Source: Acidobacteriota bacterium
GTDB taxonomy: Bacteria; Acidobacteriota; Blastocatellia; RBC074
Direction: 5' to 3'
DNA length: 64,000 bases
NCBI GenBank assembly: GCA_043718445.1
Contig: JAYSVR010000026.1
Coordinates: forward strand, 2,900-66,899
Part shown: positions 1-64,000 of the stretch, piece after piece
How the letters are laid out: each line of letters opens with the position of its first letter
Numbering within the stretch: position 1 is the first letter of the stretch
Translations under genes and position numbers: made by a program
The notes under the pieces: model-generated
Told to the model about the DNA's origin: nothing
The model's database searches: none
The model's input: only the letters and a program-made list of their open reading frames with translations

Positions 1-526
1 CAAGTTGTGCGGTACTCGCGCGCGCGGCGGTCAATTGTTGGCGTAATTCCTGTTCAGAGCTTTGAGGCGCTGACAACGCAGCACGCATTTGTGTTACTTC
101 GCTTTGCAGAGATACGAGCTTATAACCCAGCCCGCCGCCGCCAACGGCAATCAGTGTGCAGGCAGCACCTAAAGCATAGCCTCGTACCGGATAGCTCGCT
201 CTAAAAAAATCGCTGACCGATTGCAGCCAGCCAGGTTGTGACGACTCAACGGATTCTGCCGTGCTATCAAGCTGGCGCTGAAGAGCTTGCGCGAAGTGCA
301 ATTTTTGCCGGTGTTCGGGGGCGGATAAAAAATGCCGTTCGAACTGTAAGCGTTCCGCCGAAGACAGCGTCTGGCGAACATAAGCGTCGGTCAATTCGTC
401 TTCAGCGATCAATAACTGCTCGAATACTTCATCGTCGAGCATGATCTTTTGCTCAATTAACAATTGCTCTTTTTCAGCCAGCGTGCCGAGCAAGTACCGC
501 TTCAAGTTATTTTCGTCCCTATACAT
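1..526 (-). CDS. Membrane-anchored anti-sigma factor. Gene starts at ATG 524-526 and runs off the left window edge, so the C-terminus is missing.
   Basis: Manual translation of the minus strand gives MYRDENNLKRYLLGTLAEKEQLLIEQKIMLDDEVFEQLLIAEDELTDAYVRQTLSSAERLQFERHFL... followed by a hydrophobic segment GYALGAACTLIAVGGGGLGY. It lies 90 bp downstream of an ECF sigma gene on the same strand. It is not in the ORF track because no stop codon falls inside the window. Confidence 0.5.
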   Translation of the reverse strand, partial: MYRDENNLKRYLLGTLAEKEQLLIEQKIMLDDEVFEQLLIAEDELTDAYVRQTLSSAERLQFERHFLSAPEHRQKLHFAQALQRQLDSTAESVESSQPGWLQSVSDFFRASYPVRGYALGAACTLIAVGGGGLGYKLVSLQSEVTQMRAALSAPQSSEQELRQQLTAARASTAQL

Positions 527-619
527 TGGGCCTCTCTCCCGTCTTTTTTATGCGCTGGGGATAACGCTTCCATTGATTATTGCAATAAACGGCAATCCAT
601 TTCATGCCCCAACTCATGA

Positions 620-1174
620 CTATGATTGTGCCAGGCAATTCAGCAGGCATTCCTGCAACGTCGCGCGCATGCGAAAGACCTTGATTTTCAAGGCGTTGTC
701 CGTCAAACCGAACTCCACCGCCAAGGCTTTGCGCCGGTCAATTTTTGCCTGTTTTTCTTCGCGGTAATATTCCAGCAAAAGGCGGCGTTGCGGCAACGGC
801 AGGTTAGCCATACATCGATTCAAGCATTGGTCTGCGCGCTCTTTATCCTCGGCGGAACCGGGGTCAGGTGGCGATTCGGGTGGGGCAAGTGTGCTTTTAC
901 GCCGCCATTCGAGAAAGACGCGGTTTGCGACGCCAAAAAAATAAAGGGAAGGATCGCCTACGTAATCAGCCGCGAGGTCTGCTACTTTTTTACTTACGCG
1001 ATCAATGGTTTCATCGGCCAACTCTTCCGCTTCCCAACTGCCACGTGAGGCAAAAACCCTGATTAGCTTGCGACGAATTTCTTCGTATTTTTTCCCCGCG
1101 CACTCAGGATCAGGATCGAGCCAGTTGAGCAAGCGGCGCAATGTGTCGGCGTCTAATTTCCAGGGGGTCTTCAT
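620..1174 (-). CDS. ECF-type RNA polymerase sigma factor (sigma-70 regions 2 and 4)
   Basis: 184-aa ORF. A region-2-like segment (WEAEELADETIDRV..YFFGVANRVFLEWRR) and a region-4 HTH (LPLPQRRLLLEYY..LAVEFGLTDNALKIKVFRMRATL) are present. It is followed by a cognate anti-sigma gene. Confidence 0.7.
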   Translation of the reverse strand: MKTPWKLDADTLRRLLNWLDPDPECAGKKYEEIRRKLIRVFASRGSWEAEELADETIDRVSKKVADLAADYVGDPSLYFFGVANRVFLEWRRKSTLAPPESPPDPGSAEDKERADQCLNRCMANLPLPQRRLLLEYYREEKQAKIDRRKALAVEFGLTDNALKIKVFRMRATLQECLLNCLAQS

Positions 1175-1599
1175 CGAGGCGAATTATTCACTATATCCCT
1201 GTGAACGCCAAGCGCTCAGGGCGTTTTTGAAGCGGCAGGCCGGTATTCCAATCTGGACATCAACAAGCAGCGGTGAGTCACACTTGAGCAGTGCCGCGAT
1301 CACTATTTTAAGCCTGCATCGGCTTTCAAAGGGCTGAGACATCTTACGAATGCCGCTCACACATAACGGCCACGCATGCACCAAGTAATAGGCGGGTTAA
1401 GTTTAACTGGTAAGCTCATCAACTATTTTCAATCAGTAACTCATCAAGAATATGCACTTTACCCAACGGGTGTATCGCCTGCAAGATTCATGATTGACTT
1501 GAGGGACGGGCGAATTGTGCTGTTGGCTCCGATGTTGCCGCAGGTAGACCATAACTTACACGATCTCTCAATTGCCTTCGGGATGAATCATTTGAGCAA

Positions 1600-4500
1600 T
1601 TAAAAGCTATGGCCGAGGTATTCACCCTGTAACACGAAGGCTGCCCAGTGGAAAGGCGGGTTGCCTTGCCGCCACATTTCGAGTTGAGCTTCGCGCAAGG
1701 CGGCGGCGGGGGTGAGTTTTTCGTGGAAAAGCCGCCGGTAAAAGGCCTTCATAAATTCCGCCGTAGCCTCGTCATTCACCTTCCATAAGCTCGCCATCAC
1801 ACGCGGAGCGCCCGCGTACATAAAGCCGCGCGTCAAGGCGACCAGCCCTTCGCCCTTGATGTCTTTGCCGAGCGCCGTGTCGCAGGCGCTCAGTACGATC
1901 AACTCAGCGGGCAGCTTCAAATTGTAAATGTCGTGCAAGCGCAGAAAGCCGTCTTGCGGTTGTCCGTGCATATCGAACTGCGAAAGCGCTACGCCCGAAA
2001 GCGCGGGGCGTTGGCTGTCGAGCAGCCCATGCGTAGCGAAATGGATGATTCGATATTGGCTCAACTCGTTTCCCGTCACGAACCCACGATTGACCGCGAA
2101 GCCTTGCACGAGATGAGCGGAGTTATCCGACGCGACCGCGAGAATGGCTTCGGCTTCTTCGCGCGTACCAGGCAAGCGGGACAGCCCACCTTCGCGGTTA
2201 GTCGCGGGGCGAGTTTTTTTGTTTGCGCCGAAACGATCATCATCTTTGCCAAAGACCGGATCAGCCAGGATTGCCAGACTTTTTTGCGCTGACTTGCGCT
2301 GACTGGTTTCGCTGCGCACCAAAGCCAGCGTCGAGGCCGACGGCAAACTGATAATCTCGTGTTGAACAAGCAGCGGTTGGCTTAACTGTCTGGTGGCCTC
2401 TGAGGGTTCAGGCAAAGCTGCGAACGGCACGTATTGCAATGCCCCTTCGCTGACCACGATCAATCGTTTTTTGCCAAGTCGCGCAGCCAGCGGGGTCAAC
2501 ACCATACGGCTCAATTCCTCCGCCGCCAGTGCGTATTGCGCGTCGTTGTCAGCAAAGCGCGCGCGACGTTGCTTGAGCGATTCATTCGCTACGGGCTGGC
2601 GCGCGACGAGCAGTTCATAAACGCGACGCGCAGCCTTTTCGATCTGCGCACGCGCGGGTAACTCAAAACTAGCAATCTCATGTTTGGTTACGGCCCAGAC
2701 GTAGCTGCGCTGTTCGCCAAGCGCGTATTCCAACAAGAGGGTGTCGTCATCCAGCACCGAGTTTTGAATCGCGGCGAGGTCGAGCGGCTGGGGTTGGGTC
2801 AACGCTGCGTATCGCGGACTGCGCGCGCGCATCTGCGCCTGTACGTCATCAAATTGCGCGGTCAACGCAGAGATTTCCGTCTCAACCGCCGCCAATTCCC
2901 CTTCTTTCGGCGTGCCGCCATTCAGCCGCATCAAGCGGTCTGCCTTGCCGTTGACTTGCTGCCGCAAGGCGCGCTCGCGCTGCATTAATTCTGGATCAAC
3001 ACTTTGACGCAAATTGGCGCTCGCTTCTGTCAACAACTCCAACATGCTGCGCGCCCTTGACCGCTCGCTCGCCGCCAGCGCCAGCGCGTCGTAACCTTGT
3101 GACGGCTGCTGCCGATGCAGGTTCATCAGCACCTCAATCTGCAATTGGTGATACTGGTAAATCGAAGCCGAGTATGAGGTACGCAACTCCTGGCTGAAGA
3201 CTTTGGCGCGGAGCGATTCGCTCAACGCCAGTGCGGCTTCAATCTGCGCGCGCGCTGCTAGTAAGTCCGCTCGATCAAGTTCAACCAGCGCCAGATGGTA
3301 ACGCGTCTGCGATTCGCCGAAACGGTCACTCACCACTTGATTGAGCGCCAGCGCCTGCCGGTAAAATTCGAGCGCCTGTTCCTGCTGGTTTAGCGCACGA
3401 TACGCATCCCCTAAGTCGTTAAGCAGGTAAGCTTCGCCTTGCCGATTGCCGACTTTCTGAGAGAGTAGCAGCGCCTTTTGATAAGTAGAGAGAGCTTGCT
3501 GCTGTTCTCCTAACGCGGCATAGGCGCGCCCACTGTTGATGAGTGCGTAGGACTCATACCGTTGAAGATCAAACGTCCGAAGGAGCGGCAAAGCTTGCTG
3601 GTAATAATTCAGCGCCTTCAGGTGATCGCCCATGGTGTAATGCGCCTCACCAATTTGTGCGAGTACTGCTGCTACTCCTTGGTTGAAGCCTTTCACTTGC
3701 CACAACTTCAGCACGTTTTCGTAAGTGTTCAAAGCACGCTGGGACTCGCCCAGTGCAAGGTAGTCATAAGCTGAATTTCCAGAGGTTGTAGCTTCCCACA
3801 GTTGGTTACCCATCATTTTGAAGAGCAAGGCGGCTTGTGTATAGCAATTCAGCGCTTCCTGCTTCTCACCTATCCGCGAATTAAGTTGCCCCAACGCCGT
3901 AAGGGTTAAAGCTTCACCACGTCGGTGCCCAGTCTCGCGCCACAAAGCGAGTGAGCGTGCATAATAGTCAAAAGCTCCTTGCGCATTGCCGATGTCAGAG
4001 TGTGTATAACCAAAATTTAACAAGATGGTTGCGAACAAGCGGCGATCATTAAGCACATGGCAAAGTGCCAATGCTTGCTCGAGAAATTTGAGCGCCTGCT
4101 CCTTCTCGTCTCTCCAGTCGTAATAAGCTCCCATATTGTTGAGCGCACGCGCTTCCCCCATTTTATCACCAGCAATACGACTCAAATGCAGCGCCTGCGT
4201 GGCGCTTTCCAACGCCTGTTGAGGCTGGGCCAAGTAAAGATAGACGTTGCTCATTTGGTTGAGCGTCTCGGCATGGCTGCGGGCATCCTCGTGCCTGACG
4301 TTGAGCGTGAGCGCGCGTTGATAAAAGCTGATCGCCGTTGGTAGCTCACCTAATGAATAATAGGTCGCTCCGATCCCACGCAGCGCATAAATCATACGCC
4401 GCTGATCGCCGAGTGAGTGCCAAAGGGTGAGTGCAGTTTGATATTTCTGAATCGCTTGACGGCTGGCCTGCGCTTCCCAGGTTTCGTATAGCTGCTCCGC

Positions 4501-5085
4501 TACGGCCTCAGTCATTTCCGCCGCGATCAGCTGCCGATCTTGCGCTGTAGCCTGACGCAATTCTGCGATTTTCACAGAATAGGCTCCAGCCTGCGCCACT
4601 GTTTCAAGCGAGCGCACTGTGAGCAGGTAGGTACCAGAAACCTCAATCAGCGCCGAAAGTGATCGTGTATGAACATCACGGCAGTTCAGGTTACGTACTT
4701 GTCGGCCACGTGGAGTTGAAAGCGCAAGGTTAACGGCAATCCCCAGCGGTTCGATGGTCAACCTCAAATACTGCCCGGCTTTCAGTGCGAGGAGATAGGT
4801 ATGCTTGTCGGTTTGCCCAAGTGCGCGTTGCACCGGTTGAGCCGGGACAAGAAACAAAAGTTCCAGAGGGCGTTCAGTAGTTGCCCTGGGCAAGGATTGA
4901 CAGCGCACAGGGGTACGAAGCAAAGCCAGCAAACAAAGCAGGCTTATGAATAGCGCTAACCGGCAAAAAATCTTGCGAGGGGAGGAGGTCACTATCGCAG
5001 TAGTGTCCTCCCCTTGCCGCACCTCGGCACAACACGGTAATGCATAATAGTGTAGGCGATATTTAGCACTGCTTGTCATTACCAA
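1600..5085 (-). CDS. TPR-repeat protein with C-terminal CHAT (caspase-HetF-like) protease domain. It has an N-terminal hydrophobic anchor or signal.
   Basis: 1161-aa ORF. There are about 12 TPR-like repeats (recurring ALNNMGAYY / AL..Y.QAL motifs, aa 200-650). The C-terminus has the CHAT His/Cys dyad motifs IIHFATHG and LIVLSACDTALG. A hydrophobic stretch LALFISLLCLLALL lies near the N-terminus. The start overlaps the stop of the upstream C11 peptidase gene. Confidence 0.85.
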   Translation of the reverse strand: MVMTSSAKYRLHYYALPCCAEVRQGEDTTAIVTSSPRKIFCRLALFISLLCLLALLRTPVRCQSLPRATTERPLELLFLVPAQPVQRALGQTDKHTYLLALKAGQYLRLTIEPLGIAVNLALSTPRGRQVRNLNCRDVHTRSLSALIEVSGTYLLTVRSLETVAQAGAYSVKIAELRQATAQDRQLIAAEMTEAVAEQLYETWEAQASRQAIQKYQTALTLWHSLGDQRRMIYALRGIGATYYSLGELPTAISFYQRALTLNVRHEDARSHAETLNQMSNVYLYLAQPQQALESATQALHLSRIAGDKMGEARALNNMGAYYDWRDEKEQALKFLEQALALCHVLNDRRLFATILLNFGYTHSDIGNAQGAFDYYARSLALWRETGHRRGEALTLTALGQLNSRIGEKQEALNCYTQAALLFKMMGNQLWEATTSGNSAYDYLALGESQRALNTYENVLKLWQVKGFNQGVAAVLAQIGEAHYTMGDHLKALNYYQQALPLLRTFDLQRYESYALINSGRAYAALGEQQQALSTYQKALLLSQKVGNRQGEAYLLNDLGDAYRALNQQEQALEFYRQALALNQVVSDRFGESQTRYHLALVELDRADLLAARAQIEAALALSESLRAKVFSQELRTSYSASIYQYHQLQIEVLMNLHRQQPSQGYDALALAASERSRARSMLELLTEASANLRQSVDPELMQRERALRQQVNGKADRLMRLNGGTPKEGELAAVETEISALTAQFDDVQAQMRARSPRYAALTQPQPLDLAAIQNSVLDDDTLLLEYALGEQRSYVWAVTKHEIASFELPARAQIEKAARRVYELLVARQPVANESLKQRRARFADNDAQYALAAEELSRMVLTPLAARLGKKRLIVVSEGALQYVPFAALPEPSEATRQLSQPLLVQHEIISLPSASTLALVRSETSQRKSAQKSLAILADPVFGKDDDRFGANKKTRPATNREGGLSRLPGTREEAEAILAVASDNSAHLVQGFAVNRGFVTGNELSQYRIIHFATHGLLDSQRPALSGVALSQFDMHGQPQDGFLRLHDIYNLKLPAELIVLSACDTALGKDIKGEGLVALTRGFMYAGAPRVMASLWKVNDEATAEFMKAFYRRLFHEKLTPAAALREAQLEMWRQGNPPFHWAAFVLQGEYLGHSF

Positions 5086-6593
5086 GTCTCTCTAAAAAAC
5101 TCTACGGGCGGATTTTTCACTTTTGCCGCCATATCGCTGCCGCCTTTACTGCCAGGCTCAAGGAAGCGCACCCCAACCCGCGTATCATCTGTTGGGATGA
5201 AGCACAGCGGTGTCTTTCCTTTATGCCGCTCCAGATCCTCATTGCGAATATCTCGGCGCGAAGCCTTCAGGTATTCTTCAATGAAGTTACCCCAACCTGT
5301 CTGCCTGGAAAATTTGAGTTTCTTGTACTCGACTAATTCTTCAAACTTCTCTATCTTTTGCGTGTCTGCCGCCCAGGGTAAATAGATCGAAACCCCGTGC
5401 GAGTGTTGAAATGCCGCGCCGTTGAAACAAGAACTCAACACAAATTTGGGAATATTTTTTTCCGAGTTGCCATCAATGACGTCATTGACAGATCGGCATG
5501 CCTCCTGAATTTTTTCGCTGGCTCCTACTCTGATCAACTGAGCGCAAAAATCCCAGAGGTCTACATAACGCTCGGCGTGGTAAGACTGGGCGTACCAATG
5601 CGCCAGTAAGATTGCATTGAGGGTAGTCTCTTGTTTGAGGGCGGCCTCTTGTTTGAGCGCTTCGGTTAAAGCCTCCTGCAACCCTTTCACAGCTTTGACT
5701 AGAGCGGGGCTTTGCTTCAAGTCACAGACTGCTTGGTCTACCGATACGCCACCCACCTCGTAATCCGAGTAATAGCGCACATACTTGTTTACTAACGAGC
5801 ACGCAAGCTTAACCGTGTCTGCCTCGTTATCACTCGCCTCATTCTGACTGGTATCGCTTGTACTGACTGCCTCGTTCAAGGTCTCCAAAATGCGGTGATA
5901 AGGCCAACCCGTACTCAATTCAAACCCTTCGGCTCCGATCACTAAGTCAACAAAGCCTGACAACTCGTGCGCCACTTCCGCCATGCTCATCAGGCAACTA
6001 TCCATCAACACAATATCTATCTTGCGTGGGAGCTTTTGGAACACCGCGCGCAAGTCGGAAATCGACAGTGAGGCTGCCGGGTTGTTACTTTTCAAAAAAG
6101 GGCCGACGGCTCCACTCCCGTGCCCCGAAAGAATCACCAATTGGCCCGTGCCTTGCGCCGAATTCGATTCGATGCTCGATACTAGAAACGCTTCCAACAC
6201 ATCCGGGTTGGAAGCGCTCATCAGTTCTGCTTTGGTGAGAGTGCGCACGGACAGCTTGCCATCGACTGCGTTTTTTTTCTTAGCCGATTGCTGGTGAGGC
6301 TGGGGCAGGATGGGAACTTTTTCACTGGGTTTAAGTTCTCCATCTTTATCCCCAATCGGGGAGGAAATAAGTCCTGTTTGCCCAGTTGCCAGATCGTGCT
6401 TTCTGATCGTGTAGCGGCTGGGTAGAGTGTCTTTGGCGCTGGAATGAAATTGGGCGATTACCTTAACTCCTTCGGCGGTGCCGACGCGTTGCATTTCTTT
6501 GAGCGAGAAAATGCATTCTTCGCTCAGGCTGTTGTCGGCGGCCATGTAAACCATGACATTCCAATTCTTGTTTTCGGACTTGAGGGATTTCAT
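5079..6593 (-). CDS. Peptidase C11 (clostripain-like) family cysteine protease, with no signal peptide
   Basis: NWNVMVYMAADNSLSEE resembles the clostripain N-terminal motif. The catalytic His lies in VILSGHGSG and the Cys in IVLMDSCLMS. The track ORF extends to 6830, but AAAGGAGAG precedes ATG at 6591-6593 (MKSLKSENK), making that the likely start. Confidence 0.75.
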   Translation of the reverse strand: MKSLKSENKNWNVMVYMAADNSLSEECIFSLKEMQRVGTAEGVKVIAQFHSSAKDTLPSRYTIRKHDLATGQTGLISSPIGDKDGELKPSEKVPILPQPHQQSAKKKNAVDGKLSVRTLTKAELMSASNPDVLEAFLVSSIESNSAQGTGQLVILSGHGSGAVGPFLKSNNPAASLSISDLRAVFQKLPRKIDIVLMDSCLMSMAEVAHELSGFVDLVIGAEGFELSTGWPYHRILETLNEAVSTSDTSQNEASDNEADTVKLACSLVNKYVRYYSDYEVGGVSVDQAVCDLKQSPALVKAVKGLQEALTEALKQEAALKQETTLNAILLAHWYAQSYHAERYVDLWDFCAQLIRVGASEKIQEACRSVNDVIDGNSEKNIPKFVLSSCFNGAAFQHSHGVSIYLPWAADTQKIEKFEELVEYKKLKFSRQTGWGNFIEEYLKASRRDIRNEDLERHKGKTPLCFIPTDDTRVGVRFLEPGSKGGSDMAAKVKNPPVEFFRETW

Positions 6594-7047
6594 CTTTAGC
6601 TCTCCTTTTAAATAGTTCAGGTTTGGTTGAATGCGGCGGGCTGACCACGCTTGATCAGCCGCAACCGTGATATGGGTGAACGGCAGGACAATGACTGAAT
6701 CAATGCCCCAAAGGATGAATCGCAATGAACGCAGCGCGCGCTCGACGAAAAGTAGCTCATTAGCATTGAGCCAGACGTAAACTGCTGTTTGGATAAGGCT
6801 GCCTCGGATTCGGCGGGCGCAAAATAGCACGGAGGTGGCGGTGGGTCTACTGCTCGCGGCACATTACAAATCTTTGTAGCTAATTCGCTCCGATAATTCA
6901 GACCAACGCGAAGACAGCATTTCAGCCTCTGCTGCTTGAGCCATTGATCTAAGCCACGGCTGAGACAATACTGTTATGGCAGTTTCAAAACAGCTTTCCT
7001 GTCAGGAGAGTTCGCCTTTACTACCACCAACCTTCATCGAGGAAACC

Positions 7048-8790
7048 ATGAACCGTCTTTTTGTCCCGCTGGCCGCCGCGTTATTGATTTTTGCCACCTT
7101 CGCGCAAAGCGGAGCTTCATCGGCATCACAAAATTCCCAACGCCCCAACATCATCGTGATTATGTCGGATGACATGGGCTATTCAGATTTGGGTTGTTAT
7201 GGCGGAGAAATCAATACGCCAAATCTGGATGCGTTGGCGAAAGGCGGTGTGCGCTTCACGCAGTTTTACAACACGGCGCGTTGTTGCCCTACGCGGGCGA
7301 GCTTGCTGACGGGTTTGTATCCGCATCAGGCCGGCATCGGACACATGATGGAAGACAAAGGCCACGACGGTTATCGCGGCGATTTGAATGAACAGTGCGT
7401 GACGATGGCCGAGGCGTTGCGTCCGGCGAGCTATGCGACTTATGCCGTAGGAAAATGGCACGTCACCAAAGCCGTCAACCCCAAGTCAGAAGCTGAAAAA
7501 CACAACTGGCCGATGCAACGCGGCTTTGATCGTTTTTATGGCACGATCACGGGCGGCGGCAGCTTTTGGGATCCGTCCACGCTGACGCGCGACAACACCA
7601 TGACGACGATTTATGCCGACGCGGAATATCAACCAAAAGAACAGTTCTATTACACCGACGCGCTCAGCGATAACGCAGTGAAATTCATCGGCGAGAATCA
7701 GGCGACGAAACCGTTTTTCATGTATCTGACTTACACCGCCGCGCACTGGCCGATGCACGCGCGCGAACGTGACATTGCGAAATACAAAGGCAAGTACGAT
7801 CTGGGCTACGCGCCCATGCGCAAGGCGCGTTACGAACGCATGAAGAAGATGGGTTTGATTGATCCGCGTTGGGCGCTGTCGCCGCCAGCAGGCGAGTGGG
7901 ACAAAGTGAAAGACAAAGCGTGGGAAGCGCGCACGATGGAAGTTTACGCCGCGATGATTGACTCGATGGATCAAGGCATCGGGCGCATCATCGCCGAACT
8001 CAAACGGCGCGGACAGTTCGACAATACGTTGATCTTGTTTATGCAAGACAACGGCGCTTGTGCCGAAGTCACCGGACGCAATCTGGCGGGGCCAAATGCG
8101 CCGAACTCATATCACGCGCGGCCTGACCAAGCGGTTTATCCCGCCGTAGCCAAAGACGCGCAGCATTATTTCGCTTCGATGCCCAAACAGACACGTGACG
8201 GACGCGCAGTGATTTTAGGGCCGAACGTATTGGCAGGGCCTGATGATACGTTTATCGCTTATGGGCAAGGCTGGGCGAACGCGAGCAATACGCCGTTTCG
8301 TGAATACAAACACTGGAATCACGAAGGCGGAATCTCTTCGCCATTGATTGCGCACTGGCCGAAAGGCATTGCGACTAAACAACACAATCAATACATCAAA
8401 ACGCCGAGCCACTTGATTGACATCATGGCGACCGTCGTTGACGTAGGCGCAGCGAAGTATCCGACCGAACACAAAGGCCAACAGATTCAGCCGATGGAAG
8501 GCGTGAGTTTGCGTCCGGCGTTCACGGGCAAAACCATTCAACGCGCGCAACCGATCTTTTGGGAACACGAAGGCAATCGCGCGATTCGTGCCGGGCAATG
8601 GAAGCTCGTCGCCAAAGAAAACCAGCCGTGGGAACTTTATGACATCGCCGCCGACCGCAGCGAGATGAATAACCTCGCTGATAAACAGCCTGAGCAAGTG
8701 AAAGAGCTGTCGGCGCAATGGGACGTATGGGCTGCGCGGGCGAAGGTGTTGCCGTTGGGCACGTGGCGTGCGCAACCGACACGGCGTTGA
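7048..8790 (+). CDS. Arylsulfatase (Cys-type sulfatase, formylglycine motif CCPTR)
   Basis: SDDMGYSDLGCYGG...ARCCPTRASLLTG matches the canonical sulfatase signature. A signal peptide MNRLFVPLAAALLIFATFAQS is present. The track start is 6976, but GAGGAA precedes ATG at 7048. Confidence 0.85.
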   Translation: MNRLFVPLAAALLIFATFAQSGASSASQNSQRPNIIVIMSDDMGYSDLGCYGGEINTPNLDALAKGGVRFTQFYNTARCCPTRASLLTGLYPHQAGIGHMMEDKGHDGYRGDLNEQCVTMAEALRPASYATYAVGKWHVTKAVNPKSEAEKHNWPMQRGFDRFYGTITGGGSFWDPSTLTRDNTMTTIYADAEYQPKEQFYYTDALSDNAVKFIGENQATKPFFMYLTYTAAHWPMHARERDIAKYKGKYDLGYAPMRKARYERMKKMGLIDPRWALSPPAGEWDKVKDKAWEARTMEVYAAMIDSMDQGIGRIIAELKRRGQFDNTLILFMQDNGACAEVTGRNLAGPNAPNSYHARPDQAVYPAVAKDAQHYFASMPKQTRDGRAVILGPNVLAGPDDTFIAYGQGWANASNTPFREYKHWNHEGGISSPLIAHWPKGIATKQHNQYIKTPSHLIDIMATVVDVGAAKYPTEHKGQQIQPMEGVSLRPAFTGKTIQRAQPIFWEHEGNRAIRAGQWKLVAKENQPWELYDIAADRSEMNNLADKQPEQVKELSAQWDVWAARAKVLPLGTWRAQPTRR

Positions 8791-8994
8791 GCCTTGCGTT
8801 TTTTCAGCAACGGCGTGAAGCTGCGCGCCACATCAGTAACAAAGTCTTACTTCTAAATTCGGTAGTTAACCAAGTCCCTGGCAGTTGCTTCTGGCAATCA
8901 ACTGTCAGGAAAGTAACAACTCGCTGGCCGACGAAAAGTCGCACGGCGGCTTCGTGCTTTCACCAATAACTCAATTGCTATCAGAGGAGTCCCA

Positions 8995-11900
8995 ATGCTT
9001 AAACGCAATATCGTCGTCACGCTGTTGCTCGCTGTTCTGTTCATCGCGCCCTTGCGCGCGCAAACGCCTTCGGGCGAAATCAGCGGCGTCGTCAGCGATC
9101 AAACCGCCGCCGCCGTCGCGGGCGTCAAGGTGTCGCTTGTCAACCTTGCCACCAACGCGACGCGCGAAGTGCAAACCAATGATTCAGGCTTGTATGCCTT
9201 CCCCGCTTTGTCGCCAGCCGTTTATACGTTAAAGGCTGAGAAGCAGGGCTTTCGCGCCGTCGAACGCAAAAACATAGAAGTGCTGGTCGGCAGCGCTAAC
9301 CGCATTGACCTCGCGCTCGAAGTCGGCGAACTCACCAACGTAGTCGAAATCGCAGGCGGCGCTCCGATACTGCAAAGCGAAAACGCGAGCATCGGCACGG
9401 TCATCGAGAATCGTTCCATCGTCGAGTTGCCATTGAATGGCCGTAACTATTTGCAACTGACTTCGCTGATTCCCGGCGCGACGACCAACGGCCCGGCTTC
9501 GGCGCAAGGGCAACAACGCATGGGCGGACAGCGCAACAGCTTTGCGTTAAACGTCAGCGGACAGCGCATCCATTTCAACCATTATTCGCTCGACGGCATT
9601 GAGAATACCGACCTGAATTTCAACAGCTATATGCTGCTGCCCTCGATTGATGCGATTCAGGAATTCAAGGTCGAGGCGGGTTTATTCGACGCCGAATATG
9701 GCCGCGCGATTGCGCAAATCAACGTCTCGACCAAATCGGGCGGCAATCAATTTCACGGGACGCTGTTTGAGTTTTTGCGCAACTCGTCACTTGATGCGAA
9801 AAACTATTTTGATCGGGCTGATCGTCCGATTCCGCCGTTCAAACGCAATCAATACGGTGCGACAGTGGGCGGCCCAGTTTGGATTCCCAAAGTTTTCAAT
9901 GGCAAAGACCGTTTGTTTTTTCTGTTCAACTGGGAAGGCTTGCGCGAACGCAAAGCTCTGACGCAAACCATTAACGTACCGCTCGCCGCTGAACGCCTCG
10001 GCGATTTCTCGGCAACGGGTGTGACGATTTATGACCCGCGTACGCGCGTCTTCGACGCGGCGGGCAACGTGACGAGTGCGCCTACGCCGTTTGCGGGCAA
10101 TCGCATTCCCGACAATCGCATTCATCCCGTTGTTAAAAAGCTGCTCGCGTTTTACCCGAATCCGCAAAACGGCAATCGCGTAGGCAATTATCTCAACGAC
10201 GAAAGCAAACGCATTGACGCCGATCAATACACCTATCGCATTGATTTCACTGAAAGCTCGAATTCGTCGTGGTTCTTCCGTCACAGCATTTCGCACGAAC
10301 TCGGTCTTGATCCCTATCCGATCCCGAACATGGGCATCAACACCGACACCGATGTGCAGCAAGGCGTCATCGCCAATACGCGAACGATTGGTTCGAGCAA
10401 GGTGAATGACATGCGCATCGGCCTGAGCCGCTTGGTCAACGGTCACATCTCGCCGCGCGCCAACGTGCAAAACGTAGTGAAAGAACTCGGCATCAACATC
10501 CCCAGCGACAACCCTTTGTATTGGGGCGTGCCGAATATCGGCATCACCGGCATCTCGGGTTTGGGCGAAGAGAGCGACGCGCCGTTTATCAATTACGACA
10601 CGACGTTTCAGTTGATAGACAACTTTTCGTGGACGTTCGGCAAGCATTCGGCCAAGTTCGGCGGCGAATGGCGGCGCGTGCGTTACAACCAGATCGGCGG
10701 TGTCGTCACGCGCGGACGGTTCAATTTCGACGGACGCTATACGCAATTACCGCAATTGCTCAATCAGCCCGCTCCTCCGGCGGCACAGCGCGGCGGCGCT
10801 CCGTTGGCTGATTTCCTGCTCGGACATTTCAACAATGCCGAAGGCCAGATCGGCGCACCAGTCGCCAACTTCCGCTCGAACTATTTCGCGTTGTATGCGC
10901 AGGACAACTGGAAGATTACGCCCAAGCTCACGTTGAATTACGGCGTGCGGTGGGAAAACGACCAGCCCTTTCGCGATAAACACGATGCCATCGTCAACAT
11001 TGATTTTCGTTGGGACAATTCGATTGAGCCAACTTATGTGCGTGCCGGCACGGGCGATCCATATGGCGGCAGCGTGCCGTTTCGTCTCGCGTCTGACATC
11101 AAGTATGTGCGCGACGGACGCTTCGGTTCGCGCGCCTATCGCAACGACCTGAACGACATCGCGCCGCGTTTGGGCATCGCTTATCAGATCAATTCAAAGA
11201 CAGTGTTGCGCACGGGCGCGGGCATCTATTACGTACGCGACATCGGCAATGCGGTGTTCGACATCGTGCGCAATGCGCCTTTCACCGTTCGTCGCAACGA
11301 ACCGGCGGAATCGTTCCGGCCCAATTTGAGTTTCGAGCAACCGTTTGCGCGCACCGGAGCGCCGACGTTTATTTTGATCAATCAGTTCGATGAGCCTTCG
11401 TCGTATGTGGCGCAATGGTCGTTCGGCTTTCAGCGCGAAATCACCAGCGACATGACGGCTGAGATCACTTACTTCGGTTCGGCGGGCATACACTTGCGAC
11501 GCTTGCAAAGTTACAACAACCCCGAACCGAGCCAGTTGCCCAACACGAACAACGCGCGACCGTTTCCCAAATTCGGCAGCTTTCAGGTGATGAATGCGCC
11601 GAGCCATTCGAGCTATCACGCGCTGTATATGAAAGCCCAGCGGCGTTTCTCGAACGGCCTGACGTTTATCAGTTCGTTCGCGTGGGGCAAATCAATTGAT
11701 AACGGCAGCGGCGTGCGCACTTCGGTGGGCGATTCGTTGACGCCGTCGAACAATTACAACCTGCAACTCGAACGCGGCTTGTCGGCTTTCGATTTTCGGC
11801 GTCGCTCAACGACTTCAGGCTTGTGGGCTTTGCCGATTGGCAAAGGTCAAAAGCTGAATCTCGAAAACAAAGTGGCGAACTTCCTGATTGGCGGCTGGCA

Positions 11901-12348
11901 GTTGGGCGGCATCTTTACGTTGCAAGACGGCTTCCCGTTCACGGTGCTGTGCGGGCCGGGCAACATTCAAAACGGCGGCGGCGTTTGTTATCCCGACTCG
12001 ACCGGAATCAATCCGAATCTGTCGCGCGATCAACAAACCCGTACGCGCTTTTTCAACCTCGACGCTTATGTTGATCGCATTCCGGCGACGGGCAATTTCC
12101 GCTACGGTACGACCGGACGCAATTCGGTCACCGGGCCGGGCATCATCAGTTTGGATGCTTCGCTCAACAAGAAGTTCAACTTCAGCGAATCGAAGTATCT
12201 TGAATTCCGCACCGAAGTTTTCAACGCACCCAATCATCCGATTTGGAATCCGCCGGGCAATCAATTGCGTACGCCGAATGCAGGCGTAATCACCAGCACC
12301 AAGATTGATTCGCGGCAGCTTCAGTTCGGTTTGAAGTTGGTTTTCTGA
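8995..12348 (+). CDS. TonB-dependent receptor-like outer-membrane protein with an N-terminal carboxypeptidase-regulatory-like (CarboxypepD_reg) domain
   Basis: 1117-aa ORF. A signal peptide is followed by ISGVVSDQTAAAVAGVKVSLVNLATNATREVQTNDSGLYAF (Cna-B/CarboxypepD_reg-like), then a plug/barrel. It ends in a beta-barrel terminal LQFGLKLVF. Confidence 0.8.
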   Translation: MLKRNIVVTLLLAVLFIAPLRAQTPSGEISGVVSDQTAAAVAGVKVSLVNLATNATREVQTNDSGLYAFPALSPAVYTLKAEKQGFRAVERKNIEVLVGSANRIDLALEVGELTNVVEIAGGAPILQSENASIGTVIENRSIVELPLNGRNYLQLTSLIPGATTNGPASAQGQQRMGGQRNSFALNVSGQRIHFNHYSLDGIENTDLNFNSYMLLPSIDAIQEFKVEAGLFDAEYGRAIAQINVSTKSGGNQFHGTLFEFLRNSSLDAKNYFDRADRPIPPFKRNQYGATVGGPVWIPKVFNGKDRLFFLFNWEGLRERKALTQTINVPLAAERLGDFSATGVTIYDPRTRVFDAAGNVTSAPTPFAGNRIPDNRIHPVVKKLLAFYPNPQNGNRVGNYLNDESKRIDADQYTYRIDFTESSNSSWFFRHSISHELGLDPYPIPNMGINTDTDVQQGVIANTRTIGSSKVNDMRIGLSRLVNGHISPRANVQNVVKELGINIPSDNPLYWGVPNIGITGISGLGEESDAPFINYDTTFQLIDNFSWTFGKHSAKFGGEWRRVRYNQIGGVVTRGRFNFDGRYTQLPQLLNQPAPPAAQRGGAPLADFLLGHFNNAEGQIGAPVANFRSNYFALYAQDNWKITPKLTLNYGVRWENDQPFRDKHDAIVNIDFRWDNSIEPTYVRAGTGDPYGGSVPFRLASDIKYVRDGRFGSRAYRNDLNDIAPRLGIAYQINSKTVLRTGAGIYYVRDIGNAVFDIVRNAPFTVRRNEPAESFRPNLSFEQPFARTGAPTFILINQFDEPSSYVAQWSFGFQREITSDMTAEITYFGSAGIHLRRLQSYNNPEPSQLPNTNNARPFPKFGSFQVMNAPSHSSYHALYMKAQRRFSNGLTFISSFAWGKSIDNGSGVRTSVGDSLTPSNNYNLQLERGLSAFDFRRRSTTSGLWALPIGKGQKLNLENKVANFLIGGWQLGGIFTLQDGFPFTVLCGPGNIQNGGGVCYPDSTGINPNLSRDQQTRTRFFNLDAYVDRIPATGNFRYGTTGRNSVTGPGIISLDASLNKKFNFSESKYLEFRTEVFNAPNHPIWNPPGNQLRTPNAGVITSTKIDSRQLQFGLKLVF

Positions 12349-12361
12349 TACAAAGCTGTGG

Positions 12362-12392
12362 GCGGCGTAAGCGAATTACGCCGCCCACTCAC
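12362..12392 (+). terminator. GC-rich hairpin (13-bp perfect stem gtgggcggcgtaa/ttacgccgcccac) directly after the TBDR stop codon, with no U-tract
   Basis: Inverted repeat read from the sequence. It ends 2 nt before the LysR start codon. Confidence 0.35.
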
Positions 12393-12394
12393 GC

Positions 12395-13279
12395 ATGCAC
12401 ATCGAAACTCTCAAAACTTTTTGCGACCTGATTGAAACCGGCAGTTTCTCGAAAGCCGCCCAACTCAATTTCGTTTCGCAATCCGCCGTGAGCCAACAAC
12501 TCAAAGCCCTCGAACAACGTTACGGCCAGCAACTCATCGAACGCGGCCACCGGCAAAGCCTCGCGCTGACCGAATCTGGCAAAATCTTTTACCGCGCCTG
12601 TCAGGAACTGCTCGAAAACTTTCGCCTGCTCGAAGAGCAAATGCGCCAGCCCGACGAATCAATCACTGGCACGCTCAAAGTGGCGACTGTTTACAGCATC
12701 GGCCTGCACGAGTTGCCGCCTTATGTGAAGCAGTTCATGAAAGCGCATCCGCAAGTGAAGGTGCATATCGAATACAGCCGCACCGACAAGGTTTATGAAG
12801 CCTGCCAAAACAACGCGATTGATTTCGGCATTGTGGCGCTGCCGTTGCGGCGTCCGAATCTCACGGTGATTCCGTTGCGGCAAGACAAACTCGTCATCGT
12901 TTGTGCGCCCGAACATCGGCTGGCGCGCAAACGCAAAGTCAGTTTCACGCAACTGGCAGGCGAAGATTTCATCGCGTTTGAGCGCGACATTCCTACGCGC
13001 AAGACGATTGACGGCTTGCTGAAACAACACAAAGTCGTAGTGAATCGGGTGATGGAATTCGACAACATCGAAACCCTCAAACGTTCGGTCGAAGTCGGAA
13101 TCGGCCTTTCGATCCTGCCTGAAACAGCCGTCGTCAACGAAGTCAAAAACGGTTTGCTCGCGCAATTGGATTTCAGTGAAGGCACGTTCACGCGCGCCAT
13201 CGGCATCATTCATCGGCGCGGACGTGTCTTCAGCGCAGCGGCGCGTGAGTTCGTGCAAATGCTGACGGCGGCGCGTTGA
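12395..13279 (+). CDS. LysR-family transcriptional regulator
   Basis: The N-terminal HTH is [43 protein letters not shown] 294-aa LysR substrate-binding fold follows. Confidence 0.85.
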
Positions 13280-13431
13280 CGCTGATGGACTGACACCTTA
13301 GACTGCGCGCGTTTTACATAAGCACTCATTCATCCGGCACGTTTCTAAAGCCGGAAAACATTTTCGAACAATTCGTCGGCAGTAGCTTTCTCAAAAAAGG
13401 AGTAGAAGGCGAAAGCGAAGTTATCTTTGTC

Positions 13432-14211
13432 TTGCGCCGCAACCTTATGGCTGAATCGAAAACTGCTTTGCAAAATCGTAGCTTTGGCGCGACTGAGCGG
13501 CGCGAATCATGGTGGACAGAAGTCTTGCCCATCATCATCGTGTTCGGCGGCTTCGGCATTTACGCGACGCTGCGTGCAATGGAAGGCGCACATTATGAAT
13601 GGGGGAATTATCTCTCGCCGTTCTATTCGCCGCTGATTGACCCCGAACATCATTGGCTGCCGAAATGGCTCTCACCCGCGTTGCTGATTCTCGGCGCGCC
13701 CCTGGGCTTTCGCACGACTTGTTACTATTACCGCAAGGCGTATTACCGCGCGTTTTTCATGTCGCCGCCTTCGTGCGCCGTGACAGGACGCGCGGCGGGC
13801 AAGTATTCAGGCGAACGCAAGTTCCCCTTCATCCTGCAAAACCTGCATCGTTACTTTTTGTATCTGGCGCTGATCTTCATCGTCATCTTGTGGTACGACG
13901 CGCTCAAGGCGTTCTTTTTCCAAGACGGCTTCGGCATTGGCGTAGGCTCACTGATTATGGTGCTTAACGTAGTGCTGCTGACGATGTATACGTTTTCCTG
14001 CCACTCGCTGCGGCATCTGGTCGGCGGCAAGCTCGATTGCTTTTCGTGCGAAGTCGCGGGCGGCACGCGCTACAAAACGTGGAAAGGCGTCAGTTCGCTC
14101 AATGAACGCCACATGCAATTCGCATGGGCGAGCCTGCTGTCGGTAGGCTTGTGCGATTTGTATATCACGCTGGTTTCGCGCGGCTATATTACTGATTTAC
14201 GGTTGTTGTGA
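13432..14211 (+). CDS. sdhC: Succinate dehydrogenase/fumarate reductase membrane anchor, cytochrome b subunit (type B, single anchor with about 5 TM helices)
   Basis: Polytopic membrane protein. It lies immediately upstream of the flavoprotein and Fe-S subunits. The start is alternatively at MAESK (13447). Confidence 0.65.
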   Translation: MRRNLMAESKTALQNRSFGATERRESWWTEVLPIIIVFGGFGIYATLRAMEGAHYEWGNYLSPFYSPLIDPEHHWLPKWLSPALLILGAPLGFRTTCYYYRKAYYRAFFMSPPSCAVTGRAAGKYSGERKFPFILQNLHRYFLYLALIFIVILWYDALKAFFFQDGFGIGVGSLIMVLNVVLLTMYTFSCHSLRHLVGGKLDCFSCEVAGGTRYKTWKGVSSLNERHMQFAWASLLSVGLCDLYITLVSRGYITDLRLL

Positions 14212-14390
14212 TGACAAAAGAACCATCTGCAAACGATACGACGCGCGAGATTGACGACAGCGATGACTGGACGGAAGAAGATATGCGCGAGTTTACCGCG
14301 TATTCGATGCGTTGCTTTATTGAAAGGGAAGAAGCGGAAGAAGCTGCCTTTCTTGCTACTGAACTCACACCCCAAGCTGAAAACCAATGA
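14211..14390 (+). CDS. Small, highly acidic protein (59 aa) encoded between sdhC and sdhA
   Basis: MTKEPSANDTTREIDDSDDWTEEDMREFTAYSM... The ATG overlaps the sdhC stop codon (TGATG) and its stop overlaps the sdhA start (ATGA). Translational coupling on both sides argues it is expressed. Confidence 0.35.
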   Translation: MTKEPSANDTTREIDDSDDWTEEDMREFTAYSMRCFIEREEAEEAAFLATELTPQAENQ

Positions 14391-16111
14391 GTGAAAAATA
14401 CGAAACACACGAACACGATGTCTTAATCATCGGAGCAGGCGGCGCGGGTTTGCGCGCTACGATTGCGGCCCTGGCGCAAGGCGCTTCGGTCGGCGTCGTA
14501 TGCAAATCGTTGCTCGGCAAGGCGCACACCGTCATGGCTGAAGGCGGCGTAGCGGCGGCGATGGGTAACGTAGACAGCGCCGACGGCTGGCAGCCGCACT
14601 TCCGCGACACGATGCGCGGCGGCAAGTTCATGAACAACTGGCGCATGGCGCAGCTTCACGCGCAGGAAGCGCCCGACCGCGTGCGCGAGCTTGAGCATTG
14701 GGGCGCGCTGTTTGATCGCACGCCCGACGGAAACATTTTGCAGCGCGCGTTCGGCGGACACACTTATAAACGGCTCTGCCACGTAGGCGACCGCACCGGG
14801 CTTGAGATGATTCGTACGCTGCAAGATCGCGGCGTCGCGCTCGGCGTAGACGTTTTCATGGAATGCACAGTCACCAAGCTGTTGAAAGACGGCGACCGCG
14901 TCGTTGGAGCCTTTGCCTATTGGCGCGAGACGGGGCGCTTCGTAGTTTTCAAAGCCAAAGCCATCGTGGTTTGCACCGGCGGCATCGGCAAGTCTTATCG
15001 CGTCACGTCGAACTCGTGGGAATACACCGGCGACGGACAGGCGCTGGCGTTCGAGGCCGGAGCCGAATTGAAAGACATGGAATTCGTTCAGTTCCATCCG
15101 ACCGGCATGGTCTGGCCGCCGGGCGTCGCGGGCATTCTCGTAACCGAAGCCGTGCGCGGCGAAGGTGGCATCCTGCGCAACAGCAAGGGCGAACGCTTCA
15201 TGGAAAAATACGACCCGAAGCGGATGGAGCTTTCGACGCGCGACGTGGTGGCGCGTTCGATTTACACCGAAGTCAAAGAGGGACGCGGTACGCCACACGG
15301 CGGAGCCTTCTTAGACATTTCGCATAAGCCCGGCGATTACGTGAAAAAGAAGCTGCCGAGCATGTATCACCAATTCAAAGAACTCGCCGACGTAGACATC
15401 ACCAAAGAGCCGATGGAAGTCGGCCCGACGTGCCATTACGTTATGGGCGGCATTAACGTTGACGCCGAGACCGCCGCCGCAACGATTCCTGGTTTATACG
15501 CGGCGGGCGAAGCAGCAGCGGGCTTGCACGGCGCGAATCGTTTGGGCGGCAATTCGCTGTCTGACTTGTTGGTCTTCGGTCGGCGCGCGGGCGAAGCGGC
15601 GGCGCAATACGCGAACAGTTCAAGCGCGGTGACGATTGATAATGCGCAAGTCGAAGCCGCCGCGCGCGAGATGCTCGAACCCTTTGAACGCACGACGGGC
15701 GAGTCGCCATATGACGTTCACGACGAGTTGCAGGATTCGATGCAAAGCCTCGTCGGCATCTTCCGCAACGAAGAAGACATGACGAAAGGCTTGGCGAAAC
15801 TCGAAGAGTTCAAAGAGCGCGCGAAAAAAGTGCGCGTCGTCGGTTCGCGTATGTTCAACCCCGGCTGGCATCTGGCGCGCGACCTGCAAAACATGCTGCT
15901 GACTTCTGAAGCGGTTGCGCTGGCAGCGCGTGAACGCAAAGAGTCGCGCGGTGCACACGCCCGTATAGATTTTGAAAAGCTCGATGATGAAAAGTGGGGC
16001 AAGCAGCACAACATCATCAAGCGCAACGGAGACGGTTCGCTGAATCTTTCACAACGACCGATTTTCGAATTGCCTGACGAACTCAAACAGGTTTTGGAAG
16101 AAGATAAATAA
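14387..16111 (+). CDS. sdhA: Succinate dehydrogenase/fumarate reductase flavoprotein subunit
   Basis: FAD-binding motif VLIIGAGGAGLRA. Further evidence includes the RDTMRGG motif, a HPTG-type covalent FAD His region and 574-aa length. Confidence 0.9.
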   Translation: MSEKYETHEHDVLIIGAGGAGLRATIAALAQGASVGVVCKSLLGKAHTVMAEGGVAAAMGNVDSADGWQPHFRDTMRGGKFMNNWRMAQLHAQEAPDRVRELEHWGALFDRTPDGNILQRAFGGHTYKRLCHVGDRTGLEMIRTLQDRGVALGVDVFMECTVTKLLKDGDRVVGAFAYWRETGRFVVFKAKAIVVCTGGIGKSYRVTSNSWEYTGDGQALAFEAGAELKDMEFVQFHPTGMVWPPGVAGILVTEAVRGEGGILRNSKGERFMEKYDPKRMELSTRDVVARSIYTEVKEGRGTPHGGAFLDISHKPGDYVKKKLPSMYHQFKELADVDITKEPMEVGPTCHYVMGGINVDAETAAATIPGLYAAGEAAAGLHGANRLGGNSLSDLLVFGRRAGEAAAQYANSSSAVTIDNAQVEAAAREMLEPFERTTGESPYDVHDELQDSMQSLVGIFRNEEDMTKGLAKLEEFKERAKKVRVVGSRMFNPGWHLARDLQNMLLTSEAVALAARERKESRGAHARIDFEKLDDEKWGKQHNIIKRNGDGSLNLSQRPIFELPDELKQVLEEDK

Positions 16112-16135
16112 AGGCAAGAGACTCAGTGGCAAACG

Positions 16136-16230
16136 GCATTCTCAATTCCCCATTCTCAATTCTTATACAGAAGAAACATTGGCTTACAGTTTTCTCTTTA
16201 AAAGAATTGAGAATGGGGAATTGAGAATGC
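16136..16230. repeat. Perfect 29-bp-arm inverted repeat (gcattctcaattccccattctcaattctt / aagaattgagaatggggaattgagaatgc) with a 37-nt loop, between sdhA and sdhB
   Basis: Read directly from the sequence. Each arm also contains the direct repeat attctcaatt twice. Confidence 0.6.
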
Positions 16231-16267
16231 CGATGCCGCAATGGTTCGGTTTTAAGGAGACGCATAA

Positions 16268-17008
16268 ATGGCGGAAGCTACACTCAGAATTTATCGTGGC
16301 GATAAAGACGGGGGCGAACACGTCGAATATAAAGTGCCGGTCGCGCCGGGCATGGTCGTGCTCGACGCTTTGCATTACGTGCAAGGCCATCAAGCGCCTG
16401 ACTTGGCGGTGCGCTGGAATTGCAAGGCCGCGAAATGCGGCTCGTGTTCGGGCGAAGTCAATGGCCATCCGAAGCTGATGTGCAAGACGCGGCTCGACGA
16501 TTTGCCGCTCGATCAGCCGATCACGATCAATCCGTTGAAGAGCTTCCCGATCATCAAAGACCTCGTGACCGACGTGTCGTGGAATTACAAGATCAACAAA
16601 AAGATTCCGCCTTTCACGCCCGCGCCCAACACCGAATGGAAGATGCAGCAGGAAGACATTGACCGCGTGCAGGAGTTCCGCAAGTGCATCGAATGCTTCC
16701 TTTGCCAAAACGTATGCCACGTGCTGCGCGACCACGAGAAGAAAGAAGATTTCGGCGGCCCGCGCTTTTTCGTGCGCATTGCCGGACTCGAAATGCATCC
16801 GCTCGACACCGTGTCGCGCACCGCGTTGCTCAAAGACGAACTGGGCATCGGCCTGTGCAACATCACCAAGTGTTGCACAGAGGTTTGCCCTGAAGACATT
16901 CATATCACCGATAACGCGATCATTCCGTTGAAAGAGCGCGTGGTAGATGAGTTTTACGATCCGATCCAAATGATCTGGCGCAAGCTGACGGGCAAAGGCA
17001 AAAAGTAA
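16268..17008 (+). CDS. sdhB: Succinate dehydrogenase/fumarate reductase iron-sulfur subunit
   Basis: 2Fe-2S motif CKAAKCGSCSGEVNG. Cys clusters CIECFLCQNVC and CNITKCCTEVCP follow. Confidence 0.9.
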   Translation: MAEATLRIYRGDKDGGEHVEYKVPVAPGMVVLDALHYVQGHQAPDLAVRWNCKAAKCGSCSGEVNGHPKLMCKTRLDDLPLDQPITINPLKSFPIIKDLVTDVSWNYKINKKIPPFTPAPNTEWKMQQEDIDRVQEFRKCIECFLCQNVCHVLRDHEKKEDFGGPRFFVRIAGLEMHPLDTVSRTALLKDELGIGLCNITKCCTEVCPEDIHITDNAIIPLKERVVDEFYDPIQMIWRKLTGKGKK

Positions 17009-17023
17009 AATGCGGAGGTTGCG

Positions 17024-17521
17024 ATGTTCGAGCTAAAACCCATCCATCCCGAATCTATCGAACAGGCTTTGGAAAAAGCGCATCACTATCGCTTGCTCAA
17101 CGAACCCGGCGAAGCCGAAAGCATTTGCCTCGACGTACTCGAAATCGAGCCGGAGCATCAAGGCGCGTTGGTTACGTTGCTGCTGGCGCTGACTGATCGT
17201 ATGGCGAAAGGCTATGCAACGGGCGCGCGTCAGGCCAAAGAGGTTTTGCCGCGCCTCACAGACGAATACCAACGGCATTATTACGCTGGACTGATTTGCG
17301 AACGGCAAGGCAAAGTGCGTTTGCAACAAGGCGGGCCGGGCGCTACGCACGATGCTTACGAATGGTTGCGCGAAGCGATGGCGGCTTACGAAAAAGCCGA
17401 GCCGCTCAAACCCGCTGGCAACGACGACGTGATCTTGCGCTGGAATGCCTGTGCGCGAAACATCATGCGCAACCAACTCTCAGCACGCCCCACCGACAAC
17501 GCAGCACAATTTCTGGAATAA
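17024..17521 (+). CDS. Conserved hypothetical helical protein (165 aa) located 16 bp after sdhB
   Basis: ORF with no recognisable catalytic motifs. Its position suggests co-transcription with sdhCAB. Confidence 0.45.
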   Translation: MFELKPIHPESIEQALEKAHHYRLLNEPGEAESICLDVLEIEPEHQGALVTLLLALTDRMAKGYATGARQAKEVLPRLTDEYQRHYYAGLICERQGKVRLQQGGPGATHDAYEWLREAMAAYEKAEPLKPAGNDDVILRWNACARNIMRNQLSARPTDNAAQFLE

Positions 17522-17530
17522 ATCTTCGCT

Positions 17531-18898
17531 ATGCCTTCTTACCTTCGAGCGTGGCTCGTGGCGTTATGCGTCACGGCGGGCGGTGGGCTGATGTCAGCCT
17601 TCGCGCAATCCAAACCGAACATTCTCATCCTTTACGCCGACGACTGGCGGCACGATACGCTGGGCATTGCGGGGCATCCTATCGTCAAGACGCCGCACCT
17701 CGATCAACTGGCGCGTGAAGGCGTTCGCTTCACGCGCGCACACGTGACGACTTCGATTTGCGGCGTCAGCCGCGCGACGTTGTTTACCGGACAATGGATG
17801 TCGCGCCACGGCAACCCCGCGTTCGAGATGTTCAAGACGCCGTTTAGCGAAACCTATCCCGGCTTGTTGCGCGCGAACGGTTATTACACCGGTCACATTG
17901 GCAAGTGGCACAACGGCAAGTTTCCCGCCAAGCATTTCGATTTCGGACGTTCGTATGCGGGAACGCATTTCATCAAGCAACCAGACGGCTCTACGATTCA
18001 CGTCACACAGAAAAACGAAAACGACGCGCTCGAATTTTTACGCGCGCGTCCGAAAGAAAAACCCTTTGTGCTGACGCTTGCGTTTTTCGCTACGCACGCC
18101 GAAGACCAAAATCCGAAGCAGTATTTGTATCAACCACAAAACGCCGCGCTCTATCAAAACGTAACCATCCCGATTCCGAAAACCGCAGGCGACGAATACT
18201 TCAAACTGCTGCCGCCCTTCATCGCCAACGAAAAAAACGAAGGCCGCAATCGCTGGCACTGGCGTTTCGATACGCCGGAAAAATATCAGGAATACATGAA
18301 GGCTTATTACCGGTTGGCGACTGAAGTGGACTCAACCGCAGGGCGCGTTTTAGCTGAACTCAAAGCCCAGGGTTTAGACGACAACACGCTCGTGATTTTC
18401 ACGACTGACAACGGATACTTTCACGGCGAACACGGACTGGCTGACAAATGGTATCCCTATCAAGAATCCATTCGCGTACCGTTGATCGTGCGCGACCCGC
18501 GTATGCCGAAAACCAAACGCGGAGCGATCAATGATGCTTTGGTTTTGAATGTAGATACCGCGCCAACGATTCTTTCCGCCGCTGGCGTCAAGGCTCCGGC
18601 GCGCATGCAAGGCCGAGATTTCGCTGAATTGTATTTGAAAGCAAAGACGAAAGACTGGCGGCAGGATTATTTTTATGAACACGCGACGATTCGCAACATT
18701 GATTTCATCCCTTCGTCTGAGGCGCTGGTGCAACGCGACGTGAAATATCTTTACTGGCCTGATTTCAAATACGAAGAGTTGTTCGATCTCAACCGCGATC
18801 CACACGAAACGCGCAATCTTATCAACGATGCGAAATACGCGAAGCGATTGACAGCCTTGCGACAACGTTTTGCCATCTTAAAAGCCGCTGCGAAATGA
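17531..18898 (+). CDS. Sulfatase-family hydrolase (alkaline-phosphatase superfamily) with signal peptide and a noncanonical C-G-V-S-R formylglycine motif
   Basis: [15 protein letters not shown]...[17 protein letters not shown]...[11 protein letters not shown] are sulfatase hallmarks. Val replaces the usual Pro in the motif. Confidence 0.75.
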
Positions 18899-18931
18899 TT
18901 GCTTCGCTAATCGCCGAAGGGCTTTCGCCAC

Positions 18932-18996
18932 AAAAAAGCACAGGATTCACAAAACTTATTCTTTCAAAACGTTTTGTGAATCCTGTGCTTTTTGTT
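18932..18996. terminator. Bidirectional rho-independent terminator between the convergent sulfatase (+) and 19017-19406 (-) genes
   Basis: aaaaaagcacaggattcacaaaac ... gttttgtgaatcctgtgctttttgtt forms a stem of about 19 bp. It is flanked by an A-run on one side and a T-run on the other. Confidence 0.7.
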
Positions 18997-19016
18997 CGGA
19001 ACAGCAACCTTCTTGC

Positions 19017-19406
19017 TTATCGTTTTTCGTAAGTGCTGGACGACCAGTCAGGTAGGTTCGCCAACCTTTTGCGAGCAGCGGCGTCATCGAAATAAACCAT
19101 GATCGTTCCGTCTTCTTTTTGCTTGGCTCGCCAGCCGCGCATGACGAGGACGATTTCCATCGCTTGCGCCAGCGTCACGTCTGAAACCTGCAAATGGATT
19201 TTGGCATCCGTCAGTGATTCATCAAATGCGACGTTAAGCGAAAGGTTCCGGGCCAGATTTTTGAGCGACTCTTTGGCAGAAATATCTTTGAACACAACGT
19301 TCGTCAGGTTCGCCGCTTTGGCAGGAGCGTTTTGCGCCCAAGCCGCAGTCGCACTCAACATCAACACGCAAGCTAACAAAAACACTTTCGACATAATTAC
19401 CTCCAA
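19017..19406 (-). CDS. Small secreted protein with secretin/TonB N-terminal (STN)-like fold, hypothetical
   Basis: Signal peptide MSKVFLLACVLMLSATAAWAQ. The segment NVVFKDISAKESLKNLARNLSLNVAFDESL..VTLAQAMEIVL resembles STN domains. Confidence 0.4.
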   Translation of the reverse strand: MEVIMSKVFLLACVLMLSATAAWAQNAPAKAANLTNVVFKDISAKESLKNLARNLSLNVAFDESLTDAKIHLQVSDVTLAQAMEIVLVMRGWRAKQKEDGTIMVYFDDAAARKRLANLPDWSSSTYEKR

Positions 19407-19433
19407 TAAATCGCACCTGCATTTCAGCGACGG

Positions 19434-19844
19434 TCAGAGCTTCAATATCTCTTGCAACAATTCCCAGTACTCTTTGCTGATAGGCATTACCGAAAGTCTG
19501 GGCAGTCTTACCAGATCGAATTCGCTGAAGGCTTCGTTGGCTTTGATCTCAGCCAACGTGACCGGCGTTTTGACACGGCGTTTGGGTTTGAGATTGATGA
19601 CGACCAGATGTTCGTCGTCAGCATTTGGGTCGGGATAAGCGTCGGTGACGGTTTCGGCGAGACCGACAATCGTCTTCTCGTTGCCGGTGTGATAGATCAA
19701 CACTTCGTCGCCGAGGCGCACCGCGCGCAGGTTTTTGAGCGCCTGATTGTTGCTGACGCCGTCCCAGACGCATTTCTTATCGGCTTCGAGTTGATCGTAG
19801 GAATAGGTTTCGGGTTCGGTTTTGAATAACCAACGTTGTGGCAT
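19434..19844 (-). CDS. EVE (PUA-like) domain protein
   Basis: WLFKTEPETYSYDQLEADKKCVWDGVSNNQALKNLRAVRLGDEVLIYHT is the EVE/DUF55 hallmark. Confidence 0.7.
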   Translation of the reverse strand: MPQRWLFKTEPETYSYDQLEADKKCVWDGVSNNQALKNLRAVRLGDEVLIYHTGNEKTIVGLAETVTDAYPDPNADDEHLVVINLKPKRRVKTPVTLAEIKANEAFSEFDLVRLPRLSVMPISKEYWELLQEILKL

Positions 19845-19997
19845 GGTCTTTCACTCTTCGCGAGCCTGCTGTTTTCTCAGCAAGCGGGTGTGTGTAGCGT
19901 GTTGCACTCGTTGCTTCCTTGTGACGTAAAGCGCACTTTGAAATTACGTGCGGCTCAGGTGAGACAAGCCAAAGGAAGTCAGGGCGAGACAATCAAT

Positions 19998-20477
19998 TTA
20001 TTGCGTTAACGGTTTCGTAAGATCAGCCAGATTGGCATCGGCGGCACGCTGCAAGTCAAGGGGCGCTAAGATCATTTGCAAGCCACGTTGTCCGGCACTG
20101 ACGCTGACAAGGTCGTGCAAAATCGCCGTTTCGTCAAGGTAGACGGGGAACTTTTTCTTCGTGCCCAGGGGCGATACACCGCCGCGAATGTAACCAGTCA
20201 GCCCCTGCAATTCTTTGACGGCGACGAGTTCGATTTTCTTGTTTCCGGTGGCGGCGGCAAACTTCTTCAAATCCAGTTCGGTATCCGCAGGAACGCACGC
20301 CATCACCACGCCAGTCTTGTCGCCGCGCGCAACCAGCGTTTTGAACGTAGCCTCCGGCGGCATATTCACCTTGCGCGCCACGGTGATGGCATCAAGTTCA
20401 TCATCGTTGACTTCATAAGCGCGCAGTTCATAAACGATCTTGAGTTGATCGAGCATACGCGCCGCAATCGTTTTCAT
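19998..20477 (-). CDS. ybaK: Cys-tRNA(Pro)/Cys-tRNA(Cys) deacylase YbaK
   Basis: 159 aa with the YbaK/ProX motif [11 protein letters not shown]. Confidence 0.8.
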
Positions 20478-20497
20478 CGGTTGTCAGTTGTCGGTTG

Positions 20498-22451
20498 TCA
20501 GTTGTGCGCAGCCTTTGCCGCTTCGGTTTCAAGAGCTTTTTCCCAAGCCGTGTATAGTTCTTGCACCTGCATTTCGATGCGCTGGTATTGCGCGTTGAGT
20601 TCCGTCAGTTTGACGTGGTCACGCGCGACGGCCTCAGTAGCCATTTCAGCGAACAGCTCGTCTCGTTGCGCTTCTATCACCTGAATCTGCGCTTCGAGTT
20701 CGGCGGCTTTTGAATTCTGGTTGCGCGACTTGTTCGACTTATTCGACTTGGTTGGAGGCTTGGTGACAACGACCGGCTTGGCAGCCGCCGCTTTTTGCGC
20801 TTCGCGTTCGGCGCGTGCCTGCTCGGTCAGGCGAGCTTGCGCTTCGGTCAGTGCGCGGTGATGCGCTTCATAAAACTCTGTGTAACCACCATCGAAGTAT
20901 TCCGCGCTGCCAGCAGAAAAATACAAAATCTTGGTGCAGATGCGGTCTAGAAAATAACGGTCGTGCGAGACCGTGATGATCGTGCCGTCGTATTCGTTGA
21001 GCGCCTCTTCGAGTGTTTCGCACGAAGCGATGTCAAGATGGTTTGTCGGTTCGTCGAGCAACAACACATTGACGCGCGAATAGATCAGCTTGGCTAACGC
21101 GAGTCGGCCTTTCTCACCACCTGACAATGACGAGACCGATTTGAATACATCGTCGCCGCTGAACAGGAAGCGTCCGAGAAAGCCGCGCAATTCGCCGTCG
21201 GCGACGCCGTGGCCCGCGATGGTGCGCAACTCACCAAGTACGTCGTTGCGGTCATCTACCGTATGCAGCCGTTGATCGTAATAGCCTGTCGCAACGCCGC
21301 TGCCCCAACGCGATTCGCCCGCCAGCGCAGCCTGTTGACCAAGCAAGGTACGCAACAACGTCGTCTTGCCCGTACCGTTGCCGCCGATGATCCCGAGGCG
21401 TTCGCCGCGTCTGAGCAACAAATTCAAATCACTCGCCAACACCTTCGTGCCGTAACCGACCGCGAGGTCTTCGAGCATCAACACCTGATCGCCGGTGCGC
21501 GCCGTCGGCTTGAGTTTGAAATTCGCCGTGTCGAGTTGATTGACGCTTTCGAGGCGTTCGATTTTTTCGAGTTGGGTGCGCCGCGACTTGGCCTGCTTGG
21601 TTTTCTGTCCGGCGAGATTGCGGCGAATGAAATCTTCGGTTTTGGCGATCATGCCTTGCTGCAATTCATAAGCACGTTGTTGCTGTTCGCGGCGCTCTTC
21701 GCGCTGTTCGAGGTATGCGGTGTAATTGCCTTTGTAACTGTCAACCTTGCCGAATTCGAGATCGAGTACGCGCGTGACGGTGTGATCGAGAAAGAACCGG
21801 TCGTGCGAGATGATGAGATAAGCCGACGGATATTTTGAAAGATATTCTTCCAGCCATTCGACCGCGTCTACGTCAAGGTGGTTCGTCGGTTCGTCAAGCA
21901 ACAGAATGTCAGGTTCGAGCAACAGCAAACGCGCCAGGCCGAGACGATTCTTTTCGCCGCCCGATAGGCTTTCGGCGCGCTTGTCGAATTCGTCTTTAGC
22001 AAAACCTAAACCCAACAACACGCCCTCGGCGCGCGAGTGATAGGTGAATCCGCCGCCGTCTTCATAGGCGTGTTGCGCGTCGCTGTATTCATGCATCACG
22101 CGGTCGAGTTCATCGCCTTGCGCTTCGCCCATCGTGTGTTCGAGTTCGCGCATCTGGGTTTCGAGCGCGATCAATGGACTGAACACTTGCAACGCGGCGT
22201 CGAGTACGGTGTCGGCTCCAGCAAAATCTACGTGTTGCGCGAGTACTCCGACGCGGAAGCCTTTCATCCGTTCGAGTTCGCCGTTGTCATGCGACTCGGT
22301 ACCGTTAATCAGCCGAAAGATCGTGGTCTTGCCCGCGCCGTTGCGCCCGACCAGACCGACGTGTTCGCCGGGATTGAGTTGAAAGCTGACACCTTTGAGT
22401 ACGTCCTGGGTGCCGTAAGATTTGGTTACATCTGCGAGACGAAAAAGCATA
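20498..22451 (-). CDS. ABC-F family ATPase (two ABC cassettes plus a Lys/Ala-rich C-terminal coiled coil; Uup/EttA-like)
   Basis: Two Walker A motifs (GRNGAGKTT, GGNGTGKTT) and two LSGGEK signatures. The track start at 22507 gives an implausible N-terminus, so the start is more likely ATG 22449-22451 (MLFRLADVTKSYG). Confidence 0.85.
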
Positions 22452-22562
22452 AGTAGTGAAACGGAAAGTGAAGGAGAGAACGCAAGAAGGAGAGACCGAA
22501 AAGACAAAATACCGCGATTGTCTCTCGGCCTCTCCTTCTCTCAGTCTTAACTTTCTTGCTGT

Positions 22563-23720
22563 CTATTTTTTAGGTGTAGCTGCCGCTGCCGCTGCCGGTG
22601 AAGCTGCTGCCGCCGCAGGCGCTGCGTTCATCACCGGACGCAACACGCCGAAGCTGTTCGGATTGCCCAGCGTTGACGTAGCGAGAACGTTGTCAATTTT
22701 CGCTTCGTCCCGGGCGCGGGTGAGCAAAGCCGCGTTCAACAACTGACGGCGTTGATTCAGGATGTAATCCGAAATCTGTTTGCGAACTTCGGCATCTTCC
22801 ACTGTCAATTGGCGGCGTTCGGTACGCTTTTGCGTGAGCTTGAAAATATGAAAGCGTCCGCGTTGATCTTTCAACGGGCCGATGCGGTCGCCTTCGCTCA
22901 TTGCCATGAGTTTGGCTCCGAGGTCGGCGGGTAATCCGGCTTGCGCGAGTCCGGCAAATTGCGTTTGCGGAATGAAGGGCAGATCGCCCGCTTGCAACGC
23001 GCTTTGGTCTTCTGACTGGCCGCGCGCCAACGTAGCGAAATCGGTTCCGCTGGCTAACCGACGACTGATGTCGGTGATCTTGGCCTGCGCGGCGACCGGG
23101 TCTTTCGCGTCGTTTTTCATGCCGTTGTCACCGGGGTCAACAATGATGTCGGCCACCGCGACGCCGGGTTCGGCAATGAACTGTTGCGGATTGGATTTGA
23201 AAAAGTCTGTGATCTCACGGTCTTGCACTTTCAACGTCGCACCGAGCTTGTCTTGCATCTTCTGAATCGCCATCTGTTTGCGAATGTCAGCGCGTACGCC
23301 CTCTTGCGTCTGGCCGCTGGTTTTCAACTGCTTGTCGAACTCTTCTTCCGTCATCCCCGCTTCCTGCTTTTGCTTCTGAATGAACTCGTTGATCTCTTGA
23401 TCGGTCGGATTGATGCCGTCTTTCTGTGCGCGTTGAAACAGCACTTCCTGCTGAATCAATTCGTCCAGCACCTGCAATCGCGCCGTAGCGAGTTCGAGCG
23501 GAGACAGCGAATTCTCAGCCGCCTGGCGTTTGGTCAGGCGGTCAACTTCTTCAACGGTGATGGTCGTACCGTTGACGGTCGCTGCGGCTTCTTTGCCGCC
23601 GCTGCTCGTGGTTGAAGTCGAAGCGCCGCCGCTGCCGCCGCAAGCGGAAAGCAAAAGCGACAGACTCAATAAGCCAATCATAAAATTGGCGGTGGGGATG
23701 GCAATGAGATTTTTTCTCAC
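22563..23720 (-). CDS. SurA/PrsA-like peptidyl-prolyl isomerase lipoprotein (parvulin-type)
   Basis: Lipobox LLLSACGG. A SurA-N-like helical region is followed by a parvulin-like segment. The C-terminal tail is Ala-rich. Confidence 0.6.
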   Translation of the reverse strand: MRKNLIAIPTANFMIGLLSLSLLLSACGGSGGASTSTTSSGGKEAAATVNGTTITVEEVDRLTKRQAAENSLSPLELATARLQVLDELIQQEVLFQRAQKDGINPTDQEINEFIQKQKQEAGMTEEEFDKQLKTSGQTQEGVRADIRKQMAIQKMQDKLGATLKVQDREITDFFKSNPQQFIAEPGVAVADIIVDPGDNGMKNDAKDPVAAQAKITDISRRLASGTDFATLARGQSEDQSALQAGDLPFIPQTQFAGLAQAGLPADLGAKLMAMSEGDRIGPLKDQRGRFHIFKLTQKRTERRQLTVEDAEVRKQISDYILNQRRQLLNAALLTRARDEAKIDNVLATSTLGNPNSFGVLRPVMNAAPAAAAASPAAAAAATPKK

Positions 23721-23747
23721 GGTGTTATTTAGCTCCTTAAAAATGGG

Positions 23748-23813
23748 TAGGACAGGTTCGTAACCTGTCCGCTTTCCGCTGACGGTAGGACAGGTTACGA
23801 ACCTGTCCTACCC
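23748..23813. repeat. Tandem pair of REP-like hairpins (ggacaggtt-cgt-aacctgtcc and ggtaggacaggtt-acg-aacctgtcctacc), probable ridA terminator
   Basis: Read from the sequence. The second hairpin is followed on the minus strand by ttttt. The same gtagg.caggtt core recurs at 40654. Confidence 0.5.
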
Positions 23814-23820
23814 AACTACG

Positions 23821-24195
23821 TTAGGCCAACGCGATCACTTCGATTTCGACTTTCACATCACGCGGCAAGCGCGCGACTTCAACGGTTGAACGCGCCGGTT
23901 TCGACGCGTCAAAAAACTTGGCGTAAACCTCATTCAACGCGGCGAAATCATTCATGTCCTTGATAAACACCGTCGTCTTGACGACGCGACTCAACGACGA
24001 ACCAGCCGCTTCGAGTACGGCTTGCGCGTTCAGCAGCACGCGTTCGGTTTGGGCTTTGATGTCGCCCTCGACAACTTGCATCGTCGCGGGGTCGAGCGGA
24101 ATTTGCCCCGAACAAAAGATCAGGCCGTTGGCCTTGATCGCTTGCGAATAAGGGCCGATAGCCGCCGGAGCCTGCGCGGTCTGAATGATTTCCAT
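23821..24195 (-). CDS. ridA: RidA/YjgF family reactive-intermediate deaminase
   Basis: [36 protein letters not shown] is the canonical RidA N-terminus, with a C-terminal R..VEV motif. The start is the internal ATG at 24193-24195. Confidence 0.8.
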
Positions 24196-24343
24196 CGCGT
24201 GATGTGTCCTTCGGTAATTGCGTTGGGGTTTGAAATTAAGGCGCGGATTGTACGGAGCCATTGCGCGGAAAGCAAAGCCGCGAATTGACTCACTTAATAA
24301 CTACGAGAAGGCGAAGGATTGATATTGCCAATGGGCCAACTGG

Positions 24344-25393
24344 TTACGTGATCGTAGCGGCAAAAGCGTCGTCGTTGAGGTGGGGATAAGCAGAGTAAAT
24401 GCGATCAATCTCTGCCATCTGCCCGGGCGAGAGGTCTTCGCGCCGATCAAGACACCAGCGCCCGGCGAGCAAGCCCTGGCGGCGCAACACTTCATGCAAT
24501 CCGGCAATACAGCCTGCGAAATTATTCCGCGCGTCGAAAAGCACCGCGTTGGCGTCAGTGATTTCAGCCGAACGCGCCAACAATTCATACGCATTCCGCC
24601 CGCCGTTACGTTTGCACTCGCGCACAGCGTCGAGCAATTCGACGGCGCGTTTCGTCCACACGGCCCAGTGTCCGAGCAAACCGCCCGCAAAATGAATTGA
24701 AATCGTTTCGCTTCCGCGCGGCAAACGAAATTCCGTCAGCAGGTCGCCTACGATGTTGTCGTCGTTGCCGGTGTAAAGCGCGACCTCAGCGTGACGCCCG
24801 CTGTCGGCCAGCGCACGCACTACGTCAAGTGTTTGATAACGGTTGAACGGCGCGACTTTAATGGCAACGACGTTTTCGATTTCGAGAAACGCGCGCCAGA
24901 AAGCGTAATCAAGCAGGCGACCGCCTACGGCAGGTTGCAGGTAAAAACCGAACAGCGGAATGGTTTCGGCAACGCGACGGCAATGCGCGAGCAGCTCGTC
25001 ATTCGAGGCTTCGTTGAGCGCGGCGAGACTAAGCAAGCCTGCGTCGTAACCGGCTGCGAGCGCGAACGCAGCTTCTTTCACGGCTTGTTCGGTCTTACCG
25101 CATACGCCTGCAATTTTGACGAGTCGTTTGTTGTTGGCCTTTTCAAACTCGCGCGCCGTCGCTATCGCCAATTGCAAGACCGGCTCGAACAAACCGACCT
25201 TCGGCTCACGAATCGCAAATTGCGTAGTGTGTACGCCAATCGCCAAGCCACCGGCTCCGGCGGCGCAATAATATCTGGTCAACCGAGCCTGACGCTGCTC
25301 GTCCAGTGTGCGTTCAGCGGTCAACGCCAACGGATGCGCGGGAATTACGAGGCCTGCCAGCAAGGCTTGGCGAATGATCGGATCAACAGACAA
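24344..25393 (-). CDS. Dihydrodipicolinate synthase/N-acetylneuraminate lyase-family (class I aldolase) protein, tentative
   Basis: 349-aa TIM-barrel-like ORF with weak similarity to DapA-like aldolases. Assigned from overall pattern only. Confidence 0.4.
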   Translation of the reverse strand: MSVDPIIRQALLAGLVIPAHPLALTAERTLDEQRQARLTRYYCAAGAGGLAIGVHTTQFAIREPKVGLFEPVLQLAIATAREFEKANNKRLVKIAGVCGKTEQAVKEAAFALAAGYDAGLLSLAALNEASNDELLAHCRRVAETIPLFGFYLQPAVGGRLLDYAFWRAFLEIENVVAIKVAPFNRYQTLDVVRALADSGRHAEVALYTGNDDNIVGDLLTEFRLPRGSETISIHFAGGLLGHWAVWTKRAVELLDAVRECKRNGGRNAYELLARSAEITDANAVLFDARNNFAGCIAGLHEVLRRQGLLAGRWCLDRREDLSPGQMAEIDRIYSAYPHLNDDAFAATIT

Positions 25394-25420
25394 GGCGATT
25401 TTCTCCTGCTCAAAACTCTT

Positions 25421-26443
25421 TCAGAACTTTCCGTCGGTGACTTCAAATTTCGTAGGTTTGTTCAAACTCGCGCCGCCGCTTTCAACCCAATGCGCGACCA
25501 TTTCCATCAACGTCAAAGCCGACACCGACGGATAGCCCAACCGCGAATGGCACAAGGCTGCATTGTTCAGCAGTGCGATTGCTGAAGGCTCACCTTGATA
25601 GAGAACTTCGCGCTGAAAGCGATGCGCAAAAAATTCCGCCGTACGTTGCGTCGAAAGCGTTTCAGGTCCGGTGACGTTCAAGATGCGCGGCGGCGTATCG
25701 CACAACTCAATGGCGCGCAGCGCATAAGAATTCGCATCGCCTTGCCAGATGACGTTGAACGCGGCGACTGAAAGATTCACCGGCTCGCCTGCATGAACTT
25801 TTCTGGCAATGTCTACTAATACGCCGTAGCGCAAATCCACCGCGTAATTCAGCCGAAACAACAAACAGCGCGTGCCGTGTTCGCGCGCGAAGTATTCAAA
25901 GATGCGTTCGCGCCCCAAACACGATTGCGCGTACTCGCCTTGCGGCGCAGGCGCATCGCTCTCAATCGAACCGCCCGAAGCCGCGCTGACAAACGGATAA
26001 ACATTGCCCGTCGAAAACGCGACAATGCGCGAAGAGCGATAGCGTTCAGCCACGAGCGCGGGCGTGTATGTGTTGCTCGCCCACGTGAGATCGCCGCGTT
26101 CGGTCGAACCGAACTTGCGCCCCGCGAGAAACCAGACGTTTTCGCAATCGGGCAACTGGTTGATTTGCGCGCGGTCGAGCAAATCGCAGGTGATGGTTTC
26201 GACGCCTGCGATTTCGAGTTCGGCGCGTGCTGATGACGAAGCAAAACGCGAAACCGCAATTACGCGGCGCATGCCATTCACCGCTTGCGCAGCGCGTTGC
26301 ATCAAGCGCGCCAACGACGGCCCCATCTTTCCGCCCGCGCCGAGAATTAATACGTCGCCCGTCAAGCGTCGCATGCAATCAATGTCAGCCGGTGAAGGCG
26401 TGGCAAGTAAGTCTTCGAGTTGTTGTTCGGTGGATGGAAGCAT
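25421..26443 (-). CDS. NAD-dependent epimerase/dehydratase family protein
   Basis: Rossmann motif VLILGAGGKMG. The start is set at ATG 26441-26443 (MLPSTEQQ) to avoid overlap with the upstream GNAT gene. Confidence 0.65.
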   Translation of the reverse strand: MLPSTEQQLEDLLATPSPADIDCMRRLTGDVLILGAGGKMGPSLARLMQRAAQAVNGMRRVIAVSRFASSSARAELEIAGVETITCDLLDRAQINQLPDCENVWFLAGRKFGSTERGDLTWASNTYTPALVAERYRSSRIVAFSTGNVYPFVSAASGGSIESDAPAPQGEYAQSCLGRERIFEYFAREHGTRCLLFRLNYAVDLRYGVLVDIARKVHAGEPVNLSVAAFNVIWQGDANSYALRAIELCDTPPRILNVTGPETLSTQRTAEFFAHRFQREVLYQGEPSAIALLNNAALCHSRLGYPSVSALTLMEMVAHWVESGGASLNKPTKFEVTDGKF

Positions 26444-26453
26444 CAAAAGATTC

Positions 26454-27317
26454 TCAGCCAAACTCCGGCCCCACAATAGCGAATTGTTTTTCAGGCAATC
26501 CGATAAAAGCATTGGAGCCGCGACACATACGCAAAAAAGAACGCTGTTCACGAAAGCCAATAGCGGTTAGCCACGCCAGCCACTCGGCATTGTGATGCAA
26601 CGCGTCGAGATAAAACGGCTTGCCGTTTTGTTCATTAAGACACGCTTTCACCAATTCACGCGCCGTCACCAAATCGTGCGCAATCACCGGCCCCAAATGT
26701 TCAGCGTTCTGTCCGTGGCGTCCGAAACAATAGCCCGTGATGGCTTCGCGCTCCTCTTTCGCCCAAGCGTATTCGGGTGCGCCCGCGAACATCCATTCCA
26801 ACAACGCGCGACGGTCTGCTCCAAAAACTTCACGATCATAGTTTGAGATTGCCGATAAGTCTGCGGGCCGCATTCGGCGCAGTGACTGAGTTGGAGGCGG
26901 CAGCTTTACGCAGTTGCTGACGACAGCTTCCATTCGACTCAAGCCATATTCGCCTACGAAACCGAGTTGAAGATAGACAGGCTGTCCCGCTGGCGTCGCA
27001 TCTAATCGAATAACTGGTCGAACATCTGGCACATCGCGCAAGATCGCCAACGCTTCATTCATCAAGCGCGTACCGATGCCTTGCCCGCGAAACGCCGGAT
27101 CAACCAACACCATCGCTATCCAACTAAAGCGGTTTTCGTAATTGATCGTAGCGACCGTGCCGATGACTTGATCGTCTTTGAGGGCTACGCGACAACCGTG
27201 CGGGCTGAGGTTGAGAAAGCATTCCCAATCGCGGCGCGTCTGATTCCAATGGCTGGCGCGACAAAGGCGCAAACCAAGCTCAATATCGGCAGCCTTCATT
27301 TCACGAAAGCTAAACAT
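26454..27317 (-). CDS. GNAT family N-acetyltransferase (two-domain)
   Basis: Acetyl-CoA binding motif RGQGIGTRLMNEAL. The start MFSFREMK at 27315-27317 overlaps the upstream stop codon. Confidence 0.7.
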   Translation of the reverse strand: MFSFREMKAADIELGLRLCRASHWNQTRRDWECFLNLSPHGCRVALKDDQVIGTVATINYENRFSWIAMVLVDPAFRGQGIGTRLMNEALAILRDVPDVRPVIRLDATPAGQPVYLQLGFVGEYGLSRMEAVVSNCVKLPPPTQSLRRMRPADLSAISNYDREVFGADRRALLEWMFAGAPEYAWAKEEREAITGYCFGRHGQNAEHLGPVIAHDLVTARELVKACLNEQNGKPFYLDALHHNAEWLAWLTAIGFREQRSFLRMCRGSNAFIGLPEKQFAIVGPEFG

Positions 27318-28236
27318 AGGCTTCGGCAATGCGCGCCTTGAGAAAAGCCAGATCGCTGACGGCGGCGGCGAGCGTGTTGTCATCTTTTTCGACTGCCGTC
27401 TTACCTGCAATTTCGTATTCGACGTGCAGCGAAATCGGCCCGTGAAAATTGGCTTGGGCAAGCGTCTGGCAAACGGACTTCCAATCCACCATGCCTTCGC
27501 CCAGCGGACAATCTTTGATGCGCCAGCCTTTTGCCGATTTTTCCCAATAAAAATCTTTGACCGCCATCATCTTGATGCGCGGCGCGATGTGCAGCAATGC
27601 GCTTTTCCAACCGCCTGCGCCGCCTTCGGCTACCGTGTGGCGCGGGTCGAAATAATAACCCGCCCAACGCGCATCGAGCGCTTCGATAAACGGCGCGAAA
27701 TCCCAAATTGGCCCGCCGATATAACTCGAATGATTGTGAAATCCGGCTTGTATCTTGTGCTGTCTGCCGAGTTCGACCAACGTGCGAAAGGCTTGCGCAG
27801 CCTGTTCCTGTTCGCGGCGAATGTTGGCGTAAGCGTATTTGTAATAACCCGGTTTGAAATACGAAATGCCTAACTGGCCTGCCGCCGCCAGAATCGGCGC
27901 GGCGGTCGCATCCTGTGACGACAACAAGCCAGTCGTAATCATCGGCACTTCGAGTGACTCGGCACGAATGGCGGCGACGGCTTTGGGTAAGTCCTCGGCA
28001 GCGCGTACTGGCTCGACGTGTCCGCCGGGACGCACCGTCAAATCAATGCCGGTGAAGCCCGCGCGCTTGACGGTTTGCGCCAACGGCTGCCAGTCCAACG
28101 TGGGCAAGTGCTTTGAGAAAAAACAGAGCTTGCCCACATAACCGGCGGCGGTCGGCGATGAGTTCACCAGCAAGGCAGAACTCGTAGTGGCGATAAATTC
28201 GCGTCGCGTTAGTTTCATCGGTTTCCCCTTTTCCAT
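27310..28236 (-). CDS. Sugar phosphate isomerase/epimerase (xylose-isomerase-like TIM barrel), TAT-exported
   Basis: Twin-arginine signal MKLTRREFIATTSSALL. AP-endonuclease-2/xylose-isomerase-like TIM barrel motifs are present. Confidence 0.7.
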   Translation of the reverse strand: MEKGKPMKLTRREFIATTSSALLVNSSPTAAGYVGKLCFFSKHLPTLDWQPLAQTVKRAGFTGIDLTVRPGGHVEPVRAAEDLPKAVAAIRAESLEVPMITTGLLSSQDATAAPILAAAGQLGISYFKPGYYKYAYANIRREQEQAAQAFRTLVELGRQHKIQAGFHNHSSYIGGPIWDFAPFIEALDARWAGYYFDPRHTVAEGGAGGWKSALLHIAPRIKMMAVKDFYWEKSAKGWRIKDCPLGEGMVDWKSVCQTLAQANFHGPISLHVEYEIAGKTAVEKDDNTLAAAVSDLAFLKARIAEAYV

Positions 28237-28259
28237 CTCAAGTCAGGTTGATCGCGGCT

Positions 28260-29324
28260 TCAGTGTTTTCCGTTCGCCGCGCCCCGCGCAGGCACGTGAG
28301 CACGTAACCAGCGATCCAACGCCGCTTTGCTTTCCAGCGCGACTGGTTGTTTTAAGTCAATCAGTTGATTCAGCAAAAGCTCGACACTCTCTAACGAGAG
28401 CCGTCCCAGCCGTTTGGTAGTAGCTTCGTTCAACGAACCCAGACGTTGTGTTAAAAGCAATAGCACGATTTCGAGCTTGCCTTCGCGTTTACCTTTCTCC
28501 AAGCCTTTCTCCAAGCCTTTCTCCAGGCCTTCCGCCAAACCTTTCTCCAGACCTTCCTCCCTACCTTTCGCCAGTCCTTCTTGTTTCCAAGTCGTTGCAT
28601 AAGAGGTTGCATATTGCATAACAGTTTCTTTCTCCTTCGGTTCAAAACAATCTACTTCTGTTTCAAATTCGGTGGTCTGTGCGGGAGTCAACGGCAGATA
28701 AGCGTCAATGAAATGCCACAACGGCCACCGCTTCTTTTCAGGTAATTGCAATCGGGCCAGCATGCGCAAACAAGCGGCGCGAACTTTCGGACGTTCTTTC
28801 GGTTCGACTCCCATTTTCGCCATCAAGGCGCTCGCCACTGGATTGTCGCGTTGCAAATAGTCGCGCCAGTCAAGTCGGTTTAATTGAATCGTGGCGAAGT
28901 TGAATTCCAGCACACGCCGATCAGGAAACTCAACTTTATACTGCCCCGGTTCCGCCGCGCGCGGGCTGTCCCACGAAAACAGCGCAATCGGATAAACCGG
29001 CAGATCGTGTTTATAGCTCTGCACGGCGAAGTAATAAAACATCCGTTTGGGCGACCAGCCGCGCTTGCCCGATTGCACTTCAGTGTGAATCAGGAAATAA
29101 GTCGGCTGTCCGCGCAAGCGCGCCTTGACCAACAGATCAACCGCGCGCCGTTCGTTTGAGGTAATTTCGCCGAAACTTTCCTGTTCAATAAACTCAAGGG
29201 AATTCACATCAAGGTGGCGCACCACTTCGGGCAAAAACAATTCGAGGAAGTCTACGAAACAAACGCGCAGCACTTCCTTGAAAAGCTGATCGTGTTCGAT
29301 GGGTTGGCGCTTGGGTTGTTTCAT
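28260..29324 (-). CDS. Rpn-family (YhgA-like) recombination-promoting nuclease / putative transposase with a C-terminal DUF4351-like tail
   Basis: The N-terminus HDQLFKEVL...FLIHTEVQS is the PD-(D/E)XK YhgA-like core. The C-terminus has an EGLEKGL tandem repeat encoded by a 12-nt periodic DNA repeat at 28489-28570. The start ATG overlaps the upstream enolase stop codon (ATGA). Confidence 0.65.
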   Translation of the reverse strand: MKQPKRQPIEHDQLFKEVLRVCFVDFLELFLPEVVRHLDVNSLEFIEQESFGEITSNERRAVDLLVKARLRGQPTYFLIHTEVQSGKRGWSPKRMFYYFAVQSYKHDLPVYPIALFSWDSPRAAEPGQYKVEFPDRRVLEFNFATIQLNRLDWRDYLQRDNPVASALMAKMGVEPKERPKVRAACLRMLARLQLPEKKRWPLWHFIDAYLPLTPAQTTEFETEVDCFEPKEKETVMQYATSYATTWKQEGLAKGREEGLEKGLAEGLEKGLEKGLEKGKREGKLEIVLLLLTQRLGSLNEATTKRLGRLSLESVELLLNQLIDLKQPVALESKAALDRWLRAHVPARGAANGKH

Positions 29325-30781
29325 TTTGGCTTTATCACTCCGAGGCCGTATCCGTTGAGCGTCGCCGTACGCAACATTCCATCCTTGATGTCGAACAAAC
29401 CGGGGAAATCTTTTTTCCACTTTTCATTCGCCGACGGCACATATTGTCTCGCGTTGCCTTCGAGTCCGCCCACGCCGGGCACGTGCGCGGCGATGGAGCA
29501 CGAATGAATGAACGACGCGCCGGGGCAAGTCAGGTCTTGCACACACAACGACATTTTGTATTTCTGTGCCGCCGCTGCCATCAGCACCGCGTGGCTTTGT
29601 CCTTTGCAGGCCTTGAGCGCGACGCCGGTGTAGCCCATCTCGCGCGCCAGCAGCAGCGATTCCAAATCGGTCAGTGATTCGTCAATCACGACGGGGCGCA
29701 GCTTCGCGGCCTCGTGCATTACGTTTGCACGGTCGGCGCGCAGGTCGCGTTGTGTGGGCTGTTCGATATATTGAATGCGCGCAAAGCCCTGCGGCGCAGC
29801 CTCTTTCACGCGGCGCAAGAGTTCGAGCAAGTAAGCGACGTTGTCGCAGCGTTCGTTGAAATCAAGCAAGTACTTGCAGCGCCGCTGCTGGGCGGCAGAA
29901 AGATTTTCATCTACGATGCGGTCAATTTTGAGGATGCGTTGCGTATCGGCTTCGCGGTCGCCGCCGTTGAGCTTGATCTTGAAATGCGTGAGGCCATTGA
30001 AACGAATCCAATCGGGCAAGGTTTCAGGCAAGCCATCGCCGACTCGTTGCTTCACGTCACTTTCGAGCAAAGGGTCAGACGCGCCGACTGAATGAAACAG
30101 CGGAATGCGCGGCACGGGTTGCTTGAGCAAAAAGCGATCAAGATATGCGCCTTTGAAATCAGCACCTAGATAATGCGACAAATCACGCGGCAACAAATCG
30201 CGTCCATAGGTTTGCCAACTGCTGCGGCGATGCACTTTGCCGAAAGCATCGTGAAGGGCTGCGTCAAAAGCGCTCGCCGTCACCAGCACACAAAGTTTGG
30301 GAATCGGGGCGGCAAGTTTCAGTTCGCGCGAAACTTCAGCGGCGGCTTTCAGAAATTCAGGTTCAAGCGCAACGAAAGCATCCAGCGGATGTCCGGGTTC
30401 TTTATAACCGTTGATGATTTTGTTGAGGCGTTCAGCTAGCGTTTTCATTGCGCCGAGCGTCGTGTCGTAACTCATTGGCGCTACGCCTTTCGGAGTCGGA
30501 AACGCCCACTGATTACCCATCGTCATCGAACCGAACCCGCGCGCAGTGCGTCCGTCAACGGTGGTGACGACGCAATTGACGTTGAGCAAGGTCACGCGAT
30601 CTACGCTGCGTCCGCCAAACATATAGGGAGTTCGGTACAAATGATCTTCATAGCCGAAAGCGATTTCTTCGATGCGAATGCCAGTGGGGCGCGACAGCTT
30701 GAGGAAAGGCGCAAGCAAAGGCGCGCTAGTTACCGTTTGCAAAAATCGGCGGCGTGATAAGACATATCTCAAGTTAGCCAT
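29321..30781 (-). CDS. Enolase-superfamily (mandelate racemase/muconate lactonizing enzyme-like) protein, TAT-exported
   Basis: Twin-arginine signal LSRRRFLQTVTSAPL. MR/MLE-type barrel with KxK and acidic ligands. Confidence 0.65.
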   Translation of the reverse strand: MANLRYVLSRRRFLQTVTSAPLLAPFLKLSRPTGIRIEEIAFGYEDHLYRTPYMFGGRSVDRVTLLNVNCVVTTVDGRTARGFGSMTMGNQWAFPTPKGVAPMSYDTTLGAMKTLAERLNKIINGYKEPGHPLDAFVALEPEFLKAAAEVSRELKLAAPIPKLCVLVTASAFDAALHDAFGKVHRRSSWQTYGRDLLPRDLSHYLGADFKGAYLDRFLLKQPVPRIPLFHSVGASDPLLESDVKQRVGDGLPETLPDWIRFNGLTHFKIKLNGGDREADTQRILKIDRIVDENLSAAQQRRCKYLLDFNERCDNVAYLLELLRRVKEAAPQGFARIQYIEQPTQRDLRADRANVMHEAAKLRPVVIDESLTDLESLLLAREMGYTGVALKACKGQSHAVLMAAAAQKYKMSLCVQDLTCPGASFIHSCSIAAHVPGVGGLEGNARQYVPSANEKWKKDFPGLFDIKDGMLRTATLNGYGLGVIKPK

Positions 30782-30906
30782 ATTCGTTTCAATCTAAGTT
30801 CGGTTTGCGTTACGGCTTGCCCGACCAACGTTAATCGCGTTGCCCGGCGACTGGTTCGACGAAGTCAGCGTCTTCAAACGGTCGTGTGCGTAAGCGCTCA
30901 AGTCGC

Positions 30907-31050
30907 TCAGGCTAAATCATCCAACCAGTCTAAATCATCCAAGAGGCTAAAAATGATACTTGGCTTGCCGTTTGTCGCAGCGGCTTGCCCGCAAAAGTTC
31001 GCCAAACCGCCGCACAGAAAAAACACGAGCAAGAGAATTCGTTTGGTCAT
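30907..31050 (-). CDS. Candidate small secreted peptide (47 aa): signal peptide plus acidic repeat tail LLDDLDWLDDLA
   Basis: Manual translation gives MTKRILLLVFFLCGGLANFCGQAAATNGKPSIIFSLLDDLDWLDDLA. A purine-rich stretch lies 9 nt upstream of the ATG. It overlaps an opposite-strand 62-aa track ORF, so this call is speculative. Confidence 0.25.
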   Translation of the reverse strand: MTKRILLLVFFLCGGLANFCGQAAATNGKPSIIFSLLDDLDWLDDLA

Positions 31051-31158
31051 ATTCATTCTCTCAAGGGTTTAAGAGCAGCAAGTTTCGATCATCCGGTTTG
31101 ATAGCAAGCGCTTTCGCCAGCAGTGCTTTGAACGCTGCGTCCTGCCAATGCGGCAACG

Positions 31159-34100
31159 CTAAAATTCCAACCGCAAACTCATCTGTAGATTGCGGCTGTT
31201 TTTCGCGCGCCGAATCGTACCGGCGGCTGGTACGTCTACGTTATTTTCGGGCAGGTTGAAGTTCGGATGGTTGGGCAGATTGAAGGCTTCGATCCGATAT
31301 TGAAACGCTTTGCCTTCCTTGAACCGAAAGCGCCGCGAGAGCGAAGTGTTGATGATGACCGTACCGGGGCCGTCGAGAATGTTGCGGCCTGAGTTGCCGA
31401 AACGATACGACCCCGTAGGCACAACCTTAAACGCATTGCGGTCGAACCATTGGTCGGGGTTCGGATTGTCTACGGTACCTTTGGCAATGCGGTCGGGGCG
31501 CGTCGCTTCGCCGTTGGCGAAACTCACCGTAGCTACGCGCGGCGTAAACGGTTGACCTGAATAAATCGTACTCGTGCCCGCCAACTGCCAATCGCGCGCC
31601 AGCCAGTTGCGCCCCAGGCTCGGCGACCAGATGAAGCTGCCCGCGAACGTATGCCCGATGTCGAAATCAGAACGCCCGCGTTCGAGTTTCAGGTTGCGCG
31701 AGTCTTGCGCCGACGAGAAGTTGTATTGAATCACGCCGCCTGTGTTCGACGTTTCATCAATGGATTTGGCGTAAGTGTAAGAGCCACGCAGAAAAATTTG
31801 TTTCGACACGCGCCGCCGCACCGTCAACTGGCCGGAGTTATAAATCGAATTCGAGCCGTCGTTGATGATTTGAATAGTACCAAACGTGGGGAAAGGCCGA
31901 ATCGTGCTGGTCGCTTGCGTGCGACCGGCTTGATTGATGTCATAACGGCGTTGCAAGTGCGTGCCTTTCGATCCGGCGTAAGCCGCCTCGATTACCGTGC
32001 CGTTGCCGATTTCGCGTTCGAGCGCGAGATTCCACGATTGCAGGTATTGCGTCTTGGGCGAATCGCTTTCCTGTCCGAAGCTGCTGGTCACGCCCGCGAA
32101 TCCGCGCCGGTCGGTCGGGAACGGATTCGACAACGTCAGGCGACGCGGGTCAGCCGTCACGCGGGTGAACGTTTCAGTCACGCCGAACGGATAAGTGTCG
32201 GCGTATTCATCCATGCGAAAGAGCGAACTCGATCCGTAAAAGATTCCGTAACCGCCGCGCAACACCGTTTTGTTGTTGCCGAACAAGCGATAGGCAAAGC
32301 CGAAACGCGGCGCGAAATTGTTCTTGTCAGTGCGCACGATGGTGTCTGGCAAACCTACGTCAGCGGCTTTGACGACGAAGGCAGACAAGCCCGCGGTCGT
32401 GATGCGCGCGTTGAAATCGGCTTCTGACAACTGGCCTGTACCCGCGACGACGATCTTGCCGAGCGACGGAATGAATTCAGCCAGCGCGCCGAATTTCTCG
32501 CGCGGCTGTTTCATCAGGTCATAACGTACGCCCAGATTGAGCGTCAGATTGCGCGAAGCCTTCCAGTCATCCTGCGCAAAGCCCGCATAGTTCGACACCA
32601 GATGATAAGGCCCGGTCGCATCGAGTTGGCGACGGTCGCTGTCAATCCAGCCAAGCATGAAATCGGCGACGGGGTGTCCGGTGAAACGTCCGAGAAAATT
32701 CACTCGTCCGCGCGTGTCGCCATAACTGCGCGAAAAATATTGCATACGCAAAAAGTCGCCGCCGAACTTGAACGAATGCGCGCCCTTAATCCAAGTCATT
32801 GTGCCAGCGTATTGATAGTTATTGACCGCCCAGATTTTCGGAATGTCGTTAGCCGGGCCCAGCGGCATATAACCCGTCAGCACCAGATAAGGCGGGCCCG
32901 CCGCCACCGGATTATTCGTGCCACCTTTGAATCCGGTCTCTGCCGCCCAATCGCTGCTCTCGCCGCTACGCGCCCAGACTTCGCGGTTGTCGCGGCGCGA
33001 ATAATTGGCGCTCGCTTCCAGATACATCGTCGGCGTGAAGGTGTGCAGGTAACGAACGTAAGTCAGCAATTCGTTCGGCGTATTCGACGAGCCGAAATAA
33101 GGCAACGGCGAACGGGCAGTCACGACCGGATTGAATGAGCTGCGCTTGCGCCAGAAAGCGCCTGCCGTCAAACGGTCGCGGTCATTCAGCGAGTGGTCAA
33201 CTTTGGCGCTGAAGCTGTCGAAAGAATTCGTCAGGTTGCCTTGCGTGACGTAGTTGTAAACGTTGTTGGTCAGATTGGGCGTCGGATAATATTTCGCCAG
33301 CCGCACCGCGACAGGATCGAAACGGTTCGCCGGAATGATGTTGTTGGCAAAGGGTACGCGATTGACTGTGTCGGTAATCACCTGAGGCTGCCCCGTCGCA
33401 TTGGTCGCCTTAGAAAAATCGCCGCGCAACATCTCCGGCGTAGGAACCAATACGCGCTCGGCGTTGCCTTCGATCTGGCGCAACGAATCCCACGCGAACA
33501 GAAAGAAGGTGCGATTGCGTCCGTTAAAAATTTTGGGCAGCACTACCGGCCCCGAAATCGTTGCGCCGAATTGATTGCGCCGCAGCTTTAACAGTTCAGG
33601 ATCGAAATAACCTTTCGCGTCAAAGATGTCATTGCGCATGAACTCATAGAGCGAGCCGTGAAATTTATTGGTTCCGCTCTTCGTCACCGCCGTCAGCATG
33701 CCGCCCGCGTAACGACCGTATTCCGCCGAGAAACCCGACGTCAGCATCTTGAATTCCTGAATGCTCTCAATCGGCGGATTGATGACGACGCCCGTGTTGC
33801 GGCGCTGCGTATTGTTCATGCCGTCGAGCAAGAAGCCCGTGTTGTCGCCACGTCCGCCGTTGACCGAGAACGAGCCGTCGCCGCCGTCGCCGCGCGGAAT
33901 CACGCCGCCGGTGAGCAACGCCAGATCACTGAAGTTGCGTCCGTCGAGCGGCAGTTCGGCAATTTCCGCGGCGGTCGTGACTTCACCCCGCGCACCCGTT
34001 TCGGTATTCAACGCCGAAGGCGCATCGGTGATGTTGACGGTTTCGGTCGCCGCGCCGATTTCTAAACGAATGTCCATGCGCAAGGTCTGCCCTACTTCCA

Positions 34101-34401
34101 ACGAGAAGCCTTCGCGCTTGTAAGTGCGAAACCCGGTCGCTTGCGCTTCGAGCACATGACTCGTGGGTTGCAGATAAGGCAACGCGAAATCGCCGGATTC
34201 ATTGGTCACTGTTTGCTGGCTGATGCTTGTACCCAGATTGGTGACCTTGATCGTAGCGCCCGCGACCACCGCGCCGTTGGCGTCGGTCACGCGGCCCGTT
34301 ACGCCCGCCGTAGGCGTTTGCCCAGCAGCAGTGCCAGCAGCAATATTTGATAAAGCGAATGCCGCCAGCAACAAGGCCAGCGTGAGTGCGTAGTTTTTCA
34401 T
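31159..34401 (-). CDS. TonB-dependent receptor-like outer-membrane protein with N-terminal CarboxypepD_reg domain (paralog of 8995-12348)
   Basis: Start MKNYALTLALLLAAFALS preceded by GGAG. The segment TGRVTDANGAVVAGATIKVTNLGTSISQQTVTNESGDFAL is present. The C-terminus ends LQMSLRLEF. Confidence 0.8.
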   Translation of the reverse strand: MKNYALTLALLLAAFALSNIAAGTAAGQTPTAGVTGRVTDANGAVVAGATIKVTNLGTSISQQTVTNESGDFALPYLQPTSHVLEAQATGFRTYKREGFSLEVGQTLRMDIRLEIGAATETVNITDAPSALNTETGARGEVTTAAEIAELPLDGRNFSDLALLTGGVIPRGDGGDGSFSVNGGRGDNTGFLLDGMNNTQRRNTGVVINPPIESIQEFKMLTSGFSAEYGRYAGGMLTAVTKSGTNKFHGSLYEFMRNDIFDAKGYFDPELLKLRRNQFGATISGPVVLPKIFNGRNRTFFLFAWDSLRQIEGNAERVLVPTPEMLRGDFSKATNATGQPQVITDTVNRVPFANNIIPANRFDPVAVRLAKYYPTPNLTNNVYNYVTQGNLTNSFDSFSAKVDHSLNDRDRLTAGAFWRKRSSFNPVVTARSPLPYFGSSNTPNELLTYVRYLHTFTPTMYLEASANYSRRDNREVWARSGESSDWAAETGFKGGTNNPVAAGPPYLVLTGYMPLGPANDIPKIWAVNNYQYAGTMTWIKGAHSFKFGGDFLRMQYFSRSYGDTRGRVNFLGRFTGHPVADFMLGWIDSDRRQLDATGPYHLVSNYAGFAQDDWKASRNLTLNLGVRYDLMKQPREKFGALAEFIPSLGKIVVAGTGQLSEADFNARITTAGLSAFVVKAADVGLPDTIVRTDKNNFAPRFGFAYRLFGNNKTVLRGGYGIFYGSSSLFRMDEYADTYPFGVTETFTRVTADPRRLTLSNPFPTDRRGFAGVTSSFGQESDSPKTQYLQSWNLALEREIGNGTVIEAAYAGSKGTHLQRRYDINQAGRTQATSTIRPFPTFGTIQIINDGSNSIYNSGQLTVRRRVSKQIFLRGSYTYAKSIDETSNTGGVIQYNFSSAQDSRNLKLERGRSDFDIGHTFAGSFIWSPSLGRNWLARDWQLAGTSTIYSGQPFTPRVATVSFANGEATRPDRIAKGTVDNPNPDQWFDRNAFKVVPTGSYRFGNSGRNILDGPGTVIINTSLSRRFRFKEGKAFQYRIEAFNLPNHPNFNLPENNVDVPAAGTIRRAKNSRNLQMSLRLEF

Positions 34402-34497
34402 AACCATCTCCGGTGATAAGGGTTGTGCCAACAAGAATTGTCAGCCATCGCATTCTAGGGAAAACCAGATTGATTGGCTATGGCTTATCGAGTGCGG

Positions 34498-35670
34498 CTA
34501 AGGCAAACCAACATAATTTTCTGCCAGTGCTGTGGCTGCCGCTCGCGAACTCACTACGTAATCCAATTCAGACAGTTGCAATCGTTGCTGAAAATCACTC
34601 TGCTCAGGAAAGCGATGCAACAACGAAGTCATCCACCACGAGAAATGCTGAACGCGCCAAACGCGGCGCAAACAGGTCGTCGAATAAGCCGCCAGCAATT
34701 CCCGCTGGCCCGCCTGATAAAAAGCTGCGAACGCTTGCGACAAAACGCGCACGTCGGCCATCGCCAGATTCATGCCTTTCGCTCCCGTTGGCGGAACGAT
34801 GTGCGCGGCATCGCCTGCCAAAAACAACTTGCCGAATTGCATCGGTTCCGCGACGAAGCTGCGCATCGGCGTAACGCCTTTTTGCAGGATCGTACCTTCA
34901 GTCAGTTGCAAGCTGGTATCAGCGCCCAGACGTAATTCCAACTCTTCCCAAATGCGCGCGTCAGGCCAGTGCGCGATGTCTTCGTCTGGCGCACATTGCA
35001 AATAAAGCCGCGTGATCTCTGGCGTACGCATACTGAACAACGCAAAGCCGCGCGGATGATGGCAATAGATCAATTCATCGGAAGGAGGTTTCGATTGCGC
35101 CAGAATGCCGAGCCAGCCAAAGGGGTAAACCCGTTCATAAATTTGCAACGCACTGGCGGGAATCGCTGAACGCGCAATGCCGTGAAAGCCGTCGCATCCG
35201 CCAATGAAATCACAAGCGATCTCGTGTGACTCGCCGTCTTTGCGAAAGCGAATCTTCGGCGCGTCGGAATCAAGGTCGTGCAGGCTGGTGGCTTCGGCTT
35301 CAAAGTGCAGCGGCAAGCCCGCGTCGAGCCGCACTTGAATCAAATCCTTCACGACTTCCTGTTGGCCGTAAACCGTGATCGCGCGCCCGCCCGTCAGTTC
35401 GTGTAAATCAAGGCGATGCCGCGCGTTGTTAAAACTTAGTTCAAGGCCGTGATGAACCAACCCTTGCCGCCGCATGCGTTCGCCGACACCGGCTTCGTTC
35501 AGCGTGTCAACGGTTCCCTGTTCCAACACTCCGGCACGCACGCGGCTCTCGACATACTCGCGGCTGCGGCTTTCGATCACGATGGATTCGATGCCTTGCC
35601 GATGCAACAAGTGTGCAAGCAACAAGCCCGCCGGGCCTGCGCCGATGATGCCGACCTGCGTTTTGATCAA
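34498..35670 (-). CDS. pobA: 4-hydroxybenzoate 3-monooxygenase
   Basis: IGAGPAGLLLAHLL, CDGFHG and LAGDAAHIVPPTGAKGMNLA motifs. 390-aa length. Confidence 0.9.
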   Translation of the reverse strand: MIKTQVGIIGAGPAGLLLAHLLHRQGIESIVIESRSREYVESRVRAGVLEQGTVDTLNEAGVGERMRRQGLVHHGLELSFNNARHRLDLHELTGGRAITVYGQQEVVKDLIQVRLDAGLPLHFEAEATSLHDLDSDAPKIRFRKDGESHEIACDFIGGCDGFHGIARSAIPASALQIYERVYPFGWLGILAQSKPPSDELIYCHHPRGFALFSMRTPEITRLYLQCAPDEDIAHWPDARIWEELELRLGADTSLQLTEGTILQKGVTPMRSFVAEPMQFGKLFLAGDAAHIVPPTGAKGMNLAMADVRVLSQAFAAFYQAGQRELLAAYSTTCLRRVWRVQHFSWWMTSLLHRFPEQSDFQQRLQLSELDYVVSSRAAATALAENYVGLP

Positions 35671-36141
35671 TTACGTCACCGTATAAAAGTCCAACAACAC
35701 AGCCGCTTTGGTGCGTACGCCGGAACACACAGCGACGACGCGATTCAACCAATCGTATTTAGCAGCGCCCGTTTCAAACACCGGCACGGCGCGAAAGTAA
35801 TACTTCGCCGGATCAACTTCATCGCCGCGCGCGATGGCCGCCAACACTTCGGGCGAGCCATGCCGCACGCCGGTGTTACGCACATAAATCAACGCGCCGT
35901 CTTCGGTGCGCAGCGTGTAACGCGCTTCGAGCAACGCCGTACCGTCTGCCGCGACGATTTGCCAATCTGCGCCGCCTGGCAAAACTTCGCCGCGCAAGCG
36001 CGCGCCTTCTACGCGCCCGCCCGTGATCGGGATGATGCGGCGTTCGCCCGTCAGCACCTTGCCGATGCTTTGCGGCGGAGCCAGCGTGATGCTCAGGTGC
36101 GCGAGCAACTCAAGTTTTGGCGTGACTGGTTTCAAGTCCAT
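35671..36141 (-). CDS. DUF3237-family beta-barrel protein
   Basis: The pattern RRIIPITGGRVEGARLRGEVLPGGADWQ is typical of DUF3237. The start MDLKPV is preceded by AAGGTG. The gene abuts pobA. Confidence 0.6.
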   Translation of the reverse strand: MDLKPVTPKLELLAHLSITLAPPQSIGKVLTGERRIIPITGGRVEGARLRGEVLPGGADWQIVAADGTALLEARYTLRTEDGALIYVRNTGVRHGSPEVLAAIARGDEVDPAKYYFRAVPVFETGAAKYDWLNRVVAVCSGVRTKAAVLLDFYTVT

Positions 36142-36152
36142 AGATTCACCTT

Positions 36153-37244
36153 TTAACCCCAGACTTCGCGCGCCGTTTCGGCCACCAACTTTAACTTGGC
36201 TTCCTGATCGGCAGGCGTAACAAGATTGCCTTCGAGCGTCGAAGCAAAGCCGCACTGCGGACTGAGCGCCAACCGGTCGAGCGAAATATATTGCGCAGCT
36301 TCGTTGATGCGGCGTTTGAGTTCGTCCTGACTTTCGAGTTCAGGTTTTTTAGTGCTGACCAGTCCTAAAACGCCGACGCGATCTTCGGGCACTTCGGCCA
36401 GCGGCTCGAATCCGCCCGAACGCGCATCGTCGAATTCGAGCAGGAAGCGGTCGAACTTGGTTTGCTGAAAGACTTTCGTAATCGGGCCGTAATCGCCTTG
36501 CGCGTAAAACTTGCTCTGGTTGTTGCCGCGACACAGATGCAAACCGAACTGAACGGTAGCCCCCTTGCCTGAAAGCTGGCTGATGATTGCGTTATCCATC
36601 TCGATAGAAAGGTCGAGCAAGCGGTCGGGATCGTTGCCGCGTTGCCGATAGCCCTCACGCAACGCCGGATCAAGCAACGCAGTATATTGCGGTGAATCAA
36701 TTTGAATATATTGGCAGCCGAGGCGAATCAGTTCGTCAATTTCGCCGCGCAAAATGTCTACGAGATCGGCGAGGTAAGCGTCCACCGTGGCGTATGCGCC
36801 TTTCGATTTGTCTGCGTCGTAATAGGCCGCCGCCTGTTGCGCACTGACCAGCGTCGTCTTCGCCGGGCGCGTCGTACTCGCGCGCAGCCAGGTGAACTCT
36901 TCGGCGCACATATGCCGCTTGCGCTGTAACTTTGAAACTACGACGGGACGTTGCAACACGAGTTCTTCGCCCGCGTCATTGCGGAACGGAATCGCCCAGC
37001 CGCCGTATTTGTCGAAGCCCTCGACGGCATCAATCAAGTGGCCGTAAAACGCATAGCGCCGCATCTCTCCATCGGTGACGACTTCGATGTCGGCACGTTC
37101 CTGCAACTCAACGGCTTCGCTAACGGCGCGGTCTTCGATTTGTTTGAACAGCGTGTCTGACAACTCGCCCGCTTCATGCTTGACGCGCGCGTCTTTCAAA
37201 TAAGCTGGTCGCAACAGGCTTCCTACTACATCGCTTCGATACAC
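36153..37244 (-). CDS. MetE-family (cobalamin-independent methionine synthase C-terminal-domain-like) Zn-dependent methyltransferase
   Basis: 363-aa UroD/MetE-like barrel. His-x-Cys Zn motif in GLHLCRGN and distal Cys in PQCGF. GTG start preceded by AAGGAG. Confidence 0.7.
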   Translation of the reverse strand: MYRSDVVGSLLRPAYLKDARVKHEAGELSDTLFKQIEDRAVSEAVELQERADIEVVTDGEMRRYAFYGHLIDAVEGFDKYGGWAIPFRNDAGEELVLQRPVVVSKLQRKRHMCAEEFTWLRASTTRPAKTTLVSAQQAAAYYDADKSKGAYATVDAYLADLVDILRGEIDELIRLGCQYIQIDSPQYTALLDPALREGYRQRGNDPDRLLDLSIEMDNAIISQLSGKGATVQFGLHLCRGNNQSKFYAQGDYGPITKVFQQTKFDRFLLEFDDARSGGFEPLAEVPEDRVGVLGLVSTKKPELESQDELKRRINEAAQYISLDRLALSPQCGFASTLEGNLVTPADQEAKLKLVAETAREVWG

Positions 37245-37260
37245 AGTTTCTCCTTGTCAG

Positions 37261-37367
37261 ACGTAGCGCAGACTTCAGTCTGTGACCCGTATCGCGGACT
37301 TTAGTCCGCCAGTCATGCGCAGACTAAAGTCCGCGATACGGGTCACAGACTGAAGTCTGCGCTACGT
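37261..37367. repeat. Perfect palindrome: 46-bp arms (37261-37306 / 37322-37367) around a 15-nt loop, filling the intergenic region upstream of the MetE-like gene
   Basis: The arms are exact reverse complements. Each arm contains the smaller palindromes cagacttcagtctg and gcggactttagtccgc. Confidence 0.65.
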
Positions 37368-37368
37368 G

Positions 37369-38256
37369 TTAGGTGTTAATCGCTTGCGCCAACGTGCGGT
37401 AATCTTCCGGCACGTCGCCGCTGAAATGTTCTTTCAATCCAAGTTGTGCGCCCCACTCTTGCCGTTTGACGATGGCTTCGGCCATCAGCGGTTCGATACC
37501 GGCGGCGCGCAAGGTCGCGGCGACTTCTTCTAACTCGCGCGCGCGACGTTCGCCGTGTTCGATAACGCGGCTCATGCAATAGCCCGCCAGCTTGCTCCAA
37601 TTCATGCCCGGCCACGACGCTTCGAGCGAAGCGAACACGCGCTCGTCCACGCCGTATTTGGTCGCGCCCAGCACGCATTCAAACAGCAAGGCTTCGATCC
37701 CTTTGACCATGATGCTGCGGCACATTTTGACCGCGACCGCCGCGCCGATTTCGTCAGAAACGATTTCGAGTTTCATGCCGTAAGGCGCGAGCAATTCAAC
37801 AAAGGCAACCGCATGCACGCCGCCCAACAACATCGGAACCTGATGGCCTTGCCGCAACGGCACCGGAGCCATCACAGCCGCTTCGACAAAGCGCGCGCCT
37901 GCGGCAGTGACCGTCTGGTCAATCGTGCGTTTGGTTTCAGGCGAAACCGAATTGAGATCGGCGTAAAGCTGATGAGCTTGCAAATAAGGCGCAAACTGGG
38001 CGGCGGCTTCAGCGGCGGAATTCGCCGTGACAACCGAAAGCATCACGTCGCAACGCGCGGCTAAGGCTTCAGGCGAAGCGCATAAGACCACTTCGGTTTC
38101 AGCCGCGCGTGCTTGAATGCGTTCGCCGCGTCCAGGTGTATGTGTGTGCAAGTCATACGCCGCGAGTTGCGTGACACCTGCGCCGCTCAAGCCGCTGGCG
38201 AGACGAGAGCCGGCTTCGCCAAAACCGACGAAACCAATTTTGAGTTCGCTACTCAT
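37369..38256 (-). CDS. NAD(P)-binding dehydrogenase (6-phosphogluconate/3-hydroxyisobutyrate dehydrogenase-like NAD-binding domain + DUF1932)
   Basis: Rossmann motif KIGFVGFGEAGSRLA. Confidence 0.6.
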   Translation of the reverse strand: MSSELKIGFVGFGEAGSRLASGLSGAGVTQLAAYDLHTHTPGRGERIQARAAETEVVLCASPEALAARCDVMLSVVTANSAAEAAAQFAPYLQAHQLYADLNSVSPETKRTIDQTVTAAGARFVEAAVMAPVPLRQGHQVPMLLGGVHAVAFVELLAPYGMKLEIVSDEIGAAVAVKMCRSIMVKGIEALLFECVLGATKYGVDERVFASLEASWPGMNWSKLAGYCMSRVIEHGERRARELEEVAATLRAAGIEPLMAEAIVKRQEWGAQLGLKEHFSGDVPEDYRTLAQAINT

Positions 38257-38336
38257 AAATAACCCCGCCGGAAAAAATCATCGGTGTCATAAATCGCCAA
38301 CTGTTCAACGCCCGATTGCAAAGCATGGTGAGATCA

Positions 38337-40457
38337 TTATTTTCCCTTCGCATCGTGCGCGCGTTTGATGACATAAGCCTGAATCGCCCTGATCTCATCT
38401 TCTTTCAATACGCCCGCGTAACTCGGCATGCCTTTGCTGGCAATGCCGTTTTGCACAATGCTGACAAAGGCTTCGTGCTGGTTTTGATTCAAGCGGCGTA
38501 GGTCGGCAATCACTCCGCCCCCGACGGCTGCTCCGCCGTGGCAGGTTGAGCAATAGGCCGTGTAAAGCATCCGTCCGCCTTGTATGACTTGCTCAGAAGC
38601 CACCAACGGCGGAGGCGCGGGAATTGGCGAATCTGGTGGCAACGGCGGTAAGACAGCTTTGCCACCGAGTTTGAAAGTGAGTACGCGCGCGATTGATTTC
38701 ACTTTGGCCGCCGCCGCGATGTCGCCGCCGATCACGCCCAACACACCGCCCCATCCCGCCATCACCGTCACGTATTGCTCGCCCTTAACTGTATAAGTAA
38801 CCGGCGGCGCGATGATGCCGGTTTGCGCCGCGACTTCCCATAGTTGTTCACCTTTATCGGCGGAGTAAGCAACGACGCGCCCGTCAGTCGTACCGATAAA
38901 AACCAAATTGCCAGCGGTCGAAAGCACGCCGCCGTTGAGCGGATGTTTATACGTGACTTTCCCCGCAGGCCACGCAGGCTTTTGCGTGACGGGGTTCCAA
39001 GCCAACAAATATCCGACGCTGCCGGCGACCATTTGTTTGATGGTGGCTTCGTCTTCAGGATTCGGAATCGGCAGTTGCGCTACGTTAAAGCCGCGCTTGC
39101 CAGGTTTGTAATTGGGATCGTTGCTGTAAGGAAACGCCATGTCTTGCGTAGGCAAATAAACCAAGCCTGTCAGCGGCGAATAAGACATCGGATGCCAGTT
39201 ATGTCCGCCAATCGGGCTTGGCATAATCAGTTTTATTTCTTTGGAATAATCCGTCGCGGCAGCGTCTTCTGCCGGACGCCCGGTCTTCGAGTCTACGTGC
39301 GAAGCCCACGTGACGTTGACGTATTTTTCGGCTGAGATGAACTCGCCCGTCTGACGATCAAGCACATAAAAGAATCCGTTTTTCGGCGCTTGCATAATGA
39401 CCTTGCGCGGCGTCGTTCCTGAAGGGTCGCCTAGTTTGAGTTCCGCCAAAATCATGTGCTGCGTCGCGGTGAAATCATATTTATCGCCCGGCGTCGTCTG
39501 GTAATGCCACACGTATTCGCCCGTGTCGGCCTTGACCGCGACGATAGAAGAAAGAAACAGATTGTCGCCGCCACCGGGACTGCGCGCGTAAGAACTCCAC
39601 GGCGAGCCGTTGCCTACGCCGAGGTAAAGCAAATTAAGTTCGGGGTCATAAGCCATCGAATCCCACACCGTACCGCCGCCGCCGTATTCCCAGTACTTGT
39701 CGCCCTTCCAGGTTTTCGCCGCCATCTCAAGCGCCTTCGATTCATAAGGTTTTTTCGGATCGCCGGGCACGGTGAAAAAGCGCCACGCCTGCTTGCCTGA
39801 TTTCGCGTCATAAGCCGTCGCGTAACCTCTGACGCCGAACTCGCCGCCCGCATTGCCAATCACGATATTTTTGCCCGCGATGCGCGGCGCTCCAGTAATC
39901 GTATAAGGCCGCGCGCGATCAGTGATCGTATCAACCCGCCACGCGCGCTTGCCCGTCGCGGCATTCAGCGCATCCAGATAACCATCCAGCGTCGCAACAT
40001 AAACTTTGCCTTCCAGCACTGCGACGCCGCGATTGACTACGTCGCAGCAGGCATTGGCTGAGACTTCACGATTCACTTGCGGGTCATACTTCCACAGCAA
40101 CTTGCCCGCAGCGGCGTCGAACGCATAAACAATGCTGAAGGCTCCAGTCGTATACATCACGCCGTCCACGACGATGGGCGAAGCCTCTACGCCACGATCT
40201 ATGTCGAGCTTGTAATGCCACGCGAGGCCAAGCTGTTTCACGTTCTGTTCGTTGATCTGTTTGAGCGGCGAGAATCGTTGTTCGTCAAAGGTGCGCCCGT
40301 GCGCCAGCCAGTTGCCCTGATCGTTTTTAGTTTCAGCAATAATTCGTGCGACGGTGACGTTGCCAGACTTTTTGGATTGGCTGCTGACCGTTGAGTGACG
40401 TTCTGATATGACAGTGGTTAACAGCGTTGCAATGACCGCGACTTTTAACTTATTCAT
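38337..40457 (-). CDS. PQQ-dependent quinohemoprotein alcohol dehydrogenase (type II; PQQ propeller plus C-terminal cytochrome c)
   Basis: Signal peptide. The PQQ-ADH motifs GNWLAHGRTFDEQRFSPL and W-repeat blades are present. C-terminal heme site CSTCHG. Confidence 0.85.
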   Translation of the reverse strand: MNKLKVAVIATLLTTVISERHSTVSSQSKKSGNVTVARIIAETKNDQGNWLAHGRTFDEQRFSPLKQINEQNVKQLGLAWHYKLDIDRGVEASPIVVDGVMYTTGAFSIVYAFDAAAGKLLWKYDPQVNREVSANACCDVVNRGVAVLEGKVYVATLDGYLDALNAATGKRAWRVDTITDRARPYTITGAPRIAGKNIVIGNAGGEFGVRGYATAYDAKSGKQAWRFFTVPGDPKKPYESKALEMAAKTWKGDKYWEYGGGGTVWDSMAYDPELNLLYLGVGNGSPWSSYARSPGGGDNLFLSSIVAVKADTGEYVWHYQTTPGDKYDFTATQHMILAELKLGDPSGTTPRKVIMQAPKNGFFYVLDRQTGEFISAEKYVNVTWASHVDSKTGRPAEDAAATDYSKEIKLIMPSPIGGHNWHPMSYSPLTGLVYLPTQDMAFPYSNDPNYKPGKRGFNVAQLPIPNPEDEATIKQMVAGSVGYLLAWNPVTQKPAWPAGKVTYKHPLNGGVLSTAGNLVFIGTTDGRVVAYSADKGEQLWEVAAQTGIIAPPVTYTVKGEQYVTVMAGWGGVLGVIGGDIAAAAKVKSIARVLTFKLGGKAVLPPLPPDSPIPAPPPLVASEQVIQGGRMLYTAYCSTCHGGAAVGGGVIADLRRLNQNQHEAFVSIVQNGIASKGMPSYAGVLKEDEIRAIQAYVIKRAHDAKGK

Positions 40458-40610
40458 AATTCCCTCTCGAAACGGTTTTCGAAATAACAGCCAGTTTCCA
40501 GCCTGACAGTAATTAGAACTCTAGCAGGTATAACAGTGCCGCCGATTGAACTAATTCAGGTTTCATCTTTGAACCCTTCTGATATGTCAGCTTAGGGCAA
40601 ATGACCTTTA

Positions 40611-40707
40611 GATCGGTTTTCAGTTAGGTTTACGGGAAAACCTTAAACGCGATGTAGGGCAGGTTAAGAACCTACCCTACACCCGTAAACGCAATTGCAA
40701 ACCGATC
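40611..40707. repeat. Nested triple inverted repeat (outer gatcggttt/aaaccgatc, middle gtttacggg/cccgtaaac, inner gtagggcaggtt-aag-aacctaccctac) between an SDR gene and the PQQ-ADH gene
   Basis: Read from the sequence. The inner hairpin shares its core with the 23748-23813 REP-like elements. Confidence 0.5.
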
Positions 40708-41453
40708 TAGTGCAAATAACCGCCGCCATCGCACAAGATCATTTGCCCCGTAATCAATTCGGCGTCATCGCTCGCCAGAAAAGCGATGAGTCCGGCGAGG
40801 TGTTCGGGCTTGCCGCGTTTCTTGATAGCCTGATTGCCCATCACGCGGTTGAAGGCGGCTTCGTCTGAATGCGCCATTGTCCCTTCGGTAGCGATCATGC
40901 CCGGCGCGACGGCGTTCACACAGATATTGTCGTCGCCCATCTCTTTTGCCATCACGCGCGTCATTCCCATCACTGCGCCTTTGGCGGCGACATAAGCCAT
41001 CTGCCCCGGATTTGCCAAAAAATAAGTGCGTGACGCCACGTTGATCAGCCGCCCGTATTCGCTTTTTTTCAGCAACGGATAAATCGCTTTCGACACGAGG
41101 AAGTAGCCGAGATAATTGACCTGAATAAAACGATTCACTTCTTCATACGACAACTCGTGCCAGGGCGTCTTGCCAGAGAGGATGCCCGCGTTGTTGACCA
41201 GAATGTCTACGCGCTCGTGCCGCGACGCGATGGCGGCGACGGCTTGCGCGATTTGCGCTTCGCTTGTGACATCACAGATTTCAGCGTGCGCTTGTCCGCC
41301 CGCCGCGCGAATTTCATTCACGGTTTCGGCGGCATCATTGATGTCGAGAATTTCGACGGCAGCACCATCTGCCGCCAACCGAATTGCCGCAGCCTTGCCA
41401 ATACCGACTGCCGCGCCTGAGACGACTGCGACACGATTTGCTAAACGAGTCAT
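40707..41453 (-). CDS. SDR-family oxidoreductase
   Basis: VAVVSGAAVGIGKAAA and a YxxxK catalytic pair. The start is set at MTRLANR to avoid a 100-bp overlap. Confidence 0.8.
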   Translation of the reverse strand: MTRLANRVAVVSGAAVGIGKAAAIRLAADGAAVEILDINDAAETVNEIRAAGGQAHAEICDVTSEAQIAQAVAAIASRHERVDILVNNAGILSGKTPWHELSYEEVNRFIQVNYLGYFLVSKAIYPLLKKSEYGRLINVASRTYFLANPGQMAYVAAKGAVMGMTRVMAKEMGDDNICVNAVAPGMIATEGTMAHSDEAAFNRVMGNQAIKKRGKPEHLAGLIAFLASDDAELITGQMILCDGGGYLH

Positions 41454-41488
41454 GTGATTTTCCTTTGCTTGCCTTTGCTTGAATAAAA

Positions 41489-42268
41489 TTAGAGTTGCGG
41501 ATTCCGCAAGCTCGGCAAGCCTACGCCTGCCGCATCGAAGCCGCCGTCTACTGCGAGTATTTGTCCGTTGATAAAACTGGCAGCGTCGCTGCATAAAAAT
41601 ACGACGGCGTGGGCGATCTCATCCACTGTGCCGTAACGCGCTAACGGAATCGCATCGCGGTAACTGGTGCGAATGTCTGCCGAATGCACTTGCGCCGCCA
41701 TCGCCGTTTCGACCGGGCCGGGCGCGACCGCGTTCACACGAATGCCGACGTTGCCGTATTCGACCGCCTGCTGTTTGGTCAGATGCATCAACGCCGCTTT
41801 GCTCGTGCCATAAGCGATGCGCAACGTACTCGCACGCAATCCCGAAATCGAAGCGATGTTCACAACGCTGCCACCGCCGGATCGCAACATCACCGGCACG
41901 CAGGCTTGCGTACACAAAAACGGGCCGTTCAAATTCGTCGCCATAACGTGCGACCAATCATCAAACGTAGTTTCGAGCGCAGGTTTGAAAACAGCTACGC
42001 CCGCGTTGTTGACCAATGAGTCAATGCGACCGAAGTGCGCGGCGATTAGATCAATGGCCGTTTGCACTTGTTGTGAATTCGATACGTCGCATTCAACCGT
42101 CAGCGTCGCCAGCGTAGTTTGATCGCGCAAAGCCTCCGCTGTTTGCGCCAGCGTCGCCGCGTCGTAATCAAGCAACGCTACGCGATAACCGGTTGCCAGA
42201 AACTTTTGCACAATCGCCAAGCCAATGCCGCGAGCCGCACCGGTGACGACTGCTACTTTTTCATTCAT
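41489..42268 (-). CDS. SDR-family oxidoreductase
   Basis: VAVVTGAARGIGLAI and NNAG motifs. Confidence 0.8.
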   Translation of the reverse strand: MNEKVAVVTGAARGIGLAIVQKFLATGYRVALLDYDAATLAQTAEALRDQTTLATLTVECDVSNSQQVQTAIDLIAAHFGRIDSLVNNAGVAVFKPALETTFDDWSHVMATNLNGPFLCTQACVPVMLRSGGGSVVNIASISGLRASTLRIAYGTSKAALMHLTKQQAVEYGNVGIRVNAVAPGPVETAMAAQVHSADIRTSYRDAIPLARYGTVDEIAHAVVFLCSDAASFINGQILAVDGGFDAAGVGLPSLRNPQL

Positions 42269-42283
42269 AGGATTTATTCCGTA

Positions 42284-43387
42284 TTACTGACGAGCGTTCA
42301 GGTTTGCCAGCGTATCTTTTAGTTTCGCTTGTTCGGCCTGATTGGCGGGCAATTTTTTGGCGTGAAAAGCCGGAAGCAATTTATCCCACACGACGTTGAG
42401 TTCGGCTTGCATATCTTTGGTGTTCGCCGTGATCGCAATCACGGCGTCGAGTTCGGGCAGGATGATGCAAAATTGTCCGTTGGCTCCGTCGCCGCGATAG
42501 GCATTGTGGCGGCAGCGCCAGAATTGAAAGCCGTAACCTTGATCCCAATCGCGCGCCGGATCGCTGCCGTTAGAAACCTGCTTTGCCGTAGCCTGTTCGA
42601 CCCACGCCGTCGGAACCAATTGCTTGCCGTTCCATTTGCCCTTTTGCAAATAAAGCTGGCCGAATTTGGCGATGTCTTCAGTGCGAACTTTCAAGCCCCA
42701 GCCGCCAAAAGTTTCGCCCTGCGGATTCACGGGCCACTCAGGATTCTCGATGCCTAACGGTTCAAACAAACGCGGCTTCAGATATTCGAGTACGTTTTGA
42801 CCAGTCACTTTGCTCACAATCGCCGACAACATAAAGCTGCCCGGCGTGTTGTATTGAAAGTGCGTGCCGGGTTTGTGCGCTACCGGATGCGCCAAAAATG
42901 TTTTCACCCACGGTGCAGTCGAGGTCAGCAACTTGGTTTCTTCGTTATGGCCGGTCGTCATCGTCAACAGGTCGCGCACACGCATCTGTTTGAGTTTGTC
43001 TGACGGTTCGGCGGGCGCTTGTTCGGGGAAAAATTTCAAGACCGGATCGTCTACGTTCAACTTGCCTTCCGCGACGGCCAAACCAATCGCCGTCGAAGTA
43101 AAACTCTTGCTCAACGAATGCATCACGTGTGGTTTCTCAGCGGCTTCGGGCTTCCACCAACCCTCTGCGACAACGTGACCGTGCCGTATCAACATAAAGC
43201 TGTGCATCGAATTGACCTGCTTATCGGCGGCTTCGACGAAAGCGCGAATGACGGCGGAATCTACGCCTTGCACTTCGGGCGTACTGCGCGGCAGTGCGAC
43301 TTTGGCGGCGGGCGCTGAATGTCCAATCGCAAGTGACGACAGTCCAACCAACATCACAACAAACAAAAATCTCAAACTCTTCATCAA
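42284..43387 (-). CDS. Serine hydrolase of the beta-lactamase/transpeptidase-like family, secreted
   Basis: Signal peptide and the SxxK motif MHSLSKSF. Confidence 0.7.
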   Translation of the reverse strand: MMKSLRFLFVVMLVGLSSLAIGHSAPAAKVALPRSTPEVQGVDSAVIRAFVEAADKQVNSMHSFMLIRHGHVVAEGWWKPEAAEKPHVMHSLSKSFTSTAIGLAVAEGKLNVDDPVLKFFPEQAPAEPSDKLKQMRVRDLLTMTTGHNEETKLLTSTAPWVKTFLAHPVAHKPGTHFQYNTPGSFMLSAIVSKVTGQNVLEYLKPRLFEPLGIENPEWPVNPQGETFGGWGLKVRTEDIAKFGQLYLQKGKWNGKQLVPTAWVEQATAKQVSNGSDPARDWDQGYGFQFWRCRHNAYRGDGANGQFCIILPELDAVIAITANTKDMQAELNVVWDKLLPAFHAKKLPANQAEQAKLKDTLANLNARQ

Positions 43388-43443
43388 CTTTCACTCCTCA
43401 TTTTTCTGCCCGAATTTTTCTATTTGCTAAAAGACTATCGCCT

Positions 43444-44355
43444 TTAGCGCATTCCTACTGAAATAAACCGTAACGCCTCGGGCAAGCCGGTGCGCCAATA
43501 CTCCCACGTATGCCCACCGTCCCGCACTCGGTATTCGTGCGGAATGGCGCGGTCGCGCATCAACACGTGCAACAGTGAATTGCCCGTATACAACGCGCCG
43601 TCATCGTCGCCGCAATCCAGATAAAACCGGACGGCGTGCTTTTGCTTATCCGGCAAATTTTTCATCAAGTCGAGAATGCTGTTCTTACGCCAGAAATCCC
43701 AAAACTCTTTATTGCTACGCGGGTCGCCTTCTTTGCTCTCGCCCAACGCGGCTTTATAGCGGCGCTGGAATTCAGGCAGCGTCAGCTTGTTGACTTCTTC
43801 GTCGGTGCGCACCGCCGCGCTCATCGCGTAACAAGTTTGAAAGAGTTCTGGATGATGCAACGAATAAAGCAAGCTGCCGAAACCGCCCATAGACAATCCG
43901 GCAATCGAACGAAAGCGTTTTTCGGCGCGCGTGCGATAGGTTTTCTCGACGTGCGGAATGAGTTCCTTGATGAAGTAATCTTCGTACTGATATTCGCCGC
44001 GCAGGTGATTGAGATAAAACGTCATCTCGGCGTCAGGCATGACAACGATCATCGGATCGGCTTGTCCCGCGCGCCCGCTTGTATTAATGCTGGCATCAAC
44101 GATGGACTGCATATTGCCGAGTTGAATCCAGTCGCTGTGATCGCCTCCGCCACCGTGTAGCAGGTACAACACCGGATAGCGCCGCTGCGACGTGTCATAT
44201 CCGCCGGGCAAATAAACCGAATACTTCATTTCTTTTTTCAGGGTTTGGCTCTTGATCGTCAACCCTTCGACAACGCGGCTCTCTTGTGCGCACGATGCGA
44301 TGACGCATCCACACAGCATAAAACCCAAAAACAATTTGTTTATTTGATTCATCAT
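43444..44355 (-). CDS. Esterase (putative esterase/enterochelin-esterase-like alpha/beta hydrolase)
   Basis: YPVLYLLHGGGGDHSDW and GLSMGGFGSL nucleophile elbow. Confidence 0.75.
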   Translation of the reverse strand: MMNQINKLFLGFMLCGCVIASCAQESRVVEGLTIKSQTLKKEMKYSVYLPGGYDTSQRRYPVLYLLHGGGGDHSDWIQLGNMQSIVDASINTSGRAGQADPMIVVMPDAEMTFYLNHLRGEYQYEDYFIKELIPHVEKTYRTRAEKRFRSIAGLSMGGFGSLLYSLHHPELFQTCYAMSAAVRTDEEVNKLTLPEFQRRYKAALGESKEGDPRSNKEFWDFWRKNSILDLMKNLPDKQKHAVRFYLDCGDDDGALYTGNSLLHVLMRDRAIPHEYRVRDGGHTWEYWRTGLPEALRFISVGMR

Positions 44356-44377
44356 TTTCTTCCCAACTTACTTCGCC

Positions 44378-44700
44378 ACCCACCGCATCGTGAACATCAC
44401 GAGTGCTGAAATCAAAGCTGGAACGGCAGCAGCTAAAAACAACGCGCGCGTCCTTGCTGAAACAACTGCAAAAGCGGAACACCTGCTTGCGTTTGCTCCG
44501 GTACGAAAAACTCTGTTGCCGCCGCATAGCTTTGCGCGGGATTGATGCGGCTTAACACGCGAGCGATTTGTGATTTGGCTTTGCCCTTCACGCTCAGAAA
44601 TTGCAACGACTCAGGCAGCCAGAAATACATCACCAACGCAATCATCAACGGAATCGTACCGCCTACGTAAAACACCGAACGCCAGCCGTAATGCGGAATT
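44378..44700 (-). pseudogene. 3' remnant of an MFS (aromatic acid:H+ symporter-like) transporter gene, frameshifted
   Basis: WLPESLQFLSVKGKAKSQIARVLSRINPA and the terminal TM segment LFLAAAVPALISALVMF sit in two different frames. There is no start codon or N-terminal half. Confidence 0.45.
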
Positions 44701-45184
44701 AGCCACGCCGCGATGAATCCGCCATCGGCGCATCACTTTCAGCAGGGTTGCCGTGATCGTGCCACGTCCACGCAGGTGTGAGAATAAAATCGCCAGCGTT
44801 CATTGTGACTCGTTCGCCTTCGACCGCCGTGTAACCATACTCAGGGGCATGTGATTCCAGCACGAAGCGCAACGCCGAAGCCTGATGGCGATGGCTGCGC
44901 GCAACCTCACCGGGCAGCACCAATTGCAACCCTGCATAAAGCGTTTGTGTAATTTGCGACGCGCCACGCAAGCCAGGGTTTTCTAAAACCAACACGCGGC
45001 GTTCGGCTTGTTCGGCAGTGATGCGTTCGCCTGCTTCGAGCAGCAAAGGACGCATCGCGTGATAAGACCAATGCGCGGGCTGCACCGGCGTCATCGGTTC
45101 AGGCGAAACGAGCCGAGCCAGTGATTCCCACAAAGGCGCGGCATGACATTCGGCGAGTCGCGCGTTAAACGTAAGATCTTGCAT
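44699..45184 (-). pseudogene. 5' fragment (first cupin, about 160 aa) of a gentisate 1,2-dioxygenase gene, truncated and abutting the MFS remnant
   Basis: APLWESL...[11 protein letters not shown]...ALRFVLE...[21 protein letters not shown] are GDO N-terminal-domain motifs. The second cupin is missing. Confidence 0.5.
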
Positions 45185-45649
45185 AAACTTTGAGTGGTTA
45201 CTGCGCGCCGACGAATGAATACAGCAATTTTACGACTGTGATTGCGGTTGTGATTCAGAAGCCGCGCTCGAATTCACTGGATTGATTGCAGATCCCATAC
45301 GTAACCCAAAATTGTTATTACTGCTGCCCACCAGCCTAGCGATTTCAAGGCAAAACAACCTATGAGATGGCGATATGTAGTTGCTAAATTAAGCTACTCC
45401 ACAAAGGATGGTTTGTTTTTGTTGTATTCGTAAAGCGAATGTCTAGCGACTGGTGGTGAGCAGGATTCTATTCACATTGCAGCGAAAAGGAAACGCTTGA
45501 CGGGGAATAGGTGGACTTGCTGAGGAAAGTTGGCTGAGAGTCTCTGGGGTTAGAATTCCTGGGAAGGGGGAGCCACCTGTGTGAGGCTAGAGGATGAAGC
45601 GCCTTGTGGAATACAGTCCATTTTACCAAGGCGCTTCAGACCTGCGGGG

Positions 45650-47100
45650 TTACAGAGCTTTGAGGAAAGCCAGACTAGGAGCGAAGAAATACTCGCCGCC
45701 GCGCATCTTCACGAACCCTTGCAGGGAAAAAGCCGTTGCGGGCGTCGCGCTACCCCAGTTTCTGGGCCAGTTCTGATTGCTGACCGGCCCGACGCCGATG
45801 ACTGGGTCAAGGCCGGGCGGTGGCGGTGGTACGCCCAGCGGAAAACTCGGATTATTGGCCCACGTTTGTTGGGTGAATTGAAATTGTTGTTCGATCTTGC
45901 CGTTGTAAGCCATAAACAACAGGCCCACGCCGCCGGTTGGCAACAAGGGAGCCACCTTCGCGTTGAACTCAGCCAGCGACCCGACTTCAGGCAACGTGGA
46001 AGGATGCGTCTTGCGCGCCACGTCTTCATATGGAATGCCGCGGCGCGGCATTAAATGTTTGCGCTCGGCGGGTTCTGGCTCTGCGCCGCCGGTGCCGCGC
46101 GGATTCACTTTGCGAATATGTGCGTGGAAGGGACAGCGCGCACCCGGGTCGCCTTTGTAACCGAAATTATTCGGAGGCGTCAGTCCCAATGCCTCGTCAG
46201 CAAGTGTGACGGGCGTGCCGTCTTCAAACCGTCCAACGGCTAAGGCACCAGCCAGTTCGCGGGTTTCGCCAGTGAACCCCAACGCATCGGCCAGTTGCTG
46301 TTCCCGCAGCTTGAAGCCTTTGACATCCTGTTCCAATTTGCGGAAGACGAAATAGCTGCCGAAACTGATGGCTCCTAATCCAGTGGGCGCGCCGGGGTCT
46401 GGAATCAAAGCCGTCTCCAGCGGGAAAGCCGGGTTCCAGTCACTGATGCCTGCTTCGGCAGACTCCTTCTCAATGTCTTCTTTGAGCAACAAAGGTTGGC
46501 TGCGTCCGTCTACGTAACCGAAATGTTCGATGCCTTCGCCTGCCTGATTGTTCAAGGCTTCGCCTTTTTGCTGGTGAATGATCGTGCCGCCCCCTTTGGT
46601 CAACAGGTTGATCATCTCATCACGTTTGACGCGCAACCGATTCACGTTGCTGTCGCCCAACAACAGCATGCCGTCAATCTGACCTTGAAAAGGCGTTTCC
46701 CAGGAAGCCACCGGGGGATCATTGAGCGCCGTCAAGCTCGACGCCGCCTGCATGCCGTTCACAAAGATCAGATTCGTCGGGCGCGCCGTCGGCAACCCCA
46801 GCGCAACATATCCAGTGGAGGAAAGAAACAAGGACGCAAACGTGTCACCTACTTTGCCGTACTGGTGATACTCCTGAGTTTCCTGCAACTGCCGCATGGC
46901 GCTGGTCAGGTGAAAGTTGGCAATTTTGCGCAATGACTTTTTCATTGCGGAAGCCTGGGCCGGGTTAATCTTAAAAAAAATATTGATAGTCAGAGGGCGT
47001 CCGTGACCTTTCAGGATATTGCCTTGCAGCGTTTGCAGCATTTCCTGCTCCTCCTGATTCGCCAGTTTCCAGGAGATTGGTTTTGTCAGATCAATTGCCA
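45650..47100 (-). CDS. Dyp-type peroxidase
   Basis: GNILKGHGR, HFGYVDGRSQP (GxxDG), proximal-His region RCPFHAHIRKVNPR and the C-terminal GGEYFFAPS. The start is probably MAIDLTKP. Confidence 0.8.
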
Positions 47101-47386
47101 TTGCTGTTGGTTCCTTTCTGTGCTGATTAATCAACGACCGGAACAAGCCTGCCTCGAAACCCCGTGGCAAGCTCATTCATGAAATTCACCGGCGAGATAC
47201 TGATGCTGAAATTAGTCAGCCTCGCACGGTTTCACTTATGAGTTACTCAATGACGTATGGCAAAAAATGGTAAAACGTTTCATCCCTCAGGATAAATGGC
47301 TTGGCTGATGGTTAGGAGTGGTTAGAAGTCAGCCGTAGGACAATCGTTATTATGTGCCGACTGCCCTACGGTTTCTCGGCGCGCAG

Positions 47387-48260
47387 TTAGAATAACAGCT
47401 TCAGCGCGAACTGAATCTGGCGCGGCGCATATACGCCCGCCGTCGTCGTGATTTTGCCGAAGGCTGCGTTGCCAAAGGCCGTATTCGGTTGCCCGAAAAC
47501 CGGATGATTCGGCACGTTAAACATCTCGGTGCGGAATTGCAGGTTCCAGCCTTCATATAACTTGAAGGTCTTGAACAACGACGCATTGATGATGCTCTGG
47601 CGCGGGCCGGTGCCTACGTTGCGCGGTGCATTACCCAACGTGAAAGCCGTCGGCAAAGCGAAGGCTTTCACGTCGAGGGATTGTCCGCCTGTGCCTACGG
47701 TTGGGTTCGACACGCGAATGTTGGAGTTCACCAGATTTGGACGCTCAACGCCGCCGCCGATGATGCCGCTGACGGCTTGTTGATCGGTGACGGTGAACGG
47801 CAAACCGGTTTGCCGCGTCAGGCTGCCATTGGTTTGCCAACCGCCGAGCGCCGCGCCCGCTGCGCCTGTGAGTGATTTGCCGAAGGCAGTTCATAGTTCG
47901 CGCCGAACGAGAAGCGATGGCGAATGTTGAAATCACTGGTCGCCCAATCGTATTTCTTGACGTTCTCAATCGCGCCCGCAAACGGCCCGATGAAGTTGCC
48001 ATACCCGCCCGTGCTGGTTCCCAGACCGGTGACATTGTCTTTGCTGTTGCCGAAGTTATAGCCCGAAGTCAGGCTGAGTCCTTTGCCAAAGCGGCGATTA
48101 AAGCTCAGTTGCAACGCGTGGTAAGTGGCAGTGCCGCCGGTCGTGAAATAGCCAATCGTCGTCACGCGCGGTGCGGTCACATCAAGGCCAAGCCAAGTAG
48201 CAACGCCAACAGCGTCAGGCAAGTCTTGCCTTTTTGTATGACAAAAAATCTATTCATAGT
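47387..48260 (-). pseudogene. Remnant of a TonB-dependent receptor: intact signal peptide followed, out of frame, by only the last about 270 aa of the barrel, with a further frameshift near 47810
   Basis: MNRFFVIQKGKTCLTLLALLLGLALM then a stop. The barrel C-terminus ...QIQFALKLLF is read in other frames. Confidence 0.45.
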
Positions 48261-48420
48261 ACCTCCTAGGAGTTTGGGCTTGCCTGTGAAGAGAAAGCAG
48301 GAGCCGCGTGAGCAATTAACAACGTCGCCAACGCGCGTTGCGATAAATACGCCTAACGATTCAGGCGCTCTTTCTTCCCAAAGCAAGCTATTTGAGGTGG
48401 TGGTGTGGTGGGATTGAATC

Positions 48421-48500
48421 GTCTCTAAAACAACAGGTAGTGACGACTTCAGTTGTTCCGTGCATTCGTGGTATCGGAACGACTGAAGTCGTCATTACCT
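48421..48500 (-). terminator. Rho-independent terminator downstream of the PepSY gene (25-bp stem with 2 mismatches, then a U-rich tract on the minus strand)
   Basis: aggtagtgacgacttcagttgttccg ... cggaacgactgaagtcgtcattacct, then guuguuuua on the minus-strand transcript. Confidence 0.5.
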
Positions 48501-48513
48501 TCAACTTAATCTT

Positions 48514-49716
48514 TCAGTCAGCCCTCATCGGTGAACTAGTAAGATTCGGCTCACTCGTTCTGGCGCGTCGTCCACGCCATGCCCAGAACCGACGCCACGA
48601 CAAAGCCAAGCCGGTGTAAACCAAAAAGCACGCGCCTAACGAAGCAATGCCCGCCAGCGTTTGCCCGAATCCGCCCAGCACTTCGCCGGTGTGAGCAAAA
48701 CGCATAATGGTGCGCCATTGACGGCCTTTGGTTCCGTCAGCAAATCGTTCGAGTTTGGTGACTTGTCCGCTGCGATTCAGCGTGAGGGTTTCGCGCTTGT
48801 GCGGTTCGCCGCCCATGCCGGTATCAATCACAAAGGCCAGCGGAGCCGTCGCGTCTTTCGGCAAACGTACATTGATCGTTTGCCAATCGCTGCGGTGTTG
48901 TTTGGCGCGTGGCATCAAGTCATTGAGTGTGCCAAACGAAACAGGCGCGGCGGCAGGAGCAGCAGCAGGCGCATTGGGTGGCGGCCCGGGCGGACGCGGC
49001 GGCCCTGACGGAGGCGCTTCGCCAGCAGCGCGAAAGACGAGATTGCTAGCCCACGGAAACGAAATGATGACTCCGCCCAGCACTACGACAAAAAGCGGTA
49101 CGCAACACCAAAAGCCAATCACGTTATGCCAGTTGAAATCGCGCGCTTTGCTCGGCAAGCCGCGCCGGAACCAAAGCACCTGCTTGATTTGTGTCCACGT
49201 GAGCGAACGCGGAAACCAAAGGTATAAGCCGCTCATAACGATAAACAGGAACAGCAAATTTGATACGCCCGTGATGGCTTTGCCGACGGCTCGTCCTTCG
49301 CCTTCGCGGCCCAGCCAGCGATGCCAGTCAGTCATGACGTGAAAGAAATTCCGCGTGCCTTGTGCGCCTTCGCCCAGCAACGCGCCGGTATAAGGATTGA
49401 CGAACACCGTACGCTCGCCGCGTCCATTCGCGTTAGGAAAACTGACCGAAGCCGGAGCCGCCGCATCGGCGCGCAACGTCAGGCTCGCGGGCGTCGCACC
49501 GGCTTCACTGACTTTGGCGAGCAACGCGGCGGGCGCGAGCGGCGCGGCATTAGTCGAACCAACGGCGACGTTATAAAGGCTCTTGTCGGCGCGGGCGATC
49601 ATTTGCTTTTCATAGGTCAGCAAGACGCCCGTCACTGACAACAGCAAGACAATCAGGCCAGCGGTTACGCCAGCGATTAAGTGGCACCAGAATAATATTT
49701 TGCGAAAGGCTTTCAT
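48514..49716 (-). CDS. PepSY-associated TM helix domain membrane protein
   Basis: The N-terminus MKAFRKILFWCHLIAGVTAGLIVLLLSVTG is typical of PepSY-TM proteins. There are 4 TM segments and a Pro-rich linker. Confidence 0.65.
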   Translation of the reverse strand: MKAFRKILFWCHLIAGVTAGLIVLLLSVTGVLLTYEKQMIARADKSLYNVAVGSTNAAPLAPAALLAKVSEAGATPASLTLRADAAAPASVSFPNANGRGERTVFVNPYTGALLGEGAQGTRNFFHVMTDWHRWLGREGEGRAVGKAITGVSNLLFLFIVMSGLYLWFPRSLTWTQIKQVLWFRRGLPSKARDFNWHNVIGFWCCVPLFVVVLGGVIISFPWASNLVFRAAGEAPPSGPPRPPGPPPNAPAAAPAAAPVSFGTLNDLMPRAKQHRSDWQTINVRLPKDATAPLAFVIDTGMGGEPHKRETLTLNRSGQVTKLERFADGTKGRQWRTIMRFAHTGEVLGGFGQTLAGIASLGACFLVYTGLALSWRRFWAWRGRRARTSEPNLTSSPMRAD

Positions 49717-49719
49717 GGT

Positions 49720-50883
49720 TTATTTCTCTGTCAGTTCGCGTTGCAAACGTTTCATTTCACCGTGTACGGCGTGCAAGGTCATTAGCGCGTGCAACGGATG
49801 CGCACCCGCCGCCACGATGCGTCCGGCGTTGTCGCTGATCTTGGCTGTCGTGCCGACTTCAGCCAACGCGCGCGCCGCGTCGTGGCAATCTGCGCGTAAC
49901 TGATATTCCAGAGTTACGCCATCGAAGTCGGTCAACAAGCGGCGACGCAGCGCGCTGTCGTGCCTCATATCGAACAGCAGCTTGTTCAAGTGATAAGCCT
50001 CAGCGGGCGGGTGTGCATAAAATGCAAAGCCGCCTTGGTCTTTGAAAACATAAGCGGGCGGCGCGACTTCGGGTGGCACAGCGCGTTCGCGTTGCGGCAA
50101 AAAGCGTATCATCGCGTGTCCGTGATGCCACGTCGGCGTGTATTGGATAAGCTCGCCCGGCACTGCGCCAATCGCACCGAACATCACGGCCCACGGCAAA
50201 AGTTCAGTGTTGCCAACTTCGTCAAGTTGTTCTGAAGTCAAAGCCAACAGCGTCTCGATGCGTCCGTGTTCGAGTTCGGCAATCATCCATTTGTCGAAAT
50301 CGAATTCCGGCTGCGGATACTTCCAAGTGCCCGGATAGTGCGACATGCCGCCGCTGGCAATGATACAAACTCTTTCTTTGCGCGACGCGACGACCTCAGC
50401 CAACGCGCGTCCGAACGCCGCACAACGCTTGGGCGTAGGCAGCGGCGGCATATAGACATTCGCATGAATCGGCACGACCGGAATCTCACGTCCACCAATA
50501 ACAAACTCGAACGGCACGGCAAACGTATGCCCCAACACCGCGTCTTCTGAATAAGCCAGATCAAAATCGTTGCGCACCAGTTGATTCAGCAAGTCTTCGG
50601 CGTATTCACGATGAATCGGCAGATCGAATTTGCGTCCGGCGAATTCCGCCGTCGCGCGATTGCCCGCGACAATCGCAAACGTAGGCACGCAACCAATCGA
50701 AAACGTTTCGAGGTGATCACTGCCGAGAAACAGAATCACATCGGGTTTGGTCTCATCCAGAATCTTGCCGAGTTCGCGCATGCCCGCGATGCTGGCATCG
50801 AGTTGCGCTGGGTCTTCGTCCGGCGGATAAGTGAAAAGTTGCGGTGCGTGGCAGGTGGCAAAAGCGGCTACGATCTCACCCAT
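49720..50883 (-). CDS. Class III extradiol ring-cleavage dioxygenase (LigB family, with a C-terminal LigA-like extension; gallate/protocatechuate-4,5-dioxygenase-like)
   Basis: LigB motifs CHAPQL, LGSDHLE and the conserved His pattern. 387-aa fused architecture. Confidence 0.7.
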   Translation of the reverse strand: MGEIVAAFATCHAPQLFTYPPDEDPAQLDASIAGMRELGKILDETKPDVILFLGSDHLETFSIGCVPTFAIVAGNRATAEFAGRKFDLPIHREYAEDLLNQLVRNDFDLAYSEDAVLGHTFAVPFEFVIGGREIPVVPIHANVYMPPLPTPKRCAAFGRALAEVVASRKERVCIIASGGMSHYPGTWKYPQPEFDFDKWMIAELEHGRIETLLALTSEQLDEVGNTELLPWAVMFGAIGAVPGELIQYTPTWHHGHAMIRFLPQRERAVPPEVAPPAYVFKDQGGFAFYAHPPAEAYHLNKLLFDMRHDSALRRRLLTDFDGVTLEYQLRADCHDAARALAEVGTTAKISDNAGRIVAAGAHPLHALMTLHAVHGEMKRLQRELTEK

Positions 50884-51583
50884 TCTGATTGTCTCCCCCC
50901 TCGGTATATTCGACGTATTCGACGCCTAACTCAGCCAGCTTTGCACGCAAGCCTTGAATGTTGACACTATATTCACCGGCCTTTAAGCGCGCGCGAACTT
51001 GCTCTTCTTTCTCAACTCGTTCTTGCCCCAGCCGTGCGACTTCGGCGGCGTGCGCGCGTGGGACGATGACGACACCGTCTACGTCACCGACAACGACATC
51101 ACCGGGGTTCACCTGCGCGCCTGCGCAAACGATGGGCACGTTCACCGAACCGGGCACCACTTTCAGCGGCCCTTGCGCTGAAATTGCTTTGGCCCACACG
51201 GGAAAATTCATCGTCGTGAGATCGGCTACATCGCGTATGCCTGCATCCAAGATCAAGCCGCGTATGCCGTGAGTCTGACACGAAGTCCCCATCAGTTCGC
51301 CGAACATGCCGCAGGTCGAAGGTGAAGTCGTTGCCACGATTAACACGTCGCCCGGCTGACAAACTTCAATCGCGGCGTGAATCATCATGTTGTCGCCGGG
51401 GTGGCATAAAACTGTTATGGCAGAACCAGCCAGCCGCGCCGTCGGATAGATCGGACGCATATAAGGTTGCAGCAAGCCCGTGCGATTTTGCGCCTCTGAG
51501 ACCGTGGCGGAACCTTGCGCGCCCAGCGCCTTGATAAGTTCAGCATCGGCGCGCTGAATGTTTCTGACGACTACGTTTTTCAT
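50876..51583 (-). CDS. RraA-like 4-hydroxy-4-methyl-2-oxoglutarate / 4-carboxy-4-hydroxy-2-oxoadipate aldolase
   Basis: RraA/MenG fold (GDVLIV, GIRGLILDAGIRD). The start MKNVVVRN is ATGA-coupled to the upstream gene. Confidence 0.75.
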   Translation of the reverse strand: MKNVVVRNIQRADAELIKALGAQGSATVSEAQNRTGLLQPYMRPIYPTARLAGSAITVLCHPGDNMMIHAAIEVCQPGDVLIVATTSPSTCGMFGELMGTSCQTHGIRGLILDAGIRDVADLTTMNFPVWAKAISAQGPLKVVPGSVNVPIVCAGAQVNPGDVVVGDVDGVVIVPRAHAAEVARLGQERVEKEEQVRARLKAGEYSVNIQGLRAKLAELGVEYVEYTEGGDNQNG

Positions 51584-52308
51584 GAAATCGGCTCCATCGT
51601 GACTTGCGGATAAACGCGTTGAAAGGCTTCGGCGTAAACAATCGCGGGATTGCCCGAATTGCGTCCGCCCTGCGTGCCGCGCCGTTTGGCAACGTCGGTG
51701 TAGTAATTCCAGAGATGCGTTTGCGCATCCATGCAATGCATCGCTTTGACCTTCGTTTCAAACACCAGCGTGATGTCCAAAATCACATCCGGCTTGAACT
51801 CGCACATCTCGGTTTGATGCGGCTCGAAATAAAACACGGGCGGAGCGCCCAGATGTTTGTGTTCGCTGGGATAACCCATTGCTTGAGCATAAATGCGCGC
51901 ATTCATCGTGAGTTTAGAAGTCTCGACGTGATCGCCGTTGTAAGGGTCAATCGGCGTATGCGTCATCACGCACGTTGGTTGATAACTGCGAAATTCCTGC
52001 ACGAGTTCTTCGGTCAGTTGCGGCGTCACGCCCAACGGATAATCGCCCGCATTAAAGCAGCGAATCTCTGCACCCAATGTTTCAGCGGCCTTGACGGCTT
52101 CGGCGTGGCGAATCTCTTTAACCTTTTCGATAGTCATGCCTTCTTTCTTCCACAGCCCTTGCGACTCGCCGCGTTCGCCATAAGACAAACACAGCACCCG
52201 CACCCGCGCGCCGCGCGCCGCATAAAGCGCAATGGCTCCGCCCGCGCGCCAGACGAAATCAGCCGCATGCGCGCTGACAACCAACAAACGTTCATTCTCC
52301 CAACTCAT
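51580..52308 (-). CDS. LmbE/PIG-L-like Zn-dependent enzyme (candidate 4-oxalomesaconate hydratase, GalB-like)
   Basis: PIG-L motif LLVVSAHADDFVW-like (AHAADFVW) and the HxxH region. The gene sits in the operon with the ring-cleavage dioxygenase and aldolase. Confidence 0.55.
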   Translation of the reverse strand: MSWENERLLVVSAHAADFVWRAGGAIALYAARGARVRVLCLSYGERGESQGLWKKEGMTIEKVKEIRHAEAVKAAETLGAEIRCFNAGDYPLGVTPQLTEELVQEFRSYQPTCVMTHTPIDPYNGDHVETSKLTMNARIYAQAMGYPSEHKHLGAPPVFYFEPHQTEMCEFKPDVILDITLVFETKVKAMHCMDAQTHLWNYYTDVAKRRGTQGGRNSGNPAIVYAEAFQRVYPQVTMEPIS

Positions 52309-52376
52309 TGCTATCCTCTCTCAAGTCTCAAATCTGAAATGTCAGTTTTCTTAGGAAATTGAATACTCGCTTTGGT

Positions 52377-52471
52377 TTGAGTGGGAATTCGCCACAAAGA
52401 AGCACATAAACCACAAAAGAAAAGAAAAATTTTGTGGCTCTTGTGCTTTTTTGCGGCGAATTCCCACTCAA
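52377..52471. repeat. Long imperfect inverted repeat (about 40-bp arms with about 6 mismatches, 11-nt A-rich loop) between the amidohydrolase and LmbE-like genes
   Basis: ttgagtgggaattcgccacaaagaagcacataaaccacaaaa ... ttttgtggctcttgtgcttttttgcggcgaattcccactcaa. Confidence 0.5.
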
Positions 52472-52505
52472 GTTAAAGGTAGAATTTAAATTTCCAAACA
52501 AGCTC

Positions 52506-53429
52506 TTAGTGAATCAGCCCCGACGGAATCGTCACTGCCATCTGTTTAACTTCGGCAACTGAATAGCCCGCATCGAGAAAGCGTTGCGCAAACATCGCAA
52601 AGCCTTCGGCCACCGGCGGATTGGTTTTCTGCCCCAAGTCGGTCGCCAGCATCGAACGTTCAACGCCCGTTGTGCGAATGTTCGCAAAGACCGAGTCCCA
52701 CGTAGCTTTGTTGGTGTGATAGGTCGTGAAGCAATGCTCAATAATCGCGCCGAGGTCGGCGAGTGCGGCTTGCTCTTCACCAGTCAGGTTTTGCGAAGGA
52801 AACTCAGCGTGTGTGACGATGACGCGCTTGACGCCGCTTTCGCGCGCAGCTTTCACCAGTGGAAAGATTTCGTGACGACCTAAATGTCCGGTCGCCAAAA
52901 TCATGTCGTGCTTGGCAATGAGTTCAAGGCACTGACGCGCGTCTTCGTTGATCGCACCCGCTTCATTCAACACCGTCATCGGCGGTCGCGTAATGCCCGC
53001 CGCCGCGATCTCGCGTTGAATCTTTGCCCAGAACGGCAGTTTCACATTCGGGCCGTCGAGCCGTCCGGCGGTTTCGTTCGCGGCGTCTACCGTAGGGAAC
53101 CAGACGATCTTGTTGCCTGAACGTCCGGCGATTTCGACCGCGACGGGATTCAAGCCGCCTACGCTATGATTGAGCGCGATGGCTCCGTAAGCCTCAATGC
53201 CCGGCACGCATTTGGTCACAACTTGCGCACGCTCGGCGGTCGGGATGTAATGCGATTTCAACACGAAGCCTTTCATACCGCGCGCCAGAAAATCGTGCGC
53301 GAGGTCTACGTCGTCAATGCGGCGTTCGATCACATCGGGCGCCACGTGAATTTGTAAGTCATACGCGCCTTGCAAGGCTTCCCACGCTGCGTCGGTCACT
53401 GGCGTAACTACGTCGTTATGTTCGCTCAT
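52506..53429 (-). CDS. Amidohydrolase-2-type TIM-barrel metal-dependent hydrolase (LigI/LigJ-like lactonase or hydratase candidate)
   Basis: 307 aa. The beta-strand/His/Asp pattern (VIVTHAEFP, ATDLG) is typical of PF04909-like hydrolases. It is first in the catabolic operon. Confidence 0.55.
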   Translation of the reverse strand: MSEHNDVVTPVTDAAWEALQGAYDLQIHVAPDVIERRIDDVDLAHDFLARGMKGFVLKSHYIPTAERAQVVTKCVPGIEAYGAIALNHSVGGLNPVAVEIAGRSGNKIVWFPTVDAANETAGRLDGPNVKLPFWAKIQREIAAAGITRPPMTVLNEAGAINEDARQCLELIAKHDMILATGHLGRHEIFPLVKAARESGVKRVIVTHAEFPSQNLTGEEQAALADLGAIIEHCFTTYHTNKATWDSVFANIRTTGVERSMLATDLGQKTNPPVAEGFAMFAQRFLDAGYSVAEVKQMAVTIPSGLIH

Positions 53430-53656
53430 CTTGCTCCCTCAGAATTGATGGTGATAGTGGAATGTTTTGGATACTTCGGGCGGCAGTATGCTGTTGCACT
53501 TTCGTGCGGTCAAGCCTCACGGCGAGATTCTGATATGACAGATTGATTTTCGCACCGACCAATTCTTGACACTGCCCAGCCCGGTCAGCATACTCCGGCG
53601 CACTTGCCTGAGACTTGATTTAACGCAACCAAATTAACGCAACCGGGGGAACCTTT
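53430..53656. promoter_or_regulatory. Divergent promoter/operator region between the catabolic operon (-) and the GntR regulator (+). It contains the direct repeat ttaacgcaacc x2 just upstream of the GntR start.
   Basis: 227-bp intergenic region. The repeat lies at about 53620-53645. No experimental support. Confidence 0.3.
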
Positions 53657-54364
53657 ATGAAAGAAACGTCTGCCACCGCCAGTTTATCGGCTGAAGCCTA
53701 TCTAATTTTGCGCGAAAAGATTTTGCGCGGCGAATTGCCCATCGGCCAAGTCGTCTCGCGCCGCAAAGTCGCCGTCGAACTCGGTATGAGCATGCTGCCC
53801 GTGTCAGAAGCCTTGCAGCGGCTGGAACTGGAAGGCCTGCTCGAAAGTCGCCCGCGCGCCGGTACGCGTGTCAAGATTCCGACCGAAGACGAAGTGCGCG
53901 GCCATTATGTCGTGCGCGAAGCGTTAGAAGTGCAAGCCGCCAAACTTTTTGCCGAAGTCGCCACCGCTTCAGAACGGACTGAATTACAAAAGCTCGCAGC
54001 GCGCGTTGACGCGCTTTCTACCAAGGCGGGCAAAGATCGGTTTCTCTATCTGTCACACCACGAAAAATTGCATCGCCGCATTGCCGAAGGAGCGCATTGC
54101 CAACCGTTATGCGACGCCATCGAAAAAAACCAAGTGTTGGCCTCGACCTGGCTGTGTGTGCCGCGCGCGAAAGCGACGAACGAACCGTCGCGCCGCCATC
54201 AGGACTTAGCCGCTACGTTGTGCAACGAAAGCCCGAAAGTCGCGGCGGAGGCGATGCGCAAACACGTGCAAAATGCGCTGAAAAATACGCTGGGCCGTTT
54301 GGAGTCTTACTTTCTGATACGCCAAACGGCACAAACCGTTTTTACCCGCAGCCGCAAATCGTAG
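53657..54364 (+). CDS. GntR-family (FadR/FCD subfamily) transcriptional regulator
   Basis: Winged HTH segment LREKILRGELPIGQVVSRRKVAVELGMSMLPVSEALQRLELEGLLESRPRAGTRV, plus a helical FCD domain. Confidence 0.85.
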   Translation: MKETSATASLSAEAYLILREKILRGELPIGQVVSRRKVAVELGMSMLPVSEALQRLELEGLLESRPRAGTRVKIPTEDEVRGHYVVREALEVQAAKLFAEVATASERTELQKLAARVDALSTKAGKDRFLYLSHHEKLHRRIAEGAHCQPLCDAIEKNQVLASTWLCVPRAKATNEPSRRHQDLAATLCNESPKVAAEAMRKHVQNALKNTLGRLESYFLIRQTAQTVFTRSRKS

Positions 54365-54651
54365 CTCGCTTGAGCGTTTTCTTTATAGTTCAACTCTGAC
54401 ATACCAGTTGCCAATAGCCTAAGCACTCAGCCACTTAGCGACGCTTTACGCTGGTGCGAAGCAACCGTTGGCTTCGTGTTCCGCACTCTTCCAAACCACA
54501 CGGCGCACTGGCTACGGCATTGAGCCAGCCGCGCGAAGTCGCCTATACTGCGCGCCGCCCCGAACGTACTTAGCCCGGCATTATCGGCACGACATCAATT
54601 TAGCTTCACTGACGGCAAGCAGAGTTTCACTGACTTGAGGAACAGCAAGGT

Positions 54652-57516
54652 ATGGCAGACCAATTCAACTACGACGTATTCCTGAGCCACAGCAGCCACG
54701 ACAAAGACATCGTGCGCGCCGTCGCCGAACGCTTGCGGGCAGACGGGCTGCGCGTGTGGTTGGATGAATGGATATTGAAGCCCGGCGACAGCGTTCCGGC
54801 GAAGATTGACGAAGGCTTGGAGCAGTCGCGCGTGCTGGTGCTGTGCATGTCCGCGCAGGCGTTCGGCTCTGACTGGGCGCAGTTGGAAAGTTATACGTTC
54901 CGGTTCCGCGACCCGCTGAATAAAGGGCGGCGCTTCGTTTCGCTGCGACTCGATGCGGCAGAGATCAAGGCTTCGCTGGCGCAATTCTTCTATATCAACT
55001 GGCTGCCGGAAGCGCGCGAGCAAGAGTATGCCAAGTTGCTTGAAGCCTGCCGCCCGCCTGCTCCGCCCTTGCTTGACCGGCGCGCCGTGGAGCTAGCCTA
55101 TCTGAACCGCTTGCAGGCAGAAGAAGAACTCGATCAAAACCGGCAAACGCGGCGTTACACGCAACTCGGCGGGCAGGCGCAAAAGCTTCGTCCTAAAGTC
55201 TGCGCGGCATACGAACGCCGCTCGGCGCGCGAGGGCGAGCCGCAAGCGCCCGAGCCGGTTGAGAACGTCGTTGAAACAATTCTCACGCTGCGACAAGCCG
55301 CGTTGCTCGGCGAACCCGGGGCCGGCAAAACCACTACGCTTTGGTTGCTGGCCGTCAACTTGCTCGCAACGGCACGCCAAAATTCAGCAGCGCCGCTGCC
55401 ATTGTTGATTCGTTTGGGGCGCTGGACCGAAGCCGAACAAACGCTGCCGGCGTTTATGGCTGCGCAATTGGGGGAACTCGGCGCGCATCTCGAAACGCTC
55501 CTCCAAGAAAAACGCGCGGCGTTGTTGTTAGATGGCTTGAATGAATTGCCCGTCAGCCAGCGCAAAAGCAAATATCCGCAAGTGCAAAAACTCATTAAGC
55601 AATATCCGCAGTTGCTGGCGGTCGTTTCGTGCCGCCAGCTCGATTACGAAGACAAAGATAATGAGCTTAAGCTGGGCTTTGATGTCATCAACATCAAGCC
55701 GCTCGACCCGCTGCGGATGCTTGAGTTTGTGCAACGCGATTTGGGTGATGACGAACTGGGCGAGAAAATGTTTTGGGACGAGTTGGCGGGTAAGGATACG
55801 CAACAAACCTATCAACGCTTTAGGCAGGAGGTCGCCAGCCAATTGAAAGAGCCGGAACAGACTTTCTGGAACGCAGGCCGCTTGCCGTCGGGCGTGTATT
55901 GGGGTTGGCGTTATCGCGACGAAAAAGACGAGAAGCCTGACAACAGCTATTGGGAAAACTGGCTGAAGCGGCGCGACCAGCCCTCGAGCCTGATGCTGAT
56001 GGCGCGTAACCCTTACCTGCTTTCGATGCTGGTTTCAGAATTCGCGGAGGCGCGCAAACTGCCGGACAATCGCGGCGATTTGTTTCGGGCCTTTGTCAAA
56101 CGCTTGCTGCAACGCGAATGTGAGTCGTTGACCGATGAGGCACAACAAACGGCCTTGCGCGGCGAGCACGAAACCTTAAAGCAGAAACTTGCGGAACTCG
56201 CTTTCGCCATGCAGGTTCGCCGGAATGAAGGCACAGAAAGCGATGCCTGGACGGCGCTGCCCAAAGCCGCCGCGCTCGACATTTTGACCGAGCCGCAATT
56301 TTATCTGGCGGGCAACGCCAGCATCCTCAGCCTTAATGAACCGGTGCGCTTTTCGCATCAACTCTTGCAGGAATATTTCGCTGCGCAATTCATGGACATC
56401 CGCTTCCGCGCCGGAGACTTGCAAGCCGAAAAGCTGTGGCCGCGCACCAACTGGTGGGTGCGCACGAACTGGGAAGAGGCCGCAGTGTTATGGGCAGGCT
56501 TGAAAACCGCTGATTGCTCAGAGGTCGTCGAATGGATCGCCGCCGCCAACCCCGAAGTCGCCGCGCAATGCATCGTGCGCAGCGGCGCGCATACGCCTGA
56601 CGCCACGAGCGCACGGTTGCGTGACCAATGGTTGCCGCGTCTGGCTGATCTAAATCTCGAACCTGAACCGCAAGCCCGCGCCGCGCTTGGGCGCGCGTTA
56701 GGGCAAATTATCGGCTTGGATAATCGTCAGGGGATTAGCTTGCCTGACCTCAAGCGCGACGAAAGCTGGATCGAAATTCCCGGCGGTAAGTTTCAATACG
56801 GATTAGCCAATGACGACTGGGCCGCGAAACCGAGCCAGCCAGATTTAGCTACTTTCTGGATCAGCCGCTATCCGGTCACGCACGCGCAATTCCGCTGCTT
56901 TCTGGATGACGCCGAAGGGCACGGCGACTCGCGTTGGTGGGAAGGCTTGGCAGCGAACGAAGACAGCCGCCAACCCGTCGAACCGTCTTTCAAATTCGAC
57001 AATCATCCCCGCGACACGGTGAATTGGTACGAAGCCGTCGCCTTTTGCCGCTGGCTGTCGTGGCGTTGGGGCGGTGGCTATGACTTGCGCAAGATTGACG
57101 ACTGGAAGGTGCGGCTGCCCACCGAGTTTGAATGGGAGAAAGCGGCGCGCGGGACTGACGGGCGGCTCTATCCATACGAGGGCGAATTCGACCCGACCAA
57201 GAGCAACGTGGATAAAACTGGTATTGGCAAGACTAGCGCCGTGGGAATTTTCCCCAACGGTGCGTCGCCTTATGGCGTTGAAGAAATGAGCGGCAACGTG
57301 TGGGAGTGGTGCTTGAGCGATTACGACAAGCCGCAAAAAGACGCACGCAAAGAGAAATTGGGCACGGATAATAATCGTGTCCTGCGGGGCGGCGCGTGGA
57401 ACTACGATCGGGACGACGCGCGCGCCGTCTTTCGTAACCTCAATCCGCCGGGCTTCCGTAACGACGATCTCGGTTTTCGGGTGGTGTTGTTTCGTCCCCC
57501 TTCTGTTCTGCTCTGA
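54652..57516 (+). CDS. TIR - NACHT-like STAND NTPase - FGE/SUMF1(formylglycine-generating-enzyme fold) three-domain protein, a candidate immune sensor/effector
   Basis: TIR: YDVFLSHSSHDKDIVRAVAERLRADGLRVWLDEW...KIDEGLEQSRVLVLCMSAQAFGSDWAQLE, with a Glu in the GLEQS position. NTPase: Walker A GEPGAGKTT, Walker B LLLDGLNEL, sensor VVSCRQ. C-terminus: FGE-sulfatase fold (YPVTHAQF..NHPRDTVNWYEAVAFCRWLS..RLPTEFEWEKAARG..YPYG..SPYGVEEMSGNVWEWC..RVLRGGAWNYDRDDARAVFRN..GFR) but with no Cys in the region where FGE has its catalytic cysteine pair. Confidence 0.85.
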   Translation: MADQFNYDVFLSHSSHDKDIVRAVAERLRADGLRVWLDEWILKPGDSVPAKIDEGLEQSRVLVLCMSAQAFGSDWAQLESYTFRFRDPLNKGRRFVSLRLDAAEIKASLAQFFYINWLPEAREQEYAKLLEACRPPAPPLLDRRAVELAYLNRLQAEEELDQNRQTRRYTQLGGQAQKLRPKVCAAYERRSAREGEPQAPEPVENVVETILTLRQAALLGEPGAGKTTTLWLLAVNLLATARQNSAAPLPLLIRLGRWTEAEQTLPAFMAAQLGELGAHLETLLQEKRAALLLDGLNELPVSQRKSKYPQVQKLIKQYPQLLAVVSCRQLDYEDKDNELKLGFDVINIKPLDPLRMLEFVQRDLGDDELGEKMFWDELAGKDTQQTYQRFRQEVASQLKEPEQTFWNAGRLPSGVYWGWRYRDEKDEKPDNSYWENWLKRRDQPSSLMLMARNPYLLSMLVSEFAEARKLPDNRGDLFRAFVKRLLQRECESLTDEAQQTALRGEHETLKQKLAELAFAMQVRRNEGTESDAWTALPKAAALDILTEPQFYLAGNASILSLNEPVRFSHQLLQEYFAAQFMDIRFRAGDLQAEKLWPRTNWWVRTNWEEAAVLWAGLKTADCSEVVEWIAAANPEVAAQCIVRSGAHTPDATSARLRDQWLPRLADLNLEPEPQARAALGRALGQIIGLDNRQGISLPDLKRDESWIEIPGGKFQYGLANDDWAAKPSQPDLATFWISRYPVTHAQFRCFLDDAEGHGDSRWWEGLAANEDSRQPVEPSFKFDNHPRDTVNWYEAVAFCRWLSWRWGGGYDLRKIDDWKVRLPTEFEWEKAARGTDGRLYPYEGEFDPTKSNVDKTGIGKTSAVGIFPNGASPYGVEEMSGNVWEWCLSDYDKPQKDARKEKLGTDNNRVLRGGAWNYDRDDARAVFRNLNPPGFRNDDLGFRVVLFRPPSVLL

Positions 57517-57619
57517 TCACTGTTCCTGGGCGGTGCGCGAAGCGCAGGCGCGTATGCGCCAGCCCGCTGCGCCGCTTTGGGCGCAGCCGAAAATTTTTTT
57601 GCTTTTTGACACAGTGAGC

Positions 57620-57730
57620 TGACTGCCGCCCCGCAGGTTCGTCATGATGCGTGCCGTCAATCGTAACAACAACTCGCCGGGCAACCGTAACAACAATACG
57701 GGTTTTCGGCTGTTGGTGGCGCGTCCCACT
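57620..57730 (+). pseudogene. Degenerate duplicate of the last about 100 nt (FGE-domain C-terminus) of the upstream gene
   Basis: Encoded AVNRNNNSPGNRNNNTGFRLLVARP parallels the gene tail AVFRNLNPPGFRNDDLGFRVVLFRP. Nucleotide identity is about 75 percent with identical register. Confidence 0.45.
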
Positions 57731-57929
57731 CCTTTCGTCCCTCTTCAAGGGCCTGAGGCACGGGCTTCAGTGCGAGTCGTCCTTTTTGTTTATCAAGAAG
57801 CGAGGCTTCCAGCATTGCTGGCCGAGTAAGCTTTGCCAGCCGCAGCGAAGAACTGAAAGAAGGCGCAGTCGAGTCCCGTCCGCACGGCCAAGCTGAATAA
57901 AGCCAAACACCGTCGGGCGCATACAAAAG

Positions 57930-57959
57930 CAACAGCCGGACACGCGTGTCCGGCTGTTG
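57930..57959 (+). terminator. Perfect 15-bp palindromic hairpin (caacagccggacacg/cgtgtccggctgttg), terminator-like
   Basis: Read from the sequence. It is followed by a weak T-tract tcgtatcc. Confidence 0.35.
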
Positions 57960-58067
57960 TCGTATCCCGCCAGCCAAGTCTTGATAGCCAGTGCAACAGC
58001 GGCTGGCGTATGATGCTCGCGCATCGAAACGGAGGTCACATTTATGGTTTTATCAGGGGTTTCATCA

Positions 58068-58319
58068 ATGCCCATCATCAAGGTACGCGACAAGCTGACG
58101 AGCTTGCCCGAAACGCTGGCGAGTGCGCCGGGCGCGCTTGAAGTGACGCGGCGCGGCAAGCCCGTGCTGGCAATCTTGTCGTGGGAGCTTTACGAATCCA
58201 TCGTTGAAACTTTGGAGATTTTAGGCGACTCAGAACAATTAACGGCGCTGCGTCAGGGCATCAAAGACGCTGACGCAGGACAGGCAATTGAATGGACACA
58301 AGCCAAACAAGGGCTTTAA
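58068..58319 (+). CDS. Phd/YefM-family type II antitoxin
   Basis: MPIIKVRDKLTSLPETL..EVTRRGKPVLAILSWELYESIVETLEIL matches the Phd/YefM pattern. Confidence 0.6.
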   Translation: MPIIKVRDKLTSLPETLASAPGALEVTRRGKPVLAILSWELYESIVETLEILGDSEQLTALRQGIKDADAGQAIEWTQAKQGL

Positions 58320-58350
58320 CATTTGCCTTACCAAATGGAGCATTACAACT

Positions 58351-58602
58351 ATGATACAGACAGCGAGAGCCGAAGTGAGTATTGACGGGCAAGTGCATCT
58401 GCTTGAACCGCTGCACGTCACCCAAACCAGTCCTGCCATTGTGACTTTGTTGAACACTGAGAACGGTTACGCCAAACCCCAAAAAGGCAACGCCCAGACG
58501 ATGTTGCAATTTCTCGAAGAAAACCGTTTGCCTGAAAGCGCCCTGCCTACAACAGACGAGATCGAAGCCCAAATTTTGGAGGCGCGCGAGTCATGGGCGT
58601 GA
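58351..58602 (+). CDS. Antitoxin-family protein (DUF104/AF2212-like N-terminus) partnered with the downstream PIN toxin
   Basis: AEVSIDGQVHLLEPLHVTQTSPAIVTLL resembles the small beta antitoxin fold. The stop overlaps the VapC start. GGAG lies upstream of ATG 58351. Confidence 0.45.
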   Translation: MIQTARAEVSIDGQVHLLEPLHVTQTSPAIVTLLNTENGYAKPQKGNAQTMLQFLEENRLPESALPTTDEIEAQILEARESWA

Positions 58603-59006
58603 ATCCATTGCGGGTTTATTTCGATGCCTGTGTCGCCATTTACCTGATCGAAGAACATCCAACGTTCGGGCCGCTAATTGAGGCGCGACTGGCGCAGACC
58701 CCAGAAGCGGTAATTCAGGTTTCAGAATTGACCGAGATGGAATGTTTGGTGATGCCGCTCAGAAAGCGGAATCAACCGCTGCTCGACAAATTCCGCCGTT
58801 GGTTCGACAAGGTCGAAGTGTTGTCGGTTGAACTTGAGGTGTTCCGCCGAGCGGCTCAGTTACGCGCAGATTTTGCCGGGCTGAAAACTCCCGATGCCAT
58901 TCATCTGGCTACGGCATTACATTATGGCTGTGATGAGTTCTGGACGAATGACAACCGTCTGAGTCACATCGCGCCTGCACTCGTGAAAGACATCCTTTCA
59001 ACGTAA
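58593..59006 (+). CDS. vapC: PIN-domain ribonuclease toxin VapC
   Basis: VYFDACVAIYLIE ... DAIHLATAL ... DEFWTNDNRL show the conserved acidic PIN residues. Confidence 0.8.
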   Translation: MGVNPLRVYFDACVAIYLIEEHPTFGPLIEARLAQTPEAVIQVSELTEMECLVMPLRKRNQPLLDKFRRWFDKVEVLSVELEVFRRAAQLRADFAGLKTPDAIHLATALHYGCDEFWTNDNRLSHIAPALVKDILST

Positions 59007-59135
59007 GGTCAACTCTCAGCGTGTTGGCGTCTCCGTCCGCCTGAATAAAAAGCCCCGCAGTATTGCGTAAATCAGCCCGTGCGCCCTATCTTCTGCGCAC
59101 TCGATAGAATTTGCCGCACTTCAAGGAGACTCCGA

Positions 59136-61400
59136 ATGCCCCAGATAAAAGAACCTGTTCGCACTGAGACGACGTTTCGCCCTTTCATCGCTGATAAAAC
59201 CAACTTGCCTGAGCTAACCATCTTGCCGCTCATTGCGGGTACGTTGTTGGGCATCGTATTCGGCGCGTCGTCGTTGTATCTCGTGCTGAAAACCGGCTTG
59301 ACGGTCAGTGCCTCGATTCCGGTTGCGGTGATTTCGATTACGCTGTTTCGCTTGCTGTCGAAATTCGGTTTGCGCAACGCCTCGATTCTCGAAAACAACA
59401 TCGTGCAAACCGCTGGTTCGGCGGGTGAATCTATCGCGTTCGGGTTTGGCGCGACGATGCCCGCGATCATGATTTTGGGCTTCAACCTTGAATTGATGAA
59501 CGTGATGTTGGTCGGCGTATTGGGCGGCTTGCTCGGCATCTTGATGATGATTCCGTTGCGCCGCGCGTTGATCGTGCAACAACACGGCATACTCAAATAC
59601 CCCGAAGGCACGGCTTGCGCCGAAGTGTTGAAGGCAGGCGCGGATGAGGCTTCGCTCGCCGAAGCCGAAGCCAACGGCACGGCCAGCATCAGCGAAACCA
59701 AAATCGGCGCGCGCACGATCTTCACAGGCTTCGGCATCGGGCTGGTTTATAAATCGCTGATGTCTGCGTTCAAGCTGTGGAAGGAAGTGCCTGAGCGTGT
59801 GTTCGGCGCACCGTTCAAAGGCGGTTCGATCTCGGCTGAAATTTCGCCGGAGTTGTTGGGCGTGGGTTACATCATTGGGCCGTATATTTCGGGCCTGATG
59901 GTCGGCGGCGGCGTGCTGGCTTATCTAGTACTCATTCCCGCTATCAAGTTTTTCGGCGATGCGTTGAAAGAACCGCTCGCGCCCGCCGCTACGTTGATCA
60001 GCGAAATGTCGCCCGACGAAGTGCGCAGTGCTTATGTTTTGTATATCGGCGCTGGCTCAGTCGCCGCCGCTGGCATCATCAGCGTGATTCGTTCGTTGCC
60101 GGTGATTTTGAGCAGCCTCAAAAGCGGCCTGAGCGATTTGCGCGGCGCACAAACCGGCTCCGCCGAAAACCTGCCGCGTACTGAACAAGACGTACCGATC
60201 AAGTGGGTCATCATCGGCATCGCCGCGTTGATGGTGATGATCATGGCTTTTCGCAGCTTGCACATGAATTTTCTCGGCGCGCTGTTGATCGTGTTGTTCG
60301 GCTTTCTCTTCGTCACCGTTTCATCGCGCCTCACGGGCGAAGTCGGTTCGTCATCCAATCCGATTTCGGGGATGACTTACGCGACGCTGTTGCTGACCTG
60401 TTTGATCTTTCTGGTCGTAGGCTGGACGGCTCCGGCTTATTACGTGACGGCGTTGTCGGTCGGCGCGATTGTTTGCATCGCGGCTTCGAATGGCGGCACG
60501 ACTTCGCAGGATTTGAAAACCGGCTTTCTCGTAGGCGCTACGCCACGGCATCAGCAGTTGGCAATTTTGATTGGTTCGCTGGCGTCGGCTTTGGTGTTGG
60601 GGCCGATTCTGTTGCGCTTGAATGACACCGGCACGGTTTATGTTCCGCAGCCAACGACCACCTTGCGCGCAGAAGTTTCAAACTTGCGCGAACGCGCTGC
60701 ACTCACCGGCCCGCAAGCGCGCACCGATGCAAATAGCTATCTCGTCTGGCAGCACACCGATGAAAACGGCGAAGCGAAAAAATACCTCGTCAACGAACAA
60801 GGCGTGCCGGTTTATCTCGTAGACCCCGGCATCAACGGCACCGCCGACAAACGGCCTGACGGTTCGTCGGTGCCGAAATTCGACGCACCGAAAGCGGTGC
60901 TGGTGTCATACATCATCAAAGGCATTTTGAATCACAAACTGCCGTGGGCTTTGGTGTTGATTGGCGTGATGATTACGCTCACGCTCGAATGCGCCGCCGT
61001 GCCTTCGCTCGCGTTTGCTGTGGGCGTTTATCTGCCGCTCTCGACTTCATCACCGATCTTTATCGGCGGAATGATTCGCTGGCTGGTTGATGTTTGGCTG
61101 CGGAAGAAATACGCCACTCGCAAAATGACTGAAGAAGAATTCGTTGCCGAAACCGATAAGAGTCCCGGCGTATTGATGGCGTCGGGTTACATCGCGGGCG
61201 GAGCCATCGCGGGCATCGTCATCGCTTTTCTTGCAGGCGTGCTGACCGACACCAACGTCAAGATCGAACAATGGGCCAACACGAGCAATCCGTTTTTTAG
61301 CGGAGCTAATGCGAACCTGTTTTCGCTATTGCCGTTTGTCGTGCTGATAGTGTTGCTCTATCTCACCGGACGCGAAAAGATTTTGGCGGGCAAGCAATAA
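59136..61400 (+). CDS. OPT-family oligopeptide transporter
   Basis: About 16 TM segments and the OPT hallmark [18 protein letters not shown] lies 7 nt upstream of ATG 59136. Confidence 0.85.
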
Positions 61401-61431
61401 CTCATTCGACTAAAAAGGCTTTCGCGCTAAA

Positions 61432-62109
61432 ATGCTGGTGAGGAGCGAAAAAGCGATGAGCGCATTACGTCAAGCAGTTGCGGTTGAACTTGATTATCCT
61501 GAGACGGATGGCAACCCGATGGCTGAAACCGATTTACATCGTGATCTGATGATTGAGTTGATTGAACAACTCAAAACTCATTTTCAGGATGATCCGCTGG
61601 TTTACGTGTCGGGGAACATGTTGCTCTATTACGAAAAGGGTAACGTGAAGAAACGGCTGGCACCTGATGTATTCGTCGTGCGAGGCGTAACCAAGCATCA
61701 ACGCCGCGTTTACAAACTATGGGAGGAAGGCCGCGCCCCCGACGTAGTTTTTGAAATCTCGTCGCGCGGGACTTGGGGCGAAGACTTGCAAACCAAATGG
61801 CAGCGTTATGCGCAAATGGGCATCCGCGAATACTTCATCTTCGACCCGGAATACGATTATTTAGAGCCCGCGTTGAATGCTTATCGGTTGGTGAATGGCG
61901 AATACAAACAGTTGAAAGCATTGGGCGGCGTAGTGACGAGCAAATCGTTGGGACTGGAATTGGTTGATACCGGAAAGACTTTGCGATTGCGCAATCCAAT
62001 TACGGGACAATTTTTGCCAACCAGGCAAGAATTTATGCAGAAAGCTAACGCAGAAATCGAACGCTTACGTGCTGAACTAGCGTCATTGAAAGGGAAAGAA
62101 TCACGATGA
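61432..62109 (+). CDS. Uma2-family (DUF820) endonuclease
   Basis: PD-(D/E)XK-like core [10 protein letters not shown]...PDVFVV...EISS. The stop overlaps the next gene start (ATGA). Confidence 0.7.
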
Positions 62110-63542
62110 AAAAGTTTTCTCTGACCACTGAACAACAATCACTTAATGACATTTCGCGTCGCTGGTTTATGCAAGAATGCGGCGTTGGCATGGGCGCGAT
62201 TGCGATGAATGCGTTGCTCGCGCAGGGCGGTTACGCAACCAGTCAGGAAACGAATAATCCGCTCGCGCCGAAGAAACCGCATTTCGCGCCGAAAGCAAAA
62301 AACATCATCTATCTGTTTATGGGCGGTGCGCCCAGCCATTTAGAGATGTTTGATTACAAGCCCGAACTCGCCAAGTTTAACGGCACGTTGCCGCCGCCGG
62401 AATTGCTGAAGGGTTATCGCGCGGCGTTCATCAATCCGAACTCGACGCTGTTGGGGCCGAAGTTCAAGTTCGCCAAGTATGGCGAGAGTGGCGCGGAGCT
62501 TTCTGAATTGTTGCCGCATACTTCGACGATTGTGGATGACATCACGATCATCAAATCAATGGTGACCGATGCCTTCAATCACGCGCCCGCGCAGTTGATG
62601 ATGTATACCGGCTCGATGATTTTTGGGCGTCCGAGTTTCGGTTCGTGGGCGACTTACGGATTGGGCAGCGAGTCAAAGGACTTGCCCGCCTTTGTCGTAT
62701 TCACCACCGGCAAGAAAGGGCCAAGCGCGGGCAACAGTTGTTGGGGCACAGGCTTTTTGCCTACGGTTTATCAGGGCGTGCAGTTCCGTTCGAGCGGCGA
62801 CCCGGTGTTGTATCTCTCGAACCCGCGCGGCGTAGACGAGGCGCTGCAAAAAGATTCGCTGACCACGTTGCGCAAATTGAACGAGTTGCGATTGGACGCA
62901 ACGGGCGATCCTGAAATTGCCACGCGCATCAATTCTTACGAGATGGCGTTTCGTATGCAAAAGGCTGCGCCCGAAGCGATGGACATCACCAAAGAGCCTA
63001 AACATATTCTGGAAATGTACGGCGCAGAACCGGGCAAGTCTTCGTTTGCGAATAATGCGCTGCTGGCGCGGCGCTTGGTCGAACGCGGCGTGCGGTTTGT
63101 TCAGTTGCACCACGAGTCGTGGGATCAACACGGCTCGCTGGTCAAAGACATCAAGCAAAATTGTTTAGACACCGATCAGGCTTGCGCGGCATTGGTGAAG
63201 GATTTGAAACAACGCGGAATGCTTGACGATACGCTGGTGATTTTCGGCGGCGAGTTCGGACGTACGCCAATGGTGCAAGGCGGCGATGACGGACGCGATC
63301 ATCATCCGAATGCGTTCACGATGTGGCTGGCAGGCGGCGGAATGAAACGCGGGCTGACGATTGGCAAGACCGACGACTTGGGTTTTAACGTCGTCGAAGA
63401 CCGCGTACACGTGCATGATTTGCACGCGACGATCTTGCACTTGTTGGGCTTCGATCACGAAAAACTGACTTATCGCTTTCAAGGCCGCGACTTCCGCCTG
63501 ACCGACGTACACGGTGTGGTCGTAGACAAAATTTTGGCCTGA
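62106..63542 (+). CDS. DUF1501-domain (sulfatase-like fold) protein with a TAT signal
   Basis: Twin-arginine motif [21 protein letters not shown]1501 conserved blocks [17 protein letters not shown] and GGEFGRTP. Confidence 0.8.
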
Positions 63543-63592
63543 CGAAATTCCGGGTTGACGAAATCTCAACTTAGAAATAGTCTAAACAACGA

Positions 63593-64000
63593 AATGACGA
63601 GATTGGCAAGCCACAAAGTGATGTCGCTGGTGCAAACGCAGGGTCTGAAAATGACGCCGCAACGCCGTGCGATTGTCGAATACCTGCAAACGGCGAAGAC
63701 CCATCCGACGGCTGATGAAGTGATGACGGCGGTCAACCGCAAGTTCCCTATGACTTCGCGGGCGACGGTTTACAACACGTTAAACTGGCTGAAAGAAAAC
63801 GGGATGGTCAAGGAAGTGTTCGAGGGCGGCGTAGTCCATTTCGACCCGCACACCGCCGCGCATCATCACTTTGTTTGCAACAAGTGCGGCAAAGTCGAAG
63901 ACGTAGATTGTTCGGCGATCAACGAAATTAAGCTGTGTACGTTGCCCGATCTTCAAAAAGTCGAGACGATGGAAGTGACGCTGCGTGGGCTTTGCGCCGC
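63593..64000 (+). CDS. fur: Fur-family metalloregulator, partial (runs off the right window edge)
   Basis: MTPQRRAIVEYLQTAKTHPTADEV..VYNTLNWL..HHHFVC.KCGKV matches the Fur DNA-binding and metal-site motifs. No stop codon falls inside the window. Confidence 0.7.

What the first reader, a model, noticed from the sequence alone, without database searches (positions are those of the whole stretch)
1..6830. ECF sigma / anti-sigma pair adjacent to a translationally coupled pair of caspase-fold proteases (C11 clostripain-like + TPR-CHAT)
Four co-oriented genes. The C11 peptidase (cytoplasmic, no signal) has a stop that overlaps the start of a 1161-aa TPR-CHAT protease carrying an N-terminal hydrophobic anchor. 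After a 425-bp gap come an ECF sigma factor and a single-pass membrane anti-sigma. CHAT proteases are known to act as signal-activated proteases that release ECF-sigma-linked factors (the type III-E Craspase/Csx30/RpoE paradigm). Two different clan-CD proteases in one operon suggests a proteolytic cascade. One hypothesis is a protease-driven regulated proteolysis of the anti-sigma factor, or a conflict/stress signalling module. The function is not evident from sequence.
Basis: partly seen in the sequence, partly recalled or inferred. Interest (0 to 1): 0.75.

Follow-up and report, generated by a model that had tools for sequence, protein, structure and literature searches.

The report
Protease-gated sigma factor switch, split form
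A four-gene cassette conserved across soil Acidobacteriota pairs a hidden ECF-type sigma factor and its membrane anti-sigma with an exported TPR-CHAT protease and a cytoplasmic clostripain-like protease, most likely a split version of the only known protease-containing anti-sigma factor (DdvA).

Summary
All four genes lie on the minus strand: C11 peptidase (6593..5079), TPR-CHAT (5079..1600, whose ATG overlaps the C11 stop as TAATG), a 425-bp gap, a divergent ECF-type sigma (1174..620), and a single-pass anti-sigma (526..<1). The window edge cuts the anti-sigma; it is 326 aa in an identical contig.

The neighbourhood is strongly conserved. Of 55 evaluable C11-seeded genome loci, all Acidobacteriota, about 52 have TPR-CHAT next to C11 and 46 have all four genes. 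No fifth gene is conserved.

In a separate sigma-seeded metagenome set, all 47 evaluable loci link this sigma family to TPR-CHAT. Twelve of them encode anti-sigma, TM helix and TPR-CHAT as one DdvA-like polypeptide, and none of those 12 has a C11.

C11 homologues have no export signal, whereas the TPR-CHAT proteins carry an N-terminal signal or anchor. The two proteases therefore sit on opposite sides of the membrane, which argues against a direct cascade.

The best reading is that the exported CHAT senses a signal and cuts the anti-sigma's periplasmic part in trans, and that C11 acts on the cytoplasmic side. The cleavage steps are inferred, not shown.

I found no link to known defence systems. 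This is a new variant of a known kind.

The parts
5079..6593 (-). Cytoplasmic clostripain-family (C11) cysteine peptidase, 504 aa. Catalytic residues: His158 (nt 6120-6122) and Cys200 (nt 5994-5996). Asp198 lies two residues before the Cys. A conserved C-terminal VKNPP motif is present.
   Evidence: Pfam PF03415 gives 89.9 bits. A family profile hits the clostripain structure 9cip at E = 4.5e-23. Conservation across 78 sequences: H158 97%, C200 100%, D198 100%. None of 77 homologues has an N-terminal hydrophobic segment. The start is supported by the RBS and by the 504-aa public gene call.
1600..5079 (-). Exported or membrane-anchored TPR-CHAT protease, 1159 aa. Its ATG overlaps the C11 stop (TAATG).
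   Evidence: Pfam CHAT E = 1.8e-68 plus TPR families. The overlap is read directly from the sequence. The 1159-aa form is the gene call on record.
4906..4971 (-). Signal-anchor or signal-peptide-like hydrophobic segment of the TPR-CHAT protein (residues 37-58), preceded by basic residues.
   Evidence: 46 of 62 homologues have an N-terminal 19-residue window with mean hydropathy above 1.6, and the rest score 1.0-1.6. In many, a Cys follows the segment, as in lipoproteins. In fused relatives the TPR-CHAT follows a TM helix that comes after the cytoplasmic anti-sigma domain.
3100..4512 (-). TPR region of the TPR-CHAT protein (about residues 190-660). It appears in the DNA as 120-nt periodic repeats.
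   Evidence: Pfam TPR_12, TPR_1 and TPR_2 hits. Direct-repeat family D1 has 120-nt spacing.
1621..2523 (-). CHAT caspase-like domain. Catalytic residues: His1017 (nt 2029-2031, motif FATHG) and Cys1066 (nt 1882-1884, motif LSACDT).
   Evidence: Pfam match spans residues 855-1155 of the 1161-aa form. His and Cys are invariant in 63 sequences.
1175..1599 (-). Intergenic gap of 425 bp, the longest in the family. It holds a conserved promoter-like element immediately upstream of the sigma ATG (TTGGCG-17 nt-AATAAT, 1211..1183).
   Evidence: Relatives have gaps of 35-320 bp or overlapping genes. Most carry a TACAAT/TAGAAT element about 55 nt upstream of the sigma start.
620..1174 (-). Divergent ECF-type sigma factor, 184 aa, with four invariant cysteines: C117, C121, C176 and C180.
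   Evidence: TIGR02937 gives 32.8 bits, below its cutoff. The family profile hits RpoE 2q1z at E = 2.4e-5. The AF2 model matches only ECF sigmas among its top hits. 40 of 60 relatives match Sigma70_r4_2. The Cys residues are invariant in 51- and 60-sequence alignments.
1..526 (-). Single-pass anti-sigma factor; residues 1-175 of 326 are in the window. The non-zinc anti-sigma domain spans residues 1-94. The TM helix spans about residues 112-133 (nt 128-193). The coiled coil and the Ig/CopC-like periplasmic domain lie beyond the window start.
   Evidence: Full length comes from L001:1306-2286, which is 100% identical in the overlap. AF2 model pLDDT 83.5. 27 of 41 relatives match zf-HC2. The C-terminal beta-sandwich matches Ig-like and CopC folds.
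6636..6662 (-). Conserved imperfect palindrome GCGGCTGATCAAGCGTGGTCAGCCCGC in the C11 leader or promoter region. Its function is unknown.
   Evidence: It is conserved in the closest relatives. Its folding energy is not exceptional (z = -1.1).

Best explanation
This is a self-contained, vertically conserved acidobacterial signalling cassette. A divergent ECF-type sigma factor is held at the membrane by a single-pass anti-sigma.

The anti-sigma has a cytoplasmic, non-zinc anti-sigma domain, one TM helix, a periplasmic coiled coil and an Ig/CopC-like domain.

The TPR-CHAT protein is exported or anchored with its body outside the cytoplasm. There its TPR array senses a signal, and its active His-Cys CHAT domain cuts the anti-sigma's periplasmic part in trans, as a site-1-type cleavage.

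This is the 'split' counterpart of DdvA-type anti-sigmas, in which TPR-CHAT is fused to the anti-sigma.

The truncated anti-sigma would then be removed, by a housekeeping site-2 protease and/or by the co-encoded cytoplasmic C11 peptidase. I predict the C11 to be specific for basic residues. Removal frees the sigma factor.

Shown here:
- gene content;
- conservation of the cassette;
- the fused variants;
- catalytic residues;
- predicted topology and folds.

Inferred, not shown:
- every cleavage event;
- the signal;
- the sigma regulon;
- the exact role of C11.
For: 1. The cassette is conserved. Among C11-seeded loci from 185,579 species genomes, 345 relatives were found, and the best 80 are Acidobacteriota apart from a few anomalous record titles. 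Of 55 loci with enough downstream DNA, about 52 have TPR-CHAT after C11 and 46 have all four genes, down to about 30% C11 identity. No fifth gene family is shared: the next largest cluster is in 12 loci.

2. An independent sigma-seeded set of 80 metagenome loci gives the same link. All 47 evaluable loci connect this sigma family to TPR-CHAT: 12 fused, 25 co-directional split, 6 convergent and 4 in other arrangements.

3. There is a Rosetta-stone fusion. The same anti-sigma domain family occurs fused to a TM helix and TPR-CHAT in proteins of about 1200 aa, encoded right after a sigma that is 50% identical to this one. Six of the top 150 representative clusters have this architecture, with CHAT E = 1e-62 to 1e-70.

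4. The topology fits. 0 of 77 C11 proteins have an N-terminal hydrophobic segment, whereas the CHAT proteins have a signal or anchor. The anti-sigma model has one TM helix between a helical bundle and a beta-sandwich.

5. The anti-sigma's periplasmic Ig-like domain travels with C11-CHAT even where there is no sigma. In L055 and L029 a 630-650-aa TM protein carries the same C-terminal domain (HMM E = 5e-27 and 2e-32).

6. Both proteases keep their catalytic dyads.

7. Pairwise distances co-vary between families: C11-CHAT r = 0.80, sigma-anti-sigma 0.75, CHAT-anti-sigma 0.72; the maximum in permutations was 0.17.

8. There is a precedent. DdvA has a periplasmic TPR-CHAT, and its proposed mechanism is CHAT cleavage, then RseP, then cytosolic proteases (PMC11506125).

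9. A nearly invariant Arg223 sits in the motif L-T/S-P-G-x-x-R, in a low-confidence loop of the periplasmic domain. It is a candidate cleavage site.
Against: - No cleavage has been observed, and the CHAT substrate is unknown.
- C11 is absent from all 12 fused loci and from 3 of 14 split loci with enough context (L134, L136, L143). It is therefore not essential to sigma release in general, and its role is the weakest link.
- The CHAT domain shows no detectable sequence similarity to DdvA or to other solved CHAT proteins. The parallel with DdvA is architectural only.
- No ECF-type autoregulated promoter was found. The sigma gene and the C11 operon both appear to have housekeeping-like promoters, so the regulon is undefined.
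- Export of CHAT rests on hydrophobicity heuristics and on analogy, not on a dedicated predictor or an experiment.
- A few C11-CHAT pairs sit beside other regulators instead: a histidine kinase with a LuxR-type regulator in L022, and an OmpR-type protein in L070.
Confidence: 0.5

Rival explanations
1. Output model. The sigma/anti-sigma pair is an ordinary envelope-stress switch, and the neighbouring C11-TPR-CHAT operon is simply its regulon. The proteases would be induced for protein turnover, quality control or nutrient scavenging and would play no part in releasing the sigma.
For: ECF sigmas commonly sit next to their target genes (general knowledge). The sigma/anti-sigma pair and C11-CHAT seem to be separate transcription units with their own promoter-like elements. 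In some loci the pair is inverted relative to C11-CHAT (L013, L014, L054, L135, L167). In this window the cassette lies among sulfatase and TonB-type transporter genes.
Against: In 12 of 47 loci of the same sigma family, the TPR-CHAT is physically fused to the anti-sigma. That makes it part of the sensor, not an output. The element upstream of C11 looks like a housekeeping promoter (TTGACA-N17-TAGTGT) rather than an ECF promoter. The anti-sigma's periplasmic domain accompanies C11-CHAT even without a sigma.
Confidence: 0.2
2. Defence or conflict model. The cassette is an abortive-infection-type system in which a caspase-like protease cascade (CHAT activating C11, or the reverse) is triggered by phage. 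It would then cleave cellular targets and the sigma regulator, as in craspase or SAVED-CHAT/PCaspase systems.
For: There are precedents for CHAT proteases coupled to sigma factors in type III CRISPR systems, and for a CHAT-to-caspase cascade (bioRxiv 10.1101/2023.06.23.546230; PMC10028731). DdvA/DdvS controls a defence island. The cassette occurs in several paralogous copies per genome or contig (L031, L039, L045).
Against: C11, sigma and anti-sigma have no hit to PADLOC defence models. There is no SAVED, CARF or cas component, and CAS_III-E_sigma scores 18 bits against a cutoff of 100. Flanks vary between loci and are metabolic here. C11 and CHAT are predicted to lie on opposite sides of the membrane, so neither can readily activate the other.
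Confidence: 0.1
3. Maturation model. C11 acts on the TPR-CHAT protein itself in the cytoplasm. It could trim the 36-40-residue N-terminal tail seen in this clade, or process the precursor before or during export. Translational coupling would then ensure a 1:1 supply.
For: The stop and start codons overlap in this clade (TAATG here; ATGA in L003, L004, L005 and L059). C11 and CHAT have the highest mirror-tree correlation (r = 0.80). C11 is found only where CHAT is a separate protein, never with the fused form. The clade-specific cytoplasmic N-tail of CHAT is weakly conserved.
Against: Most homologues outside this clade have only a short N-region before the hydrophobic segment, and gaps of 20-300 bp between the two genes. 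Three split loci lack C11 altogether. There is no precedent for it.
Confidence: 0.12
4. Chance adjacency of unrelated genes.
For: None beyond the 425-bp gap in this window.
Against: The same four families recur in the same order in 46 of 55 evaluable genome loci. In addition, all 47 evaluable sigma-seeded loci are linked to TPR-CHAT.
Confidence: 0.01

Closest known systems
DdvA/DdvS of Myxococcus xanthus: a transmembrane anti-sigma with a periplasmic TPR-CHAT domain, and its ECF sigma (PMC11506125)
   Same: - An ECF-type sigma is encoded next to a single-pass anti-sigma.
- A TPR-CHAT module with an intact His-Cys dyad lies outside the cytoplasm.
- The proposed logic is the same: CHAT cleavage in the periplasm, then intramembrane and cytosolic proteolysis to free the sigma.
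- Fused relatives of the present family have exactly the DdvA domain order.
   Different: - Here the TPR-CHAT is a separate exported protein, and the anti-sigma carries a small Ig/CopC-like periplasmic domain instead.
- The anti-sigma domain lacks the zinc ligands.
- There is no detectable sequence similarity to DdvA's CHAT.
- A cytoplasmic C11 peptidase is added.
- The host phylum is Acidobacteriota, whereas the DdvA paper reports DdvA-like proteins only in Myxococcota and one Comamonas.
- There is no adjacent CBASS or CRISPR island.
[quoted passage not shown]
   Same: A TPR-CHAT protease is genetically coupled to an ECF-like sigma and an inhibitor protein. Proteolysis of the inhibitor is the proposed switch.
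   Different: - Craspase is cytoplasmic and RNA-guided. Here there are no cas genes, the CHAT is exported, and the inhibitor is a membrane anti-sigma.
- NCBIfam CAS_III-E_sigma gives only 18 bits against a cutoff of 100, and Csx29 gives no hit for the window protein.
SAVED-CHAT to PCaspase to PCc-sigma cascade of Haliangium ochraceum (bioRxiv 10.1101/2023.06.23.546230)
   Same: Two different clan-CD proteases and a sigma factor are encoded in one gene cluster.
   Different: - That system is cytoplasmic, is activated by cA3 through a SAVED domain, and uses a C14 caspase.
- Here there is no SAVED domain, the second protease belongs to C11, and the two proteases are predicted to sit in different compartments.
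Canonical regulated intramembrane proteolysis of anti-sigma factors (E. coli RseA: DegS, then RseP, then ClpXP)
   Same: A single-pass anti-sigma with a cytoplasmic sigma-binding domain and a periplasmic domain, removed by successive cuts on the two sides of the membrane.
   Different: Caspase-fold cysteine proteases encoded within the cassette would take the place of DegS and possibly of ClpXP. This is inferred, not shown.
Clostripain family C11 peptidases (clostripain, PmC11, fragipain)
   Same: The fold family, the His-Cys dyad and an Asp two residues before the catalytic Cys are shared. That this Asp sets specificity for basic residues is from my own knowledge of PmC11.
   Different: To my knowledge all characterised members are secreted. 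This subfamily has no signal peptide in any of 77 members and has a conserved C-terminal VKNPP tail.

Membership tests
ECF (group IV) sigma-70 family | Two-domain sigma2 + sigma4 architecture recognisable by sequence | tested here: met
   The window protein has no Pfam hit and scores 32.8 bits for TIGR02937 against a cutoff of 42.9. The family profile, however, hits ECF RpoE 2q1z at E = 2.4e-5 over profile positions 21-169. 40 of 60 relatives match Sigma70_r4_2 and 5 of 60 match Sigma70_r2.
ECF (group IV) sigma-70 family | ECF sigma fold | tested here: met
   The AF2 model has pLDDT 83.2. Its top 16 Foldseek PDB hits, apart from one WhiG (sigma-28-type) complex, are ECF sigmas (Mtb SigE, SigL and SigH, E. 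coli sigmaE, AlgU, SigW, CnrH), with probability 0.95-1.0. E-values are only 3.5e-3 to 0.2 and whole-chain TM-scores about 0.35. The sigma4 domain alone gives TM about 0.7.
ECF (group IV) sigma-70 family | Cognate anti-sigma encoded immediately downstream | tested here: met
   The anti-sigma starts 93 nt after the sigma stop in this window. The pairing is conserved in more than 50 loci, with gaps of 12-92 nt.
ECF (group IV) sigma-70 family | Autoregulated ECF-type promoter (GGAAC ... CGT-like) upstream of its operon | tested here: inconclusive
   The bipartite motif search found only housekeeping-like elements: TTGACA-N17-TAGTGT upstream of C11, and TACAAT/TAGAAT upstream of sigma.
ECF (group IV) sigma-70 family | Binds RNA polymerase core and directs transcription | not testable with these tools
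   Needs biochemistry.
Class I anti-sigma factors (ASD / Pfam zf-HC2) | N-terminal helical anti-sigma domain followed by a single TM helix | tested here: met
   In the AF2 model, helices 2-94 have pLDDT about 95, and a TM helix begins at about residue 112-115 (the model draws one continuous helix, 115-151). 27 of 41 relatives match zf-HC2, best E = 7e-7. The window protein itself scores 18.1 bits against a cutoff of 22.2.
Class I anti-sigma factors (ASD / Pfam zf-HC2) | Zinc-binding H-x3-C-x2-C motif (ZAS subgroup) | tested here: not met
   The N-terminal domain has no conserved Cys or His ligand set in the 45- and 41-sequence alignments.
DdvA-type TPR-CHAT anti-sigma | Anti-sigma domain, TM helix and TPR-CHAT in one polypeptide | tested here: not met
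   In the window these are two separate genes. The feature is met in related loci of the same sigma family: L085, L089, 12 metagenome loci, and six representative clusters of about 1200 aa.
DdvA-type TPR-CHAT anti-sigma | TPR-CHAT located in the periplasm | tested here: inconclusive
   An N-terminal signal or anchor is present across the family, and the fused relatives have an N-in topology. No dedicated predictor or experiment was available.
DdvA-type TPR-CHAT anti-sigma | Conserved His-Cys dyad in CHAT | tested here: met
   H1017 and C1066 are invariant in 63 sequences.
DdvA-type TPR-CHAT anti-sigma | Detectable homology to DdvA beyond shared Pfam families | tested here: not met
   Neither phmmer nor a profile search of the CHAT domain against all PDB sequences finds DdvA or any other CHAT structure at a significant E-value.
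DdvA-type TPR-CHAT anti-sigma | CHAT active site lacking the three-helix motif; dimeric arrow-shaped assembly | not tested
   No structure model of the TPR-CHAT protein was made, because the prediction quota went to the sigma and the anti-sigma.
DdvA-type TPR-CHAT anti-sigma | Controls an adjacent CBASS/CRISPR defence island | tested here: not met
   PADLOC gives no defence-specific hit. The neighbours are sulfatases, a TonB-type outer-membrane barrel, a LysR regulator and a flavoprotein.
Type III-E craspase module | Cas7-11/gRAMP, Csx29, Csx30 and CASP-sigma | tested here: not met
   CAS_III-E_sigma scores 18 bits against a cutoff of 100, and the window CHAT protein has no Csx29 hit. No cas-like ORF lies in the adjacent 16 kb.
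SAVED-CHAT / PCaspase cascade | A SAVED sensor fused to CHAT and a C14 caspase, both cytoplasmic | tested here: not met
   Pfam shows only TPR and CHAT in one protein and C11 in the other. The CHAT protein has an export signal or anchor.
Peptidase family C11 (clostripain) | Pfam/MEROPS C11 domain with His-Cys dyad | tested here: met
   PF03415 gives 89.9 bits against a cutoff of 25.8. The family profile hits clostripain 9cip at 4.5e-23. H158 and C200 are conserved.
Peptidase family C11 (clostripain) | Secreted enzyme, as in the characterised members | tested here: not met
   None of 77 homologues has an N-terminal hydrophobic segment.
CHAT domain family (PF12770) | CHAT domain above the Pfam threshold | tested here: met
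   231.5 bits against a cutoff of 24.

The most novel reading that the evidence does not exclude
This would be a two-compartment proteolytic relay. An extracytoplasmic TPR-CHAT protease and a cytoplasmic clostripain-like protease, both encoded in the cassette, would cut the same single-pass anti-sigma on opposite faces of the membrane.

That would release a cysteine-rich ECF-type sigma without the usual DegS/RseP/ClpXP machinery. It would be a new, caspase-fold-based route of transmembrane signalling.

The route would be widespread in Acidobacteriota, and its sigma family goes unrecognised by Pfam and is labelled 'hypothetical protein' where an NCBI name is shown.
Probability: 0.2. Interest if true: 0.8.

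Novelty: new variant of a known kind. Interest (0 to 1): 0.62.

Why it matters
Only one anti-sigma factor with a TPR-CHAT protease (DdvA) has been characterised, and it was reported as nearly confined to Myxococcota.

This cassette shows that the same logic is common in Acidobacteriota, a dominant but poorly studied soil phylum. It occurs there in two interchangeable forms, fused and split.

The split form offers a natural trans-acting protease and substrate pair. That makes the still-unproven step of the DdvA model, cleavage of the anti-sigma by CHAT, directly testable with separate proteins.

The cassette also gives a first functional context to cytoplasmic C11 (clostripain-like) peptidases.

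Finally, it exposes a large sigma family with four invariant cysteines. Its members mostly lack a precomputed Pfam domain, and they are labelled 'hypothetical protein' in the entries that show an NCBI name, so they could be missed in regulatory censuses.

Tried and rejected
- The 583-aa C11 ORF from 6830: rejected in favour of the 504-aa form (RBS and public gene call).
- Rfam scan of 1-9000: no RNA family matched.
- Promoter and terminator scan: counts were no higher than in shuffled sequence.
- Search for an ECF-type bipartite promoter upstream of C11 or of sigma: only housekeeping-like motifs were found.
- The 75-aa ORF on the plus strand inside the 425-bp gap (1376-1603): the region is not alignable in relatives, whose gaps are much shorter.
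- Sequence link of the CHAT domain to DdvA, Csx29 or separase in the PDB: none found.
- PADLOC defence models: only a generic TPR hit.
- Fold matches for the anti-sigma N-terminal domain: none appeared, because hits to the beta-sandwich dominated the lists.
- The hairpin upstream of C11 as a structured RNA: z = -1.1, not significant.
- The unknown protein 'X' of fused loci as a hidden C11 homologue: hhalign probability 0.1%.
- Casas-Pastor 2021 ECF classification: the main text does not mention CHAT, and no supplements are held.
- Literature search for C11 + CHAT + sigma cassettes: nothing relevant.
- A fifth conserved gene in the cassette: none.
- Other copies of the cassette in the 64-kb window: none.

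Full report
**1. What is in the sequence**

Region 1-6830 carries four co-oriented genes on the minus strand.

C11 peptidase:
- Pfam Peptidase_C11 gives 89.9 bits against a cutoff of 25.8.
- The mechanical ORF starts at 6830. However, the ATG at 6593 follows a strong Shine-Dalgarno sequence, AAAGGAGAG.
- The resulting 504-aa protein is exactly the gene product held in public collections.

TPR-CHAT:
- Pfam CHAT E = 1.8e-68 at residues 855-1155, with TPR families across about residues 190-660.
- The C11 stop codon, TAA at 5081-5079, overlaps the TPR-CHAT start. The overlap is TAATG for the ATG at 5079 and 7 nt for the TTG at 5085.
- The 1159-aa ATG form is the one on record.

After a 425-bp gap (1599..1175) comes a 184-aa protein at 1174..620. 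At 526 a further gene starts and runs off the window.

A public contig that is 100% identical in the overlap supplies the rest of that last gene. The full protein is 326 aa and is followed by a convergent sulfatase gene.

**2. Are the last two genes really a sigma/anti-sigma pair?**

The 184-aa protein has no Pfam hit and is sub-threshold in NCBIfam (TIGR02937, 32.8 bits against 42.9). Where the hit list shows an NCBI name for a relative, it is 'hypothetical protein'. Several lines nevertheless support an ECF-type sigma:
- A profile of 51 orthologues hits the ECF sigma RpoE of R. sphaeroides (2q1z) at E = 2.4e-5 across both domains.
- 40 of 60 relatives match Sigma70_r4_2.
- An AlphaFold2 model (pLDDT 83) retrieves almost only ECF sigma factors among its top 16 PDB matches; the single exception is a WhiG complex. 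The sigma4 domain gives TM about 0.7. Whole-chain E-values are modest, 3.5e-3 to 0.2.
- The family has four invariant cysteines: CxxxC at the start of sigma4 and CxxxC at its end.

The 326-aa protein is modelled with pLDDT 83.5. The model shows:
- a helical N-terminal bundle (residues 2-94, pLDDT about 95);
- one TM helix;
- a long coiled-coil helix (156-197);
- a C-terminal beta-sandwich (211-325).

27 of 41 relatives match the anti-sigma Pfam family zf-HC2, but the zinc ligands are not conserved.

The beta-sandwich is a generic Ig/CopC/cupredoxin-like fold.

I accept both assignments: a divergent ECF-type sigma, and a non-zinc class I-like anti-sigma.

**3. Is the neighbourhood conserved?**

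I scanned one genome per species (185,579 species) with a C11 alignment.
- The scan found 345 relatives. The best 80 loci are all Acidobacteriota: Blastocatellia, Pyrinomonadaceae, Vicinamibacteria and Bryobacteraceae. A few record titles are odd.
- Of 55 loci with at least 6.5 kb downstream of C11, 50 have TPR-CHAT directly after C11 by tblastn. L042 and L063 add two more.
- 40 of the 55 have sigma plus anti-sigma by tblastn, and HMMs rescue six more. That makes 46 of 55 with all four genes, down to about 30% C11 identity.
- Clustering all flanking ORFs finds no fifth conserved family. The four families are in 80, 77, 59 and 57 loci. Three intermediate clusters (43, 33 and 17 loci) are antisense shadow ORFs inside the CHAT and C11 genes; the next genuine family is in 12 loci.
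- Pairwise distances of the four proteins co-vary (r = 0.51-0.80, against a permutation maximum of 0.17). The strongest pairs are C11-CHAT (0.80), sigma-anti-sigma (0.75) and CHAT-anti-sigma (0.72).

**4. An independent, sigma-seeded sample**

I scanned metagenome contigs with the sigma alignment and obtained 80 loci with 44-54% sigma identity. 33 were too short to judge. All 47 evaluable loci are linked to TPR-CHAT:

| Arrangement | Loci | C11 status |
|---|---|---|
| Fused (anti-sigma domain, TM helix, TPR-CHAT in one protein) | 12 | none has C11 |
| Split, co-directional | 25 | 6 with, 3 without, 16 unknown |
| Split, convergent | 6 | 2 with, 4 unknown |
| Other linked arrangements | 4 | 3 with |

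- In the fused loci, the sigma gene is followed by a single protein of about 1200 aa. It carries the same anti-sigma domain family, a TM helix, TPRs and a CHAT domain with an intact dyad.
- Six such fused proteins are also among the top 150 representative clusters found with the 105-residue anti-sigma domain. That search gave 7,037 hits at E ≤ 1e-3, and Pfam CHAT scores of 1e-62 to 1e-70 for the six.
- This is the domain order of Myxococcus DdvA. It serves as a Rosetta-stone argument that the separate anti-sigma and TPR-CHAT of this window work together.
- C11 follows the split form only: 0 of 12 fused loci have it, against 11 of 14 split or otherwise linked loci with enough context. L134, L136 and L143 lack it.
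- Fused loci instead always carry an unknown protein of about 300 aa, which I call 'X'.

**5. Topology**

- None of 77 C11 homologues has an N-terminal hydrophobic segment. They begin directly with the first strand of the caspase fold.
- Nearly all TPR-CHAT homologues start with a basic stretch plus a hydrophobic segment. In many a Cys follows, as in lipoproteins.
- In this window the hydrophobic segment is residues 37-58, after a 36-residue tail that is weakly conserved in the closest relatives.
- In the fused proteins, the TPR-CHAT follows a TM helix that comes after the cytoplasmic anti-sigma domain. In DdvA the periplasmic location is shown by cryo-EM.
- I therefore place the TPR-CHAT body outside the cytoplasm and C11 inside it.
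- Both enzymes keep their dyads: CHAT H1017 and C1066 in 100% of 63 sequences; C11 H158 in 97% and C200 in 100% of 78 sequences. The Asp two residues before the C11 Cys is also invariant.

**6. Further pointers**

- In L055 and L029 there is no sigma. Instead a 630-650-aa membrane protein upstream of C11-CHAT carries a C-terminal domain homologous to the anti-sigma's periplasmic domain (HMM E = 5e-27 and 2e-32). The periplasmic Ig-like domain thus looks like the module that partners with C11-CHAT.
- Within that domain, the only (near-)invariant polar residue is Arg223, in the motif L-T/S-P-G-x-x-R. It lies in a loop of low model confidence, which makes it a candidate cleavage site.
- A few C11-CHAT pairs sit next to other regulators: a histidine kinase with a LuxR-type regulator in L022, and an OmpR-type protein in L070.

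**7. Transcription signals**

- The sigma gene has a conserved housekeeping-like promoter element right upstream. In this window it is TTGGCG-17 nt-AATAAT at 1211..1183, ending 9 nt before the ATG, which suggests a leaderless or very short leader mRNA.
- Most relatives have TACAAT or TAGAAT about 55 nt upstream of the sigma start.
- In the Pyrinomonadaceae clade, TTGACA-N17/18-TAGTGT lies 180-250 nt upstream of C11.
- No ECF-type autoregulatory motif emerged, so the regulon of the sigma remains unknown.

**8. Comparison with known systems**

- *DdvA/DdvS* is the closest (PMC11506125). [quoted passage not shown] The proposed mechanism is CHAT autoproteolysis, then RseP, then cytosolic proteases.
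- The cassette here works like a DdvA split into two proteins. It is not a DdvA family member, for four reasons:
  - the proteins are separate;
  - the anti-sigma domain has no zinc site;
  - there is no detectable sequence similarity to DdvA's CHAT;
  - there is no defence island.
- *Craspase and SAVED-CHAT/PCaspase* share the theme 'CHAT protease plus sigma'. They are cytoplasmic, nucleotide- or RNA-triggered defence systems whose defining components are absent here.
- I found no paper describing a C11 + TPR-CHAT + sigma/anti-sigma cassette.

**9. Verdict**

The most likely mechanism is protease-gated release of an ECF-type sigma:
- The exported TPR-CHAT acts in trans on the anti-sigma's periplasmic portion.
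- C11 serves as a cytoplasmic partner. It may remove the sigma-bound anti-sigma domain, or it may act on the CHAT tail.

Gene content, conservation, fusion variants, catalytic residues and predicted folds and topology are shown. All cleavage steps, the signal, the regulon and the role of C11 are inferred.

I rate this a new variant of a known kind, of moderate to high interest.

Noticed in passing
L085:12296-13192; L089:8595-9617 and 9673-10680; also L096, L103 (two copies), L124, L130, L150, L159: Every fused-type locus (sigma followed by anti-sigma-TM-TPR-CHAT) with enough downstream DNA carries one or two copies of an unknown 270-340-aa protein, 'X', right after the CHAT gene. X has no Pfam, NCBIfam, PADLOC or PDB hit. 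H55, D126 and C288 are invariant. It is not related to C11 (hhalign probability 0.1%).
   Followed up: partly
window 620-1174 (-): Cys codons at 824-826, 812-814, 647-649, 635-637: The sigma family has four invariant cysteines. One CxxxC lies at the start of the first sigma4 helix and one CxxxC at the end of the recognition helix. This could be a Zn or redox site inside the DNA-binding domain. The partner anti-sigma lacks the usual zinc motif.
   Followed up: partly
L055:7874-9766 and L029:7949-9907: In two loci without a sigma gene, a 630-650-aa protein upstream of C11-CHAT has three parts: an unannotated cytoplasmic part of about 480 aa, a TM helix, and a C-terminal domain homologous to the anti-sigma's periplasmic Ig-like domain.
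   Followed up: partly
window 6636-6662 (-): The imperfect palindrome GCGGCTGATCAAGCGTGGTCAGCCCGC lies 43-69 nt upstream of the C11 start. It is conserved in the closest relatives (L002, L005, partly L003). It could be an operator or a leader hairpin. Its folding energy is not exceptional (z = -1.1).
   Followed up: partly
window 1175-1599: The CHAT-sigma gap (425 bp) is the longest in the family; relatives have 35-320 bp or overlapping genes. About 350 bp of it has no counterpart in the closest relatives. A 75-aa ORF on the plus strand (1376-1603) is called as a gene in a public contig but has no other support.
   Followed up: partly
window 1183-1211 (-), and the equivalent position in most loci: A conserved housekeeping-type -10 element (AATAAT here; TACAAT or TAGAAT elsewhere) lies just upstream of the sigma gene. 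In this clade it ends only 9 nt before the ATG and there is no Shine-Dalgarno sequence, which suggests a leaderless sigma mRNA.
   Followed up: partly
window 5079-5260 (-), C11 residues about 445-504: The C11 subfamily has a conserved C-terminal tail with the near-invariant motif VKNPP (K493, N494, P495, P496) and R476. The tail lies outside the match to the Pfam C11 model.
   Followed up: no
window 4540-4872 (-), TPR-CHAT residues about 70-180: A region predicted from its sequence pattern to be beta-rich lies between the signal anchor and the TPRs. It has no Pfam hit and is present in only about half of the homologues.
   Followed up: no
L031, L039, L045 (genome loci); MAGs F1F2.bin.491, SMAG_U2109, SRP272529_co1_149: Cassettes are paralogously expanded. 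There are two complete or partial cassettes on one contig, tandem C11 genes, and several cassettes in one MAG.
   Followed up: no
L003, L016, L018, L019, L021, L057, L080, L081 (record titles): MAGs carrying this acidobacterial cassette are titled Heliomicrobium, Heliobacteriaceae or Chlorobium in their records. This is probably a taxonomy or binning error in those records.
   Followed up: no
window 6976-12348 (+) and L001:2638-4227: In this genome the cassette sits between two sulfatase genes and next to a CarboxypepD_reg/TonB-type outer-membrane barrel and a LysR regulator. These flanks are not conserved in other genomes.
   Followed up: yes

Follow-up and report, generated by a model that had tools for sequence, protein, structure and literature searches.

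A heptamer-repeat hairpin inserted between sdhA and sdhB of an Acidobacteriota bacterium, at a junction with several kinds of palindrome-bounded occupants

A long hairpin built from inverted heptamer repeats separates sdhA from sdhB in an Acidobacteriota MAG. Comparison with related loci shows its entry into an overlapping or abutting gene junction, which it places in the common ancestor of this lineage and those of two relatives, L121 and L205. To judge from the sequences compared, the same junction has been occupied by palindrome-bounded inserts at least six to eight separate times, some of them carrying a gene. All coordinates given below refer to the 64-kb stretch of DNA that was analysed (hereafter the window).

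Results

The sdhA-sdhB spacer and its hairpin

The window encodes the sdhA/frdA flavoprotein subunit (574 aa; 14387-16111, + strand; Pfam PF00890, 3e-96, and PF02910, 8e-30) and the sdhB iron-sulfur subunit (246 aa; 16268-17008, + strand; Pfam PF13085 and PF13183; 100% identical to P0001). An exact-sequence look-up of this SdhB and of P0001 gave no recorded match, while SdhB homologues place the DNA in the Acidobacteriota, probably in class Blastocatellia to judge by the names of the nearest matches. The sdhA stop codon TAA ends at 16111 and the sdhB ATG begins at 16268, leaving a spacer of 156 nt (16112-16267), the length given in an earlier sequence-only reading of this DNA. That reading had also described a perfect inverted repeat with 29-bp arms at 16136-16230. 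The repeat is real, and its perfect arms measure 31 nt rather than 29, with CGGCATTCTCAATTCCCCATTCTCAATTCTT at 16134-16164, its exact complement at 16202-16232, and a 37-nt loop (16165-16201, + strand) between them. With mismatches, the repeat search extends the arms to 44 nt at 91% (left arm, 16134-16177; right arm, 16189-16232; both read on the + strand), and the terminal loop of this extended hairpin, as located by the repeat search and the RNA fold, is 11 nt long (16178-16188, + strand).

Within the arm, CATTCTCAATTC occurs twice at a spacing of 14 nt, which accounts for the twofold internal repetition reported earlier; the arm is better described as a run of four heptamers, an arrangement that belongs to a documented class. 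TRF assigned a period of 7 and 3.7-3.9 copies to each arm, so each arm consists of four degenerate heptamers: ATTCTCA (16138-16144), ATTCCCC (16145-16151), ATTCTCA (16152-16158) and ATTCTTA (16159-16165) on the left, with the complementary heptamers of the right arm spanning 16201-16228. The inverted repeat is far beyond chance. In shuffles, 0.00 matches to the 26-mer core were expected, and the spacer RNA has a dG of -74.6 kcal/mol compared with -33.1 ± 3.7 kcal/mol for shuffled sequences (z = -11.1; 0 of 200). Three other independent assemblies (L121 from NCBI, L122 from Logan and L205 from ENA) have orthologous hairpins at this junction, so the structure is not an assembly artefact.

The arms are set between two non-repeat flanks on the + strand. 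The 5' flank (16112-16133), delimited by alignment A1 and the MFE structure, is homologous in L121 and L205, and in the MFE structure it pairs partly with 16234-16246 as an extension of the outer stem. The 3' flank (16233-16267) supplies a new Shine-Dalgarno sequence, AAGGAG, at 16254-16259, 8 nt 5' of the sdhB ATG. This motif is conserved in L121 and L205, as is a block of the 3' flank, ATGGTTCGG.TTT.AGGAGAC, read from the invariant columns of A1. The insert has a GC content of 37%, compared with 55-59% in the flanking genes.

Scanning 13000-19000 for promoters and terminators gave no promoter candidate in the spacer and no terminator candidate at the hairpin. Unlike an intrinsic terminator, the stem (37% GC) is followed 3' by AUGCCGC and not by a U-tract. 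Two ORFs that cross the hairpin, one of 60 aa on the minus strand (16083-16265) and one of 99 aa starting with TTG (16179-16478), were dismissed as mechanical by-products of the palindrome or as overlapping sdhB. None of 4227 Rfam families reached its gathering threshold (best models 20-54 bits, against thresholds of 54-114), and the matches obtained for 15500-17000 at E ≤ 10 were solely to eukaryotic miRNA-precursor models, on both strands, as expected of generic matches to a long hairpin. A G-quadruplex or i-motif was also rejected, with one G/C run per arm (GGGG at 16216-16219 and its CCCC complement).

Neither another copy of the arm or of a 12-mer from it nor another ATTCTCA array was found in the 64-kb window, and no second copy of the element was found in the 225 fetched loci. 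Other long hairpins lie between co-directional genes of the window at 23744-23814, 37261-37367, 48435-48500 and 52344-52504, and other heptamer arrays at 20477-20505 (a single array) and 52319-52344. These hairpins and the 20477-20505 array largely fill the spacers between co-directional genes in which they lie, suggesting that the genome is generally rich in intercistronic palindromes.

Insertion into an abutting junction

The sdhA and sdhB genes are normally adjacent, as the sequence-only reading had assumed: 37 of the 68 sdhA-sdhB junctions that could be measured in relatives span no more than 35 nt. Comparing spacers among relatives, the check proposed with that reading, revealed empty, hairpin-bearing and gene-carrying states. 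The orthologous hairpin is found in L121/L122 (SdhB 98% identical) and L205 (97%), in spacers of 174 nt that share homology with the window in their non-repeat flanks, both 5' and 3'. L206 (95%) and L208 (93%) have an empty junction in which the stop and start codons overlap as TAATG; that of L124 (89%) is also empty, the two codons abutting as TAAATG. In all three, a GGAGGA Shine-Dalgarno sequence lies within the 3' end of sdhA, whereas the sdhA 3' end of the window has none. In L123 and L207 (both 94%), a gene of 128 aa separates the two sdh genes. Since sdhA and sdhB are normally adjacent, and since the nearest element-less relatives read TAATG or TAAATG, the spacer is an insertion.

In an NJ tree of sdhB DNA, the window and L121 group together and with L205 as a hairpin clade, the sister of which is the empty L206. 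L123, L207 and the empty L208 form a separate clade, and L124 falls outside both. By this topology, the empty state is ancestral, and the hairpin and the gene cassette are separate, recent gains. When the borders of the insert were compared with the empty sites (TAATG and TAAATG), no direct repeat of the kind left by target-site duplication was found.

Concerted change of the two arms

In alignment A1, in which covariation rests on three orthologous hairpins (window, L121 and L205), 7 pairs have changed on both sides, compared with 2.4 ± 1.2 in shuffles (0 of 500). In the same alignment 90% of cells are paired, a share that falls to 40-53% once partners are offset by 1-3 columns. The 37-bp stem of L205 is perfect, and all 3 + 3 differences between L205 and the window in the outer stem are mirrored changes of C-G to T-A; the stem of L121 has decayed to 81%. 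Divergence is 11% in the outer arms, 21-27% at sdhB third codon positions, 36-44% in the loop and 18-50% in the flanks. The heptamer unit itself varies among the orthologues (ATTCCCC vs. ATTTTCC vs. ATTCTTC).

The gene-carrying loci extend this pattern to repeat number. The L207 cassette has about 11 heptamers in its left arm and 13 in its right, and L123 has about 6 per arm, indicating that copy number has changed on both arms together. Across these comparisons the two arms are shown not to evolve independently. The pairing may have been kept either by selection on RNA or DNA structure or by templated correction of one arm from the other, which could act on the DNA palindrome with no role for RNA. 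Sense-strand G.U and A.C mismatches stand at 17:8, counted over non-independent loci, a slight and non-significant lean towards constraint on the RNA.

Gene cassettes and other occupants of the junction

The gene inserted in L123 and L207 belongs to PF05635, the '23S rRNA-intervening sequence protein' family (TIGR02436; E = 2e-40). Distant PF05635/TIGR02436 members, with 36% identity to that of L123, are present at the sdhA-sdhB junction of L195 and L199. The junction is occupied by TIGR04256 GxxExxY/PF13366 genes in L125, L127 and L131, and by a separate GxxExxY/PF13366 gene (40% identity) in L201. All of these PF05635 and GxxExxY genes are co-oriented with the operon. The cassettes reach from the sdhA stop to just before the sdhB start, and their ends are terminal inverted repeats of 21-97 nt with a period of 7-8, as in L123, with its inverted arrays of (TAGTCAG)n and (CTGACTA)n. 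L201 is the only cassette for which no flanking repeat was found. In L131, hairpins of the cassette's own repeat, devoid of an ORF, stand on both sides of the GxxExxY gene.

Occupants without a gene are also varied. L128 has an independent ORF-less heptamer hairpin at the junction (GGTCTTT/AAAGACC), and L142 and L203 have other palindromes there. Among the ORF-less spacers, those longer than 115 nt show strong structure in all but three cases (z = -4.4 to -10.8), and those of 50-95 nt do not. Different lineages and elements have different repeat units (ATTCTCA, GGTCTTT, TAGTCAG, ACGTTGA and others). The terminal inverted repeats of the window element form a long bracketing stem with the same architecture as in L123, L195, L199 and L125; in the architecture of its ends it matches the IVS cassettes that carry PF05635/TIGR02436 or GxxExxY genes.

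Cassettes of this design occur beyond the sdh operon. Of 17 PF05635 loci in viral contigs, roughly half of those that are distinct carry inverted flanks with a period of 7 or 8 and unrelated units (TAGTCTG, GGCTGTT, ACGTTGA and ACGTTCA); a scan of viral contigs for GxxExxY relatives found none. In a Clostridiales MAG (L031), a PF05635 gene (E = 1e-25) has 70-nt inverted-repeat flanks of ATTCTCA-type heptamers, in the same array polarity as the window hairpin. When the window and 120 array loci were searched for S23p with tblastn, L031 was the one match, and a weak one, indicating that (ATTCTCA)n arrays do not generally lie next to S23p genes, and tblastn found no PF05635 or GxxExxY gene in the 64-kb window. 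Since such a gene lies near 1 of 120 (ATTCTCA)n loci and the window holds none, descent of the window hairpin from a cassette is put forward as a hypothesis. No transposase gene was seen in the window or in any related locus. In the literature searched, only the Coxiella IVS paper (PMC4990558) describes such cassettes outside rRNA or with heptamer ends.

Membership in a class of inverted heptamer-repeat hairpins

Species-representative genomes were scanned with the arm-based pattern TTCTCAATTCNNNATTCTCAATTC, the NNN of which admits a plain 7-nt period, and more than 120 contigs matched, with about 0.3 expected by chance by our own arithmetic. The matched contigs come from Cyanobacteria, Bacteroidota, Acidobacteriota, Clostridia, Planctomycetota, Chloroflexota and others, and the matches inspected are mostly simple (ATTCTCA)n tandem arrays. 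An inverted partner lies within 700 nt in 29 of 120 (ATTCTCA)n loci, usually across a loop of 12-110 nt. The purine-rich arm comes first in 26 of these inverted pairs and the pyrimidine-rich arm in 3; the window hairpin, with its pyrimidine-rich arm first, has the minority polarity.

The STRR heptamers of Calothrix and Nostoc are related to inverted heptamer pairs. Heptameric SSRs are over-represented in bacterial intergenic DNA, which has been ascribed to polymerase slippage (PMC4692102). In the GGGAATC family of Xanthomonas, 70 of 186 arrays form convergent inverted pairs; the arrays are mostly flanked by co-directional genes, follow the upstream ORF at a mean distance of 28 nt and are for the most part transcribed, their function being unexplained (PMC4692102). 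Inverted heptamer pairs of Nostoc have the unit GGGGA(C/T)T (Rehm et al. 2015, PMC4692102), and heptanucleotides of Calothrix are mentioned in the same work. Geobacter metallireducens has paired heptanucleotide sites, one of them between proB and proA (PMC2700814), and direct repeats of TAACTGA occur in Beggiatoaceae, Cyanobacteria and Bacteroidetes (MacGregor 2015, PMC4679880).

The window hairpin has the features that define the inverted pairs. It contains at least two tandem 7-nt units per array (perfect or degenerate), its arrays are convergent and close enough to form a stem-loop, it is intergenic and near the 3' end of the upstream ORF (the stem begins 22 nt after the sdhA stop), and the genes on either side, sdhA and sdhB, are co-directional on the + strand. 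It lacks G-quadruplex potential, taken as at least four G3+ tracts. As far as sequence features define membership, the window hairpin is one of the inverted heptamer-repeat hairpins, a published but unexplained class.

Discussion

We lean towards reading the hairpin as an ORF-less, IVS-like palindromic insert that would be co-transcribed, would form a duplex cleaved by RNase III, and would be tolerated as a selfish or neutral passenger, with sdhB served by a Shine-Dalgarno sequence that came with the insert. Because neither a promoter nor a terminator is detectable in the spacer, the insert is presumably transcribed within the sdh mRNA, where it may fold into an RNA duplex of 31-44 bp. RNase III probably cuts such long dsRNA, by analogy with the Coxiella IVS and the H. 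influenzae hmw hairpin, and a cut there would divide the transcript into an sdhA part and an sdhB part, with remnants of the stem at the ends so created. Translation of sdhB would proceed from the new Shine-Dalgarno sequence of the 3' flank and not through coupling to sdhA. An RNA stability or processing element had been one suggestion of the sequence-only reading, and part of it stands: the stem has been kept by changes on both arms, and there are precedents for RNase III cleavage (PMC4990558, PMC12721329), although cleavage at this site would follow from them by analogy. On balance, we regard the insert as tolerated, whether selfish or neutral, and not as an adaptation of the sdh operon, a reading that fits better because the occupants of the junction are varied and unrelated.

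Four other explanations were weighed against this one. The palindrome could have grown locally, by heptamer slippage, inverted duplication and template-switch correction, as a neutral structure with neither mobility nor a role in RNA. Several features of the repeats agree with such an origin, which we nevertheless find unlikely: many bacteria have an excess of heptamer SSRs, put down to slippage (PMC4692102), copy number differs between close relatives, templated correction would be expected to give perfect arms whose differences mirror each other, and the comparison of G.U with A.C mismatches (17:8, over non-independent loci) is not significant. However, the ancestral spacer of 0 nt or overlap offers nothing to expand, the insert brings non-repeat flanks of 22 and 35 nt together with a new Shine-Dalgarno sequence, and the arms change about half as fast as third codon positions. 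The repeated gain of gene cassettes with similar end architecture at this junction argues for imported elements.

Import by a transposase acting in trans on terminal inverted repeats, as for a classical non-autonomous MITE, is distinctly unlikely. The insert does have inverted ends, a foreign base composition and a presence/absence polymorphism among close relatives. The proposal of a miniature inverted-repeat element, made in the sequence-only reading, is nevertheless not supported, given the lack of a second copy in 64 kb or in the 225 fetched loci, of a target-site duplication relative to the empty sites, and of an associated transposase gene at any of these loci. The arms, moreover, are degenerate SSRs with lineage-specific units rather than conserved transposase-binding ends, and their repeat copy number varies on both sides (L123 vs. 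L207). We also consider it very unlikely that the hairpin is an adaptation for regulating the operon from between its cistrons, whether as a stabiliser, an attenuator or a partial terminator, by adjusting the ratio of SdhC/A to SdhB in the manner of the malE-malF REP. Such a regulator would suit the very high stability of the hairpin, its position 22 nt past the sdhA stop, the conserved pairing and the six independent ORF-less palindromes at the junction of relatives, but most relatives have no hairpin at all there, and neither a U-tract nor a terminator call marks it. The ancestral stop/start overlap, typical of translational coupling, already permitted coupling and was removed by the insert, which tells against the earlier idea that the element balances subunit stoichiometry. 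Complex II needs SdhA and SdhB at 1:1, a further point against such a regulator. The occupants of the junction are unrelated and some have selfish-looking ORFs, so that a permissive site fits better than a selected function. We give hardly any credence to the four direct heptamers of each arm being sites for a DNA- or RNA-binding regulator. Their regular spacing and similar proposals for the TAACTGA repeats (PMC4679880) and the 'global regulator' sites of Geobacter (PMC2700814) speak for it; against it, pairing and not the unit sequence is conserved among orthologues, no candidate binding protein was found, and units repeated every 7 nt do not keep in register with the turns of the DNA helix.

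Beyond this locus, we tentatively propose, as something quite possible though short of probable, that heptamer hairpins, 23S IVSs, and PF05635 (S23p) and GxxExxY genes form one widespread class of palindrome-bounded 'intervening' elements. If so, these elements would parasitise highly expressed transcripts, riding the host promoter in sense orientation and landing in the gap from one stop codon to the following start or in rRNA helices that can be spared, and RNase III excision of their repeat-built stems would make them harmless. ORF-less hairpins would then be reduced forms of intervening elements, and the sdhA-sdhB junction of Acidobacteriota would be a natural system in which to follow the movement of such elements and their 7-nt-repeat ends. 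The proposal would tie together three long-standing puzzles: the over-representation of heptamer SSRs, the 23S IVSs with their S23p proteins, and the scattered GxxExxY/PD-(D/E)XK mini-genes.

Taken alone, the hairpin is one more case of the under-studied but documented inverted heptamer repeats, and its value is comparative. The junction offers empty, hairpin-only and gene-carrying states among lineages with at least 93% SdhB identity, and in it substitutions mirror each other across the stem and repeat number has grown in both arms in step. Annotators should avoid labelling spacers of this kind MITEs or regulators by default.

Comparison with known systems

REP/BIME and Correia/NEMIS elements are small intergenic palindromes that are co-transcribed with operons; some REP elements stabilise upstream mRNA, and Correia elements are cut by RNase III. 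These families have conserved sequences and high copy number, together with a dedicated RAYT transposase in the case of REP or TA target duplications in that of Correia. For the window element, no such trait was found.

The TAACTGA repeats resemble the window arrays in lying between co-directional genes, in their spread across phyla and in having an unexplained mechanism (PMC4679880). Their arrays often end right at the start codon, and the sets are direct repeats of a conserved unit, inverted in 1 of 170 sets (PMC4679880), in contrast to the inverted pair of the window; the single direct heptamer array at 20477-20505 has a TAACTGA-like arrangement. In the 5'-UTR of H. influenzae hmw1/hmw2, a heptamer SSR forms one arm of a hairpin that is cleaved by RNase III and affects expression and repeat variability (NAR 2025, PMC12721329). 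The other arm of the hmw hairpin is a G-rich non-repeat, whereas both arms of the window hairpin are repeat arrays, and the hmw site, in a 5'-UTR, serves phase variation, whereas that of the window is intercistronic in a housekeeping operon.

With the inverted SSR pairs of Xanthomonas and Nostoc, the window hairpin shares tandem 7-nt units that are degenerate and number about four per array, and an intergenic position between co-directional genes near the 3' end of the upstream ORF. The Xanthomonas and Nostoc arrays are often convergent and capable of forming a stem-loop; they are transcribed and vary between close relatives. The window unit, ATTCYYM, differs from these families in being AT-rich, with a single G4 run per arm and no G-quadruplex, and in coming from an Acidobacteriota MAG. 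For the Xanthomonas and Nostoc repeats there is no report of two-sided arm changes among orthologues or of IVS-protein cassettes at the same junction.

ORF-less IVSs exist in Salmonella. The 23S IVS of Coxiella burnetii contains an S23p ORF and tandem GACAGAT heptamers, with a 28-bp terminal stem (Warrier et al. 2016, PMC4990558), and RNase III cuts within this stem have been mapped by RACE; IVSs of Leptospira are cited in the same paper. The window element has no ORF (loop of 11-37 nt), unlike the Coxiella IVS, and no sequence similarity to any described IVS. Lying in the intercistronic spacer of an mRNA, between sdhA and sdhB, and not in helix 25 or 45 of 23S rRNA, it is IVS-like but not an rRNA IVS. 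The likeness lies in a long terminal inverted repeat that forms a stem with tandem heptamers, in the sense orientation within a highly expressed transcript, and in the 23S IVS protein family itself, which is found with repeat-built ends at the sdhA-sdhB junction of L123, L207, L195 and L199.

Small genes at the sdhA–sdhB junction of relatives

Among the relatives compared at the sdhA–sdhB junction, four loci carry a gene of the 23S rRNA intervening sequence (IVS) protein family (PF05635/TIGR02436) at exactly this site, in each case co-oriented with the operon (L123:2492-3000, L207:631-1223, L195:2489-3000 and L199:268-789). Each of these genes is flanked on both sides by inverted arrays of 7–8-nt repeats, and the arrays reach from the sdhA stop codon to the sdhB ATG or to just before it. 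The number of heptamers varies between cassettes, with both arms in L207 containing about twice as many as in L123.

The same junction is occupied in four further loci by a TIGR04256 (GxxExxY, PD-(D/E)XK) mini-gene (L125:607-1101, L127:1-500, L131:1-707 and L201:1-507). Sequence comparison indicates that at least two independent events placed GxxExxY mini-genes here, with 40% identity between their genes. In L125, L127 and L131, the mini-genes have inverted ends of the CACGGAG type, and in L131 each side of the gene is a complete ORF-less hairpin built from this same repeat. A third type of small gene was seen in the junction of other Acidobacteriota (L126, L136, L161 and L165), where the sdhA–sdhB spacers measure 434–524 nt; it encodes ~128 aa with a weak match to DUF3291, and a remnant of it is found in L156.

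Polarity and drift of ATTCTCA-type arrays

Across the loci with (ATTCTCA)n arrays collected from species-representative genomes of many phyla (L001–L120), inverted array pairs are strongly biased in polarity: the purine-rich arm, (GAGAATT)n, comes first in 26 loci and the pyrimidine-rich arm in 3. This 26:3 bias could mean that most ATTCTCA-type hairpins are junctions of adjacent elements rather than elements that have lost their ORF. The sdhA–sdhB hairpin of the window has its pyrimidine-rich arm first, as in the minority of three loci. Along the long heptamer tracts of four loci (L004, L018, L028 and L108), the unit changes gradually, for example from ATTTTGC through ATTCTGC, ATTCTCA and ATTCTCC to ATTCCCC, so that the sequence mutates while the 7-nt period stays.

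Other repeats and small features of the window

Two further hairpins lie between co-directional minus-strand genes, at 37261-37367 (49-nt arms, 98%) and 48435-48500 (26-nt arms, 92%), both containing nested sub-palindromes around a common core, GACTTCAGTC / GACTTTAGTC. With at most one mismatch, this core has 12 matches in the window vs. 2.6 expected, and it may therefore represent a REP-like family. A perfect inverted repeat with 27-nt arms (23744-23814), each arm itself palindromic (GGACAGGTT-CGT-AACCTGTCC), takes up the spacer that separates two minus-strand ORFs (22563-23720 and 23821-24261). Another spacer with a minus-strand ORF on each side (51580-52308 and 52506-53429) is likewise filled (52319-52504), by a degenerate TCTCAAA heptamer array (52319-52344) and an adjoining hairpin with 75-nt arms that are 76% complementary.

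Just past the sulfatase gene (17531-18898), a hairpin with 28-nt arms (18933-18993), bordered by an A-run on one side and a T-run on the other, looks like a bidirectional intrinsic terminator. The 12/24/36-nt tandem repeat ACCTTTCTCCAA, with ~7 copies at 28490-28580, lies within minus-strand ORF 28260-29420 and is probably a coding repeat. An acidic 60-aa ORF without any Pfam match (14208-14390) bridges two genes, overlapping the end of the one for a putative membrane subunit (13432-14211) and the beginning of sdhA; at this position a 70-aa gene is called in L208, a relative with an empty sdhA–sdhB junction, whereas in L121, which carries an orthologous hairpin, the spacer here is only 21 nt long.

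One heptamer array, GTTGTCA/GTTGTCG ×4 (TGACAAC on the coding strand), stands alone with no inverted partner. It is located at 20477-20505, directly upstream of the ATG of a 159-aa gene (19998-20477) that is tRNA_edit-like by synteny with L121, and extends to the end of the upstream ORF 20498-22507. This placement resembles that of the TAACTGA repeats of Beggiatoaceae, which have been described just upstream of start codons.

Follow-up and report, generated by a model that had tools for sequence, protein, structure and literature searches.

A MetE-like zinc methyltransferase clade that adjoins aromatic-acid catabolic genes in Acidobacteriota and Chloroflexota, with a possible role in aryl methyl ether demethylation

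What does a small MetE-like methyltransferase do in a gene array that includes a 4-hydroxybenzoate 3-monooxygenase gene (pobA)? We addressed this question in a 64,000-nucleotide stretch of an Acidobacteriota genome (hereafter the window) and in related loci. An earlier note, made from the sequence alone, had suggested that the enzyme takes methyl groups from methoxylated aromatics, an O-demethylation that would feed the hydroxybenzoate/protocatechuate route, rather than synthesizing methionine. The removal of methoxy groups is the gateway step for bacterial use of lignin-derived aromatics, and to our knowledge it is carried out by just four known kinds of enzyme (Rieske, P450, THF-dependent, and corrinoid-dependent).

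The MetE-like gene and its surroundings

The features of the locus are summarized in Table 1. All genes from approximately 53.4 kb down to approximately 27.3 kb are carried on the minus strand. The MetE-like gene starts with GTG, preceded at a distance of 5 nt by the ribosome-binding site AAGGAG, and this start was supported by homologues of 359–363 aa, which open with the same N-terminus as the window protein, MYRSDVVGSLLRP. Its stop codon lies 11 nt from the ATG of the DUF3237 gene, whose stop codon is in turn 0 nt from the TTG of pobA. The three genes are thus spaced like one operon, as had been claimed, although the first gap had been given as 12 nt, which is the coordinate difference; the 0 nt between DUF3237 and pobA was exact. 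The window PobA shared 71–79% identity with the products of the pobA genes beside the MetE-like gene in five related loci (L001–L005), against 79–86% for the MetE-like protein, the most conserved of the cluster. The DUF3237 family includes the cofactor-less decarboxylases PhcF, PhcG, and PinX (PMC9942872, PMC12607616, PMC11969235).

Table 1 Features of the window around the MetE-like gene
Feature	Coordinates	Strand	Size and evidence
MetE-like gene	36153..37244	minus	363 aa; single-barrel Zn/homocysteine-type methyltransferase by sequence; YxjH/PRK06520 branch, distinct clade
DUF3237 beta-barrel protein	35671..36141	minus	156 aa, ATG start; PF11578, E 3.9e-51; PDB matches 4PUX, 3G7G, 3C5O, PhnH
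pobA, 4-hydroxybenzoate 3-monooxygenase	34498..35670	minus	390 aa, TTG start; TIGR02360, 567.7 bits (cut-off 538.7); NF006091, 634 bits
TonB-dependent-receptor-like outer-membrane protein	31159..34434	minus	1091 aa; directly downstream of pobA
Near-perfect hairpin, 49-bp arms	37261..37367		arms 98% complementary; RNA MFE -103.6 kcal/mol, z-score -17.8
Putative NAD(P)-binding oxidoreductase (NAD_binding_2 + DUF1932)	37369..38256	minus	295 aa; PF09130, PF03446
PQQ-dependent alcohol dehydrogenase, C-terminal cytochrome c domain	38337..40457	minus	TIGR03075, 626 bits (cut-off 480); PF13442; upstream, same gene array
Two SDR genes, beta-lactamase-fold esterase, PF00756 esterase	40707..44355	minus	aromatic/ester utilisation array; PF00756 protein a weak feruloyl-esterase-type match
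LigB-type extradiol ring-cleavage dioxygenase and LigK/PcmE-type 4-carboxy-4-hydroxy-2-oxoadipate aldolase	49720..51736	minus	PF02900, E 4.9e-35; PF03737; NF006731, 321 bits (cut-off 179)

Upstream of the MetE-like gene lies the gene for a DUF1932 oxidoreductase, which takes this position in most Blastocatellia-like loci (present in 7 of 11) and overlaps the start of the MetE-like gene in L001 and L003. Its PDB matches, 3QSG and 4EZB, are both uncharacterised structural-genomics relatives, and literature searches on DUF1932 and on “methionine synthase II” found nothing relevant. The gap between the two genes is occupied in the window by a hairpin that resembles an inserted palindromic element: it occurs once in the window and in none of 89 loci. 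It has no U tract and was ruled out as a canonical terminator. Scanning all 64,000 nt against Rfam returned no family at the gathering score and no SAM riboswitch, B12 riboswitch, or T-box, and promoter and terminator scans of 34–41 kb gave counts that were not above those of shuffled sequence.

The more distant genes of the array were compared with their counterparts in the related loci. The outer-membrane protein encoded downstream of pobA was 25% identical over 1148 residues to the product of an L001 gene with CarboxypepD_reg and OMP_b-brl_4 domains, and the first SDR of the window was 80–82% identical to the SDR adjoining LigB in L002–L004. From their family matches, the LigB-type and LigK/PcmE-type genes are predicted to belong to a protocatechuate/gallate meta-cleavage pathway.

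Family placement and active-site residues

The only Pfam match of the MetE-like protein was PF01717 (Meth_synt_2), with an E-value of 1.3e-22 and 81 bits (cut-off 21) over residues 6–335. The nearest solved structure was 1YPX (E 5.9e-57), which aligned over the full length. The predicted zinc ligands H236, C238, E270, and C331 are the equivalents of E. coli H641, C643, E665, and C726, and the predicted homocysteine binders S9, E60, and D183 are those of S433, E484, and D599, following published definitions (PMC7857596); all seven were invariant (100%) in 88 sequences (49 clade and 39 outgroup). Judged by this match together with its zinc and homocysteine residues, the protein is a member of the MetE catalytic-domain superfamily (PF01717, URO-D/CIMS clan).

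Within that superfamily, sequence comparison places the protein in a sharply separated clade of the uncharacterised YxjH/1YPX/PRK06520 branch. Identity was at least 61% within the clade and at most 50% to all other sequences. Among 50%-identity representatives, the search scores broke off at 539 bits, for 67% identity, and resumed at 330 bits, for 50%, and matches from the genome scan had either 61–92% identity or at most 46%. The clade was monophyletic in a neighbour-joining tree. Its members include genes on the 9.5-Mb contig ERZ25039588:contig_2533 and in isolates such as Thermalbibacter longus. An alignment gave 23 clade-specific conserved positions, on which no conclusion is based here, and a clade-specific loop follows the DGEMRR motif (residues about 62–105, RRYAFYGH...GGWAIPF). 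The window protein scored 258 bits against PRK06520 (cut-off 313) and 227 against PRK06233 (cut-off 576). All clade members tested fell below the PRK06520 cut-off, four others besides the window protein scoring 241–283, as did nine of the ten relatives tested, whereas Klebsiella (724.5) and an alphaproteobacterial outgroup (351) passed the NCBIfam cut-off.

Several better-known families were considered and rejected. Canonical folate-dependent MetE comprises about 750 aa in two barrels, whereas the window protein has 363 aa, matches PF01717 only, and scored 51.9 bits against TIGR01371 (cut-off 929.95); the earlier description of a single-barrel zinc-type enzyme of the MetE family, distinct from full-length housekeeping MetE, was borne out by these values and by the conserved residues. 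Assignment to MesD, for which ACIAD3523 and 3RPD are the references, was rejected on a 3RPD match restricted to residues 6–194 (E 2.4e-8) and 60 bits against PRK09121 (cut-off 392), and neither the window nor the neighbourhoods of the related loci yielded a DUF1852 (MesX) gene. MesA, MesB, and MesC, the core families of archaea or Dehalococcoides that take methyl groups from corrinoid proteins (MtrA or CoFeSP), were rejected as well: the best archaeal model was PRK04326, at 114.6 bits versus a cut-off of 406. The protein has no homology to the families of known aryl O-demethylases (GCV_T, Rieske/VanA, p450, and MtaA-type), and its conserved S/E/D triad for an amino-acid thiol argues against an epoxyalkane:CoM transferase-like enzyme.

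Plasmid-borne homologues in Rhodococcus opacus, Rubrobacter, and Klebsiella, at 35–44% identity and in unrelated contexts, were uninformative on the clade. Two fusion proteins, P0176 (618 aa) and P0134 (493 aa), contained no second Pfam domain pointing to a methyl donor.

Neighbourhoods of related loci and the proposed function

The link with hydroxybenzoate/protocatechuate genes that had been noticed in the window is conserved across classes and phyla. A pobA gene lay within 8 kb of the MetE-like gene in 12 of 48 clade loci and an aromatic-acid catabolic gene of any kind in 20, or in 24 when CoA ligases were counted; linkage was seen in 14 of the 28 loci whose flanks reached 5 kb or more on each side and in all 11 Blastocatellia-like loci. 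The neighbours included pcaHG, LigB, tannase/feruloyl esterases, a 4-hydroxybenzoyl-CoA-type thioesterase, and feruloyl-/4-coumarate-CoA ligases. In Acidobacteriota and Chloroflexota, six or more separate subclades showed the linkage, and they did so with differing gene orders and strands: it was present in Blastocatellia, Terriglobia, Vicinamibacterales, three Chloroflexota subclades, and one outgroup clade, the outgroup Acidobacteriota (44–46% identity) adjoining pcaHG-pcaIJ-iclR. Gaps were operon-like (0–40 nt or overlapping). By our estimate, based on approximately 16 neighbouring genes out of approximately 5000, chance adjacency to pobA/pcaHG would be about 0.3% per locus. About half of the clade loci, chiefly from Chloroflexota and Methylomirabilota, had no recognisable aromatic neighbour, and neighbourhoods were heterogeneous outside Blastocatellia and Terriglobia. 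ORFs in GC-rich loci were called with GC3-GC2 weighting, and L015 and L037 gave no MetE-like call.

DUF3237, which the earlier note had named as an operon partner, does adjoin the MetE-like gene in the window but was present in only five of the 11 Blastocatellia-like loci. It is a variable insert; the constant partners are pobA or pca genes, often together with a hydroxycinnamate-CoA ligase. Three non-orthologous types of aryl-CoA ligase adjoin the MetE-like gene across the loci, namely an Fcs-like type (47–53% identity to annotated feruloyl-CoA synthases), a 4CL-like type (5BSW match, E 3e-97), and a PaaK-like type; no CoA ligase was found in the window or in several Blastocatellia-like loci. 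In L016, a Terriglobia locus, a thioesterase gene is followed after 5 nt by the MetE-like gene, which overlaps a 4CL-like ligase gene by 3 nt, and the order in L002 is thioesterase, MetE-like gene, MFS transporter, and PobA. L034 holds a thiolase and an SDR. In-clade paralogues stand in tandem in L020 and L027, which fits substrate diversification better than housekeeping.

Genes for known demethylation routes were also sought. No GCV_T (LigM/DesA) or Rieske (VanA) genes turned up where the window and L001–L005 were annotated, and neither family was among the 25 commonest Pfam families of the two neighbours on either side in 36 other clade loci. No corrinoid-related genes were found in the loci examined, and no metF or SAM-cycle genes in the loci. 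The missing O-demethylase genes weigh little, because Ech- and Vdh-type side-chain genes were absent from the loci as well. The P450 encoded beside the MetE-like gene in L021 and in L025 is nearest to uncharacterised, CYP97-like and BM3-like P450s rather than to the P450s known to O-demethylate aromatics.

From this gene context we infer, with a rough probability of 0.4, that the MetE-like protein is a folate- and corrinoid-independent aryl-methyl-ether:homocysteine methyltransferase that feeds 4-hydroxybenzoate or protocatechuate; the fold family, the zinc and homocysteine sites, the missing folate domain, the separateness of the clade, and its conserved neighbourhood come from the data, whereas the source of the methyl group and the way the flux runs come from inference. 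The enzyme would be cytoplasmic, and its single zinc barrel would activate the thiol of homocysteine (or of a very similar amino acid) for alkyl transfer as in MetE, without a folate-binding barrel and without a corrinoid partner gene nearby. Soil Acidobacteriota and Chloroflexota have placed the clade into operons for plant-derived aromatic acids. There, the zinc-bound thiolate would attack, in an SN2 reaction, a methoxylated benzoate or cinnamate (4-methoxybenzoate, vanillate, or a ferulate-type compound, free or as a CoA thioester) at its methyl group, giving methionine and a free phenol (4-hydroxybenzoate or protocatechuate), the latter to be consumed by PobA and ring-cleavage enzymes. Methionine is probably a co-product because the three homocysteine-binding residues are 100% conserved, so that the phrase “rather than methionine synthesis” in the earlier note does not hold. 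O-demethylation by the MetE-like protein has no supporting characterised homologue, and a literature search found no paper linking the two.

It is more doubtful that the clade as a whole is a new class of O-demethylase, a cofactor-poor zinc enzyme that would do without folate, corrinoid, O2, or reductant. It would move methyl groups from methoxylated aromatic acids of lignin or fungal origin, perhaps CoA-activated, directly to homocysteine, coupling aromatic catabolism to B12-independent methionine synthesis in abundant soil Acidobacteriota and Chloroflexota. Some points count against the aryl-methyl-ether:homocysteine methyltransferase proposal itself. An enzyme that consumes homocysteine cannot sustain a high catabolic flux without methionine recycling, the window has no CoA ligase, and the YxjH/PRK06520 branch has no demonstrated activity.

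Other explanations were weighed against the demethylase proposal. The enzyme is perhaps an ordinary YxjH-type core methionine synthase whose donor is unrelated to aromatics, its position in aromatic operons reflecting co-regulation; we regard this as possible but rather unlikely. Such co-regulation might regenerate THF from the 5-methyl-THF of a folate-dependent O-demethylase encoded elsewhere, or might supply methionine while cells grow on aromatics. The full conservation of the homocysteine and zinc residues favours this reading, as do plasmid relatives (42–44% identity) in unrelated contexts, one of which adjoins folE and folP. The very high sequence conservation of the protein and the half of clade loci without aromatic neighbours favour it too, and both would also fit a general housekeeping enzyme. 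The methionine regulation of distant Firmicutes relatives, seen in lactobacilli (PMC6004538), likewise points to plain methionine synthesis for the wider family. However, the protein has no folate-binding domain, and methyl-THF is not the donor for the characterised core enzymes MesA, MesB, and MesD (PMC7857596). The lack of a GCV_T-type demethylase, metF, or SAM-cycle gene in the loci and of a SAM, B12, or T-box leader in the window also speaks against a core synthase, as do the tandem paralogues and the recurrence of pobA/pcaHG adjacency in at least six subclades against the 0.3% or so expected.

An improbable alternative is that the enzyme transfers alkyl or aryl groups by means of a zinc thiolate, its target being a non-methyl electrophile of the hydroxycinnamate or hydroxybenzoate pathway, most plausibly an aryl-CoA thioester (the dehalogenase slot of the three-gene 4-chlorobenzoate pathway), or that it cleaves another ether or ester with 4-hydroxybenzoate or protocatechuate as leaving group. 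The tight packing of thioesterase, MetE-like gene, and ligase in L016, the order in L002, the recruitment of three CoA-ligase families, and the thiolase and SDR in L034 would suit such a transferase, and epoxyalkane:CoM transferase is a non-methyl thiol alkyltransferase of the MetE superfamily. Against it, the conserved binders of an alpha-amino-acid thiol favour homocysteine and all known homocysteine-using relatives move methyl groups; moreover, a ligase is missing altogether from the window and from several Blastocatellia-like loci, and no precedent was found. That the adjacency to aromatic genes is mere synteny inherited in a few lineages, with no functional link, is very improbable: the heterogeneous neighbourhoods outside Blastocatellia and Terriglobia agree with it, but linkage spans the lineages listed above with varying orders and strands and with operon-like gaps.

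If the demethylase proposal is true, a zinc/homocysteine demethylase would be a fifth and mechanistically simpler route, would explain the use of methoxylated aromatics by widespread, hard-to-culture soil phyla, and would tie carbon turnover to how methionine and B12 are budgeted. Lignin valorisation would gain a small demethylase that works without oxygen, and there would be a hint to the long-unknown methyl donor of the entire YxjH-like branch. Whatever the donor, the clade is a concrete, testable lead to the source of the methyl group in the large “methionine synthase II” family.

Comparison with known systems

The closest known system is the YxjG/YxjH type (1YPX from Listeria innocua; PRK06233 and PRK06520; “cobalamin-independent methionine synthase II family protein” at NCBI), which has the same single barrel of approximately 360–375 aa and zinc and homocysteine residues identical to those of the window clade. 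Identity to the window protein is only about 35–46%, and the window protein scores under both model cut-offs. The Firmicute YxjH type stands behind Met T-box/S-box leaders, for example yxjH-luxS behind a Met T-box (PMC6004538), whereas the window has no such leader and the clade is found in aromatic-acid operons instead. Canonical MetE (EC 2.1.1.14) shares the homologous catalytic barrel, the His-Cys-Glu-Cys zinc site, and Ser/Glu/Asp homocysteine binding, but has in addition an N-terminal Meth_synt_1 barrel for methyl-tetrahydropteroyl-triglutamate, which is missing here. MesA, MesB, MesC, and MesD (Price et al. 2021, PMC7857596) share the concept of a MetE of half length whose methyl group does not come from folate; they are distant in sequence, and their context is the Wood-Ljungdahl pathway or methanogenesis rather than aromatic catabolism. 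MesD depends on MesX (DUF1852), an adjacent gene without an assigned function (PMC7857596).

LigM/DesA (THF, GcvT fold), VanAB (Rieske), the P450s GcoA/CYP199A, and the anaerobic three-component corrinoid systems act at the pathway position proposed for the MetE-like enzyme, from methoxylated acid to 4-hydroxybenzoate or protocatechuate. The anaerobic corrinoid O-demethylases move the methyl group by nucleophilic displacement, as proposed here. None of the known aryl O-demethylases is homologous to the window protein, and the proposed reaction would differ from theirs in passing the methyl group straight to homocysteine, without folate, corrinoid, O2, or reductant. The 4-chlorobenzoate operon encodes a CoA ligase, a dehalogenase, and a thioesterase, followed by PobA. 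L016 and L002 would follow much the same scheme, combining a thioesterase and a ligase with an enzyme for a para-substituted aryl compound and having PobA in the vicinity, but the middle enzyme of the 4-chlorobenzoate operon is a crotonase-fold dehalogenase, whereas that of the loci described here is a predicted zinc-thiolate MetE-like protein.

A half-size MetE relative in a discrete clade

The window protein is, judged by its sequence, a single-barrel, half-size relative of MetE. Its sole domain match was the cobalamin-independent methionine synthase catalytic domain (PF01717, E 1.3e-22), the Pfam scan found no Meth_synt_1 domain, and the full-length MetE model scored 52 bits against a cut-off of 930. 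In an alignment with MetE structures and 87 relatives, the four zinc ligands (H236, C238, E270, and C331) and three homocysteine-binding residues (S9, E60, and D183), as defined by Price et al. 2021 (PMC7857596), were invariant. This makes it almost certain that the predicted enzyme uses zinc to activate a thiolate for alkylation, with homocysteine or a near analogue as the thiol. The nearest solved structure was 1YPX, an uncharacterised Listeria protein (E 5.9e-57 over the full length), and MesD (3RPD) and the archaeal core enzymes were remote relatives only. The top NCBIfam models both scored below cut-off: PRK06520 (258 bits vs 313) and the YxjG/H-type PRK06233 (227 vs 576). Four further clade members also fell under the PRK06520 cut-off, which Klebsiella and one alphaproteobacterial relative passed. 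The two protein lengths, 363 and 359 aa, are due to a 4-residue insertion just ahead of the HLC zinc motif in the window protein and its relative P0110 (SQLSGKGATVQ vs GxHPGVQ in most relatives).

When 1.84 billion cluster representatives were searched in full with HMMER, the scores dropped sharply, from one representative at 539 bits and 67% identity to the next full-length match at 330 bits and 50%, followed by a long tail at 35–47%. The genome scan showed the same gap, with 44 loci at 61–92% identity and 36 at 38–46%. The clade was monophyletic and taxon-coherent in the NJ tree, comprising Acidobacteriota (Blastocatellia, Terriglobia, Vicinamibacterales, and "Acidiferrales"), Chloroflexota (Thermomicrobiales, Ktedonobacteraceae, Sphaerobacter, and Thermalbibacter), Methylomirabilota/Rokubacteria, and Dormibacterota; the closest homologues of the window protein were from Blastocatellia and other Acidobacteria MAGs. 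Two loci carry head-to-tail clade paralogues, 65–73% identical to the window protein, with flanking genes lacking a Pfam match.

Gene neighbourhood in the window and in relatives

The MetE-like gene is part of a ~26-kb single-strand array for aromatic and ester catabolism. The earlier note had proposed an operon of MetE-like, DUF3237, and pobA genes from their spacing, and the spacing holds to within 1 base: the 0-nt DUF3237–pobA gap was exact, and the 12 nt given for the other gap is one too many. The DyP-like protein of the array may be linked to lignin oxidation.

Features of the window and of loci fetched from other genomes (L numbers)
Feature	Position	Strand	Details
MetE-like ORF, 363 aa	36153-37244	-	GTG start; AAGGAG ribosome-binding site 5 nt upstream
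4-residue insertion	36550-36600		protein residues ~222-232
DUF3237 gene, 156 aa	ATG 11 nt past MetE-like stop codon	-	PF11578, E 3.9e-51
PobA, 390 aa	TTG start directly abutting DUF3237 stop codon	-	TIGR02360, 567.7 bits vs cut-off 538.7
NAD_binding_2/DUF1932 oxidoreductase	upstream of MetE-like gene	-	family match
PQQ alcohol dehydrogenase with cytochrome c domain	upstream of MetE-like gene	-	
Two SDRs and two esterases	upstream of MetE-like gene	-	
Cupin	upstream of MetE-like gene	-	
DyP-type peroxidase-like protein, 508 aa	45650-47176, upstream of MetE-like gene, beside cupin	-	weak match, TIGR01413 89.6 bits vs cut-off 100.5
LigB-type dioxygenase and LigK/PcmE-type aldolase	farther upstream	-	
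Large TonB-dependent-receptor-like protein	downstream of PobA		
Near-perfect hairpin	37261-37367		49-bp arms
Intergenic inverted repeat	52344-52504		75-nt arms, 76% complementarity
Intergenic inverted repeat	16134-16232		44-nt arms, 91% complementarity
TIR + NACHT + C-terminal FGE-sulfatase protein, 954 aa	54652-57516	+	FGE, formylglycine-generating-enzyme-like
TPR-CHAT protein, 1161 aa, then clostripain-family (C11) peptidase, 583 aa	1600-6830	-	small overlap
AprA-like protein	L013 6705-8414; L018 662-2326		MT2 methyltransferase domain (PF23525, PF23526, PF23589)
P450	L021 4937-6271; L025 11127-12458		starts 2-6 nt after MetE-like gene
Tandem clade paralogues	L020 9962-12227; L027 1707-5336		two in L020, three in L027

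Precomputed gene calls for five Blastocatellia-type contigs gave the order [DUF1932]–MetE-like–[variable genes]–PobA, the variable genes being a 620-aa CoA ligase, an MFS transporter, and DUF3237 (all three in L005). Tannase-family esterases, Amidohydro_2, shikimate dehydrogenase, LigB, and a 4HBT_2 thioesterase lay close by. The characterised DUF3237 proteins comprise decarboxylases that act on lignin-derived dimers without a cofactor (PhcF, PhcG, and PinX) and the hydroalkoxylase PhnH; here DUF3237 is an optional operon passenger, and it probably serves another step than the MetE-like protein.

The near-perfect hairpin (RNA minimum free energy −103.6 kcal/mol) occupies the 124-nt gap between the DUF1932 and MetE-like genes. 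It has no U tract, is single-copy in the window, and was not found in any of 89 fetched loci; because the DUF1932 gene overlaps the start of the MetE-like gene in relatives (L001 and L003), it resembles a palindromic element that was inserted there. The two long inverted repeats differ from it in sequence. Elsewhere in the window, the TIR–NACHT–FGE-sulfatase protein has an unusual NLR-like architecture, possibly with a defence or signalling role, and the TPR-CHAT and C11 peptidase genes are a caspase-like pair. An Rfam scan detected no family in the window, and so no SAM, cobalamin, or T-box leader; by contrast, a Met T-box controls Firmicute yxjH (PMC6004538).

ORFs were called and clustered in 89 loci plus the window, and recurrent clusters were annotated. 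Among 48 clade loci, pobA lay within 8 kb in 12 and pcaHG in six; 20 had at least one aromatic-catabolic gene (24 with aryl-CoA ligases included), as did 14 of the 28 loci flanked by 5 kb or more on each side. By lineage, with CoA ligases included, an aromatic-acid pathway neighbour was present in 11/11 Blastocatellia-like loci, 6/11 from Terriglobia and other Acidobacteriota, 2/3 Vicinamibacterales, 4/14 Chloroflexota (pobA immediately adjacent in three), and 1/5 Methylomirabilota. Six or more separate subclades showed the linkage, in varying gene orders and strands, as did an Acidobacteriota outgroup clade (44–46% identity), there beside pcaHG–pcaIJ–iclR.

Apart from pobA, the commonest immediate neighbour was an aryl-CoA ligase, of three non-orthologous kinds. 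The Blastocatellia ligase passed PRK12582 and, aligned end to end, shared 47–53% identity with proteins annotated as feruloyl-CoA synthases in Ralstonia, Burkholderia, and Terrarubrum; that of Terriglobia and alphaproteobacteria was nearest to plant 4-coumarate:CoA ligases (5BSW, E 3e-97) and feruloyl-CoA synthetase (8WEV); some loci had a PaaK-type ligase. In L016, a 4HBT_2 thioesterase gene precedes the MetE-like gene by 5 nt, and the MetE-like gene overlaps a 4CL-like ligase gene by 3 nt; in L034, a thiolase and an SDR additionally lie ahead of pobA. Feruloyl-esterase-type genes (CBM48-esterase, tannase family, and BD-FAE) were frequent, and we read the loci as hydroxycinnamate/hydroxybenzoate-ester utilisation islands leading to protocatechuate or gallate ring cleavage. 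Six alphaproteobacterial outgroup loci (L055, L059, L063, L071, L072, and L084; 41–43% identity) share a block on the opposite strand, upstream of the MetE-like gene, with a TetR regulator, a 4CL-like CoA ligase, and, provisionally, recurring putative ABC-transporter genes, which suggests that the ligase link reaches beyond the clade.

Genes for GCV_T (LigM/DesA), Rieske (VanA), DUF1852 (MesX), and corrinoid proteins were absent from the annotated genes of the window and L001–L005, and these families were outside the 25 commonest Pfams among the ±2 neighbours in 36 other clade loci. The P450 of two Acidobacteriota MAGs is not close to known O-demethylase P450s, its nearest solved relatives being uncharacterised, CYP97-like, and BM3-like P450s. 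In two Terriglobia-type Acidobacteriota loci, the second gene upstream of the MetE-like gene, in opposite orientation, encodes the AprA-like protein.

Candidate function and alternatives

The simplest mechanism fitting all these facts, with a probability of roughly 0.4, is that the enzyme moves a methyl group onto homocysteine from an aromatic acid bearing a methoxy group, or from the CoA ester of such an acid. It is favoured by the zinc/homocysteine site, the missing folate barrel, the discrete clade, the lack of methionine-type regulation, the recurrent operon-level linkage (PobA, Pca, LigB, hydroxycinnamate-CoA ligases, and thioesterase), and the tandem paralogues in two loci. A para-thioester would stabilise the leaving phenolate, and the products would be methionine and the phenol required by PobA and the dioxygenases. 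The main physiological objection is the stoichiometric need for homocysteine, which would permit only modest flux unless methionine is recycled. The aromatic role suggested in the earlier note is thus partly supported: the link is real and conserved, DUF3237 is not a fixed partner, and methionine is probably a co-product where the note had set the role against methionine synthesis.

A less probable explanation, which we consider rather unlikely, is that the protein is an ordinary core methionine synthase whose donor is unrelated to aromatics and whose gene lies here for the sake of regulation or THF recycling. This accords with the housekeeping-like conservation of the MetE-like protein (79–86% identity vs 71–79% for PobA), the large number of loci in non-aromatic contexts, and the fact that distant relatives are regulated by methionine. 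A thiol transferase whose substrate is a non-methyl electrophile, for example an aryl-CoA intermediate, appears improbable. Synteny without meaning is very improbable. By our own estimate, a random gene would lie this near a single-copy pobA in ~0.3% of cases, and chance is therefore excluded as the source of the pobA linkage, although the Blastocatellia loci are not mutually independent.

The searchable literature held no link between any MetE-like protein and aromatic O-demethylation, and no demonstrated methyl donor for any member of the YxjH/1YPX/PRK06520 branch. The family has no more than a name, "cobalamin-independent methionine synthase II family protein"; the novelty lies in a clade that is well delimited and whose aromatic-catabolic context is conserved across several phyla. 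Should the proposed activity be confirmed, these proteins would form a new class of O-demethylase.
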